DNA of 64,000 nt from Takakia lepidozioides (lineage: Eukaryota; Plantae; Bryophyta), in contig CM060731.1 in the NCBI GenBank assembly GCA_030704615.1, positions 49,042,001 to 49,106,000 on the forward strand, in the 5' to 3' direction. Position 1 is the first letter of the stretch; each line of letters begins with the position of its first letter. The position numbers and the translations under genes were made by a program. The notes under the pieces were generated by a model. It had not been told where the DNA came from. It ran no database searches and saw only the letters and a list, made by a program, of their open reading frames with translations. Positions 1 to 64,000 of this stretch are shown here, one piece after another.

Positions 1-98
1 TTTGAATCACCTTTTTTTCTGCCAGAACAAATGCAATGAGGCAAGGGAATTCAATGAGTTCCGAATAGGATATAAATTGAACAAAAAAAATGCGAAGT

Positions 99-2346
99 TC
101 AGTCTGATCCAGAGTTAGTACAATGTATCACCGCGTCCACTGTATCCAAGTCCAAGAATTTCAGAACTCCGGATCTACGATGGCTACTCCTGTGATCGGG
201 CAATAAGAAGTCAGGGGATAGAGCCTCGGCCATTTCAAGTGCCATTGCTTCGGCATAGACAGGAAGCACAAAAGTGGAAAGGGGACTGTCGAAAACAGTC
301 TCGGCACAAATGGGGGTTTCTCCTGAAGATCCATCGCTGCCGTTCCTGCAAGTCAAAGCATGATAAAAGTTATTATTGCAATTTTGATGTATGCAAAATT
401 GAACAAGCACCCAAACTGGAATGACATTTCCATAGCCGACTTACTCACATGAGAAGTCTTTGTCGATCTGCTTATCCTCGGTATCCTCATCATTTCTGAT
501 TTGAATTTGTTCGGTCTGTGTGCCAGACGTAGAGCCAGACACAAGAGGGAGGAGGACACTCTTGAATAGTTCGGTGTCGCCCTCCATGCCAAAAAGGCTT
601 CTCCCACCAACCTTGCAAGCACGGTAAGTCACACATGCCAAGACAGAAAGCCTCAAGAAGGTTGTAGAGGATGCAAAATCGGATGCAAACTGGAAGACCT
701 TCAGAATGGAAACAGTATTGAACCAACAAACCTGTGGATAGTGTGAGGTCGACCACCCTTGCAGAATGGTGGCTGCATGACTCCAAGAGCGTCTGCATGA
801 ACGCTGGGGTTCTCTCCCTTGCACCTCTCCACGGAAACCTGTCTGGTCTTTTGGCTGTCTGACTGGAGTGCATGAAATTGTACAGCATGTCATCCACATG
901 CGGTTCGTATGGGGGGTTGACAAAACACCTCTGGTCGGAAATTTCAAAGCTGCGAACGGATGAAGGTGTTTTGGAAGTGCGAATCCGCCTCAGGCAGATT
1001 GTCTCAAACATCCTTGTCTGGAAAAGATGCAAGGTAGGAGTGAGACATAGAAATTCGAAAGAAATTCTGGCGCAGGAAAGAATAGAACATGGACTGCAAA
1101 TGTAAACTACAATGGAATGTTTTTGTGATGATCGGTGTCGATCATCACATATGGTGGTAGAGCAAGCCAGCAGAAACAACTGAAAAGACATTGGGAAACA
1201 GTTCAGAGTAGGGCGACGCCATACCAGCTGTCCAGGGCAATCACCTTTCAGAAGGTACAGGATGTTCACACAATTCCATGTCCTCAGAATTTCGAACCCA
1301 GACGAGTTCAGGTATGATGCCAGACCCCTACGACTATCCTTATCACATGACTGGAAGAGCAAAAGCGTTCCTGCATCTGAAAGGAAATTATTGCAGAAGC
1401 CGAATACCCAACTCCAGTAGTTCTCATTGAATCTGTTCCAGGATGGAGTCTTTCCCTTTGGAGGAACGTCGGGGACAGGCAGGCCGTCTGGGATGTCAAG
1501 GATGACCATGTCAGCGGCAAAGGGTTTTTGAACACCGCATACGAATGAGGGACCATTGCTCACCTGCAGCATACCGGTATAATTTCAAGTCAAACAGAAA
1601 TGAGGGTCCCAACAGAAACCATCATCTACATTGGCATACACAAAATTCAAAAGTCCCATGTGAAGATGAAGATTCTTACCAGATTAAGAAATGAAATCAT
1701 GTTATCCCAAGTTGGTGATGGCACCCCCGAGTAACTCTTTCTCCGAGTCTCCATCATCACCAGCCATCCCTCATTCACAATCTTGATCTGCCCTGCCAAG
1801 TCCGCACGGGAAGGGTGTGGCTTGGCATCGAATGGACATTGAACAGTGAGGGTGTACCTCCCAGCGGTCTCATCTTTCTCCTTGTCCTCACCTTTCTCCT
1901 TTTCCACCTCTTTCTCCTTCGCCTTCTCCTTCCCCTTAGCCTTCTCCTTCTCTTTGTCCTTAGGCTTCTCAGGTGACTTGGCTACTACCTCCGGAGCCTT
2001 TGGATCTTTCCCCTTTCGACCCGCCTTCCTGCCTTTCTGTGGAGTTGCCTGCGCGTCTGGCTCCTTGGCGGCCAATGAAGCAATGTTCCTCTAGTACTCT
2101 TCGTCGTTCAAAGGTGCCAGCATCTCCGCATGGTTGTTCATATATTTCATTTGCTGCTCTTGAAATGTCGTGTGCTCTGGAGGGTAGTCGAGGTACCTAC
2201 CACAATCCTTGAAGTGGGCAGGACTCCAGTCCCTCAAGATACCAGCTGTGTACTTGGTGGGATCGTTGGCAGGGTCGGACCACATGTCCAGATAATCTGG
2301 GATTCCACTCAGGTGTTTTCCTTCCATCAACACATATTTAGTGTAC
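99..2346 (-). pseudogene. Element A ParB-MTase-like gene, 3' exons (beta-class amino-methyltransferase-like domain and C-terminal exon)
   Basis: Motifs DMVILDIPDG (~1490), PWRGARERTPAFMQTLLESCS, VVDLTLSTG, ACKVGGRSLFGMEGD; GT-AG introns; homologous exon by exon to 39358-41541; in-frame stop at 2091. Confidence 0.75.
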
Positions 2347-2633
2347 CTGCGGAGGCTCAAAATAACACCATCCCCCAAAACAAGATATCAGAAAGGGGGC
2401 TGCTATTTCATGAGCGGCATGAGCATGAGCGGAAAAAAAAAAAGCATGAGTGGGCCATTGTGTGTCCACGGAAATAGGGTCATGTGGACTCGTCATAGCA
2501 ATGAAATGCAACATTTTATTGCAAATTTGGTGGCAAGCCATGTCTATACAAATGTGTCCTAACTGCCATAGCAGGAATGGGAACCTCTCTGCTACACCCT
2601 CCGAGGAACTTGCCCTCCTTCTTCCTCATCCCC

Positions 2634-5600
2634 CTAATCCCCCCCATCCTCCGAGCTCTGTGATGCAGCTGCAAGTTCCGAGTTGTGGAGGGCAGTATCT
2701 AGCTCGAAGGCGAACACATGCATGTCGGACAACGTCCCTGCCCACATTGAAGCACCTGAGGAACAAAGCGGGCGGTTAATAGCTTGCGGCATGCAAATTG
2801 CAATCGGGCCAGGGGACAAACTGAGCACGTGAAGGCTTACCCGTGCCGCATGTGAGGTCAAGAATCCGCCCTTGGACATCCGAGCACGTCTCCATGAGGG
2901 TTTGGATGAAAGCAGGGCTCCGGGTCCGACTGTACCGCCACGGTTTGCCTGTCTTTGTGTCCTTCGGCATATTGGAGTGGGGCACATAGTTGTAGAGGAC
3001 ATCGTAGGTAACAGGGTCCACAGCGGCATCAACAAGACGACCGTCGTTGCGGAATTTGAACGTAAACCCTCTCTTCACAAAGCAATATGCCTCAAACACC
3101 AATGTCTGCACATCCAACAAAAGAGGGATCAACTCCGGGATCTAGTTTAGATACACCACAGTATGAGGTGAATGCAATAGATTGATAACTTACACTTTGG
3201 CCCTCTGTTTGCAACCCCTGTGTATTTGATGCAGAACCATTTTCTGAGGAGGACCGGGGTGACACTTTTCGGTGTCCATCTTGCCACAACATTCTCTGTG
3301 GTCTTCCCTCTTGAGGCAAGGACAACCACACATCCACCGTCATCCAGGAGCATCCCCGCCAGCCCAAACCCGGCTTTCCAGTAGTCCTCAGTAAACCTGT
3401 TCCAGGTGGGCACACCATCCAGGCCCTCTAGCAGCTCCCCATCTGGAATGTCGAGGAGAATCATATCGCAAGCTCTCTCCACCCCCCCACCCCCCGAGTG
3501 CTCTTGCAATCCGTGCTCACAGCCGTGAAGAATTCCATCATGGCTTCCAAACCAGGGGTGTCTTTAGGCTCTGTACCGGCAGCCCTCTTCTTGGCTTTCC
3601 CCTTCTGCTCCTCCAGAGACTTGTTGTGTGCCACCTTCTTCGCCCTGGCAGCCAGAGCGTCAAGGAAGCTCTCATTGACGCATTGGATGATGGTTGGGGG
3701 TTCTAGATTTGGCCTGTGCATAAACGTCACCGCCGAATACCGCTGTGTAGGCTCGCCCTCAAATGCCAACTTCTCGGCAAAGCCAGTCCCACTCCGAACT
3801 GACTTGGGAACCCGGACGACCGGTGACTTGGTAGCAGCAGCAGCAGTCGCAGGACCTTGAACAAAGTCGTCGTCGGAGTCACTCCCTTGGGTCCCCTCCT
3901 GTGCCTCCTCCGGTGCCCCGATGGTTTTCTGTTTTTTGGGGGTTACTGTACTCCCCTGTTTCCGTGTCCTTTTCTTTTGGCCTTTATTCTTCTCATTCAA
4001 TTTCTCCTGAATTCCTGCCTGAGCAAGCTTTGCCGCTTTCCTAGAGTTCGCAAGCGCTTTTGCCTCCTTTGGACCCAACGGAGGCAGCGGAGCCCGGTTT
4101 CGTCGGCCCTCAGCATCTAGCTTCAATTGAAACTCGGATGGGTCGAGCGAGCCGGGCGGAAGGTCCACATACCAAGGGCAATCACGCAAATGTTCCAGAT
4201 GCCACTCCTTCGCAATAACGTCAGTGTACATGGAGTCAGCCCCAGGGTTCCTCCATGCCAGGAAGAATCGTGGCTCGAAGGATAGATGACCTTTCTCCAA
4301 AAAGGAGAACTTGCAGTACCTGCATTCATGAAAAACACAGAATGAGGTCCCTGAACTGGAAATTCGACACCATTTTCCCAGGTTGGGGCGGAACTGACTC
4401 GGCCTGGAACCGGAAAAATGGCGCCGAATTTCGGTTTTCGGTGCCAGCCACCCTAGGGACTTGAACTTGAAATTTGGCGCCATTTTCCAAGTTCCGGGCC
4501 CAAAATGGCTAAGTCCCAGAACTGACTAGGCCTGGAACCGGAAAAATGGCGCCGAATTTCAGTTTTTGGTGCCAGCCACCCTAGGGTCTTAGCCATTATG
4601 GGAGCATGAACTGGAAATTCGGCGCCATTTTCCCAGGTCCGGGCCCAAAATGGCTAAGTCCCATAACTGACTGGGCCTGGAATTGAAAAAATGGCGCCGA
4701 ATTTCGGCTTTCGGTGCCAGCCACCCTAGGGACTTAGCCATTTTGGGAGCCCTGAATTGGAAATTCGGCACCATTTTCCCAGGTCCGGCCCGGAAATGGC
4801 TAAGTCCCAGAACTGACTGGGCCTTCAACTGGAAAAATGGCGCCGAATTTCGGCTTTCGGTGCCAGCCACCCTAGGGTCTTAGCCATTTTGGGAGCATGA
4901 ACTAGAAATTCGGCGCCATTTCCCAGGTCTGGGCCGGAAATGGCTAAGTCCCAGAACTGACTGGGCCTGGAACTGGAAAAATGGCGCCAAATTTCGGCTT
5001 TCGGTGCCAGCCACCCTAGGGACTTAGCCATTTTGGGAGCCCTGGACTGGAAATTCGGCGCCATTTTCCCAGGTCCGGCCCGGCCGGAAATGGCTAAGTC
5101 CCAGAACTGACTGGGCCTGCAACTGGAAAAATGGCGCCGAATTTCGGTTTTCGGTGCCAGCCACCCTAGGGACTTGGCCATTTTGGTCCTGGAATTTGGA
5201 AAATGGCCCCAAATTTCAAGTTCAGGGCTCCCAAAATGGCTAAGTCCTAGAACTGACTAGGCCTGGAACCGGAAAAATGGCGCCGAATTTCGGTTTTCGG
5301 TGCCAGCCACCCTAGGGACTTGAACTTGAAATTCGGCGCCATTTTCCAAGTTCCGGGCCAAAAATGGCTAAGTCCCAGAATTGACTGGGCCTGCAACTGG
5401 AAAAATGGCGCCGAATTTCGGTTTTCGGTGCCAACCACCCTAGGGACTTGGCCATTTTGGGAGCCCTTAACTGTAAATTCGGCGCCATTTTTCCAAGGAC
5501 TTCTTCACAAGTAATTTTCATGCGCCAGATGAGGCCTCTAACATCCTGAAATGTAAGGACTTGAAAGGAAGGCATCGCATATGTACCTGTACAGAAGGCG

Positions 5601-8175
5601 CATTGCTGCTTTGTCAGCGTTCGGCTGGTCGATGAACTCGTGGCTACGGCGGGCATGGGGTATCTCCCGAAAGAATAGGTCGGTTTTGTACAGCAGAAAG
5701 TACCTCGTCACATAGTCGCGTAGGCTCTCTGCTACACCAGAAATCTCCAGCTTGAATTGATGTGCTTGTGTGTCCAGCTGCTCTTGCGCATTCGTCGTCA
5801 CCTGTGGAAATTCTCCATCAGATCGCTTTCCTCAAAAAATACAATAAATCCACCCCCTACAAGAGTAGAAGCGCCAAATGAAGCGTGGGGAAGTACCTGA
5901 AACCACCATGTCATGCGGTTCATCCATAGGTCAAATGTGGGGTCAGACAGTTTGTCGGGTTTGGGGAAGCTCCACATGTCCCTTGTACTTTGGGAACCAT
6001 TCCAGATTTGGAGCCACCGGGTCTGTCCAACCACCCAACATATTAGTAAGCACCAAACACCACAAAAACAAGTTGTTGCCACAACAATTTGGTTAAGAAT
6101 GTATCACCTTTTCTGTTGCATCCACACAGGATGTGGCTAGACGATGGAGCTTCTCCAATGTCATCGTGGGCTTCAGAGCGCAGGAGTAGTGCTTCCCCAC
6201 CTCCACCAGAAAGTCGGCACCAAGGGCGGGATCAGCTATGGCCACGTACTTTACCATCCGCGACTTGTGCTTTATGCGGGCCTTCACCTCCGTAGCTTTG
6301 AGATGCGATTCCAGTGCCGGGAGGGTTAGTTTCTTCTCCTCTGACTCCATGTAGAACCTCCGTGCATGTGCCGAATCATGCTGAATTTTCGTCTGTCAAG
6401 AATGCGCACATAAGATTAGAAATCCCGGTCAACACTTTTTTTTCTTTTGGGGGACTAGAGACAGATTAGCTAAACAAAATAGTAAGAGCTTTACCTGAAA
6501 TATGTAGTCCACCATGGCGTCCACGCTCAGCCTATACCAGGTTTTGTCTGCCTTTGCCTCCGACTTGCGCAGGAGGTCGACACTCAGCGAATTGGCAAAC
6601 TCTTGCACCCCCTACTTCCCGACGTCCTTCACTCGGAAGAGCATATGGGACAAGTTAGTGGCAATGAAGGCATTCTCAGTCACCGTGCAATGCCACATTC
6701 CCATCAAACAATACTGAAATGGGAATTTGCAACATATATGAGGATTCGCAATGAAATGACTTACAAATTGAAAGTCCAAAAGCAAGAGGCGTTGTAATTT
6801 ACGAGTTGATGTCCGCCATTGCAGCTTTGAGAAGACTGCGATCTTTGGGCCCCGCAACCTTCAGCACAACACACTCCACGGCGAAATGCCAATCCCGGTC
6901 GTTGGGGTGGGCTTCGGCTATGTACTCCATCCATGCCAGGAGGCGATGATTGTCGTCCCACACGTAAAACATCTTTCCGGACAAGTGCTGGAAAAGAGGA
7001 TCAGTAGCAATCGATCTCTCAAACTCCTCATTTTGCCTTTGCCAATGGGGACCCCATTTGTCCACCTCATCGGAAGTGTGGGCACGGGAAGCTCCGTGGT
7101 CGTTCTCAATGGAAACGTAAAACGCGGCAGACCGCATTCGATATCCCTCCCGGAAAGAGAATTTCAGCTTGTCGATATCGCCTGGGAGGGCAGGTCTCAC
7201 CACCTGCAATGACACCAAGCGGCAAAGGGGAATTTAAAGCTTGGCCGGGTACACCATGCCCCCCAGCACCCTACCAATGTTGCTGTGGGTTGCCTCCAAC
7301 ATCTTGGCAGCGGCCAACTTCATATCCGCTTCCGACATGACGTCTGCTGCAGAGGGGTTCTCCGGCAGGCCACCAGGACCGCCAAATCCAGCCTGTATGC
7401 TGTGGGTTTGGGGCCTGGGGATGTCCGGGAGGATGTCATCCTGGTCAGAAAGCTCCCTGTCGTCCTCCTCAACATGGTCAACCACCGGCGGAAGCACCTC
7501 CACCACTCTCCCCGTCTCTACTGCCCTCTCTGCGGCTTCATCTCGAACTCCCACAATCCGGGCTCTTTGTGGTGTTCTTTCCCCTCCTCCAGTCTTCACC
7601 ATATGGGTGACTGCGTGGGCCGCTCCCACCCGCGATGGTGTCACCGGTAAGGATGCAGCCGGTGCGCTACTGCCTTTTTCTGGTGTCTTGGAGGGATCCA
7701 GCTTCTCTGTGCGACCCTCGCTTACGAGAGGTGTCATGTCGTCACCCCTGGCCTCATCAGTGGCCTTTTCTCTTGCCTCTTGGCTAGCCTTGTGTCTCGC
7801 CTGTTCTTTTGCCCTCTCTTTTGCCCTCTCACGGGCCTTCTGTTTCTTACTAGGGGTAGCAGCAGGGGAGGCCTCCAGATCAACCACCTTTGATTGAGGC
7901 GATCGGACACCCTCGGACGACCTGGTCCCTCCCCCCTCCGCAGCCTGTGAATGTTTTCTCACCGGGGATTGCATCTGCTTGGCTTTCTTCTTCTTCTTTG
8001 CGTGGGCGGGCCCTACTGCATGTGCATGAGCTTCCTCCAATAACGGATCTGGTGTCCTCATCCGACGGGCTTCACCTACCATGCCGCTTGCACCAACCTC
8101 CGGAATACCAACTAAAGAAGCAATATTATGTTTGCCTTCCCGCCCCAAGTTGGCTGATCCAAACATGCGAAGCAC
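2634..8175 (-). pseudogene. Element B multi-exon ParB/Srx-like + beta-class methyltransferase-like gene
   Basis: Low-complexity N-terminus (7234-8175), ParB-like exon FYVWDDNHRLLAW (6799-7218), helical middle exons (5538-6700), WHLEHLRDCPWYVD exon, CDMILLDIPDG (~3450), RSPAFIQTLMETCS..ILDLTCGTG (~2840-2920), GASMWAGTLSDMHVFAFELD; collinear with copy C; stops and frameshifts present. Confidence 0.8.
4350..5500. repeat. Intronic tandem repeat, ~128-150-bp unit, each with two AAATTCGGCGCCATTTT-type sites in opposite orientation
   Basis: AAAATGGCGCCGAATTT (or a one-base variant) recurs at ~4415, 4543, 4687, 4833, 4977, 5127, 5273, 5401. Confidence 0.95.
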
Positions 8176-8508
8176 TACCTTTGACGACTGCTGCCCACTA
8201 GCTGCTTTTGGAGTGACTGCTCAAGCAGTTGGAGCTGTCGATGATACCACCAGTGTGTCGCGCTCGTCTTCACTCTGTCATCCCCAACAATCGTCAGAAC
8301 CACCATCGCAACCTAAACCACCATCGCAACAATCGTGGACCAACAATGAAAACAAACCCAATGAATGCCTAACAATCACATGCCGAAGCAGCCTAACAAT
8401 CACACGCATTGCAAACTATCAATGGTTCACTCAACCAATAACTTGCAGAAAAAAACATGGAAATGTAAGGACGATTTCACAAAAGGGGAAAACAGGCTTT
8501 TCAAGGCA

Positions 8509-8667
8509 CTTGATATGCCTAGACAATCTTCTCAGCCCAGCATGGATTTCCTTCATTCTGAGATGCAACCTGTCATTTACTGCGAAGGTGTGCATCCTGT
8601 TGCAAATCTCAATGCAGCAACAACCTGGCTCCTTTCTAACCCCTCTAGCCTTCATCATTCTCCTCAC
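8509..8667 (-). pseudogene. Captured PPR E/E+ (PG-box) fragment inside element B
   Basis: Translates VRRMMKARGVRKEPGCCCIEICNRMHTFAVNDRLHLRMKEIHAGLRRL, matching the PLS-PPR E+/PG-box consensus (MK.RG..K.PG.SWIE....H.F...D..HP). Confidence 0.8.
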
Positions 8668-9199
8668 CAACTCGATGCAATCATGAACGTCCTCTTCCAC
8701 TTCCACTTCCAAGGATGCCAGGCTGAAGATGCCAAAACAAAAAAAACAAAGCGGAGAAGACCGCACATGTTACAGAAATGGAAAGAGGAAGGGGCTTGCC
8801 TGAGAGTGCTCGGCTTCAGTTGGCGCGGGCTGCGAGCAAGACAAGGGGATCTCCTACTAGAGCTTCAGTTTGGCCATGCGAGACGCTGGACGCCGCCCGT
8901 AGTACAAAGGCTTCAGTTTGCGGTGCGGTCTGCATGTGGGGTTTCTCTCAGGAGAGCCACGCCCTTCTCCACGCGGCATAAGTCCATGCAAAAGAAAATA
9001 TCGCACGGAAAATGCGTGCGTAGTGGCATCGAGTGGAACTTCATCCACCTGCCACATCAGGGTTTGGGGTATCCGACGGCGGTAGCACGGAATCAGTGCG
9101 GAACGTCCGATTGAAAACTGACGGCGGACATTAAATGCGCAACTGCACTGTTAAATGGAGGAGTATGTCGCCCACCCTCCCACATAGAAATTATTAGCC

Positions 9200-11250
9200 C
9201 ACTGGATGGAAAAACGGCGCCGAATTTCCATCCGGCGGATCAAGTAGGATGCAACGTGGCCATCTCTCCGGCCAAGACGTTGTGGACGGATGGAAATTCG
9301 GCACCGAATTTCCATCCGATGACGCCGGCAAGAGGTCGTGTCGGGGGGAGAGGCCGACACCTGGCTGACAGAAAACATCCCCGGATGGAAATTCGGCGCC
9401 GAATTTCCATCCGAGGCCGCCGTCACTAGGCATGTCGGGGGGAGAGGCCGGCACCTGGCCGACAGAGTACATCCATCGGTTGGAAATTCGGCGCCAAATT
9501 TCCATCCGGGGCCCCCCGCAGGCGGACACGTCGCCGACAAAGATCAGCCACCGGATGGAAATTCGGCGCCGAATTTCCATGCGGTGCCGCCCGGATGAAG
9601 TCGGTTGAAGGGGAGAAGCCGGCACCGGGCGGACAGAGACCATCCCCCGAATGGAAATTCGGCGCCGATTTCCATCCGAGGCCCCCCGCAGGAAGTCGTC
9701 TCGGGGGGTGAGGCCGACACCTGGCTGACGGAAAACATCCCCGGATGGAAATTCGGCGCCGAATTTCCATCCGGAGCCAGTCGGATGAAGTCGGCTCGGG
9801 GGAAGAGGCTGGCAGCAGGCCGACAGAGAACATCCACCGGATGGAAATTCGGCGCCAAATTTCCATCCGACGTTGGCCGGATGTTTGCGTTTGGGGCCCC
9901 TTCAGGAACAATTTTCTATCCTTGCATGCAGTTTTACGCGTTTTTGGGTCTAATCAGACACAAAACCTCTAGTTTTGTGGCTGAACTCCACTTTTAGCCA
10001 CGTTTTTCAAGGAATTCTTGTCGGCTTCAGATAAATTCCTTGCCTCTTTCCCGTCCCGCTTACTTCCTACATGGAAATTCGTTGCCGAATTTTCATCCGG
10101 CCGCGTTCCCGATTACATGCCAAATGGAAATTCGGCGCCGGTTTTCCATCCTGCAGGGCACCAGTTTACTTGCAAGGTTGGAATTCGGCGCCGGTTTTGC
10201 ATCGGGCTGCGATATCGCTTACCCGCTGGATGGAAATTCGGCGCCGAATTTCCATCTTGCAAGTAAACTGGTGCCCTGCAGGATGGAAAGCCGGCGCCGA
10301 ATTTCCATGCTGGGGATGTTCTCTGTCGGCCAGGTGTCGGCCTCTCTCCCCGAGACGACTTCCTAAGGGCGGCCTCGGATGGAAATTCGGCGCCGAATTT
10401 CCATCCGAGGATGTTTCATGTCGGCCAGATGCCGGCCTCTCCGCTTGAGCCGACTTCATCCGACCGGCCCCGGATGGAAATTCGGCGCTGTTTTTCCATC
10501 TGGGGAGGTTTTATGTCGGCCAGTTGTTGGCCTCACGAGTTCCTTTGGGGGGCCCCGGATGGAAATTCGGCGCTGAATTTCCATCCGGGGGATGTTCTCT
10601 GACGGCCAAATGCCGGCCTCTCCCCCCGAGCCGACTGCATCCGACCGGCCCCGGATGGAAAATCGGCGGAGTTTTTCCATCAGAATTTCCATCCGCCAGG
10701 TAAGTCGGAGCGCAGGCGGATGGAAATTCAGCGCCGAATTTGCATCCTGCAGGTAAGTCGGAGCGCGGGCGGATGGAAATCTGGCGCCGAATTTCCATCC
10801 TGCAGGTAATTCGGAGCGCGGATGGATGGAAATTTGGCGCCGAATTTCCATCCTGCAGGTAAGTCGGAGCGCGCCCGGATGGAAATCCGGCGCCGAATTT
10901 CCATCCGGGGGATTTCTCTGTCGAGCAGGTGTCGGCCTCCGATGGAAATTCGGCGCCGTTTTTCCATCCGGGGGATGTTCTTTGTTGAGCAATTGTCGGC
11001 CTCTCCCCCCGAAATGACTTCATCCGGCCGGCCTCCGATGGAAATTCGGCGCCGTTTTTCCATCCGGGGGATGTTCTCTGTCGGCCAAGTGTCGGCCTCT
11101 CCCCCCGAAACGACTTCATCCAACGGGCCTCGGATGGAAATTCGGCGCCGTTTTTCCATCCGGGTGATGTTCTCTGTCGGCCAGGTGACCGACTCACCCT
11201 GGAGACGAAATCGTCCGACCGGCCTCGGATGCAAATTCGGCGCCGCTGTT
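9200..11250. repeat. Element B intergenic array of a 30-bp palindrome GGATGGAAATTCGGCGCCGAATTTCCATCC (~25 copies)
   Basis: Perfect or near-perfect copies, e.g. 9383, 9743, 10377, about every 50-110 bp between the divergent genes. Confidence 0.95.
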
Positions 11251-11663
11251 GTATGTTTACTTTTGGCGGCGAGGTTATGGCACTCAATCTTGTAATCAGA
11301 CCCACTGGAATGCCACCTCTGTCAGTTCCCTCTGTCCATGGGGAAGATGCTTGCACGCTCGCGCCCCCACGCTTCTTGTCAGACACTGTAATGATTGGTT
11401 TGCGTAGCGCATCTGCACAGGTCATATACCTTCTGACTGCATACCGTTGGCAGTTATTGCGCAAAGGCCAGGGGCCGCATTCCGCAGACAAAGTTCATTA
11501 ACTCTCTGACAGTGGAATTTCGGGAGAGTGGGCTCCCCGGATTCGTGAATAGGCTTCGTCGCTTGCAAAAATTGGCCCTGCATTCCTTCCCCTCGCTGCA
11601 TCCCCCCTTCTCCCAGGGCGCTTGTCCGAACGCCGTCCTGGCAGTCTTGTGTGCACAACTCCC

Positions 11664-14600
11664 ATGGCAGAAAACCCGAGCGCTATAGTGTACTGCCCTC
11701 CTCACGAGCATAGAGCTACATTTCCGTGCAGAGGGGAGATCTGTCGGGTGATGGAGAAATATCTCTGCGTTCGATACCACCTGAAACCGGGGTCGGTATT
11801 TCTGGAGGAAGAAAGGAAGGATTCAAACGGAGTTGTAGTCGAAAGTATTGTTGTGCTCCACGATGATTTCGGCGACGGCAGGGAATGGCGAGTTCCACCA
11901 TCGGACAACGTCATATACAGGGCTGTTGGGGACTTCATTTGCCCCCAAAATGCGCCTTCTATCCTGCCGCCTTCCACGAAACAATCAGCGAATCAGAGAG
12001 TGGGTACCTCAAAGAGAGAAGTCTGCAACGAAGTAAATCCAGAGCCGAACCCATCAATGAAGACGAGCAAGAACCGGGTTGTTCACAACCTGTCCGACTC
12101 TGACGAGATCATGGAAGTTCCGAGATCATCCTAGAGATCAGGCAAGTCCTCAATGGACATCAGCGGACGAGGGAGTCATATTCCCAGCACGAACATAGCA
12201 GTTCGATCCATTCTTGAAATTCTGCGAGGGCTTCACATGGAGGGACACCGCTCGGAGCTGGCTGGTCTGGACTACAGCAAGTTCTCCATTAAATCCGTTA
12301 CATGCCTTCCCGCAGACGTCGACAGTAATATGTTCTTTGAGTTCCCTCCTCGAACGGACTATTCGAGGGCGTCCGGAATGTTGACAGATATGGATAGAAA
12401 ACATCACGGTCATCCTTGGTGCATCACCAAAACCACCAGCATGAAGATGCTTGATGGTGTGCGGGTGTGCTACGTTGTTTGTGCGGGCGCGTTGCGGTGT
12501 TTCTCCCCAACTTGCTTCCACTTTAAATCCAGAGGTCACAGGAACGAGACGGATTGGACATGCACAGCTCATCAACCATTTCGAGCTCAAGAAAAGGTTC
12601 CAAACTCCACATTTAAGTGTGCGCATTGCAAAGAACCACCACATTGCATGTCTGTTTGTAATGCCAAGCAGTTCTATGTGTTGCACCGTTTCCCTGACCT
12701 CACACGAGCTTGCATACACGTTGGTTCCCATTGTCACAAATTGGCGAGGGGGAACTCGTGGGAGGCTGCCCACGAGGCAGAGCAGCTCGTTCAGGAGGAG
12801 GTTAGGTTGAGACCTGGTGCAAAACCCAAACAGATACAGCTGCAGGCCACCCATAAGATGGCATTGGCCAGAATTATGTCGGAAGACGGCTCCGACAGAG
12901 TTCCTCTCGATGAGAAGGAAATGGAGGCATTGCTGGAGTCGGTGTCCCACGTCTGTTCACCAAATGTCGGAAAGCACATTGTCTCCTGCAAACAGAAAAT
13001 TGGGCGTGGCTCGGATATGCACTCCATTCTGGAGGTGAAGCAACGATGTGGATATGACTACATTCATGGAAGTAGGTTTCTTGGACAAGGGACTGAGGCA
13101 GATCGTTGTTTCGTATTCAAAATGTCCACGTGTGGGCCTGGCAGCGGCGTCGAACTGGTCGACCGGATGACGAGTGGGGACTTGTCAAACAGTTGGGTCA
13201 TGTTCGACCATATCAAGCGAATTACAAATCACCAGTGGGTGACAATGGCTGCACATGTCTACGACACCCACTGCAGGATGCTAATGACAATTGCTATTTG
13301 TGAGATGAAAGGAGAGGACACACAATCGGAGATGGTTCTTTGGCAGGGAATAAACGAACAGATGGCCAGGGCGGGATTGCCCCCTCCCAATTTCCGTGGT
13401 TTCATGGCGGACAACGCACAAGCAAATTGGGCTGCCATCCGAAGGGTGTACGGGGAAGACCCCAATGTTCCGATGGAAGGCAAGGAGAGATCTTGTGGGT
13501 TCCATTTTCTGCAGAGCTTGTCGCAGTACACAACCCGGCTCGTGGCGCCAGATTTCAAAGAGGAGCACCGTTCCATGTGTCTTGCGTGGAAGCGTGCTCC
13601 CACCTTGGATGATGCAGAGACACAATTTGCATATATACGGGCTTGGTGGACAACGTCAGGTGCTGTAAAGAAATCAGACGAGGGAGCATGGCTAGCATGG
13701 TGGCATTATCGTTTCCTCCAGTGTGGCGACTATATGCGGGAGGTGAGTTGGACGAATTCGCGTCACGTTGAATATTATGTTACTCGTTCTTTGTAATTTG
13801 CTTGTAACCTCAACATGTGCATGTGCAGGAAATGTGTCTGGACTCCGACACCGACATGCCGACAACAAACATGGCCGAATTAGTACATTCTTCCTGGCGT
13901 GCCTCCTCTGCGGCGCATCTGGTGGACATCCTCACTGCCACAACGGAGGACATTGTCAGGTCAATTATGCAGCAATGCAGGTACAACGAGTTCTTGAAAG
14001 GGAAACAGTGGGGCTTGGGGCCGGACAGGCAGGAAATGCTGATGCGGACTGCCTCCAGATCGAAGAATCCTCGCAAGTGGGCGGCAGCCTTGCGAGAGGG
14101 CCTTCGGGACACGCCATTGCTTCGAAGAGGCCAACACTTGGAAGGAGATGTTCACGCCCGTCCAGTGAGACGAAGACTTGACGAGGCACCTGGCGGAGAA
14201 GAGGATTCATGGTGAGCTGACAAGAATATTTGCACGCTCCCTCGTGGTCCCGTGATGTTGCCCGAGGAGGTCTCCTCGAGCACTGTAAGTCCTGCACGTT
14301 CAAGATCGCCATCTCCTTTGAGCACAGGGCACGTGCCCGCGGAACATAACGAGCCATCTGTGCAGTACAACATACCCATTGTGGAGACAAGAGTGTCGGA
14401 GTTACAGTGGAGAATAGCAAGGACATTGCCGGCATTTTGAGGGAAGTGCTGCGCCATCCGGGTGATACGAGAGCACACTGTGGTGAGATGATTCGGAGGA
14501 ACCCACACGGTGCTGTACCTGCACCTTGCTTCAGCGGCAAATTTTTGACTCCCACATTCTCTCACGCCACAACGCAGACGTTTTGGTTCTATAGGCACGA

Positions 14601-15212
14601 CATAATGACCTGTGTATTTGGCAAGCCCAAGTACGGGATTCAAGGAATGCCGGAGCCTCCGGACGTCTGGCCTGTTGCACCGGGTTGCAACCTCTTTCAG
14701 AATGAGGCGGATGCTCTTTCTGCAGCAGGATTTCGAATGGTGCAACGCACAGACGTCCCGGCCCACTCGTTTCCAGTTCCTCAGACCCAGCCATTGCAGG
14801 CTGCTCCGTCCAGTAGAGACGGATTGGACAATTCTGCACATCCCACAATGCGATTCGGAATAGTGAAGAGACAACAATTGTCAATGCTCTTGGGATGGCT
14901 TGCACTATTCAGAGCTCCGTGGACGTACCCCCACCCGGCTTTGGGCGTGTTTATCGGATGGCAACGGCCAGCTCAGCTGTATGCGACGACGTATACACAA
15001 TTACGATTGGAGTGGAGCCGACTTGCAATTGTACGGACTTCTCGTTGATGGAAGCAAAGAAGGGGTCAAAGTATTATCCGTGCAAGCATCTGTATTACAT
15101 TTACATGAAGAGGTTGAGGATGAACTTGACTATTGATGACTTTATTCATGCACCAGCGTTGAGCGTGAACGAGCTGCATAAACTACTCCACCGGGATTCC
15201 AGAAATCATTGA
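11664..15212 (+). pseudogene. Element B MULE-type transposase (WRKY/GCM-like DBD, DDE core, C-terminal SWIM finger)
   Basis: HHGHPWC..CAGALRC..CAHC..CIHVGSHCH; WVMFDH, FMADN, CGFH, TTNMAE; CNCTDF..PCKHLYY; intron 13744-13828; premature stops at 12132 and 14213 and later frameshifts. Confidence 0.88.
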
Positions 15213-15484
15213 TGGGGAAAAGGGAATCCACCATATGGATATTTGCAATTGCATTTTTATGCATTAGACTTTGTTTTGCAGTGTAATGAATTGCACCCCA
15301 AAACTCCTGGAATGAGACAGACAATATTAAAATGATGTCTTTTAAACATTAGGGATTGTTGGATATCCGTTCACGTCCAGTGGCAATTCAATGTCGAAAC
15401 AGAATCAATTCAAAGATGGCGGCAGGAAAAATTTGCAAATCTTCCAGAAAACTGAGTTCCAACAGTTGCAGTTGAGAGGGCCAT

Positions 15485-15830
15485 TTCTGGAAAAATGGCT
15501 CCGAATTTCACTTTTTTGGGCCGAAAACTGGCTAAGTCCCAACATTGTCTGGAGATGATGTCTGGAAAAATGGCGCCGAATTTCCAGTTACATGGCCTAG
15601 AACTGCCCAACATTTGTACAATGCCCGGAACCATGTATCGAAATTCGGCGCCACATTTCCAAATTTTGGGCTTACACTTCAATGAAGTTGGGACCTATAA
15701 CCGCGAAATTCGGCACCATTTTTCGCCGGAGTCACCTATTTCCGCGCAATACGTCGCCGATTTTTCTGCTTGCGGAACCTATTACCACGAAATTCGGCAC
15801 CATTTTTGCAAATGTCGCTCGGAATTTACA
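15485..15830. repeat. Degenerate subterminal copies of the element B palindrome
   Basis: GGAAAAATGGCGCCGAATTTCC, GAAATTCGGCGCC, GAAATTCGGCACC variants. Confidence 0.8.
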
Positions 15831-16060
15831 TGAGCGGAAATCAAAATATCATGAGCACGGCTCTCAAAACTACAATTTCTACTTCAAACAATGAATATTA
15901 TATGGGTTTTTTTTTTTCTGACACATCCCATTAAAATAATGTTTTTTATTGTTTTTTATTTGCGGAATTTGTACTTCTGCTCATGAAAACCGATTGTCTT
16001 ACTACTCCGCTCATGCCGCTCATGCTCATGAGATAGCTAACCTCTATCAGAAAGCAGAAG

Positions 16061-19000
16061 AAAGTGATGATCGGTGGCGATCATCACTTTCACATGAGAG
16101 AGAATGCAACATGGGTTGGAAAATCCTTATAATTATGTAGACTGCACAAATGGGAAATGTGATGGTCGGCACCGACCATCACTTCATTCATCAGAAACAG
16201 ACTGCCTATGATAACAGAGGCAGGATTAAGGATGGAAACAAAGACATGATCAGCAGTAACAACTGTTTGACTGGAGAATATCATAGCAGTGGATGTGATG
16301 ATCGGTACTGACCATCACCAAACTGCTGTGTAGCAGAAAAGAAATACAAAGCTTCTCTCAATGAGGCATGACAAAAGTTTAAAGAATGTGCTGGATAGGC
16401 ATATGGCACTGCACCTGTAAACAACACGCATCATCGGCCACTCCCCTCCAACTTGATTGTCGAAATCGTTCGACCTCAATATGTTGCCATCCTTGGAGAA
16501 CTCTCGGAAGAAACAGTACCGCCACGTGAGACCTTTCCACTTTCTAATGTACGCCTCCAAGGTCATATGTGGTGGTGAGACCATCGAAATATTCAAGTTC
16601 TTCAAATTCTGCTCCAGGACAAGAATGGCGCGTTTCTCCAGCTGCAATGGGAACATGTATTAGAATTGCGCATGATAAAGCTATAGGATATTTCATATAC
16701 AACGGGTACTTGAATCCACAAATACCTGACTCCAAAATGTGGCATTGTGAAGCCACTGATCAAAAAACAATATCACTTATTCCCTCGATCTTGGTGCCAG
16801 GCTGGATTGTGCTTTTTGGGAACTGATTCAGATCCTTCACCGTTTGATCCGAGTTCCAATCTCAAGCCATCTCACTTTTGTCTGGTTGTCAACCATAGAG
16901 AGACCCAGCCTGTGCAATTTCTCATGTTGCATCTCTGGATGTACATGCTTATCGTAGTGGGATTTGATTTGGAGAAGGAACTCCTCCCCAAGTCCGGGAT
17001 CCACTATTCTCAATTGCTTCAGGAAGGCCGACATCAGTTTCATTCTCCTTATCTCGTACTCCTTCTTTATGGCTGCTCCAACTCCTTTAGTAGTCCTCAA
17101 CTCTTCTGCTGTAGTGCGGTAGTACTCAGATTTCCCCCTCTCGGCGGTCTCTGCCAGTTCTTGCTACAAGTATCAACGATTGGATTAGTAGACATACAAT
17201 TGAAAATTTGTATGTAATAACATAGGAAGAAGTGGTTTGGGCCATACCGCATACATGTACTCCAAAAATGCATCTCGGGTCAACGAGTACCAGGTCCCTG
17301 CAGATCTTCCTGTTTCGCACTTCTTGATGACATTAGGATGTAGCACTGTGCGGAACTCATCAAGCTTCATCAAACCAATTCTCTGAATGCGGAATAGTGT
17401 GTGGACCAGGCTCGTAGTAACATGTGATTTCTCTGTCGATCTGCAAATAGGGAATACACATTGTATACGTAAGAAATATTTAACGTTTGGACTTGAAATG
17501 CGCACAACATGCAATTTGAAAGGCTATGGGTTTCTGAGGAAGTCCTACTTGTTCACGTCATGCATAGCTGTCAAAAGTCTGGCGATGTCGTTCCCAGGAT
17601 CCAGAACCATTACCTCCACAGCACAATGTTTGTCCTTGTCTTTTGAATGGTGTTTCGCAATGTACCCCATCCAAGCTAGCAAGCGATGGTTCCCGTCCCA
17701 GACATAGAACATGTGGTTGCAGAACTGCTGGGTGTTATGTCCAAGCAGCAACGAGTCCTCGAACTCGTCATTCACATCCTTCCAGCAATCATCCCAGTTG
17801 TCCGTAATCTCTGGGCTCACTTTTGTGCTGTGACCATTAGTATCCTTCAGTGAGACGTAAAAAACTTGTGCACCCATTCTATACCCGTGCACGAAATCTG
17901 TTTCCAACTTGGTAATGTCATGCGAAAGTGGAGGATGAACAACAGGCATGTAGATCATCCGGCAGAGAGGGATTTCAAGACGTCCTCCAGAGACGATCAT
18001 GTCCCTAATAACCTCCTGGGAATTTACCTTTTGATATGATATAAGTTGTTTCACCTTGTCAAGGTAGTGCAACTCAGGCTCGTCAGTGTCTTCGCAGAAC
18101 TCTTTGTGGAGTCGTCCCCTTCTCTAGAGCCCTTTGCATCTGTTTCTGCCTGCTTGGACTTTACATCTGCATACCCAAAACCGCCACAACAGCAACATTC
18201 AACTGGTGTTCAAGAAAACAGACATTTCAACACAGTGACGATCGGTACCGACCATCACTTTGTCTTCTAACAAATGAATGGAAATCCTACTTGGTTTCCC
18301 AATGCACCTTGACTCCGTTCTCGCTAGACTGCGATGATCGGTGCCGACCATAAGGATGATGCAAGCGATGGTCGGTACCGCACATCACCACAAGACAGCA
18401 TTGGGATGCAAACACCCATGAGGTCTAAATGTGATGGTCGGCACCGATCATCACTATAAGTCAGAACCCATTCTATCACTCATTGAACTTGATGTCCTCT
18501 TTTGGATTCTGGGGCATTGCCAATCTGTTCAAAAAGTGATGGTCGATACCGATCATCACAATCGGACTGCCTTGGGAAGCACAACCCATGAGGTCTAAAT
18601 GTGATGGTCGGCACCGATCATCACTATAAGTCAGAATCCCCTCTATTACACATTGAACTTGATGTCCTCTCTTGGATTCTGGTGCATTGCCAATCTGTTC
18701 AAAAAGTGATGATCGGTACCGATCATCACAATCAGATTGCATTAGGAAGCGAATCCCATGACGTCTGAGTGTGATGGTCGGCACCGATCATCACTCTTAG
18801 TCAGAATCCCTTCTTTCACCCACTGAACTTTGTCTCCTTTTATGGATTCTGGCGTATTGCCAAATCGTTCAAACAGTGATGGTCGGTACCGATCATCACA
18901 ATCAGACTGCCTTGGGAAGCACAACCCATGAGGTCTGGATGTGATGCTCGGCACCGATCATCACTTCACAGCAGAATTATGCATTTCATTATATGAGATG

Positions 19001-19570
19001 TAAAGCATAGAAATGGACTTGGAGGCGATGGTCGACACCGACCATCGCTTTTCTGTTTCTCCAATTCCAAATATGAAGTTGAATGGACATTTCTCCACCT
19101 AAAGAATTTCATTGTACAAAGGCTTCCAGTGCGAGATAGGATTTTGGGTTAACATGCAGTCATTGCCGAAAGTGATGATCGGTACCGACCATCACTATTT
19201 AAGTGCCAAAGGATGCACAAACAATGGGAGCTGAATGTGATGGTCGGTAACGATCATCACTTTCCTGAACGACCACGCCATTTCTAAACTGTTCTGAACA
19301 AGAAGGGAATGGACCTCAAAGCGATGATCGGTAACGATCATCGCTTCGACATCATTGCAAGATGCGTCTTTAGTTCCCTGTCACTCTTGAATCACAATGA
19401 AAATCGCATTCTTTGCTTAAATAAAGCAATGGCGAAGGTGATGGTCGGCACCGATCATCACTTTCGCCTTGATACATATTCTTTCCTGCCTGCCTGCCTT
19501 CCTGAATCTGCTGAAATAAGACACCAACTACATTCTTCTGTAAAGCGATGATCGCCACCGATCATCGCTT
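16061..19570. repeat. Element A palindrome sites GTGATG(A/G)TCGG(T/C)ACCGATCATCAC in introns (16061-16320 and 18236-19570)
   Basis: Roughly 20 copies; ~170-bp higher-order tandem unit at 18410-18960. Confidence 0.92.
16416..18072 (-). pseudogene. Element A ParB-MTase-like gene, 5' exons including the ParB/Srx-like domain
   Basis: LEIPLCRM..GYRMGAQVFYVS..FYVWDGNHRLLAW..CAVEVMVL..AMHDVN (17545-18072), homologous to the B and C ParB exons; downstream exons match the B/C middle region. Confidence 0.8.
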
Positions 19571-20878
19571 TTCTCACATCGGGGGACTATTAGTAAAGAG
19601 GGAGAAGTGCGTTTGAGAGAACTTACGGATCCCTTCACCTTCTTCGGCTTCGTGGCTGCATTGCTCGGATCGCCCTCTGCAGCTTTACTCTTCCCTTTTT
19701 CATCGGTCTGAACATAAGAAAAAACAATGTATTGATCCCACATGGAATGGAAAACATCAAGACTAATGATAACAGTATTTTGCGGATATTGAATGATCAC
19801 CATTTCTGTCTGATGTAGGGTTTGCTGACTTCCTCCCGGTATGGCGTCCACTACTCCTCCTTCTGTTGTGTTGTCTTCGTGCATGAACTTGGCTGGCACT
19901 GTTTGGTTACCTACGCTCACAACTCCAGCCGTCGTTGCGACTGCGGCGACCTCACTCTCACTTCCTACATGCTATTCTGCTCGATCTGTCTCCAAGTTCA
20001 CATGCTGCCTAAGCGCTGCACCATCTTGCATGCGACGCCTCGTCATTTGCTCTCTTGATCTCAGCCTCTCTTTAACCGATGTAAAATACAATGATTTCCA
20101 CCTCTTCCGAACCGAACAAGGAACCCTCTCCAGCTTGACTTCCTCTCTTCCTCTAAGAAACAAGAATGATGAACAGACTCGCTTTCTTCCGGGGTCCCGT
20201 CGTTTTGGAAGTGTCCCTGGAACCGTTCGATTCCCTCTTGCGTGTCCAATACTTAAACGTACGTGACAGTGAAAATAGCGTAACCTATTTGGGACAACTG
20301 TTCCTTTGCGCGGTTGTTTTGGGTTCTTGGCGTGTGCAAACATAAATTTGACATGTGTCTTTTTTGTGACGGCTTCATTAATATCACCGTTGGACGTCAT
20401 GGATGAGAATTCTCGAAGTACTTGCCATGAGGCCTACTTAGGATTTAACGGAATATGCGTACGTGGAGAGTTTTGGGCCTAGGGATTGCACGATCTAGAA
20501 ACCATCCACATGATCAGACATACTGGATATAGTCATGGCCTGACAAATGAACTAATTACTTCAATTCTCTTCCCATCATCCCTGCATGGGATCCGTCGAC
20601 GGGTTTTTATTGTTTTGGGGCGACCCCCACAACTAGATGGATTATCTGTCAGCATTGCTCAGAAGACAATACAGACTGCATGTCACATACGTTAATTTGA
20701 CGGTGACTTGTCAGGAACCGTCCCACATTGATTAGATGGAATATCATAATATGCACAATCTTCAAGGAACGGGTGCTTCCACCTCATTTCATGTGCAACC
20801 AGTGTGTTGCATAGCTGAATCATCTGATTTCGCAAAGGAGCAGCTCAGGAAAGAGAACCCCCCGCTCGGGGACGTAAC

Positions 20879-23800
20879 ATGGCTTCCTCCGAAGCAGAGT
20901 TTTATTCTGACGACAAACCAATGCCTTTCTCCAAAGAAGCACTTGACAATGGATTCGCAATTGTGACGGAACATGTCCTGGCTACCCGGTTTGAACTTTT
21001 GAATGGGTCCATCTTCTTGGAGAAAGAGGTGTACGATTTCGACGGGAAGTTGTTGAAATATTCTTTTCAAAATCGTGATGAGACGGCTCATGTGAGCCAG
21101 TGGAGAGTGCGCCCTGGTAGATACAGAGTACTTGGAGAGCCTCGGAGAAAGTCCCTTGGATCATATGTGACGCCCGGGACTGCTGCTTCAGTCGTTGAAG
21201 ACAAAAGGGAGGTGGTGGTGAAAAAAAAAAAAACGTACTCAACTCCAATCGTTGAGCTTTCGGATTCGTCCGATAATGACATTAGTGAAATTCCAACTCC
21301 AGTCCTTTGTACTGTAGTTGTGGAAGCGGATGAAGAAGACATTTGTAGTGTCATTCCAAAACTACGGGCGATGGAAGGAATGGCAGGTTTCAAAAGTGAG
21401 TTGCGGGGAATTGATTGGGAAGCTTTGATGTCATGGTTTTCAAACGGTGGACAACATAGTACATTCTTGCTCCACACAGCGCCAGGCAGGTTGGTACTAG
21501 TTTGTAGAATTTGCAAACGAAAGTGGTTTCCGCTGGAGGAGCAGTCCCAGGCTTAAATGGATTTTCCGCGAGACCCTCCCACTCGCTTTGATTGTGAACC
21601 CCAGACTAAAGAAAGTGTCTGCAATTCAAATTATCACACCTAAGGTGTCCATTGCAAACTGTTCTCCTGAAAACAAGCTTGTCCTCATTTTGAATATTGG
21701 ATGTTTTTGTTCTGCACCATGGGTGCCCGTCGTGTTTCTTGTCCATTCCATGCATCATGCTTGTTATACCTCCAACTCGCGGAGGAGGAGGCAGCTCGAA
21801 TAGGATATCCCCATCAAAAGTCTCTGGCAGGAACTTCGCAGGCACCTACTATGCCTCTCAAAAATTTCGTCCTCTCCTTGGGGGACTGTCCACCTCACCT
21901 CCTGGGAATCTTCTGCCTCTTCTCCCCCACTTTCCTCAGCAGAATCCAAGACAAATCTACGAGCCCGACGGGCTCTAATAGCTGCTGCCTCCTCCCTCAT
22001 CTTCATTTTCTTGAGGCTTGCCTCGTCTAAAATCTGTTGTACACGACTAGGTTCGGAAGACCTCCTAATGGACACCGAAGCAAGCCGGGCAGCATAAATA
22101 GGAAGGATGTAGTCCCTTTCTGGACTAGGCATGTAATCCCCCCTGGCAAAAAAAGGCACGTTCCTCCTGCCCATGAACTCCGGTGTAGACGTCCCTCTTG
22201 CAGTACTTGGCATCCTACAGTAAGAACAAATCCACTTCAAGAATGTCAATACCAGCACAAGCAGAAAGGGTCTTTCAATGAAATAAGAGAGCGAAGGGAG
22301 GTGCCTCACGAAATCAGGAGGCAACTTACAATGCGACCACTCACTCGTAAACCGGGGGCTCCTCGGCCTCAATCCCAACTTGTTCCTCCCCTTGCTCCTT
22401 CTCGGATTTTTCCTCATCCTCCGAGGATGCCTCTTCCTCTTTCGGCAGACGTTCAGCCGTTTGTGTGCATTTCGGCTTCCATAACCATCCTGTCTCGAAG
22501 GTGGATTACATGGAGAGTGTTGAGACAGTATTGAGGTTGATTAAACAGGAGTACAAGAGAAACCCATTCGCAACAACATCCGCAATTGCTCTTGGCGCAA
22601 GCAAGTCCTTCTTGGAAAGCCATATTTTGAGTGAAGGGGATTCTGTGGGGACTAAACTTGACGGTGCAGCACTCGACGTTGTCATGGATCATTTCTCCAC
22701 GTTGAGTTCACCTAACATTCGGCATCAGATCAATGCATTGAGAATGGGCTCTGGGATTAGAGGCTACATAGACAACATTTTGGAATTGAAACGACTGAGC
22801 ATGTACGACTACATCCAGGACAATGTTTTTCCAGGTCAAGGTGCTATCAAAGTTTTTCTTTTCAAAATGTCGACTGCTAGGGAGGGTAGTGGGGTTAGCC
22901 TCGTGAAGCGGATGCAGAAGACTGGGGACCTGCAGAATTGTTTTCTTATGTTTGATCATGTGAAAGGAGTGAAAAATTGGACGACAATGGCTTGTCATGT
23001 GTACGATCCAGTGTACCAACGAGTTATGACAATTGCAGTTTGTGACATGCAATCCGAGGATACCGAATCCCAGAAGCTCATGTGGAATTCCCTTGTACGT
23101 GTTATGGGCTGCCATCTCCAAATTTTGCTGGTTTTATGGTAGATAGTGCTCAGGCAAATTTCAATGCAGTTCGAATTGTCTTCGGATCAGGCGACCCAAA
23201 AGTGCCAATGCTGGGAAGAGAGCGTACATGTCTATTCCATTGGACACAATCTTTGGAGAAACATACAAAATCGGACATCAAACCAGAGATGCAGACACAG
23301 CACCGTAAATTGTGCAAAGAGTACAAAGATGCTAGAACAATGAAGGAGGCGGACACTTTGTTCCAGACAATTCGTGCCTGGTGGTTCTCTTCTGGAGCTG
23401 CATCGCTTGAGAGTATGAGAGCATTGGAAGATTGGCTAGCGTTTTGGCACTTCCGGTACAGACAGTGGGGAGCAGCCATGACAATGGTGCGAGGCTTGTA
23501 TTGCTAGCTTTATTCATACATTTACTTTCCAAATTTTTCTCTCATTGCTTTCTTTATGTTGTTCCCTGTGCACTGTTCTGAAGTGTGGTTCTGCTCTTTG
23601 CAGAACATGTCCATTGAGGAAATGGCGGACATGCCATCTTGCAATTTGGCAGAGACTGTGCACAATGCATGGTTGCAACAGTCTGGGAAACGAGGTCGGG
23701 ATTTGTATGTGGCAACAACAGATGATCTGATACGTGCCTTGCAACAACAAACCAGATACCATGATTTCTTGCGAGGAGGGGCTGGTGGCAAGGGTCCGGA

Positions 23801-24980
23801 CAAACAGGAGTTGATGTTGCATGCTGCAAATAGATCTGGGGATCCAAGCAAGATAGCACGGGCGGTGAGCATGTATGCCCAGGGAACGCCACTTGTTTCT
23901 AGGGTTCCACATCTTGAAGGGGAGAAGAGATTCGGCTCATGTAAGAGGAAATTGAACACCCCACCTGGTTCGGATTTCGATTCGCACATGGCAGATCGTG
24001 ATAATTTCTCGAAGCCTCGTGTTCCCCTGCATGGCAGATCCATGTCCGGAACCTCCATTCTGGAGGAACCTCCGACTCGACGGCAGGCTCCAACATCTAA
24101 CAGTGCCACTGAAATGGTGTAGGAGAGAAACTACCCCTTGATGTGCTGGAGTCCGACCACGTTTGGCACATAGAACGCACAAGTGCAGGGTCTCGTGTGA
24201 AATGTACATTGATCAGGGCAACTAATTCTGAGAAGTGCACTTCATCTATATCCAGAAGCGGTGCCCGGACTCCTGCTCCGACTTTCACGGGTTTGATGCG
24301 TCCATACGGCCAACCAGAAGCAAAGAACCACAAGTTCTGGTTCTGCGCAGATGATTGTGGTAGATGTGTGCATGGAACTGTGCGTCCTTCCGTGGTGATG
24401 AAGCCAGCTCCTCCAACCGTTTGGCCCGTCAAGGTGGGAACACATCTCACAAGTCAGGAGATTGCAATGCTGGAGGAGGCAGGCTTTTCCCTTGCGAGAC
24501 AACCCCTACTGCATACATGTGTTTCTACTTCTGCGTCCTCTCGGGTCCCCCCCGACAAATCCTCACTTGTGGCCAACCAAACGAGATGGAAAGCTGGTTC
24601 GGCGTTTCCCTCCAACCGCTGAACACTTCGGCAAAGTGAAGTCCACACGAATGCTCCAAGCTCGTGTTGCAAGCACCACGGAAGTGCCCGATCCAAGATA
24701 TGGTCGGGTGTACACAATGATCACTTCGACATCTGCTGTTCATGACAGGGCCTACGACATCACGGTTTCCAATTTTCCCAATTGCACATGTCCTGATTTT
24801 GTGAATATGTTATCAACCAGTTTGGGCAAGAGAGGTAAATTCATAACCTACAAACATTTGTATTTCGTATTTTTGAAGATGATGGTTTGCGATCCCAAAC
24901 GTGACAACTTCGTTCACCATGCCACTCTGAGTTTCAACGAGGTCGATACTCTATTGCAGCGGGATACAACACATAGGTAG
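20879..24980 (+). pseudogene. Element A MULE-type transposase, rearranged
   Basis: FLMFDHVK, FMVDSAQAN, CLFHW, SCNLAE, CTCPDF..YKHLYF; intron 23487-23603 at the same position as in B and C; DBD segment inverted; stops and frameshifts. Confidence 0.88.
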
Positions 24981-25639
24981 CATCAACTATGCCATGTGGT
25001 ATATGGATGATCATGCTATGAAATGTGCAATTTGCAACATTGTCATGGAAATTCAATTCAAATCAATTCGTTTGCAACATCGTCGGCGGTGCAATGATAT
25101 GGTGTCCCTTATCCCTCCATTATCCTTCCAACTATACTGAGTGAGCTCTAAGTGGCAACTTTTAAAAGCACATTCATCATTGCACCGTTCGAAGTGTACA
25201 TGTCTTCCTGTCGCTATGCACTGCAACCAACTTTTGAAGATGATCCTAACTCTCATTGTTATTTGGGGAGGGAGCAAGGTCTTCCTGTTGCAGCCTCTAT
25301 GGCGCACACTTTGTGAGGATATTTCAAACCCTTGTAATTATAAAAGTGAAACAAACATTTGTAATTGCACAATGTTGGATGCTGCAATTGTAGGCCTCAT
25401 GGTAGTCTTTATTGTACTCAGCCAAGGATTCCCTTCATTATTCCCACGGTCATAGGACCATCCTCGGTTATAGGCGGCGCATGTTCATGCTGACGTGGCA
25501 GATGACAGTGCAGGGCCACGTCAGCATTTGCCGCCACATCAGCCTGCTTACATCACACTCACGCCACGTCACTCCTGCGTGAGCGTATGCTCGCGCGCTC
25601 ACGCGTCGTTGGCTCACGCCATTGCGTCGTTGGCTCGTG

Positions 25640-26270
25640 TGTACCCATATGAATGCAGGCACGAGTCATTGTCTTGCATCAGTGTGCCACCTGGTACATA
25701 CGAGCGTGGCACACAGAAACACAGGACGGGGAAAGTTTGCAGAACCTGCACACAAAAGTATTGGTCTTGGGAGGGGCAAGCCCTGGGGTGAAAGGATTCA
25801 GGGGCACACCTTCCCACTCATTTTCGTTCGGTTTAGCGTTGTTTTTCAGGCGAGGGCAAGAAATATTCACGCACTTGCAATGCCCAACGTAAACCGACCT
25901 TCGAAATGTCAATCCAATGTCGTTGTGGATGTTCGATGTTTTTGTCTTGCACCAAGGGTGTTCATCATGTTTCTTGTCCATGCCCTGCAGAAGCCCAGCT
26001 AGTCCACTGGAAGACGTGGGAGGGTTGAGCTCAAACAAGATGTCCCCATCAAACTCTGCTGGCACGTATTGAACCCACTACACACGAAGGGACTCCCAAT
26101 CAACAAAACGCAGCTCGCTCTTGCACCCAGGCACCCCTGTGAGGGCTTTCAATTTTGGAATGACACTCGTTATCTCCTGCAATTCGTCATCATCCAGGAA
26201 TGGAGTCTGGACTGGCGGAGGAATCTCAGAAACATATTTACCACTGGGGCAACGACTCATTTTGAGTCGT
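25640..26270 (-). pseudogene. N-terminal fragment of another related transposase (WRKY/GCM-like DBD)
   Basis: SELRFVDWESL..FDGDILFEL..MDKKHDEHPWCKTKTSN..CRFC..MTRACIHMGTH, closest to the element A transposase. Confidence 0.85.
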
Positions 26271-27074
26271 AAAAGTCAAAAAACCGGGATCGACTGGAAG
26301 TTACAAACGACTAGTTACAACAGACGTGGAAGTTGGGTCGGACATCCAATGATTGGAGTGGTAAAGAACGCAGACGCGCGAACAACTGCTCAGCGATTAT
26401 TGCGATTAATGCTGAAGAACCACGTGGCATAACCAGGCGGGCCGCTCGTGCGTCTGACCTTTTGGGCTGACTTTGACTTTTCCCTCCGGATGAGTGGACT
26501 GACTCACTGGAGCATGGTGACACATGGATGCAGACGCGGACGTGGACGACGATGTGGACGCGGACGTGGCGGCGCCACGGCGAGCAGCACTGCTGCCACG
26601 TGGTAGTTGACCACATAACTTACAGTGCTACATGCCCAGTGGCAATTGCGACTGCGGAAGTCAATGCAACCACTGCTTTACTACTTTAAATGAAGTGCTC
26701 GAAATTACTTGAACAATCACTCATAGTGGTTCATGCTTTGAAGTTTTGGTGTTTGTAATGATCCGACTAGTACATACGCATGTAATGCAATACAAGAGAA
26801 CTAATCATGTCATTAGAAATGCGAAAACAATGAAAGACATGCCATGAAACAAAACAAAATGAAAATGAAATGAAATGAAACAAATGGTACTTCATTACAT
26901 CTGCGGAAAGCTCAAAGAGCTTATGATACAAAATGAAAAAACCAAAGTAAAAAAGCAGCCCAAAGCTACTACTGCTCTGGGGATTGCCGAAGGGTCAAGG
27001 CCTCATGCACTGCCAAGCAATTATGATCCTCATAATGCAAGGCTCAGTGACAGATTGAGTCCCACGGAATAGAT

Positions 27075-30010
27075 CATCTACCCATGCAGGTTTCTTGTAG
27101 CTATTGATCCACAGGGAATCATAGGTAATCTTGTGCATGAAATCTGGCCCTCTTGGATGAATCTAGACCCACACTTTCTTTGCTCCTTCAGCTACACATG
27201 CCTCTGCACAAATCATGCATTCATCCTTGTCTCGCTGCTAGTAGCTGACAATGACAACCTAGATTTATTCTAGGAAACATCCAACTCAGCTTCTCACACT
27301 AGTTCCTATGCTGAATGCGTCTGCTAGTCTATGAAATGTAACAGGCATTCATCTTTTTGCCTTGGTTGTCCCATCATTGACTGGGGTAGAATAGTATTCA
27401 TTCCACAACTTCTTCTCATCTCTGTTACTGGTTTTTTGATACTTTCCTGTTGTCACATTGGCAGTATCATATCAAAGTCACTCCAAACTAGATTCATTCA
27501 ACTAGCTAACTTGCAGAATTCAACATGGAAATTTAGGGCCGATTCTGATTAGAGGGAAAAACAAGGTGAAATGTGTTGAATAAGATGCCTGCCCTCTTGG
27601 GTGAATCTGCACCCACTCTATCCCCGCTCCTTCAACTATCTATGCCTCTGCACAAATCATGCATATATCATTGTCTTGCTGCTAGCAGCTGATGATGACA
27701 GCCTAGCTAGATTTGTTCTTATACCGCAACCCTATTTGGAAAACCAGGATGAAATGTATTGAGGAAGGTGCCTTCATTAGCAGCACCTCATTCTATCAAT
27801 TGATTTTGAGGTGCAATGAGTGAACATTTCAGTATTACTGACTGAGTGGGAGTGTCCTTTGAGCTCGAAGGTGGAAATGTCTCCAGGACCTGTACCTCAT
27901 CTGATGATGAATGAATAAAATCTGTAGAATTTCTAAACTACGCAGAAAGGTGATTGAATCAACTTGGAGAGGTCATATCTCAAGCTGTGTGTGATTGTTG
28001 TAAGTTTAAAAGAAGGTCCGAGACCTTCTTTTAAGGGCAGGTCAAGGGTTTAAAAGTTCACGAAGGTCCGCCCTCCAATTCGGAAAGCTGATTTCTTTTA
28101 GCTATTGATCCCTCAGCCTGAACCTGAACATGAATCTGGACCTCTATCCCTGGTCCCTCGGTATCCTTGCCCGTGTACAGATCATGAATACATCCCTCAG
28201 CCTTGCTGCTAGCAGCTGACAGCGACGGCGTGAAGTTCTTCCAGAAAACACCCCAACCTAGGACTTAACTGTAGTTCCAATTCTGAATTGCAACTGCTTC
28301 TCTCTGTAGTCGAACAAGCACTCACCTTTTTGTCTCCATTGTCCCCCCACTGACTGGGGTCGGAAAGTGTTCATCCCAAAGCTTCTCTTCATATTGTTAT
28401 CTATTTTTGGGTACTTTCCTGCTGCCACATCAGCAGTAACTTGTCAAAGTCACTCCAAACCACCCCACATCCACCCAACAAGCTAACTTACAGCATTCAA
28501 TATGTAAATTCAGGCTGGGTCTGATGAGAGGGAAAAATAGGCTGAAATAAGTCGAAGAAGAAGGTGCCCTCACCACATTGTCCTCGACCTTGTGTCATCA
28601 CCCATGGAGGATTTCACTGACCATGCACCCAAGAGGACCTCTTGTGTGTGCGAGGTGTGTGTTGCTTCCACAAGGAATTGTAGGCAATTTAGAGCTTGAA
28701 ATCCGGCCCTCTTGGATGAATCTGGACCCACACTGCTCCCTGCTCCTTCAGCTATCCATGCCTCTGCACAAATCATGCATACATCCTTGCCTTGATGCTA
28801 GCAGCTGACAATAACACTCTAGAATTGTTCCAGCAAAAACCCCAACCCTACTTATCACACTAGTTCATATGTTAACTTGCGTCTGCTTCCAATAGGCATT
28901 CACCTTTTTGCCTGGATTGTTCCACCATTGACTGGGGTCGGAACCGTATTCCTTCCAGAGCTTCTCCACATCTCTATTATCTGTTTTTCGATATTTTCCT
29001 GTCGACCACATTGGTAGTAACATGTCAAAATCACTCCAACACCACCATAGATCCACCAATGAGCTAACTTGTAGAATTCAACATGAAAATTTGGGGACGA
29101 CTCTGATAGCAGGGGAAAATAGGGTGAAATATGTTGAAGAAGGTACCTACATTAGCAGTGGCCTTGTTCTATCAATTGTGCTGCTGCCATTGCTGTTTCC
29201 AGTTGACCATCTACCCACTTGTAGCCGTTGTGCTATTGAAGAAGGTGCCCCCCCCCCCCCTTCCCCCATCATTTATCATAGGTCTCCAAAGCCTCCATAC
29301 CATGTCCCTGCTGTGCATACCCTGCAAGCATCGCGTTCCATGACACCACATTTGGTTCAGAAATCTTGGCGAGCATCCATGATGCTCCCGCACTTAACAT
29401 ACATGTTGACAAGGGTGTTGAGTAGAAAAAACATTTGGCATGAATCCACTTTGGATAATGTGAGTGTGCACCTGATTCCAGCTTCCAGACCTAGAGCCTT
29501 TGTCAGTCTGCCTGCCTCACAATGCATCTTCACATGCCCCGTGGAAAAGGCATTGTGGACTCCCTCTCTTGATCCTCTTTCAGAGGTTGCGGTCATGGTT
29601 GAGGACATGCCTGATTTTATCAACTGTGCCGCTGCAGCTATTGCCTTTAGTTGACCATCTACCCATTTAGGTTTCTTGTAGCTATTGATCCACATGGAAT
29701 CACAGGTAATCTGGAGCTTGAAGTCCGGCCCTCTTGGATGAATCTGGACCCATACTCTATCCTTTCTCCTTCAGCTATCCATGCCTCTGCACAAATCATG
29801 CATTCATCTTTGCCCTTGCTGCTAGCAGCTGACAATGACAACCTAGGAAACACCCAATCACACTAGTTCCTATGTTGAATTGCGTCTGTTACTCTCTGTC
29901 ATCTAATAGGCATTCAATTTTTTGCCTCGGTTGTTCCACCATTCACTGGGGTCAACAAAGTATTCATTCCACACCTTCTCCTCATCTCTGTTATCTGTTT
30001 TGGATACTTT
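27075..30010 (-). pseudogene. Repeated decayed exon pairs encoding OSB-type PDF motifs, one running into a PPR motif
   Basis: EKLWKEY..DPSQWWNN.GKK | GT..AG intron | IHPRGPDFKLQITCDSMWINSYKKPKWVDGQL; about 4 copies; the copy at 29357-29745 continues to NTLVNMYVKCGSIMDAR. Confidence 0.72.
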
Positions 30011-30049
30011 CATGCTGCCACATCGGTAGTTACTTGTCATAGTCATTTC

Positions 30050-32380
30050 AAAATAGCTAGGCTTGCACAAGCATTGCAAATGCACACAAACATGATGTGC
30101 TTCCATTGCTCATAGGTCTCCAAAGCCTCCATTCCACATCCTTGTTGTGCCAACCTCCTAGCACATCATATCGCACTCCACGACACCACATGTCGTTCAG
30201 CCATAGTGTCGAACACTCCCTTTGCATCCTAGATGCACCCACATTTTGCAAACATGTTCACCAGGGTATTGTTCAAAATGTCATTTGGTACAATTCCAGC
30301 TCTGAAGATGTCGCCATGCACATCTTTCCCCATTTCCAAAGCTGCCAGGGCAGTGTTCAGATTGACATTTGGCACAATTCCAGCTGTGAGGATATCCCCA
30401 TGCACCTCTTGCCCTTCTCCAGGGCTGCCAGGCTTGCACAAGCATTGCAAATGCACACAAACATGATGTGCTTCCCCCATCATTTGCTCATAGCTCTCCA
30501 AAGCCTCCATCCACGTCCCGTGCATACCCTACAAGCATCGCACTCCACGACACCACATCTCGTTCAGCCATAGTGTCGAACACTCCCTTTGCATCCTAGA
30601 TGCACCCACATTTTGCAAACATGTTCACCAGGGTATTGTTCAGAATGACATCTGGTACAATTCCAACTCTGAAGATGTCGCCATGCACATCTTTCCCCAT
30701 TTCCAAAGCTGCCAGGGCAGTGTTCAGATTGACATTTGGCACAATTCCAGCTTTGATGATATCCCCATGCACCTCTTGCCCTTCTCCAGGCCAGCTACCA
30801 GGCTTGCACAAGCATTGCAAATGCACACAAACATGATGTGCTTCCCCCATCATTTGCTCATAGCTCTCCAAAGCCTCCATCCCACTTTCCTACCGTGCAT
30901 ACCCTGCAAGCATCGCACTCCACGACACCACATGTCGTTCAGCCATAGTGTCGAACACTCCCTTTGCATCCTAGATGCACCACATTTTGCAAACATGTTC
31001 ACCAGGGTATTGTTCAAAATGTCATCTGGTACAATTCCAGCTCTGAAGATATCGCCATGCACATCTTTCCCCATTTCCAAAGCTGTCAGGGCAGTGTTCA
31101 GATTGACATTTGGCACAATTCCAGCTTTGATGATATCCCCATGCACCTCTTGCCCTTCTCCAGGGCTGCCAGGCTTGCACAAGCATTGCAAATGCACACA
31201 AACATGATGTGCTTCCCCCATCATTTGCTCATAGCTCTCCAAAGCCTCCATCCCACGTCCCTGCCGTGCATACCCTGCAAGCATCGCTCCACGACACCAC
31301 ATCTCGTTCAGCCATAGTGTCGAACACTCCTTTGCATCCTAGATGCACCCACATTTTGCAAACATGTTCACCAGGGTTTTGTTCAGAATGACATCTAGTA
31401 CAATTCCAACTCTGAAGATGTCGCCATGGACATCTTTCCCCATTTCCAAAGCTGCCAGGGCAGTGTTCAGATTGACATTTGGCACAATTCCAACTTTGAT
31501 GATATCCCCATGCACCTCTTGCCCTTCTCCAGGCCGGCTACCAGGCTTGCACAAGCATTGCAAATGCACACAAACATGATGTGCTTCCCCCATCATTTGC
31601 TCATAGCTCTCCAAAGCCTCCATCCCACTTTCCTACCGTGCATACCCTGCAAGCATCGCACTCCACGACACCACATGTCGTTCAGCCATAGTGTCGAACA
31701 CTCCCTTTGCATCCTAGATCCTAGATCCTTTGCACCCACATTTTGCAAACATGTCCACCAAGGTATGGTTCAGAATGACATTTGGTACAATTCCAGCTCT
31801 GAAGATGTCGCCATGGACCTCTTTCCCCTTTTTCCAGAGCTGCCAGGGCAGTGTTCATAATGACATTTGGTACAATTCCAGCTTTGATGATACCCCATGC
31901 ACCTCTTTGCCCTCGTCCAGGCTCGATGCACCACATTTTGCATACATGTCCACCAGGGTATGGTTCAGACTGACATTTGGTACAATTCCAGCTCAGAAGA
32001 TGTCGCCATGGACCTCTTTCCCCTTTTCCAGAGCTGCCAGGGCAGTGTTCAGAATGACATTTGGTACAATTCCAGCTTTGATGATATCCCCATGCACCTC
32101 TTTGCCCTTGTCCAGGGCTGCCAGGCTTGCACAAGCATTGCAAATGCACACAAAGTGGCCGGGCTTCACCCCCTCCCCCATCATTGGATCATAGGTCTCC
32201 ACAGCCTCCATCCCACGTCCCTGTTGTGTATACCCTGCAAGCATCGCACTCCACAACACCACATCTTGTTTTAGCCATAGTGTCGAAAACTCCATTTGCA
32301 TCCTCAATGCATCCACATTTGGCATACATGTCCAGGTCAAGGCAGTGTTCAGAATGACATCCGGTGCAATTCCAGCTTTG
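30050..32380 (-). repeat. Tandemly amplified PLS-class PPR pseudogene fragment, ~371-bp unit
   Basis: GGCTTGCACAAGCATTGCAAATGCACACAAA at ~30060, 30431, 30801, 31172, 31544, 32124; translates to GKDVHGDI..AGIVP..ILNNTLVNMFAKCG and WSAMLAGY.QQGRGMEA, with frameshifts. Confidence 0.92.
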
Positions 32381-32902
32381 ACCCCTGGGGTATGCACTTT
32401 TTATAAAATGTGCGTATCAGTGCGTTCGCCGACTAATAAAAAAAACCCCCTGTATACGGGTCCTCGGATAATTTATATCCCCTCTGTACATACTTTTTTG
32501 AGGATTATAAAACCCTCTCCTGTACATATACAAAAATTTATAATTTAAAAAAAAAAACCCCTTCTATATGTATATTCTCCTTTTCAATCATTAAAAAATA
32601 CCCTCAAATATGTATATGTATGTTTTTATATTATATCAAGTTTATTCATTAAGAAACAGAATAAAATCCAATAAATTAATTAAAAAGATATCTATTTGCC
32701 CTTGATAAGATTGTTAAAGACTTTCCGCTCATTGTAATTGTGTTTTCCCTCCAACACCACATATCTTCCATAATACTAATAAGTTGAGCCAGCTTATAGA
32801 GTAGTTTTTAAGCTACCTACCATGCTGATTAAATACTAAATAGTACGATGGTTTCAGTTCTGAATCAGAATGTATTGTTCAAGACATCTTATCTCCAATA
32901 GT

Positions 32903-33517
32903 CCGGGGTTTTCAGATGTATAATGTTATCTTTGGATTAACCACCAAATGGTACAATGTATACTCTTATCTATGCTGGTGAACAGAACCATGCCAATATA
33001 TTCTGTATACTTTAATGATAAAGAGCACTAAGAGTATGTGTTGCTCTGTCAATAAAACTCAAGGCTAGTACAGATGTAAGTTGCTTCGGGAAGTGAAAGC
33101 CTAAGTAATAAAGGGCATTGGGAATTGCAGAGTTCAACATGGAATTTTAGGGCCAATTCTGATAAGAGAGAAGAACAGGGTGAAATGTATCCCTTAGTGA
33201 TTTTCCTTCCGGGGTTTTCAGATGTATAATGTTATCTTTGGATTAACCACCAAATGGTACAATGTATACTCTTATCTATGGCTGGTGAACAGAACCATGC
33301 CAGTATATTCTGTATACTTTAATGATAAAGAGCACTAAGAGTATGTGTTGCTCTGTCAATAAAACTCAAGGCTGGTACAGATGTAAGTTGCTTCGGGAAG
33401 TGAAAGCCTAAGTAATAAAGGGCATTGGGAATTGCAGAGTTCAACATGGAATTTTAGGGCCAATTCTGATAAGAGAGAAGAACAGGGTGAAATGTATCCC
33501 TTAGTGATTTTCCTTCC
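32903..33517. repeat. Near-perfect ~306-bp direct tandem duplication
   Basis: CCGGGGTTTTCAGATGTATAATG... begins at 32903 and 33209; both copies end TGATTTTCCTTCC. Confidence 0.93.
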
Positions 33518-33539
33518 CTAGATAAATTGGACTCTTAGA

Positions 33540-34420
33540 ATGACACAAAGTACAACAATTCCAGCTTTTGACAATGTCACCATGGACCTCTTCCCCCTTT
33601 TCCAGGTCTGCCCCACACTCCCTTTGCATCCTCTACGCACCCGCATTTGGCAGACCTGTCCACCAGGGCACTATTCAGGATGACATAAGGTACAATTCCA
33701 GCTTTGACAATGTCACCGTGGACCTCTTCCCCTTTTCCAGGTCTGCCCAACACTCCCTTTGCATCCTCTACGCACCCGCATTTGGCAGACCTGTCCACCA
33801 GGGCACTATTCAGAATGACATAAGGTACAATTCCAGCTTTTGACAATGTCACCATGGACCTCTTCCCCCATTTCCAGGTCTGCCCCACACTCCCTTTGCA
33901 TCCTCTACGCACCCGCATTTGGCAGACCTGTCCACCAGGGCACTATTCAGATGACATAAGGTACAATTCCAGCTTCTGACAATGTCACCATGGCTCTTCC
34001 ACATTTTCCAGGTCTGCCCAACACTCCATTTGCATCCTCTACACACCCGCATTTGGCAGACCTGTCCACCATGGCACTATTCAGAATGATATAAGGTACA
34101 ATTCCAGCTTTTGACAGTGTCACCATGGACCTCTTCCCCCTTTTCTAAGTCTGCCCCACACTCCATTTGCATCCTCTACGCACCCGCATTTGGCAGACCT
34201 GTCCACCAGGGCACTGTTCAGATGACATAAGGTACAATTCCAGCTTTTGACAATGTCACCATGGACCTCTTCCCCCTTTTCCAGGTTTTCCCCACACTCC
34301 CTTTGCAACCTCTATGCACCCGCATTTGGCAGACCTGTCCACCAGGGGGCACTATTCAGAATGACATAAGGTACATTAATTTCAGCTTTTGACAATGTCA
34401 CCATGCACCTCTTCCCCCTT
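33540..34420 (-). repeat. PPR-derived minisatellite, ~136-bp unit (6-7 copies)
   Basis: Unit translates GEEVHGDIVKAGIVPYVILNSALVDRSAKCGCVEDAKGV. Confidence 0.92.
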
Positions 34421-34869
34421 GATGTTTACAAGGTTCTTGGGAGGGTCAGCTTGGTCTTAGCAAGCCGTGTTTCAATCTCTGCTTGCTCAGCTGCACTGTG
34501 GTGGTTCTCAAAGACCAATCCGACATTACCTGACTACAGCCATCAGCAGCACACAAAAGAGATCATTTTGGGGTTGATGGGAGGTCAAATCCTCCATGGG
34601 TCACAACACAAGGTCAAGGACAATGTGGTGAGGGCACCTTCTTCTTCGACCTATTTCAGCCTGTTTTTCCCTCTCATCACACTCGGCGCCCCTGAATTTG
34701 CAGCACGGAGCAGAGCTGACAATTTTTTTTTAAAGATCCTTCACGATGGTGGGACAACTACAGTCGCAAGGTGTGGCGTTTTCTTAAGGTACAATGTGAA
34801 GAAGTTTGTCCATTCTGGAAATGCGGGCTCTTGCCTCCTGTTAGTACCATGATTTGGTATTCTTCCAGC

Positions 34870-35150
34870 CCGGGCCAGTCACATTCGTTTGTTTTTGCAA
34901 TGCGTGTGCGATCCTGGCAGCCCTGGAAAATGAGGAAGAGGTCCATGGTGGCATCATCAAAGCTGGGATTGTATCAGATGTCAATCTGACCAGTGCCGTG
35001 GTGGACATGTATGCCAAATGCGGGTGCATGAAGGATGCATTAAAGGGGGTGTTGGGCAGTATGGCTGAACGGAATGTGGTGTCATAGAGCGTGATGGTGG
35101 CATGCTATAAGCGCTACAAGGGCAGCGGAGGGAGGCTTTGGAGACCTCTG
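34870..35150 (+). pseudogene. PLS-class PPR fragment
   Basis: VTFVCFCNACAILAALE..EVHGGIIKAGIVSDVNLTSAVVDMYAKCGCMKDA..MAERNVVS. Confidence 0.85.
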
Positions 35151-35279
35151 TAGAACAAATCGAATCAAGGTTTTTTTTTTTTTGGCCGAGATGTGACCGT
35201 CCGAAAATACCGTTGAATCTGACACAGTGGCCCTATGTGGCCGTTTTGCACATAAAAAAACAACCAAAAAACTGGCACA

Positions 35280-37225
35280 AATAGTGTGCGTTGCCGCACA
35301 CTGCTCGAGCTTCCGAATAGGGGTGGAATAAACCTTACAGAGAGGCCCCTGTGTGCACGATTTTCACATGAAAAAAACAATGACAAGGGGGGGCTCAAAC
35401 AGTGTGCGTCAACGCACACTGCTTGAGCTGCCACGTAAGTGTGAATTGAACCTGACAGAGATGCCATTTGTGGCCATTTTGATCAAGAAAAACAAGGCAA
35501 AATGGGGGCTCAAACAGTGTGCATTGCCGCACACTGTTTGAGCTTCCAAATAGGGGTGGAATGAACCTTACAGAGAGGCCCCTGTGTGCACGATTTTCAC
35601 ATGAAAAAAACAATGACAAGGGGTGCTCAAACAGTGTGCGTTGCCGCACACTGTTTGAGCTGCCAGGTATGTGTGGACAAAGAGGCCCTTTGTGGCCAAA
35701 TTTAACTTGAAACAATAATGTCAAGTGGGGGCTCAAACAGTGTGCGTTGCCGCACACTGTTTGAGCTTCCAAATAGGGGTGGAATGTACCTTACAGAGAG
35801 GCCCCTGTGTGCGCGATTTTCACATGAAAAAAACAATGACAAGGGGTGCTCAAACAGTGTGCGTTGCCGCACATTGTTTGAGCTGCCAGGTAAGTGTGGA
35901 TTGAACTTGAGAGAGATGCCATTTGTGGCCGTTTTGAGCATGAAAAACAAGCTTCCTATAAGGGGTGGATTCAACCCATGTGGCCGATTTTAACATGAAA
36001 CACACAATGAGAAGGGGGGCTCAAATAGTGTGCGCTGACGCACACTGTTTGAGCTGCCAGGTAATTGTGGTTGTACCTCAAAACACATGCCCTATGTGGC
36101 CGATTTTAACATAAAACAAACAATGAGAAGGAGGGCTCAAACAGTGTGCGTTGACGTACACTGTTTGAGCTGCCACTTACTTGTGGATTCAGCCTATCAG
36201 AGATGCCATATGTGGCCGATTTTAACATGAATTAAACATCGAGAAGGGGGGCTCAAACAGTGTGCGTTGACGCACACTGTTTGAGCTGTCAGGTAATTGT
36301 GGTTGAACCTCAAAAGAGATGCCCTATGTGACCGATTTTAACATGAAACACACAATGAGAAGGGGGGCTCAAACAGTGTGCGTTGACGCATACTGTTTGA
36401 GCTGCCAGGTAATTGTGGTTGAACCTCAAAAGAGATGCCCTGTGTGGCCGATTTTAACATGAAACACACAATGAGAAGGGGGGCTCAAACAGTGTGCGTT
36501 GACGCACACTGCTTGAGCTGCCAGGTAAGTGTGGATTGAACCTGACAGAGATGCCCTTTGTGGCCGATTTTAACATGAGAACATAATGTCAAGTGGGGGC
36601 TCAAACAGTGTGAGTTGCCGCACACTGTTTGAGCTTCCAAGTAGGGGTGGAATGAACCTTACAGAGAGGCCCCTGTGTGCATGATGTTCATATGATAAAA
36701 AAACAATGAGAGGGGGAGCTCAAACAGTGTGCGTTGCCGCACACTGTTTGAGCTTCCAAATAGTGGTGGATTGAACCAAACAGACAGGCCCGTTTGTGGC
36801 CGATTTTTGTAAGAAAAACAAGCACAAAGTTGGGGCTCAAGCAGTGTGTGTTGCCGCACATTGTTTGAGCTTCCAAATAGTGGAGGATTGAACCAGACAG
36901 ACATGCCCGTTTTGGGGCCGATTTTCGTATCAAAAAACAAACACAAAGTTGGGGCTCAAGCGGTGTGCGTTGCCGCACACTGTTTGAACTTCTTAATACG
37001 GGTGGATTGAACCAGAGAGAGATTCCGTATATAGGCAATTTTCATATAAAAAAGACAAGCACAAATGGGGTCTGAAACTGTGTGCGTTGCCGCACACTGA
37101 TTGAGATTCCAGTCAGTGGTGAATTGAACCAGATAGAGAGGCCCAAATTGGCCGATTTTCATATCAAAAATGAAGCACAAATGTGGGTCTCAAACAGTGT
37201 GCGTTGCTGCACTCTGTTTGAGCTT
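35280..37225. repeat. Array of a 34-bp palindrome CTCAAACAGTGTGCG-TTG(C/A)-CGCACACTGTTTGAG, ~118-120-bp unit (~17 copies)
   Basis: Direct reading, e.g. 35626, 35732, 36253, 36484, 36719. Confidence 0.95.
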
Positions 37226-38309
37226 CCAAGTAGGTTTGGACATCACTTGTACTTTTTTTTTTGGGTGCTCCAGAAGACTCCCCAATCGCCGGAGACCCTT
37301 TGCGCTTCGGACTGCTCTCTACGCCGAGCATGTTCTGGAGCATCTCCCCCATCCTCTTTTCCACTATCTGCTTCTTCGTGAGGCCAGCATCAACATCATC
37401 TTCGGCGTCCATCTCTCCCTCGGATGCAGTATCCTCCTCACTTGTTCTTGGAAGTATGGCGGGCTGCTGTTCTTCTCCAGAATCATGCTCTTCCATCGCC
37501 AAACTTTCCTCTTTGCCCTCTTCTTCCTCCTTTTCCTCTTCGTCTACTCTTTCCATCCATTCTATATCTGGCTCTATTCCTTTCCCTAGTGCTCGTAAAG
37601 TATAACGACTTCCTTCTCTTCCTCCTCCGGTGGAAACAAGGCCTCCCCACGCTGCCTCTTGAGCTCTCCAGTTTGACGTTTGCAACAAGGGTTGCTTTGG
37701 CATGTATCCAAAATAAAAATTGGACATTGTTAACCGTATTTGGATGGGGGTGTCATCATTGTGTGCGAACATAATTCATCCATTTCTGCGTTTTTGAATT
37801 CTCCAAGAAAAAAAGTGGTGGCACTTCCAATGCCGTTGCATGTACTTGTGATATATGTCAGATGTACTTCGCCGGCTACCAATACATGCCAGCCTTCTTG
37901 CATTCTTTCAAATTCGGAAGTGCCGTGGAAATCTAATGCTAGTTCAATTTCGAGCAGTACTTGCAGATTCGCAATAATTGTTATGCTTCACATATGCATC
38001 CACGTGTGTTGTACTGCCTACCCTGCAATTTGCATTTCACCGTCACCGTCGCAATGGGGTCATTCGGTATAAAAGGGTTGTGTCGGCAATGGTGATGTGT
38101 TGCACACATTCGTGCGAGGTGTCTCCCGAAGTGTCAGTGTTTGTGCTGTGCTCTTCTGACACAACACAACTTGTCTGCCCAACAGTACTCCATTTGAATG
38201 GACTCTATGCACCAACTTTCTGAATCTTGAGGCTGAGCCAAAGCTCAGCTTCTAAATCACCCTCTCTGCACTAGACTTAATTCAAACTCAAGGGGGGAAT
38301 CCGACCTTT

Positions 38310-38500
38310 GCTCCATCACTATGCTCCATGACACCAAATTGCATACACAACCCCTTAGCTGCCCATCACTCCCTTTGCATCTTACACATAGCCACATTTG
38401 ACATACATGTCCGCCAGGGCAGCTTTCATAATGACATCTGATACAATCACTACAGCTTTGACGATGCCACCGTGGACCTCTTCTCCAATCTCCAGGGCTC
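38310..38500 (-). pseudogene. PPR fragment
   Basis: Nucleotide similarity to the neighbouring PPR units (EVHGGIVKAVV..SDVIMKAALADMYVKCG). Confidence 0.7.
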
Positions 38501-38607
38501 CTCTTCATCATCTTCATGCTCATCCTCCTCTTCCTCTTCCTTTTCCTCTTCCTCGGCCAATTAGGGCCTTTCTGGCAGGTTGATTCCGCCCCGAATTGGA
38601 AGCTTTA

Positions 38608-39080
38608 ACAGTGTGGGGCAACGCACACTGTTTGTGCCCCTTCACCTCCTGTTTTTTGATTTGAAAATCGTGAGACCAGGGCCACTATGCCATGTTCAAA
38701 CCACCCCTTATTGGATGCTCAAATAGTGTGTAAGAATGCACACTATTTTGGGTCCCCTCTCTGCTTGTTTTTTGATGTGAAATTGGGCGAAACACGGCCA
38801 GTATGCATGCTCAAAACATCCATAGTTGGAAGAACGAACAGTGTGTGGCCCCCTCTCTGCATGTTTTTTTATGTGGAAATGTGCCAAATAGGGCCTAATG
38901 TCATGTTGAAAACACCCCTATTTGGAAGCTCAAGCAGTGTGCGGCAACGCACACTGTCTGTTCCCCTCTCTCTGCCTGTTTTTAGATTTGCAAATAGGCC
39001 ACTCATGGCCAGTGTGCCATGTTCAAATCACCCATTATTGGAAGCTCAAACAGTGTGTGGCAACGCACAATGTTTTTGGC
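38608..39080. repeat. Degenerate copies of the 35-37 kb palindrome in reverse orientation
   Basis: CAGTGTGCGGCAACGCACACTG at ~38935 and variants at 38609 and 39050. Confidence 0.85.
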
Positions 39081-39357
39081 CCACACAATGCTTGTTTTCT
39101 CATGTGAAATTAGGCCACATCGGGCCTGCCTGCCATGCTCAAACCACCATCTGTTATTGCCTCTCTCTTATATCAATTTGAATGAACAACCGTGTAGGAG
39201 AAGATGCTAATGGTGGCGGATGAGCCTTTAGGCTATTTTGTGTGCGGTGGTTGCAATGTACTGTGCCGCATACTATTTTATGGGGTCTTCCTGATGTGGG
39301 GGAAAAGCTGAGAGACAATAATTGCATTGCATAATGAGGCTGTCTCTAATCCTGCAG

Positions 39358-41541
39358 GTACATAAAGTTTGTTCTCATGGAAGAGAACTGCTTGGACAAA
39401 CATCCTGATTTCGTGGACCTTTGGCTTGTCCTTGTTGGCAACCAGACCATGTTTACTACTGGGATCTTGCATGACTGGGGCCCAGACCATCTTTCTGCTT
39501 GTGGTTGGTATTTGGATTGCCCTCCTTCTGAGACCCCAACTCAAGAGGTGTCTTTGAAGAGAGAGAATGAGCATATAGCAGCCACCGCTGCAGCAACCGA
39601 CCTCGACATTCATGATAGAAATTTGCGGACTCTTGCAGAGAAGGAGCCTCCCGCTCAGGATACCCCGGGTAGAAGTAGAAAGGCAAAGGGAAAGGATGTT
39701 GCTGGTGGTGTGGGGAAAGGAAGGGGTAGGGGGAAGGGGGCACAAGGGCAGGTAGGTGGGCAGGGAAGTGTTGCAGATACTGGCCCTGTGGTGCATGTCC
39801 AGCAGACTCCACCGCATGGTAGGGGATCCGGGAGAAAGAACAAGGGGGGGTTGATCCCAAGGACCCGTACCATGCAGTGGAGCATCCCACGAGGGTCATT
39901 CGCCCTACCAGGTTGGAGATGGCCAACGTCGAGTTCCTTGTCATGATGGAGTCCAGGAAATCTGATTACAAGGGCGAGCCATCACCAGTGTGGGAGAGGA
40001 GTTCATCGGCACGGTGCGTGTTGTCTTTTGCTTCTTGTTTGTTGTGGGCATGGATCATTTCAATCCTCTTGAGCATTCCATTGTATTCTTGTTTGCAGGC
40101 TAAAATGACCAAATCATGGGTGAACGGGAAGGAGAAGTCATATGCAGCCAAACTCATCATCTTGGACATCCCTGATGGGTTGCCAGTCCCGGATGTCCCT
40201 CCATCGGGTGCTTGTCCAGGTTGGAATGCTTTTGATGAGCGCTACTGGCGGTGGGTTTTCTCCTTTTACAATTTCTTTCTGTCTGATGCAGGTGTTTTGG
40301 TGCTCATCTAGTCCATCGACCTTCGTTGTCGCCGTGCACTTGCCAGCTATTTGAAAGCCTCTGGTATGAGGGTCGTGAAGACATGGAATTGTGTGAACAT
40401 CATGTACCTGACGAAGGGGGATCGTCCGGGAGAGATGGTAAATCTGCCTTCTTGTTCTTCTTCTTGGTGGTTCTCGGATGGAGTTGCATAGGTCGCTCAA
40501 ACTCATATGTAGGGGCCTCGTTTTGAAGCTTCTTAGTTCCTTGTGGATGTCCAGTTCGCAGACTCGTTGTTTGAAGCTGTTTGTCTCGTCCGAGTGCATC
40601 CACCTACGACTCTGGCCGTCATTAGGGAGTTCGCCATCACTCATGGGGGCAAGTTCATAGACGAGAGGACAGATCCTCCCACGGATGACATGCACCACAA
40701 CTACGTCGACAGCAACGTGTGCTTGCGAAGGGGGAATGGGGTTCCTTGGAGAGGGGCGAGGGAGAGGAGCCCGGCTTTCATTCAAACGATTGTGGAGTGC
40801 TGCACCTACACAGACGCCAGAGTTCTGGATTTGTCAATGGGCACAGGTTCGTCTCTTCAACATTCACATTTCATGAGGTTTGTTTGAGCTTTCACTTTCA
40901 GCACTTCCCACCGTTCCAAATGTGTCTTCAATGTTTGTTTCCTTCATTCTATTCCACTGCAGGTGCTTCATACCACGCTTGCAAGGCCAATGCGCGACAT
41001 CTCTTTGGGATTGAAGGGGATGCCGAGATTTACAAGAACCTCCTGATGGGTTTGGGTGGACACACTTCTCAAGTCCTTCCGAAGCCCCTTCCCGGTGATA
41101 TCGATACAGGGGAGACTTCCGACAAGGAGCTGGACTCCGACTTTGCCTGTGAGTAAGTTCAACCTGTGGATGCTTGCATTGTTGTTTCAATATCCAGAAT
41201 CACTGTTCTTAAGGCAAAGTGCACATGGGAGACATCCTCTTCATTGGACTTGTGCATTGCATCATTGTGTTCAAAAATGGATTTTTGTCGAGTTGTGCAG
41301 GAGTCCGGGTGCTTCCACTGACCCTCCAGGGCTATCACACCTATTTGGACTTCTTTCAGGTCCTCCTCGGTCTTACGTGCTACCTGTCTATGTGGAGGCA
41401 CTCGCAGCAAGCATGTCCGTTCATGGCACTCGCAGTCCACCCATCAACGGCCGTGGTAGAAGACGTGGTGTTGGGGCCAGAATCTTTGTGGATGACATAA
41501 CACAGGAGGTCGAGACTGATTCTGATGACTGTGACACTTGA
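39358..41541 (+). pseudogene. Element D methyltransferase-like gene, 3' half (ParB half missing)
   Basis: DWGPDHLSACGWYLD, KLIILDIPDGLP, PWRGARERSPAFIQTIVECCT, VLDLSMGTG | ASYHACKANARHLFGIEGDAEIY, C-terminal exon YVLPVYVEALA; homologous to 99-2346. Confidence 0.8.
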
Positions 41542-41889
41542 TATGAAGTTTTCTTTTGCTTTTATTCAGGGCCAATTTTGAAATGGGATGGTTGTGTGTC
41601 CTTGTTGTCTTGTTTGCAATGTGTATGTGGGATGCAAATTCATGGGAACAAACTATCGTTGGAGATGGGGGTTGCATGGACTGCCCGGATTGTTCCTTCA
41701 ATCTATTTAGTGTTTTGCGGAGCTCACAGGCTTGTGTGCATTGCAAAAACAAACAAACGACATTGGTTCGGGTAGAGCATTCTCGCATCATTTGCTCGTT
41801 GGTCTCCAAACCATTCCTGCTAGAAGAATGCTTGGTAAATCTATCACGTTGAAGTCCACGTGAACAAAGAGCGTTCAGGCATTCTCAAT

Positions 41890-42040
41890 TCTGGTGAGCA
41901 TCCATGATGCTCCCACACATACCTGGCATGTTCGCAAGGGTGGTGAGTAAGAAAAGATTTCGCAGGGATCCGCTTTGGATGATGTTAGTGTGCACCTGCT
42001 CACGACGTAGCCACATTCCAATGCAAGGGCTTGGTATGTT
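41890..42040 (-). pseudogene. PPR fragment in the subterminal region of element D
   Basis: EQVHTNIIQSG..NLFLLTTLANM..CGSIMDAH. Confidence 0.65.
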
Positions 42041-42216
42041 GATAACGTCTAAATGGATGCAATTTATAGAAAGGATGGATACAATGGATGTAACACATCT
42101 AGTCTGCATTCCCTGGAAATGGCTGATCAACCCGCCGTAATAGGTGACACCCGCGGAAATAGACCCTGTATGCATGTGACGTGGCGTGAGCCTGTGCTGG
42201 GGGCTCACGCCTCCGG

Positions 42217-42237
42217 GCTCACGGAATAGCACCCCCC
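42217..42237 (-). mobile_element. Solo TIR of element D (MTase-side end)
   Basis: Reverse complement GGGGGGTGCTATTCCGTGAGC matches the B/C left TIR at 18/21; it lies downstream of the MTase gene as in B and C; GCTCACG subterminal repeats adjacent. Confidence 0.8.
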
Positions 42238-42635
42238 AGTTTCCATGTTGAATTCTACAAGTTAGCTGGTTAAGTGAACCTTTGATAGTTTGGAGTGACT
42301 TTGACATGATACTGCCAATGTGACAACAGGAAAGTATCCAGAAACAGGTAACAAAGATGAAAAGAAGCTGTGGAATTAATACTTTTCTTACCCAGTCAAT
42401 GGTGGGACAATCGTGGCAAGAAGGTGAATGTCTGTTTGATTCTAGAGAGTAGCAGATGCAATTGAGCATAGGAACTAGTGTGATAGGCTGAGTTGGGTGT
42501 CTCCTAGAACAAATCTAGGCTGTCATTGTCAGCTACTAGCAGCAAGGCAATGATAAATGCATGATTTGTGCAGATCAGGCATGGATAGCTGAAGGAGCAG
42601 AGATAGAGTGTGGGTCCAGATTCATCCAAGAGGAC
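42238..42635 (+). pseudogene. Another PDF-motif (OSB-like) exon-pair remnant
   Basis: KKLWN*YF..PSQWWDNRGKK | intron | IHPRGP; reverse-complement homolog of the 27-30 kb units. Confidence 0.7.
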
Positions 42636-44088
42636 CAGCAAGAGGGCAGCTCTTTGTGTGCTTGATTCTCACTCCCATTTGGTGTTTGTCGTGGTCTCCT
42701 TGGTCCCACCACAGCCCCTTTCTTCCAAGCAGCCAGTTGTCAACCTTGCTCTCCCATCTTTCACCCTCTTCATCAGTGAAACACTCCCTTTCTCCTTTTT
42801 CATGTTCCAGCCATTTAGGTGGTTTCTCCCTCAATATTGCCTTCAATTGCTGCATTGCCATGTGTTTACTCTCTGTGGTTTTAATTTGCTCATGCCCAAC
42901 AGTTGGAAGAATTCCATGTGTTGGGATGATTCCACTCCGAGCTTCCATTCTTTTCAATGCTTCCCACAGGCTAGCTTTTGTTGGAACAGGTCTGTCCTCT
43001 TCACTTAAGTTTTCCTCTCCTCATCATACTTCTTCAAATCTGGTCATAGGCATCCTCATTTCCTTCTATCTCTAGCCCATCATGCTCATCCTCCTTGACT
43101 GTCCATTGTGGTTCAGCTCTCGTTTGTGTGTCTCCATCAAAGGGACATCCTTCGTGTGGTGGAATGTTGCATGCTGAGTGCAGGAGCCTCGTGGATGTAG
43201 CAGGAAGCAACAACAACAATTGTACACTTGATAAAATCGGGGTACCTCATCTTCAATACATTTCAGCTTGTTCTGTCCTCTTTTCAGAGTAGTCCCTATT
43301 TGTCCAGCGAAGGGGAGGATGTATATGGATTATGGGTGTTGTGGTAGGGATAGCTAAAGGGGCACACAAAGTAGGGCTGGTTCTATTTTCAGTGCACATG
43401 GTGCTACTTACAAAAGTACTCGATCAGAAATACAGGGTGATGAACTTGTGCCCTTAGACTGTGTTTTGAGGAGCCAGATTTTGGGATAGCAGTGCTATTT
43501 TGTAAATTTAACTGGCAATTGTTTAAGAGAATATCTTTTTACATCTGCTGTTATTGTCTTCAATGCCTATGTTATGTCCTTTCTACTTCGTCACTTTGTT
43601 CTTTCTTGTGAATGATGTTGTGTTATGATTTTTCAAATAATATTAAAAACCAAATTCTCAAACAACTGATTTGATGCTACGTGTCCAACCCAACAAACCA
43701 CTTTATAGTAGGCACCATGACTACACAATATCGCATCATACATTGACACGTGTCATATCCTTGAAAAAACACCTGGCAATGAGCTCCTACAGGCATAGTC
43801 ATGGGAATGACTTTAAATACATTTAAAATTCAAAACAAACTAATCATATGATGCCACGTGTCCAAATGTCAGCATGTTGGTAGTCAGGATAATGATTGCA
43901 AAGCCTCCTCATAATATGCCACGTGTCAATGTTTTGAGACGCCAGATGGCGCACATCCACAAAAACCTACTGGATTTATTAAAAAGAGACACATGTACAG
44001 TTTGCAACAACACACTAAGTCATGTATGGTAGAAGTACATATGATTGCCAAATGACAGTCAGATGTATCACTTGGTTCATCTGACTAC

Positions 44089-44560
44089 AGTCATACGTGA
44101 CCGACCATCCTATACTCTTTGTATTCACTTGGTTTGCACGACTTGTAGTCAGCGAAGTCATATGTACCATTTATGACTACGGGACAGTCATATATACAGT
44201 CATATATACCGCGTTCTGTTGTAATGTTTAGTCCAGTATTCGAGTATCTAGTACCCCAGTCCAGTTTCCAGCATTCCAGTATTCGAGTCGAGTTCCAGTA
44301 TCTTATACTCTTGTCCATTGTTATAAAGATCATCTTGATTCATGTTTACCCATTGTGCATTCGGCCACGCCAACCTTGACTTCTTGTCTAGTCTTGTACC
44401 TCTAGTCTGATATCTTGTTTGTGTTCAGTCATGTTCTTGTCCTTGACAGTTTGGCGAGACTAAAGTTTGTTCCTTAGTTAGTTAAGATGGAAGACACATT
44501 TGCGGAAATGGTCGCCACATTGCAGAGTCTTCAGCTCCAGATGCAAGACTTTTTCTTTTG
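44089..44560 (+). mobile_element. Possible LTR remnant with PBS-like site and gag start
   Basis: AGTCA...TGACA ends (44089-44448), TGGCGAG 3 bp downstream, then MEDTFAEMVATLQSLQLQMQ; no second LTR or pol, and tRNA match not verified. Confidence 0.3.
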
Positions 44561-45140
44561 CTGTTGCTTTTGTTGGTCAGCATCGCCCACGTCGTTGTTG
44601 GTTTGCTTCTGTTTCCTCACTCGCTTTCGTTCTAGAGGTTATAGAGCACCATTTGTTTCTTGCATGTCACGTTTCATGAGTGTGTTGTCTTGTCTGATGC
44701 GGAGCATCTCATTTCAATTCATTGGTTCCAAAGCTGTTTCAATTAGCTTGAATTGATTAAAGCTGTTTAGGTGTTTCAATGCATCGCTGCTTCTCTGCTG
44801 GTGGTTTGTATGGTGGTTTGTAAGAGTGGTTGGTATGGATGGTTTGTGGTCCTGGTTTACTGATGCTGCTGGATTATTAGGGTTATGGATTAGGGTTATG
44901 GCGGGTTAGGATCATGATTTTTTGCGATTGGTTTTTCGAATTTCCGATATTTGAAAACGGGTTTTTTTTCGGGCCTAGACTAGTCTCCGTAGACCACTAG
45001 ACCTCTAGTAGACCTCCATAAACTCCGGTAGGACAAACCACACGAACCTCGCCTGCTCAGTGGAGGTTCCTGCGTGTTATTATGCCAAGGCACAACATAA
45101 GGATGTTTTGAGATAGACTTATGTCGGTGCCTCCCCTACG

Positions 45141-45761
45141 TTGATTTTTTGTTCTGTCAGTATAAAAAGAAGGTGCGTAGGAGTGCACACGGTGGCCAAA
45201 GATGGTTCTGAGACCATCTTTGACATCTGTAAGAGGCCAAGGAGACAGAATCCAATAAACATCAACGAAGCAGAAAACCAAGACTCATCACTGGTTTTGT
45301 CGAAAACAAATACCTTCAAGAAGAGATCTGAGAATCAAATTTCAGATGTGGGCTCTGACGTGCGAACCTTCATAAATCCGGGCACTGACAAATCAATGTT
45401 CAAGGGAGTTATTCGACGGGAGACAACGGAGGAAACAAAGGAAGAGAAAGATGAAAGTGATGAATGCAATCTTCAGTCTGATTCAGATAATGACATTTCT
45501 GTAGGAGATAGTGAGCAGTCCCCGGGATCTGTCCTTCCGTCCTCTCCCGGATACAGTCCTGGCTCTCCTCAGTATCCAGTATCTGTCCATGTAATTTCTC
45601 CAGAATATGTCGCCGCTGATTCTCCAGAATATGTCCCTGCAGATTCTCCTCAGTACGTCCCTGGAGATTCTCCAGAATACATCTCTGGAGATTCTCCGAC
45701 ATATACCCCTAGAGAGTACTCCCCTGAAACCCTCAAGATGATTCGAAAGAGCCTCCTGTAG
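45141..45761 (+). CDS. Unknown acidic, Ser/Pro-rich ORF with 8-aa DSPEYVP(A/G) repeats
   Basis: 206-codon open frame; 24-bp tandem unit at ~45595-45730. Confidence 0.45.
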   Translation: MIFCSVSIKRRCVGVHTVAKDGSETIFDICKRPRRQNPININEAENQDSSLVLSKTNTFKKRSENQISDVGSDVRTFINPGTDKSMFKGVIRRETTEETKEEKDESDECNLQSDSDNDISVGDSEQSPGSVLPSSPGYSPGSPQYPVSVHVISPEYVAADSPEYVPADSPQYVPGDSPEYISGDSPTYTPREYSPETLKMIRKSLL

Positions 45762-46021
45762 TTATTGTAGATATAAGAAAAACGAGTCCAACGAGGTATG
45801 AAATCTCCATTCTTCAATTTCTTTCCTGGAAGTTTTTTATGATTCAACGTAGATGATCCTCCCTTCGATTTTGTCTCTTTCGACTGTGGTTCTAGTTTCA
45901 TGAACCTCCACTGTCTAGTGGACATTTCTTTCCTGACCCTTCCTTATTGTGACAGATAAACAAACTTTTCGGGTTGGAAGGAGTCTCGCAGTCGGCTGTT
46001 AGCCGCATCCGGAATCGGATA

Positions 46022-46735
46022 TTTCCTAACGTGGAGGTTCGTAAAACTGGGAGCACATTTGCGAAGTGCACGGAGTGTTAGATGTTAAAGGACCTGATCA
46101 AAAAGTCTGTCAAGAGAAATGCGGAACATGTGACACACAAACGAGCGCTTGATAAACATTTGAGGCACCAAGAGTTGTGCAGAAGACTATACCATAGCTG
46201 GAGGAATGAGTCTGTTATGATTCCGGAGGAGTTTCTCTGTATTATTCACGACAAAATGGATCATAGGAAAACAGTTGTTCCAAGGCTCCAGACTCCAAAC
46301 AAGATGATTTCTGGATTGGGTCAGCTTCCAGTTTCACTAATGGGAATGGTCACGCACGGACACGGTGATGGACCTAACGGTCAATATTCTCTTGAGTTCT
46401 GGAAGGGAAATTCAAACTTTACAATTGGTTCTTTGGCACGTTGACTGCGCCAGCTGGAGAAGCCAACCTGTCGCGAGTCCATGAACATTTTCGATTACCG
46501 ATTTCAAAACGAGTTTTTCGAATCACTTTTAAGAGGTAAATCGAGATGTTTGGATGCTCTTAAACCCTGCAGGCCGGAAGACAAACGTGGTGCTCGTCCA
46601 CTTTCGAGAAGATTGTACTTGCAAATGGACAACTCCGCAAATGACAATAAGAATAGATGGATGCTTGCTTTTTTATTCCTCGTGATCGCCAAAGATGTTT
46701 TTGAAGAGATCCAGCTAGGGTGTCTAATGGTCGGA
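46022..46735 (+). pseudogene. Sola-like / DUF7869-type transposase, 5' part
   Basis: FPNVEVRKTGSTFAKCTEC, IIHDKMDH, LYLQMDNSANDNKN, EEIQLGCLMVG; in-frame stops. Confidence 0.7.
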
Positions 46736-47558
46736 GCAAGCTAGCTTGATTTTGTTTGGTTTGTGGATCATGCCTATCTTTGGGCCACAAACGATTTATG
46801 TGACACCAGTCTACAAATTTCCTGCAGTCACCAAACGACCACCGCTGCCCCAACTTCCAAACTTCCCAACCTGGTTCCGCAAGAATGTTGGGGTCATTGT
46901 ATATGTCCCAACGAAGTTTGCGCCTGGCTCCTTTTGGTTTTTTTTTGGGAGGTCCAGGTTCATTATCGTCATCCCTGGGATGACCTCCTCTGTCTTCCTC
47001 CTCCGCCATTTATGACTCTGGCTTACCCCTACTCGACAGATGTTTGCTAAAAAAAATGCTCTCCCAACCTTCCTAAATCGTAACTAATCCTACTCCTAAA
47101 TGAATCCTCCCCAAGTACGGGGGCTGCTATTTCATGAGCCATGAGCAGAGTCGTAAGTGTGGAAAAAAACATGAGCAGCACTATTTTCCGGAAATGAGTG
47201 TCCGCGGGAATAGGGTTTAGGGTGCCACGGTCATAGGGGGAGAAGGACCTCCCGATGAAGGAGGTTCGGCAATGTTATTTAGAATTATATATTGAAAGGC
47301 AATGTTTCGCGAATGGTAGGGTGGTACTGCTCTGTACAATGGGGGCCCATTTCAGCCTACCAGCCATTTGCAAAATTCACCCACACTCCCAATCCCAAAC
47401 GAAATGAGCAATGACGCATTCTCGGAACGATGGACACAGAATAGAATAAAAAGAGGGCACAATGAGGTTTTTATTGATCCACATGAATTGCATTTGAAGC
47501 ACGTCTACTGTGCTGATTGTGCCATCAAATCTTGAGCCCTGTGCCTACTGAATACAAG

Positions 47559-48263
47559 TCACGTTGTCAATGGGACTTCGACTGCTCTCAGAACTAGCTC
47601 ATGAGTCATGGGGCTCCTCCATGTAAAGTCGATTGCAGCCGTTGTACCGCCCCTAGTGATGTTCACCACAATGTCCTGCCCTTCAATCATACCACCATCG
47701 AATATGGAAATCTTCACGTTTTCGTCGTCCACACCAATGCGAATGTCCCCATACAATGGAGAAGAGGAGCGCACTCCTCGAGGAGAATAGGTCTCTCCGA
47801 TGGAGTCCACCCACGTCCAGTGGCAGCAGTTCCACCGCAACAGCATAGCAGTGCGCCTTCTTCTGCATGGGTGACCGTCGTAGCTGGGAAAATCGGAATC
47901 GAGGATGCGCAGGAGCCACGGACTCCTCAGACCAAGATCGTCACCCCGCTCGAAGGCGTAGTGGCCTACGATATACTCAAAAGCCACCAATGTTTCCACA
48001 ATCGAACCAGTATCTTCTGTGTAATCTGTGTACCAGATAACAATGTCTCCCGATGTGGCCGAATACATTGCATAATCGATGCCTCCAAAGGGGCAGTCGT
48101 CCCGGTTCCGGAAGCACGGCATCCTTGCAAAGGAGGACCTGAGGACGACTTGGATGCCGATGACCTTGCGGACAGCTACGAAGCCCTTAGATTTTGGAAA
48201 TGATACGAAGCGGAAGAGCAGTCCGGCCTCCAATAATGGAGCATCTGGGTCACACGTACCCAC
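47559..48263 (-). CDS. Unknown ~234-aa cargo protein
   Basis: Uninterrupted ORF; protein-level paralog at 48546-49249 (RMPC..DCP..DYAM..SGDI.IW, PW.L.I.D.D.PS, RWNCC.WT, YGDIR, DGG.I.G.DIVV, ELVLR). Confidence 0.7.
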   Translation of the reverse strand: MGTCDPDAPLLEAGLLFRFVSFPKSKGFVAVRKVIGIQVVLRSSFARMPCFRNRDDCPFGGIDYAMYSATSGDIVIWYTDYTEDTGSIVETLVAFEYIVGHYAFERGDDLGLRSPWLLRILDSDFPSYDGHPCRRRRTAMLLRWNCCHWTWVDSIGETYSPRGVRSSSPLYGDIRIGVDDENVKISIFDGGMIEGQDIVVNITRGGTTAAIDFTWRSPMTHELVLRAVEVPLTT

Positions 48264-48545
48264 CGACGGAGGTGGAACGTGTTCATCACGCCAGCGGTGG
48301 ATGAACCATACATCTTTCTCATCAACAAGTTATAGTTTGAGATCTGCCACCGAAGTCCATCCCCCGGATGGAAATTCGGCGCCGCATTTACATCGAAGAG
48401 GGATGGACTTCGTCGTGTCCAGTGGCTATCGGCCCACCTGGCAGTGACTGCCCATAGTTTGCATGGCAGGGTAGGAAACTGAAACGGCTACATTCATGCA
48501 GCAGCCAATCTTCATCGGTCCAGGATCCTGTAGGGGGAAATTTAA

Positions 48546-49249
48546 ATGTGCCCTGGAGTGTTTGTGAGGAATTGCAGCGTTAGCTTGAACTTTTTTCCAG
48601 CCACCGCGCGCTGCTCCTCCTCCATCCGGGAGCTGCTGTCATTGAGCGTACTCCGCTACTCTTTTTTCAAGGATGCCGTGCCGCCGAAATCCAGCCGACT
48701 GCCCTTATCATGGCCACGATTATGCTATGTTCAAACCAGAATCAGGAGACATCATTGTCTGGCTCTCTGTTTTCACAGACGCTGCTGGAATCAAGCAAGA
48801 GTCTTTGCGCGCAATGGAGTATCTGAGGGCTATTACCGCTTTGAGCGAGGTGAGGGCGAGGGTCAATGCGGTCCGTGGGTCCTGAAAATTGTTGACCTCG
48901 ATATACCAAGCTGGAAAGGGATGCCGGACAGATCACGCACGGCCTCGCTTTGGCGCTGGAACTGCTGCCAGTGGACCAGGGAGGACGGCACCGGGGAAAA
49001 CTATATACGTGCAGATCACTCCGCTCTTCCAGTGTATGGAGACATTCGGCTGAGTTGCGAAGACGAATCGCACGGGCACATGAGGCCACAGTGACCTTGT
49101 CAATGTATGATGGTGGTATCATTGATGGACATGACATTGTCGTCGGCTCCAGCAAGGGCAGCAGAACGACCGAATTGCAGTTCACCTCGAGGTGCCGCAG
49201 CAGTGATGAGCTTGTTTTGAGGGGTATCAAAGTTCCGTCGACTTGGTGA
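48546..49249 (+). pseudogene. Frameshifted paralog of the 47559-48263 cargo protein
   Basis: Homology is split across three frames of the ORF track. Confidence 0.7.
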
Positions 49250-49499
49250 AGCCCCATGTAGAAGGAGGAAGGGCTTAGTTTTGTCTGCAGTTGGTAAATG
49301 TGAGACATCGTGTCGATCAATAAACCCATCGTACCTCACTTCTGTATGATTGTGTTTCATTGTGTTGAATAACTGTCGGAATTGGCCCACTGTTTACAAT
49401 TTGATGTCTCATTTCTACAATGTGTCTGTCCGGATGAATATAGCAGAGTAACCGGTATGTGAGTCATGTGTCAAGAATATACCAGAGTAACGCATGTCG

Positions 49500-50290
49500 G
49501 CATCGAAATGCGGCGCCGCATTTCCATGTCGACATCGAAATGCGGCGCCGCATTTCCATGTCGGGATCGAAATGCGGCGCGCATTTCCATGTCCGCATCG
49601 AAATGCGGCACGCATTTCCATGTCCGACAAGAAAATGCGGTGCATCATTTCCGTCCAGGTACACGAAATACCAACACGGGTCTATAAATTGATCAGAAAA
49701 CGAGGTTGGCATTGCAAATGCGGCGACGCATTTCCAGCTTGGCAATGGAAACTTCTTTTTGGACAAGGGAATGCGGTGCCGCATTTCCGTCCAACACTTC
49801 GAAAAGTGTGACATTTCCGACCAGCGCGATGGAATGCGTTACCGCATTTCCGAGAGAGGGTCTGCAAATGGACAAATTGCGATGTCCGTTCTGGAAATGC
49901 GGCGCCGCATTTCCATGTCCGTCATCGACTTTTTTTAACAATGGAATGCGGTGCCAATTTTTGCTGATGGGCCTGCAGTTCGAACAACGACCATCCCCAA
50001 TATGAAATGCGGCACCGCATTTTCAATCCGCCATGTCGACCTCCTTGTTCGACCCTTGTTCGACCTCTGTAAGCGTGGTGGCATCCATGCAATGAGCGGG
50101 AGAGGCCAAAACTGGCGTGTGGACAAAGGAAATTTTGGAAATGCGGCACCGCATTTCAATTCAGATTACTTTTTACTATGCCAACATTGAAATGGAAAAT
50201 TTAGTCCCTCCCCTGTTTTGGAAATGCGGTGCCGCATTTCCAAAAGAGGTTCTTAGAGTTGCCAAAATTTTGGAAATGCGGTGCCCCATT
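49500..50290. repeat. Element C palindrome array GAAATGCGG(C/T)(G/A)CCGCATTTC, downstream of the MTase-like gene
   Basis: About 14 copies, with 32-bp spacing at 49505-49620. Confidence 0.95.
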
Positions 50291-50465
50291 TCTGATTTTG
50301 GGGAGCGTCGTGGTTTGGGCGATTGTGTGGCTGGAATGCACACTGGAGAGGGGTCACGAATGTCGGGCAGAATTTCCTTTATATACTCTGGAAGAGAATT
50401 TACATTTACAGAGACTTCATTAAAATTCTATTAATCTTGAAAATCATCCGAATCCTCATCCTGTT

Positions 50466-53400
50466 CTAGACTGTCCTGCTCCTCTCCACCCCCTCAGTGC
50501 CTCTCTCATCTCCAGCGGACTGCTCGTTGGCCAGGCTTTCGAAAATCCCATCTTCCCCTTGCGGAACTGTCCATCTCACCTCCGTTGGGTCGTCTTCCTC
50601 CCTGTCTGCGTCGCTCTCATCCGCTGAATCACATATGTACTTTCGTACCCGTCTACCTGTCTGAGCTGCTGCCAACTCTTTCCTTATCCTTCTGTCCTCC
50701 CTAGCCCTCTCCAAAATCTGCTCTACTTTACTGGGATTCTCACTTCTTCTAATCGCTGTATTTGCGAGTTTAGCTGCATAACTAGGAAGGAGTAGTCCCT
50801 CACCGGGCTCGTCATGAAGTCGGCCCTCGCAAAGAACGGGACATTCTTCCTGGCAGGAAGTGTAGGCCCTACATGTTTCGACCCGGACCCTGCAATCCTG
50901 CACATGACAATCATCAACGAGACTAATGAGAACCACAGTCGGGAAATTCGTTTGACATAAATGACCCAGAAGGCTTTGCAAACTTACAATGTTTGCACTC
51001 ACTCGTATTCCGGGTTCTCCTCCGCATCAATGTCCACTGTGTCTTCCTCGGACTCCGACGAATCCGAGGAGACTTCCGCTCTGTCGGGAGCCTTCACATT
51101 CCGTTGCAGCCCCTCCAGATGGGATCCCCACACGGATGAATCCTCCTCGTAGGCAAAGAGGTGCCGGTCGGAAAACCGCCCAGCCCACATTGAGGCACCT
51201 GTTACAATGCCATCCACACATTACCACATGGCGCTTCAGATGTTGCGAACTACATCCTAACGAGAATTTGCAGAACAGCAGAGATCAAGATTCTGCATAC
51301 CTGTCCCACAGATGAGGTCGAGCACTGTGCCCTCCACGTCTGTGCATGTCTCCATAATTGTCTGAATGAAGGCAGGGCTCCGAGTCCGTGAGTACCGCAG
51401 GGGTTCCGTTGAAGTGAGGCTATGAGGGAGAAGTTCCTTGGGAACGTTGTTGAACAGAACGTCGTAATCGAGTGGGTCGCAGTTCGGGTCAACCTTTCCT
51501 CCCTCCTTCCGGAAAGCAAAGGTGGAGTTCTCCTTCACAAAGCAGTATGCATCGAACTGCTTCGTCTGCATACACAGGGGAAAACGATTAGAAACCGAAT
51601 GCGGCACCGCATTTGAAAACACCCAAGCAAATGAATGGACGAGTGCCAGTGTCGTAATCACCTTCTTCCCTTCCGACCGAAGGCCCAGTGTGTTGATGCA
51701 CGTCCACTTCTTTTTCAGAATCGGGACGGCGCTCTTGCGGGTCCACTTCGCAATTCCTGTCTGAGTGTTTTTCCTCTGCTCGCCAGGACAACCACACAGC
51801 CTCTGTCGTCCAACACCATGCGGGCAAGCCCGAATCCTTTCTTCCAAAAGTCCTCCGAGTACCTGTTCCAAGATGGCAAAGCTTGCAGTCCTTCCACAGG
51901 CTCTCCGTCCGGAATATCCAAGATGATCATATCGCAAGACCACTCGGTGGCATTTCCGCCCCTCCTACAATCCTTGTCTGCACACACCCTCTCAAAGAAC
52001 GAGACCATATTCTGAAATCCTGGGGTGTCGGAAGGCTCTTCGGCAGTCGCCTTCTTCAGTGCTCTGCCCTTCAGACCCTCCATGGTCTTCAGGTATGCCA
52101 ACTTGGCTGCCCGTCCATCCAAAGCCGCCAAGAAACTCTCATTTACACACTGGACTACAGTTTCGGGAGCCACTTTCGGCCTCTTCATTTCCACCGGCTC
52201 GAAAGGGTGCCCCCCTGGGGGGTTGAAGAGTGCCTTCTTTGCCGAGCCAGTTCTCGTGCCTCTCGTGACAACGGTGGGCACAGGGGAGGCAGCCTGCGTT
52301 TGGGGGGTGGGCTGGTGGTTGCAAAGTCTCCATCGGAGTCCTCTTCCTCACCCTCTTCCTGAACAGGCTGTTTCTGCTTCTTCGTTTTGGCGGGTGTCAC
52401 AACAGCTGCTCCTTGCTGGCGAGTCCTCTTCTTCGACCCCTTCTGTTGGGCCTGCACAGCTGCATCCACCGTCTTTTGTGCCATCTCAGCTGCCTTTCTG
52501 GATTCTTCCAGAGCAGCAGATTCCTTTGCCGACTTTGGCCCAGCAGGGACACGTCTTTCTTTCTCTTCTCTTCTGCCAAGGCGTGCAGATCTTTCTCAGA
52601 CTCGTCAACAATACCGCCAGACATGTCCAGGTACCACGGGCATCCAACGAGATGCGCGGGATGCCATTGTTTTCGCATCTCTCGGGTGTGTAGACACAGC
52701 TTGGGCCCGCCACGGTCCAAGCCATGAAGAACGGGGCTCTTGAGCCAGGGCCCCTGTCTGAAGGAGCACGTATTTCATATACCTGCAAGGCAGTCAGCAT
52801 GCGTGAGCAAAAGTTGAGACCAACCTACTGGCAGAGTGCCACCGAAAACATAAAATGCGAATGCGGTGCCGCATTTCCGAGACAAACCTCGTAACCAGGC
52901 TTCGCATACAAGGGCAGCTGTGCTTCACCTGTAAACAATTCGCATTGCAGCTTTCCCCGCCCCTCCTGATGATGTATAAACTCCACGCTCCTTCTTGCTG
53001 TCTGTAGCTCTCTGGCGAAAGGTTGTCCTTGTACGCACATCTGAAACGTGTCACGTAGTCTTCCAATGTCTGTGTTCCATCCCATTTGACGTACAAGCCG
53101 AACGAATTTGTGTGCATTACGACTTGCTCCTTCGCATTCGACATTACCTGCGATTCCCAAATGCATTGTCACGTAGCAGTTCAGGGAATTCATGTCAGAA
53201 AGCAAATCTGGGGAAGTACCTTGAATTACCTGGAACCACCAAGTCATGCGGTTGAGCCACACATCCACTGCAGGGTCGGAAACTTCCAGTGGAAAACCAC
53301 ATTGTCCTTATGCTCTCGGATGCATTCCAGATCGACAGCCACCGTGTCTGCCATTTCCGATCCAATGTCAGGAGCTGGAAGAGAGTGGCTATTGCTAGGA

Positions 53401-55369
53401 AGGAACTTCAGTGCATTGAAACCTCACCTTCTCTTTCGCCTCCACACATGCCGTTGAGAGGTGATGCAGTTTCTCCAATTGCATGGTCGGCTGCATGGCC
53501 CGAGAATAGTGTTTTGCAATCTCGGGGATGAAGTCCTTTCCAAGTGCCGGATCTGCAATTGCCACCAGCTTCACAAGCTTTGACTTGTATTTGGTTCTGG
53601 ACTTGACACCGGCTTCCTTCAAGTGCTCAGTCAATGACTGCAACGTTTTGACCTGCCCCTCACTTTCCATGAAGAAGCGTTTGGCATGGGCCAAATCCAG
53701 CTTGATGTTTGACTGCCAACAAAACATGCAGAAGCGTTACATTCGATTCATGTGGAAACATTACTGAAAATTGGGGAAGGATGAGCAGAGGGAAATTGGA
53801 GGACGACTTACTTCGTATATCACCTCCACCATTCCATCCATAGTGAGACGATACCATGTCCGGTCTGTTTTTGCAACGGCTTTCTGAATGAGCTCGGGCT
53901 CCAGCATTTCCGCAAACATCTGCGGATCAGTGAGACCAGTTTTCCTCACCCTGTACAGCATATGTGCCATGTGGGTATGCACGTACGCATTCTCAGTGAC
54001 CCTGCAAGGCACACTCTCCAGTTCAGTACACGGAAGCACGGAAACAAACCAGAATGGAAACCGAAATGCGGCACCCGCATTTCGAACGTGCTAGGGAGGG
54101 TATGAGTATCTTACGAGTTGAGGTCCGCCATGGCATTCTTGAGCAGGGAGGAGTCTGCCGCCTTCACCTTGAGGATGACACACTCCACCATGTAATGCCA
54201 GCCAATGTGCTTGGCATGGTTCTGCTTGATGTACTCCCACCAGGCGAGAAGTCGGTGATTCCCGTCCCACACAAAGAACATTTTACCCGACATATGGCCG
54301 AAGTCGGATCACCCTTCAGCGTCGCCTCGAATTCGTGGTTGCGAGTGTGCCAGTGGGTATCCCACGTTGACAATTCATCGGCAGTGGGTCCACGAGTTTC
54401 GCCGTCCTCATTCTCAATGGAAACGTAAAACGCTGCCGATCCCAGACGGTACCCTTCTCGAAATGCGAACTTGAGCTTATCCACATCTCCGGGAAGGGCC
54501 TGCCTGACGATGGGAAGGGAGACCATGCGACAGAGTGGGATTCGAAGAGTCCGCTGGAATACCCTGCTGCCCAGAACTCTGCCAATGCTACTGTGTGTCT
54601 CCTCCAACATTTTATCCGCTGCACTTTTGAAATCCTCCGGAGACATGTCTGTAGGTGCCGGTAGTGGCTGAGCAGCTGGAGCATCCTCAACTGGAGCTGC
54701 ACTCTGGGGCCTGTCTGCGGGCAATTCTGCCATTGCAGAGGCCTCCTCCGGGGCCTGCTTGCTCATCGGTGGTGAGGTCTTGCTGCGAACGTTGAGCGGC
54801 AGCACCCTCCTCCGGTACCAAATCGAGATCAACGGTCGATCCCATTGCCTTCGCTGCAGCAGAGTCGGCCCCACATCTGCAGGCGGGAAATCCTCCAGGA
54901 ACTGAGCTTCAGCTCGTGGAAGCGGTTTTGCGGGAGATTGTTCGCCCGTCGCCCTGATTGCCTTCTGCTTCCTCATCCTTGCAGGTGAAGGTGTCTGCTG
55001 CAATTGAATCTGTCTTCTACCCTGCTGCTTCATTCGCGTTGGGGGGGGTGAATCGGCCTGAGCCGGTTCAGAAGCCAGTAGAGGGACGGGCTGCTTCTTC
55101 TTCGACTTTGCTGGAGAAGGGCCCGACCCCTGCTGGCGATTCTCCATGACCGAAGAACGCGAGTCGATCTCTGGGACTTTGAACTTGCCCTTCGAAGACG
55201 CGTCTTTGAATCGCAGAGGGCTAGGCCCGGCAGGAATACCCGCGCTCGGGGATCGGGTGGGTGTACGTGCTGCAGCTAGCTCCTCGGACTCTTCCTGCGG
55301 CTCTTCGGATTCCTGCGATCCCTCCAGCACGTCCACCTTTCCTGTTAGGCATGCAAACATGTTCTGCAT
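50466..55369 (-). pseudogene. Element C multi-exon ParB/Srx-like + beta-class methyltransferase-like gene
   Basis: LRIPLCRM..FFVWDGNHRLLAW (54111-54560), middle exons, WHPAHLVGCPWYLD, CDMIILDIPDG (~51920), RSPAFIQTIMETCT..VLDLICGTG, GASMWAGRFSDRHLFAYEED, C-terminal exon; several 1-bp frameshifts; true start not determined. Confidence 0.82.
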
Positions 55370-55979
55370 TCAAGTCTCCTAGCATTCAGTCTAAGAATTA
55401 CAGAAGCAAAATGGGGGGTTCGGTGCTCGATCAGCTGCGCGCAGCCCGATCGCATGGAGCTCTCACTGGTGGCTGGGTTGCCTGAGTGGCCTGCTGCTCG
55501 GAGATGGCAATCTCCTCCTGTAGACGCATCTGCTTCCTCCCCTTCGGCATTGGCCTACGTCCGAAGTATAATTTCCGGAGCTTGCGACGAGGTCTCCTGT
55601 CTGGTGCACGAACTCCCCCCTCTCAGGTTCGAGCATAAGAAGAACAGAGAGAGGGAAAGGGCCAAAGAGTGCAGATGGAAAGGGCGCGAGAGGGGTGACT
55701 GAGGAGACACGACAAAAGTAGATGAAACGGCGGTGATGCACCACTTGGGTTCGAAAGGGTTGGACGAAAGTGTCTCCTCGTGGAGTTTGCGTCATTACGA
55801 AATTCGAATCGTTGAGGGTACGCCTGCCGTCCGAAAAAACAAACATCATTATCCAACGGTCAGGCCGCGCCGCCTCATGCCCCTTCAGTCAGATAGAGTG
55901 CCGACATGTGCAGCAATTCCGTTGCTCCACGTGTTCACATTTCAAGGTATTTCCGTCCCAGCGTCTGATGAGTTGGAGC

Positions 55980-57700
55980 GAAAATGCGAATGCGGCGCCG
56001 CATTTCCGTTAAGTACCATCACGAAGCTACACATCCGTACTTGTTGGAAGAAAATGCGGCACCGCATTTCCGTTCCACCTTCACATACCTTAGTTGTTGA
56101 ACGGAAATACGGTGCCGCATTTCCGTCCCACAGCTCCAAGTATGAGATTCAAAAGGAAATGCGGCGCCGCATTTCCGTTCTGGAATGTCGAAAGGTGCGA
56201 TTGGGACGGGAATGAGGCACAACATTTCAGTTCCCGTGGTTCATGATTTTCAATGTGAACGGAAATGCGGTACCCGCATTTCCGTTCCACTTCACATACG
56301 TTAGATGATGAATGGAAATGCCGTGCCACATTTCCGTTCGGGAAAGTATAGAGGTCTCACCTGGACAGAAATGCGGTGCCGCATTTCCGGTCCGGAAAGT
56401 TTGAAGGTCTCACATGGATGGAAATGCGGCAACACATTTTCGTAGCACAGCTCCAGGCCCAATATACAAACGGAAATGCGGCGCCGCATTTCCGTTCTAG
56501 AATGTCGGAAGGTGCGACTCGAACGGAAATGCGGTGCCGGATTTCTGTTCCCGTTGCGCACGATTTTCAGTCAGAATGGAAATGCGGTACCGCATTTCCG
56601 TTCTGTAGAGTATTAACGTCTGACGCTGGCGGAAATGCCGTGCCGCATTTTCGTTCCACAGCTCCATGCCTCACATACAAAACGGAAATGCGGCGCCGCA
56701 TTTCCGTTTTGGAATGTCGGAAGGTGCGACTCCGACGGAAATGCGGTACCGCATTTCAGTTCCGAGGTTTCAGTTGATTTCATATTTCAGAAACGGAAAT
56801 GCGGTGCCGCATTTCCCTTTTGAATCTAATACATTCCGTTCTGGAATGTTGGGAGGTGCGACTCGGATGGAAATGCGCTGCCGCTTTCAGTTCGCGTTCA
56901 CTCACATTTTCAGTCAGAACGGAAATGCGGTACCGCATTTCCGTTCTGGAATGTTGGTAGGTGCGACTCGGATGGAAATACGGTGCCGCATTTTAGTTCA
57001 GATGGTTCACGATTTTCAGTCAGAACGGAAATGCGTTGCCGCATTTCCGTTCTGGATAGTATGAATGTCTCAAGCGGTCGGAATTGCGCTGTATGAAGCT
57101 GTCGGAATCGCACTCGGCTCCATGCATCAGATACAAAATGGAAATGCGGCGCCGCATTTCCGTTCTGGAATGTCGAAAAGTGCGACTCGGACGGAAATGC
57201 GGTGCCGCATTTCTGTTCCCGTTGTTCATAAATCTCAATCAGAACGGAAATGCGGTACCGCATTTCCGTTCCACCTTCACATACCGTGCTTGTTGAATGA
57301 AAATGCGGTACCGCATTTCCGTTCTGGAGAGTATGAATGTCTTTTAAGGACGGAAATGTGCTGCAGCATTTCTATCCCTCAGCTCCATGCATCAGATACA
57401 AAATGGAAATGCGGCGCCGCATTTCCGTTCTGAAATGTCGGAAAAGTGCGACTCGGACGGAAATGCGGTGCCGCATTTCTGTTCCCGTTGTTCATAAATC
57501 TCAATCAGAACGGAAATGCGGTACCGCATTTCCGTTCCACCTTCACATACCGTGCTTGCTGGATGGAAATGCGTTACCGCATTTCCGTTCTGGAGAGTAT
57601 AAAGGTTTCCCCCGGACGGAAACTCGGTGCCGCATTTCCGTCGCTCTGGTGCATGACCAAGATGCAATACGGAAATGCGGCGCCGTATTTCCGTCCACCA
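55980..57700. repeat. Element C intergenic palindrome array CGGAAATGCGGYRCCGCATTTCCG (~30 copies)
   Basis: Direct reading; higher-order duplication of ~57120-57330 at ~57385-57600. Confidence 0.95.
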
Positions 57701-58121
57701 GCAATCGAAAGAATCACTCGGGACGGGAAATCTGGAACCTCAATGGGTTGCATTGTTCCGAAACAACACAATTGCGGCCAGTCTTGATGAGCACAACTTG
57801 GTTGTCTGACCGTTTTAACCAGCAGTCCTGGCACTTGTCAGTGCGAACGTTCCTGTCTGCACCGAGAATACTGCTGGATCCACCCTCAGGAGAAACTGTC
57901 AGGAGATGTTATTTCGTCGCCGAATCGGCCATCATTGTCATACTCACTGGCTATGGAATCAAACCTCCCACCTTCATGCATGTAGCTTGAAACAATACTT
58001 TCCACTTCAATGTGCGACTTCCAATCGTCGATGGACTCCGCAGATCCACTTAGATGGTGCCTGTGAGCCTTGGTCTGTCGCTATACTGAACCTCGCACTT
58101 GCCAACTCCGTGCGGTGTTCG

Positions 58122-61100
58122 ATGGCTCCGAATTCCTACGCTATAGTTTGCTGTCCTCCGCAACTTGGGAGAGCCTGGATCCCAAACGAGGGAGGACTTT
58201 GCAGAGTGACTGAAACTTACCTTTGTTCCAAATTCAAGCTCAAACCGGGCACAGTTTATTTGGAAGAAGAAAGGAAGGATGTTCCTGGACAGGTTGACGA
58301 GACCATTGTCGTGCTAGGTAACGACGGAGGTTGCGGAATCGAATGGCACGTCCCCCCCCGTCAGACACCATCCTGTACCGAGCTGTGGGAATGCCCATTC
58401 CCTTTCCGAATCAGTCGCTGCCCACACCATCCACAAAGGAGTCCGGAAACCGAGAGGCGGCCACTGCCAACAGAGAGGTATGCAACGATAATCATTCCCG
58501 ACCTGGACCGTCAAGACCCTCCATAGCTTCTCGTGTGGACGTATTCGACATTTCCGACGAGGAAGATGATTGCATTGAGGTACCCATGTCCTCCACACGG
58601 TCGTTCAAATCCGGCATGGACGTCTCTGTAGGTGCTACGCATGTGCCCTCGAGCATAACTCCAACCCGGTCCATTGTGCAGCTCCTACGACAACATCACC
58701 TCGATGGTTCTCGCTCCGAGCTGGCTGCTCTCGACTATGCCAAATTCCCAGTCAGAAAGGTAACGTTTCTGCCTCCCGAAGTCGATGGCAATGTCATCTT
58801 CGAGTTTCCACCTGTTTTCTTCGTCAAAGAAAGCCTCCGGGATGTTAACAGACATGGATCGAAAGCATGACGGACACCCCTGGTGTGTGACGAAGACCAG
58901 TAGCACGAAAATTGCTGATGGTGTTCGTGTACGATATGTCCTCTGTGCGGGGAAGCTGAGGTGCCTCAATCCCACCTGCTTCCACTTTCTCTCCAAAGGA
59001 GGGCGGAGAAACGAGACGGATTGGACTGGCACAACGCATCATCCATTCATTGTCTCCAGCCAAGCTCCTGCGGGTTCTTTCAAGTGTGCACATTGCAAAG
59101 AACCACCGACGTGCATGTCCATGTGCAGAGCCAAGCAATATTACGTAATCCATTTGCTCCCGGACTTGACTAGAGCTTGCATACACGTTGGGGTCCACTG
59201 CCACCCCTTGGCGAGAGGCAACATGCGTGAGGCTGTGCAGGAAGCACACGACATCATAAAAGAGGAGGTGAAATTGAGCCCCGGAGCCAGACCAAAGCAG
59301 ATTCAGCTGAAGGCAGCCCACAAGATTGCTCTTGGCAAAATCATGTCTGAAGATGGTTCCGACCGAGAGCCCTTGACCGAAGACGAGATGCGTGACCTCT
59401 TGGAGTCCGTCTCGCACGTTTGTAGTCCGAATGTGCGGAATCACATCGTATCTTGCAAGCAGGAGTTCGGCAGGGGGTCGGACATGTACTCAATCCTGGA
59501 GGTGAAACGAATGACTGGATATGACTACATCCAAGGTAGCAGGTTTCCAGGGCAAGGCAGCGAATCCGATCGTTGTTACATTTTCAAAATGTCGACGTGT
59601 GGGCCTGGGAGTGGAGTCGACTTGGTCACTCGCATGACAACTGGAAACTTGTCGAATGCTTGGGTGATGTTTGATCACATCAAGCGAATTACAAACCATC
59701 AGTGGGTGACTATGGGTGCGCATGTTTATGACTATCACTCCAAGAGGCTCATGACGATTGCAATCTGCGAGATGAAAGGGGAGGACACACAGTCCGAGAT
59801 GCATCTGTGGGAGGGCATAAACGAGCAGATGGCAAGGGCGGGATTGCCAGAGCCCCAATTTCAGGGGATTCATGGCAGACAACGCTCAGGCCAACTGGGC
59901 AGCGGTGCGGCGTGTGTACGGTGAGGACCCCAATGTTCCAATGGAGGGGAAAGAGAGATCCTGTGGATTCCATTGGATGCAGAGTCTATCCCACTACACT
60001 ACCAAATTTGTTGCTAGCTCATTCCAGGCTGAACACCGTGTCCTTTGTACGGCGTGGAAGGATGCACCCACATTTGATGACGCGGAGGTTAAGTTTGCTA
60101 TCATCGAGGCTTGGTGGAACACGTCAGGTGCAGTGGAGACAACCAATCTGGGAGCATTGCACAGCTGGTTGGGGTGGTGGCATTTTCGGTATCGACAGTT
60201 CGGACAGTACATGCGGGAGGTAGGCTGCTGTCAATTTCGTTCATTTGTCTTTCTGTTACGGACATTTCGATTGGTCCCTCACCATTGTTTGTGTCCTTCT
60301 AGGAGCGGTGCTTGGATTCCGACACGGACATGCCGAACACGAATATGGCAGAATCGGTCCACTCCTCCTGGCGAGCGTCTTCTGCTGCCGCACATCTGGT
60401 GGACGTAGTGACGGCCACAACGGAGGACATCGACAGAGCAATCATGCAGCAAGCCACGTACTACAAGTTCCTGAGCGGCAAACAATGGGGCTTTGGGCCG
60501 GACAGGGAGGAATTGTTGGTACGAACAGCTTCGAGGTCCAAGAATCCAGAAATGGGCGACAGCATTGCGAGAGAAGATCAAAGGGACGCCTCTGCACCGC
60601 AGAGGTGAACACCTAGAGGGGGACGTCCGGACTCGCCCTGTCAGGCGGAGGATTGAAGAGGAACCCGGGTGCGAAGAGGATTCCTGGAGATCCGACAGGA
60701 ACATTCGGACAGCACCTCGAGGTCCCGTCATGTTGCCGCACAATGTGTCTTCCAGCAGTGGAAGCCCAAGAAATTCCAGATCGCCGTCGCCTTCAACCGG
60801 GGATTTCGTGCAAAAAATTCCCACCGCTCCCTTGCCCCACATTCCGCCCGCTGTTATGCAGTATGGCCAAGCCATTGTGGAGACGACTGTGTCTGCCTCA
60901 CAGTGGAGAATTGCTCGCACAAAGCCGTCGTTTCGAGGAAGGTGTTCCGCAATTCGTGTGGATACACGGCAACGTTGTTTAGAGATGATAAGGAGGAATC
61001 CAGATGGGGCTGTCCCTGCTCCTACTTTTACAGGAAGATTTGTCCATGCAAAGTTTGCGGAGGCGACAACCACCCAGTTCTGGTTCTGCAGGCACGACAT

Positions 61101-61734
61101 TATGACTTGCGTGTATGGAAAGCCCAAGTACGGCATACAAACAATGCCAGAGGCTCCCCCGGTGTGGCCGGTGGAACCAGGCTGCGATCTGAGTCAGGTT
61201 GAGGCCGACGCCCTTACCGCCGCAGGATTTCGGATGGTGCAGCGCACTGACGTCCCCAGACAACCATTTCCGCTTCCACAGCCTCCACCACCGACCCCTG
61301 TGAGAGCAAGAACAATGGGACACGACAGCTCTAAGCATCCTACACACCGTTGGGGGAAACCGAAGAGGCGGCGACCTCCCTCAAAAGTGAACGAGACAAG
61401 GATGGGGAATGCACTTCGGATGAACTGTACAATCCAGAGCTCGACAGAAGTGCCCCCACCAGGATTCGGGCGTGTGTATCAAATGGCCACGGCGGGCTCA
61501 GCTGTTCGCAATGAGGTGTACACCATCACCATTTCAGAATTACCCACCTGCAATTGCACCGACTTCCAGATCATGGCGAACAAGGGGGCATCATACTGCC
61601 CTTGCAAGCATTTGTACTACGTGTACCTAAAGAGACTCCGTTGTAATTCCACAACTCATCACTTCATACATGCACCAGGGTTGAGCCCCCAGGAGGTTCA
61701 CACTCTTCTGAATATGGATCCAGGGGACCAGTGA
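58122..61734 (+). pseudogene. Element C MULE-type transposase (WRKY/GCM-like DBD, DDE, SWIM)
   Basis: HDGHPWC, WVMFDH, MADN, CGFHW, NTNMAE, CNCTDF..CPCKHLYY; intron 60220-60302; about four 1-bp frameshifts and no obvious nonsense codon. Confidence 0.9.
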
Positions 61735-63009
61735 GCTTGGCTTGCGGTCCACATACAATGGTACGCCCATCCTTTTCGGATAGTAGAACTGTACTGCTGC
61801 CAGTACCTCAGACTCTGGCCACAGAAAGGTCCGACATATGTCTTGCCTACCAGTAACCTGTTTTGCTCGAACTAAGATATTACTATATCGTTCACTTGTT
61901 TCCACGTGCATGTATTTTTGTATGTTGGAGGGTTCATGTTTTTCTGCTTTCCGAAAACTTGCTTTCCTCATTCGACCTCCGACAAGGAAATGCGGCGCCA
62001 AATTTCCAAGTATCGTCGTAGGTACCCCCAGAGGCGGCCTTCGCCAACACCAAACCGCTCCGAAATTTCGCACGTGCGAACCCTAATGCGGCATCCTATT
62101 TCCCAGTTCAGTTGCAAACCTTTCCCGCCGAATACCCGAAGAAGACAGAATTGTGAAGTACTGCAGACTGTATTGGTGCAGACTCCATTGGTTCAATCGC
62201 GGCAAAAGGGTCAGCTTCATTCCAATGTTAAGGCATGTAAAACCGCGGAATACTCTATACAGGCCAGTATGCGACGTCCTTTTGCAGTGGTATACTGGAT
62301 TTCCCGTTGCACGGTCACTTATTTCCATGAGCGGATCTAAAAAACCATGAGCGGACTTGTTACTGACGACATATCTTCGCCGCATTACATGATCTGGAAC
62401 GTCCAAAAACGGCAAGGTCAAATAAAAAACTATTATTTTAATACTTGTTTAATCTGCCGCATTTCCAAATTTGGAGGAGTCCGCTCATGAAATCCGCGTA
62501 TCTTAGACTTCGGCTCACCGCTCATGCGGCTCATGGCTCATGGCTCATGGTTTCTGCTCATGAAATAGTAAACCTCCCCAAGTACTAGAGGCACGTGTCA
62601 CTCCCTCGGCAGTTCTAAGAGAAATGACGGAATGTGCAATGAAAAAAACGTGCATGCCAGATGAGCGCTTCCCAGGAGGTACTCAACATCGAATTCGTAG
62701 AATCCAACGGCCCAAAGTACCCCCCACCCAACCAATAGCATCCATCTCCACTTGGACTCAATGACAAGGAATGCAACATCCCATCGCCCACCAAGTCCTG
62801 GTGTGGAGAAAAGTGAGGGAGAGAATGGCCTCCAAGGCCTTATAAGCCCCCCCTCCACACTCGGGGCGGACGCTGTCATCATGACTGCGCACGCTAGTAA
62901 TAGCTGCGACCGCCAGCAGGGGTGGTCGCATCTTTTTTTCTTTTCTTTATTATGTGCGACCACCAGCAGGGGGGTGGTCGCATAATTTTTATTTTTTTTA
63001 ATAGGTGCG

Positions 63010-64000
63010 ACCCATGAGGACATCGACGGGTTCTTCAGCTACCTTTCAAAGAAGCTGAAGGAATGAAGCACCTACATTCTTTCGGATTTGATGAGGTTAT
63101 TTATGACCTCGCAAGATCTACAGTTCATTCCACAGATTATTCAGGAGGTTCCCGACTTCAAGAATTTTGTAAAGGGTTGTATTCTGGATGGAAAGGAGGC
63201 ATTGGTCGGGATTTCGGAGATGCACGTCTTCCGCTTTTTTAAGGATGCAGAGGGCTGGCCTGTCATGAAGTACAAGAAGTCCGCTACTGATTCAGATTGG
63301 CTTCCAACAAACAATAGCGTGAAGATGTGGAAGTCCGCTACTGACGGGACTCTCAAGCTCCCTGAATGAGACCTAGACACCGTTCCAAGGAGACCTATCT
63401 GGGGAGTCAGGGACGACTCCTCCGAAAAACAGTCATTCATTAAGAATGGAATAAAAAAATACAGGGATTTTTGGACGAAAGGAATGATACTTGACGATCA
63501 TTACAGAGGTCGAATGGAACAATACGACCAGTACTGGGGAAACATTCTCGCCGAGCTGGATAAGCCAATTCCAGAAGCTCCCGAGCGTATTCATCTGCTT
63601 GAGGGATTCTGGCCGAAAATAAATTGGTCCAAGAATCATCTCAGAGATGGAATCCATCCACATATAGTGCCAGATGTGGAAGAAGAGGATGAAATCCTAA
63701 AACCTTACTATGGCCCGAGGTGTGAGCGACCAAGAATATCCTTGAATCCGTTCAATGATATTGAGAAATGGTTTTTTGTGCTCGTTCGCCCTCATGACCC
63801 AAGTACGTGCCCGGTCTAGATGGGGGTGGCAATATCTGACGTGATCCGCGAAAGGGAGGATCCTAATTTTAAGAGGCGAAGGTGGAGTGGTGGAGACCGA
63901 AAAACGATGGTAACCCAACAGACTTGGAAAGGTACAGGGACTGTTGGTCAAAATTTTCGGAGTATAACTCGTCAGATCCTCCTCAATGGATCCATGTGAA
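63010..64000 (+). pseudogene. Sola-like / DUF7869-type transposase, 3' part
   Basis: Begins THEDIDGFFSYLSKKLK, the expected continuation of ..LMVG at 46735; HVFRF..MKYK..W; in-frame stops. Confidence 0.7.

Follow-up and report, generated by a model that had tools for sequence, protein, structure and literature searches.

Two Mutator-type transposons and the remains of an older subfamily

The window, by which we mean the whole 64-kb stretch of DNA that was analysed, holds two complete Mutator-type DNA transposons, referred to here as elements A and C, and remains of an older subfamily, B. Element A (13,650 bp, 2395..16044) has short terminal inverted repeats in which 13/18 bases match and is flanked by a perfect 9-bp target duplication (2386-2394 and 16045-16053). 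Element C (15,458 bp, 47119..62576) has the same layout, with ends matching at 14/18 bases and a perfect 9-bp duplication at 47110-47118 and 62577-62585. When end pairs were scanned across the window, A and C were the best and the tied second-best of five candidate pairs, and they alone had the same end sequence. Mutator-like elements make 9-bp target duplications as a rule, and their transposases are recognised by a DDE core with CxxH and by a C-terminal SWIM domain. The duplications and the terminal inverted repeats, short and imperfect as these are, place both complete elements in this class.

Both elements carry a transposase with a probable SWIM end on the forward strand and, on the reverse strand, ParB-like exons followed by the exons of a methyltransferase-like (MTase-like) domain. 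The transposase of A lies in pieces at 11622..15212 (+) and has a Cys/His-rich N-terminus, a D..D..CxxH..E core recognised by eye, and a probable SWIM domain at its C-terminus. That of C, also in pieces (58122..61734, +), has 69% DNA identity to it over 3 kb. The SWIM match (E 7.3e-4) reached 19.5 bits against a cut-off of 19.6, and the DDE/CxxH motifs were visible in the alignment. The transposase gave no Pfam MULE match and no PDB match, and Pfam searches with 35 ORFs of the window returned SWIM and three weak, unrelated matches only. A GCM-like N-terminus of the transposase was considered as a candidate and was not confirmed, as no GCM match appeared among PDB sequences.

In element A the 5' exons of the reverse-strand gene occupy 5587..8175 (-), with a ParB/Srx-like core at 6802-7233 (WDDNHRL) and a stop codon near 7236. 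A phase-2 GT-AG intron (4320..5586, -) leads from these exons to the last three (2634..4319, -), which encode a linker domain, a low-complexity stretch and the MTase-like domain designated copy 2, with its DIPD at 3452-3441 (-) and GT-AG introns at 3106-3193 and 2756-2840. In element C the ParB-like exons (52929..55369, -) connect through a 146-nt intron (52783-52928) to copy 4 (51002..52782, -), whose DIPD begins at 51918 and whose introns lie at 51566-51661 and 51199-51300.

Subfamily B is represented by a rearranged transposase in pieces (20879..24980, +; 35-48% identity to transposase A by tblastn), by ParB-like exons at 16415..18123 (-) and by the MTase-like exons of copy 1 at 441..2346 (-), with DIPD at 1497 and an intron at 1018-1224. 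These exons would join over an intron (2347-16414) that now contains element A and is 409 nt long without it. Copy 1 sits 14 kb from its ParB exons because element A inserted in this intron of the subfamily-B gene. The two halves would be spliced across the interval, judging from an intron phase and an R|Y junction shared with A and C. Copy 3 (39358..41156, +; DIPD 40165, introns 40438-40554 and 40847-40962) consists of subfamily-B-type MTase-like exons, and no ParB exons were found upstream of it.

Four copies of the methyltransferase-like domain

The earlier note had described four motifs common to four copies of the domain, and these were recovered by a six-frame motif scan of the window: LDIPDG, R[ST]PAF[IM]QT, [VI][LV]DL..[GS]TG and [LV]F[GA].E.D occurred four times each. 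The first three were absent from all 100 local codon-block shuffles, in which [LV]F[GA].E.D turned up 9 times in total. DIPD starts at 1497 (-), 3452 (-), 40165 (+) and 51918 (-), and a family HMM run over the window recovered the same four loci and no fifth. The motifs of every copy are spread over three exons, with introns at equivalent places. The copies form two pairs, corresponding to two subfamilies, with amino-acid identities of 61% and 52% within pairs.

As assembled, copies 1, 2, 3 and 4 are all broken. Copy 1 has CAT as its last acceptor, near 635, and a 13.7-kb insertion within an intron. The frame of copy 2 is broken twice, at 3226 and near 3490, the latter break being deduced by comparison with copy 4. 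Copy 3 has a TAG stop at 40309, and copy 4 has frameshifts, one of them near 51770.

A spliced gene with a ParB-like part

The ParB-like and MTase parts are linked, in A, in C and in the subfamily-B element, by a phase-2 intron whose R|Y junction is conserved. In RNA-type contigs matching element A, both introns of copy 2 and the 1267-nt phase-2 intron are skipped, with joints on the GT-AG ends. The contig that skips the two introns of copy 2 would represent a spliced sister copy; it is about 96% identical to copy 2, retains the DIPD codons unchanged and is without one base at 3226. Once its differences are applied, the reading frame stays open all the way from motif IV to motif II. That contigs X1 and X2 represent RNA is a guess which the intron-skipping joints support; no listed run is recorded as RNA. 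The ParB-then-MTase order recurs in a metagenome locus (L011), in a fern gene model (P0200) and partly in a moss model (P0009), and the ParB-like exons of element A are 27% identical to the N-terminus of the fern model.

The N-terminal part is likely a ParB-type domain. It has a DGNHRL motif, to be compared with the GxxR of ParB proteins, and the Atlas pointed a sister copy to ParB/Srx-named clusters at 0.95; motif and Atlas match together give a lead to ParB. The region had no Pfam or NCBIfam match, the ParB-like domain had no match among annotated phages, and the predicted model of the region reached a pLDDT of 40.5.

The DIPD domain forms the C-terminus of an accessory gene, spliced and carried by Mutator-type plant transposons. 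The interval 2634..3509, which had been put forward as the domain, does contain the motifs, but it is only the 3' end of this much longer gene. The fusion to a ParB-like part and the transposons around it had been missed.

Fold and relatives of the domain

An Atlas lead at 0.87 first pointed the domain to PF01555. Searched against 1.84 billion representatives, a profile built from the four copies returned 232 relatives with E of 0.001 or less. Hypothetical proteins of Ceratodon purpureus and Adiantum nelumboides are among them, and the relatives place the host among the land plants. Family statistics were taken from the best 150 of the 232, of which 113 aligned rows cover motif IV and 47 cover motif I. 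A profile of 17 long relatives aligned with CcrM over the whole domain (E 3.7e-9), placing DiPE onto DPPY, and the relative P0063 aligned to positions 2-212 of Pfam PF01555, slightly below the cut-off. That cut-off, 26.7 bits, was reached by none of 12 relatives, the best scoring 24.5, and the ORFs of the window had no match to PF01555.

Structure was predicted for residues 292-555 of the relative P0013, a DLPE protein and not a copy from the window (pLDDT 89.4, pTM 0.88). The model matched CcrM at 1.3e-11 in Foldseek and with Z 17.0 (rmsd 3.8, 212 residues aligned) in structural alignment. Z values for CcrM, M.BceJIV, M.MboIIA, M.PvuII and rotifer N4CMT ranged from 15.6 to 17.0, compared with about 9-12 for METTL3/14-type entries, and the top 11 rows of matches were all beta-class. 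Both the P0013 model and the sequence alignment have the permuted Rossmann order, motif IV before motif I. A beta-class DNA amino-methyltransferase fold is therefore predicted for the domain.

Other searches were negative: PDB sequence searches with a window ORF or the four-copy profile gave nothing significant, a word-index search with copy 1 and a search among proteins of 1419-4050 residues gave no match, and none of 296 stretches examined in prokaryotic genomes was a relative with the plant patterns.

The beta-class fold and motif order proposed in the earlier note were borne out by the CcrM alignment, by PF01555 on P0063 and by the structure matches, and the alignment to CcrM shows that DIPD corresponds to motif IV, Tyr being replaced by Asp. 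The note had named a missing Rossmann SAM fold, or a DIPD lying off motif IV, as findings that would speak against it; because of the matches of the CcrM profile and the P0013 model, neither was encountered.

Motif IV, SAM-site residues and selection

Beta-class motif IV takes the form (D/N/S)PP(Y/F/W), and the family does not conform to it. Position 4 was F, Y, W or H in none of the 113 aligned relatives and D or E in 91/113, with K, T, S and N also occurring; Asp at position 1 and Pro at position 3 were each present in 93/113. Exact DIPD, found in 4/4 window copies, was present in just 7/113 rows. What is conserved across this large plant family, and had escaped the earlier note, is D-hydrophobic-P-[E/D] rather than DIPD as such. 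By conservation, position 4 ranked 28th of 90 columns. Because DIPD sequences seeded the search, members with an intact motif could be under-sampled in the 113 rows.

In motif I the Asp was present in 46/47 rows and the last Gly in 32/32 filled positions, while the first Gly was retained in 15 rows and replaced by Ser in 22, and the Phe of FxGxG was nearly always lost. A Lys or Arg precedes the last helix in 45/47 rows, and the motif II acid was seen in 4/4 window copies and in 11 relatives picked by pattern. The Trp of PxWN, conserved in 108/113 rows, is a candidate to occupy the stacking site left vacant by the Tyr. In the published account of N4CMT the motif IV Tyr is modelled as stacking on the target base (PMC10406627), and the Y107G change is described as killing the activity of HP0593 (PMC3036652). 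Since an acid replaces the catalytic tyrosine in all window copies and most sampled relatives, the usual DNA methylation has likely been lost.

The domain is under purifying selection between lineages. dN/dS was about 0.11 between copies 2 and 4 and about 0.14 between copies 1 and 3, with synonymous sites saturated, and the transposase gave similar values (0.08-0.13). Copy 2 and the RNA-type contig differ at 5 synonymous and 12 non-synonymous codons, which is near neutral. Recent decay affects single copies, not the family.

Palindrome arrays

Each of the three subfamilies repeats a palindrome with a CGG-NN-CCG core and flanks of its own. In element A, arrays of GAAATTCGG-NN-CCGAATTTC lie between the divergent genes (9287..11245), and a further array lies inside the phase-2 intron (4462-5490). 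The B-type array, GATGATCGG-NN-CCGATCATC, lies at 18237..19547, and a B-type palindrome is found within copy 1 at 1127. The arrays of element C, GAAATGCGG-NN-CCGCATTTC, lie at 55800..57700 and also near 49490-50290. Palindromes cluster near the right ends of A and C as well as within introns of the fusion genes. The B motif had 18 matches in B regions and none in A or C, and the A and C motifs, two bases apart, cross-match. Family-specific motif arrays in non-coding regions, a feature of VANDAL elements and their VANC proteins, are thus present here.

Of 52 C palindromes, 37 have TG, CA or TA instead of the central CG, and the flanking CpGs of CGG/CCG are largely intact. In B palindromes the central CG is kept in 0/20 and the flanking CpGs in 19-20/20. 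The observed/expected CpG ratio of the arrays was 1.13 and 1.36, compared with 0.29-0.55 in flanking repeats, although these high values may merely reflect young, CG-rich repeats. From this pattern of substitution the palindromes look like a predicted protein-binding site under selection in methylated DNA. As the central CpG has decayed, the arrays were methylated at some time, and any protection was therefore at best partial.

Phage proteins with DPPD or DIPD

A search of viral contigs with the plant patterns passed 1/94 stretches, namely a phage enzyme with DIPD, picked out by the motif itself; it is a stand-alone methyltransferase with a canonical SAM motif. DPPDNIG was found at 104 viral loci in a pattern scan; for DPPYNIG the estimate was roughly 1000. 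Among 27 DIPDNIG loci, the one on contig L014 alone was methyltransferase-like by eye. We examined 106 viral DPPD/DIPD loci, of which 78 were long enough, and motif I was canonical in 73/78. All 12 proteins tested scored above the PF01555 cut-off.

The phage DPPD proteins formed one clade, separate from the plant clade, and in the careful tree the two were not sisters. The trees contained 16 plant rows, 20 of 58 non-redundant DPPD rows and 31 DPPY/SPPY controls, with no Marchantia, rotifer or algal sequence. Against the plant profile, the DPPY set scored higher than the DPPD set (hhalign 108 vs 68). AU tests did not reject joint descent of the plant group with the phage DPPD group (p 0.29 and 0.37); the smaller test kept 40/67 rows. 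Profile scores and tree point away from a derivation of the plant domain from the phage DPPD clade, which we do not favour. That intact, conserved phage genes have an acidic fourth residue is compatible with reading the plant domain as an active enzyme.

Interpretation

The reading that we prefer, at a probability of roughly 0.45, is that the domain is a pseudo-methyltransferase acting as the DNA-binding module of a VANC-like self-protection protein. The fusion protein would load through its ParB-like half and dock on the CGG-NN-CCG palindromes in the introns and spacers of its element. There the methyltransferase fold would hold or open the DNA with no methyl transfer, its SAM site probably still being occupied. 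The palindromes might thereby be shielded from host 5mC silencing, or assembly of the transposition complex might be aided; VANC proteins acting on VANDAL repeats are a precedent for this model, as are the accessory genes of Ectocarpus Sola1-1 and Bostrychia Plavaka. The four broken copies in the window would depend on intact copies elsewhere. For the fusion protein we infer inactivity, binding and anti-silencing alike.

Among the findings that count against a pseudo-methyltransferase are the following: the acid at position 4 (91/113) and the retained SAM-site residues fit an enzyme equally, and the phages contain an intact PF01555 clade that pairs DPPD with a canonical SAM motif. An active SAM-dependent enzyme, in which D-x-P-[D/E] works and the fusion protein writes 4mC, 6mA or another mark on its own palindromes and so blocks 5mC maintenance, is the main rival, possible if somewhat unlikely. 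The acid is tolerated in intact phage genes (73/78 with canonical motif I, 12/12 above the PF01555 cut-off), common plant-phage DPPD descent is not rejected (AU p 0.29, 0.37), and the available text on the algal accessory genes predicts that they write 4mC or 6mA (PMC12477816). However, position 4 is only 28th of 90 in conservation and accepts K, T, S and N, and the plant motif I, unlike that of the phage DPPD proteins, is without its Phe and often without its first Gly. The plant profile also lies closer to DPPY, the careful tree does not place the plant group as sister to the phage DPPD group, and the activity of the phage proteins is itself putative. We are more doubtful of the wider proposal that D-x-P-[D/E] would be a working, previously undescribed beta-class active site, used both by uncultivated phages and by land-plant transposons, with moss and fern Mutator elements carrying a ParB-loaded enzyme that marks their own palindromes against silencing.

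The palindromes could instead be transposase sites. They would then be bound by the Cys/His-rich N-terminal domain of the transposase, and the fusion protein would be a conserved, non-sequence-specific helper in scaffolding, DNA bridging or the sequestering of host partners. The C-type half-site ATGCGG, which we take to resemble a GCM site, is a point in favour of this arrangement, as are the palindrome clusters near the right ends of both elements and the WRKY-GCM1-type DNA-binding domains described for MULE transposases (PMC1702500). We nevertheless think it improbable, as the aligned N-terminal domains had no GCM match in PDB sequences, the arrays lie also inside fusion-gene introns, and the inverted-repeat arrays described in Bostrychia adjoin the ParB gene (bioRxiv 10.1101/2025.02.11.637652). 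Breakage of 4/4 window copies and the near-neutral 5 synonymous to 12 non-synonymous codons between copy 2 and the RNA-type contig would suit a captured methyltransferase that survives as a relic in neutral decay, with DIPD as a shared mutation only. This is very improbable: it is contradicted by the dN/dS of 0.11-0.14 between lineages, by the pattern kept among the 232 relatives (E up to 0.001; counted in 113 rows of the best 150), moss and fern models included, and by a spliced copy with an open frame.

The defined ends, the spliced transcript and the subfamily-specific palindromes make binding and activity directly testable, and the family-wide exchange of tyrosine for an acid makes a test of activity sharp. 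Should the domain prove inert, transposons would be carrying a pseudo-methyltransferase, and plants would have a second anti-silencing design alongside VANC. Activity would instead make it an exception to the (D/N/S)PP(Y/F/W) rule, one shared with a phage DPPD clade that is unstudied, and a DNA mark may then have been overlooked in bryophytes or ferns.

Comparison with known systems

The domain resembles the PF01555 enzymes CcrM, M.BceJIV, M.MboIIA, M.PvuII, M1.HpyAVI and M.RsrI in its fold and in having motif IV before motif I. It differs from them in D-h-P-[E/D] for (D/N/S)PP(Y/F/W), in an eroded FxGxG and in a score below the Pfam cut-off. Rotifer N4CMT and Marchantia MpDN4MT1, which have SPPY/TSPPY and are reported to make 4mC (PMC10406627; bioRxiv 10.1101/2021.02.12.428880), are, in their published descriptions, likewise eukaryotic proteins whose beta-class fold is of the bacterial type. 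Unlike in these, SPPY is absent here, and rotifer N4CMT was 12% identical in the structural match. We found no special link to the rotifer and Marchantia enzymes: rotifer N4CMT (Z 15.6) matched no better than bacterial proteins, and Marchantia was compared by its published motif. METTL14/Kar4 is described as another permuted amino-methyltransferase fold that is under selection with its active-site motif disrupted (PMC4738411). METTL14/Kar4, however, partner an active subunit on mRNA and are a weaker structural match to the domain (METTL3/14 entries, Z about 10-11), and no active partner gene for the MTase-like domain was seen in these elements.

The anti-silencing VANC proteins of Arabidopsis VANDAL elements, for which methylation loss is reported as shown (PMC10398659), are encoded, as here, by an accessory gene of a plant DNA transposon with family-specific motifs repeated in the non-coding parts of the element. 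Loss of methylation is only inferred in the present case, and the likeness would be one of function; no homology is claimed.

The closest parallels are algal. In our literature search, whose scope ended short of subscription papers, Repbase entries and preprint supplements, no land-plant ParB-methylase transposon was found, nor any paper combining DPPD, DPPY and methyltransferase. The Plavaka elements of the red alga Bostrychia carry PAG2 and PAG3, and homologs are reported in Mutator elements of Chondrus (bioRxiv 10.1101/2025.02.11.637652). As that preprint describes them, a ParB-like gene lies beside tandem inverted-repeat arrays and a putative N6-adenine methylase is on the same element, as in the transposons studied here. 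In Bostrychia, however, two genes are involved, one joining ParB to a 2OG oxygenase and the other joining the methylase to a SET domain, whereas here the ParB-like and MTase-like parts lie in one gene.

The Ectocarpus element Sola1-1_Ec32 has a ParB-like plus N4C/N6A methyltransferase accessory gene (PMC12477816), whose protein is proposed to act on its own element. By that description the likeness extends to a single long protein, to its ParB-like and amino-methyltransferase parts, to a strand opposite the transposase and to a large cut-and-paste element. Both parts lie in one gene opposite the transposase here, as in the algal accessory protein. Unlike the alga's Sola element with its 4-bp duplication, the land-plant carrier is of Mutator type, with a 9-bp duplication and SWIM. 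Motif IV is without an aromatic residue here, and the Ectocarpus protein is set beside it by description, the available text of PMC12477816 not giving the algal motif. It is proposed in the papers on brown and red algae that ParB-plus-methylase accessory proteins let some DNA transposons bind their own DNA and modify it (PMC12477816; bioRxiv 10.1101/2025.02.11.637652). The present family is a land-plant variant of the kind of transposon accessory gene published for algae.

Motif IV in plant relatives and in phage methyltransferases

The residues at motif IV, which corresponds to DPPY in beta-class methyltransferases and reads DIPD in the four methyltransferase-like copies of the window, were compared among relatives of the domain from plants. 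The profile search was seeded with DIPD sequences, and the comparison covers the 113 aligned rows that span motif IV among the best 150 of 232 matches. Position 2 was aromatic in 18 of these relatives (including P0034, P0038, P0073 and P0138), with forms such as EYPD, DYPD and DFPT.

A clade of beta-class methyltransferases from uncultivated phages carried DPPD or DIPD at motif IV (L014:9968-10672, L016:4953-5702 and L019-L122). This set comprised 58 sequences non-redundant at 80%, and the canonical SAM motif was present in 73 of the 78 loci that were long enough. A literature search for this phage clade returned no paper. Three of the DPPD methyltransferases (L026, L038 and L079) contained an internal HNH domain, possibly a homing intein.

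Nested elements, additional ORFs and tandem arrays

The Mutator-type element A is a nested insertion: an older, related element has a fusion gene with an intron at 2347-16414, and element A lies within that intron, adjacent to the palindromes of the older element. Within element A, positions 7983-9210 were covered very deeply by RNA-type contigs, and loose ends were numerous near 8510-8670; this segment is probably a high-copy repeat or a captured expressed fragment.

The left arm of element C, a second Mutator-type transposon, contained two related, mutually inverted ORFs of approximately 50% identity (47562-49243). Neither had a Pfam match, and the pair is possibly extra cargo. Another unknown ORF was common to subfamily B (21767-22417) and element C (50538-50902), with approximately 48% identity. 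At 21429-21830 and 25637-26233, the 5' region of the transposase recurs as incomplete copies in inverted orientation, which flank and interrupt the subfamily-B transposase.

Long tandem arrays of a different palindrome, with a period of approximately 116, occupied 35213-39148, directly upstream of copy 3, for which neither ParB exons nor element ends were found in the window. Arrays with periods of 367, 136 and 84 were located at 30059-34420; by eye, we take their minus-strand frames to resemble decayed pentatricopeptide repeats. CpG o/e reached its window minimum (0.29) over 27-34.4 kb.

The ParB-like domain and DUF3723

Among the Atlas look-alikes of the ParB-like domain (17548-18072, minus strand) was a fungal cluster (0.93), of which 31% of the members carried DUF3723. 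A relationship between DUF3723 and ParB is offered as a lead; DUF3723 is a family named in Starship papers.
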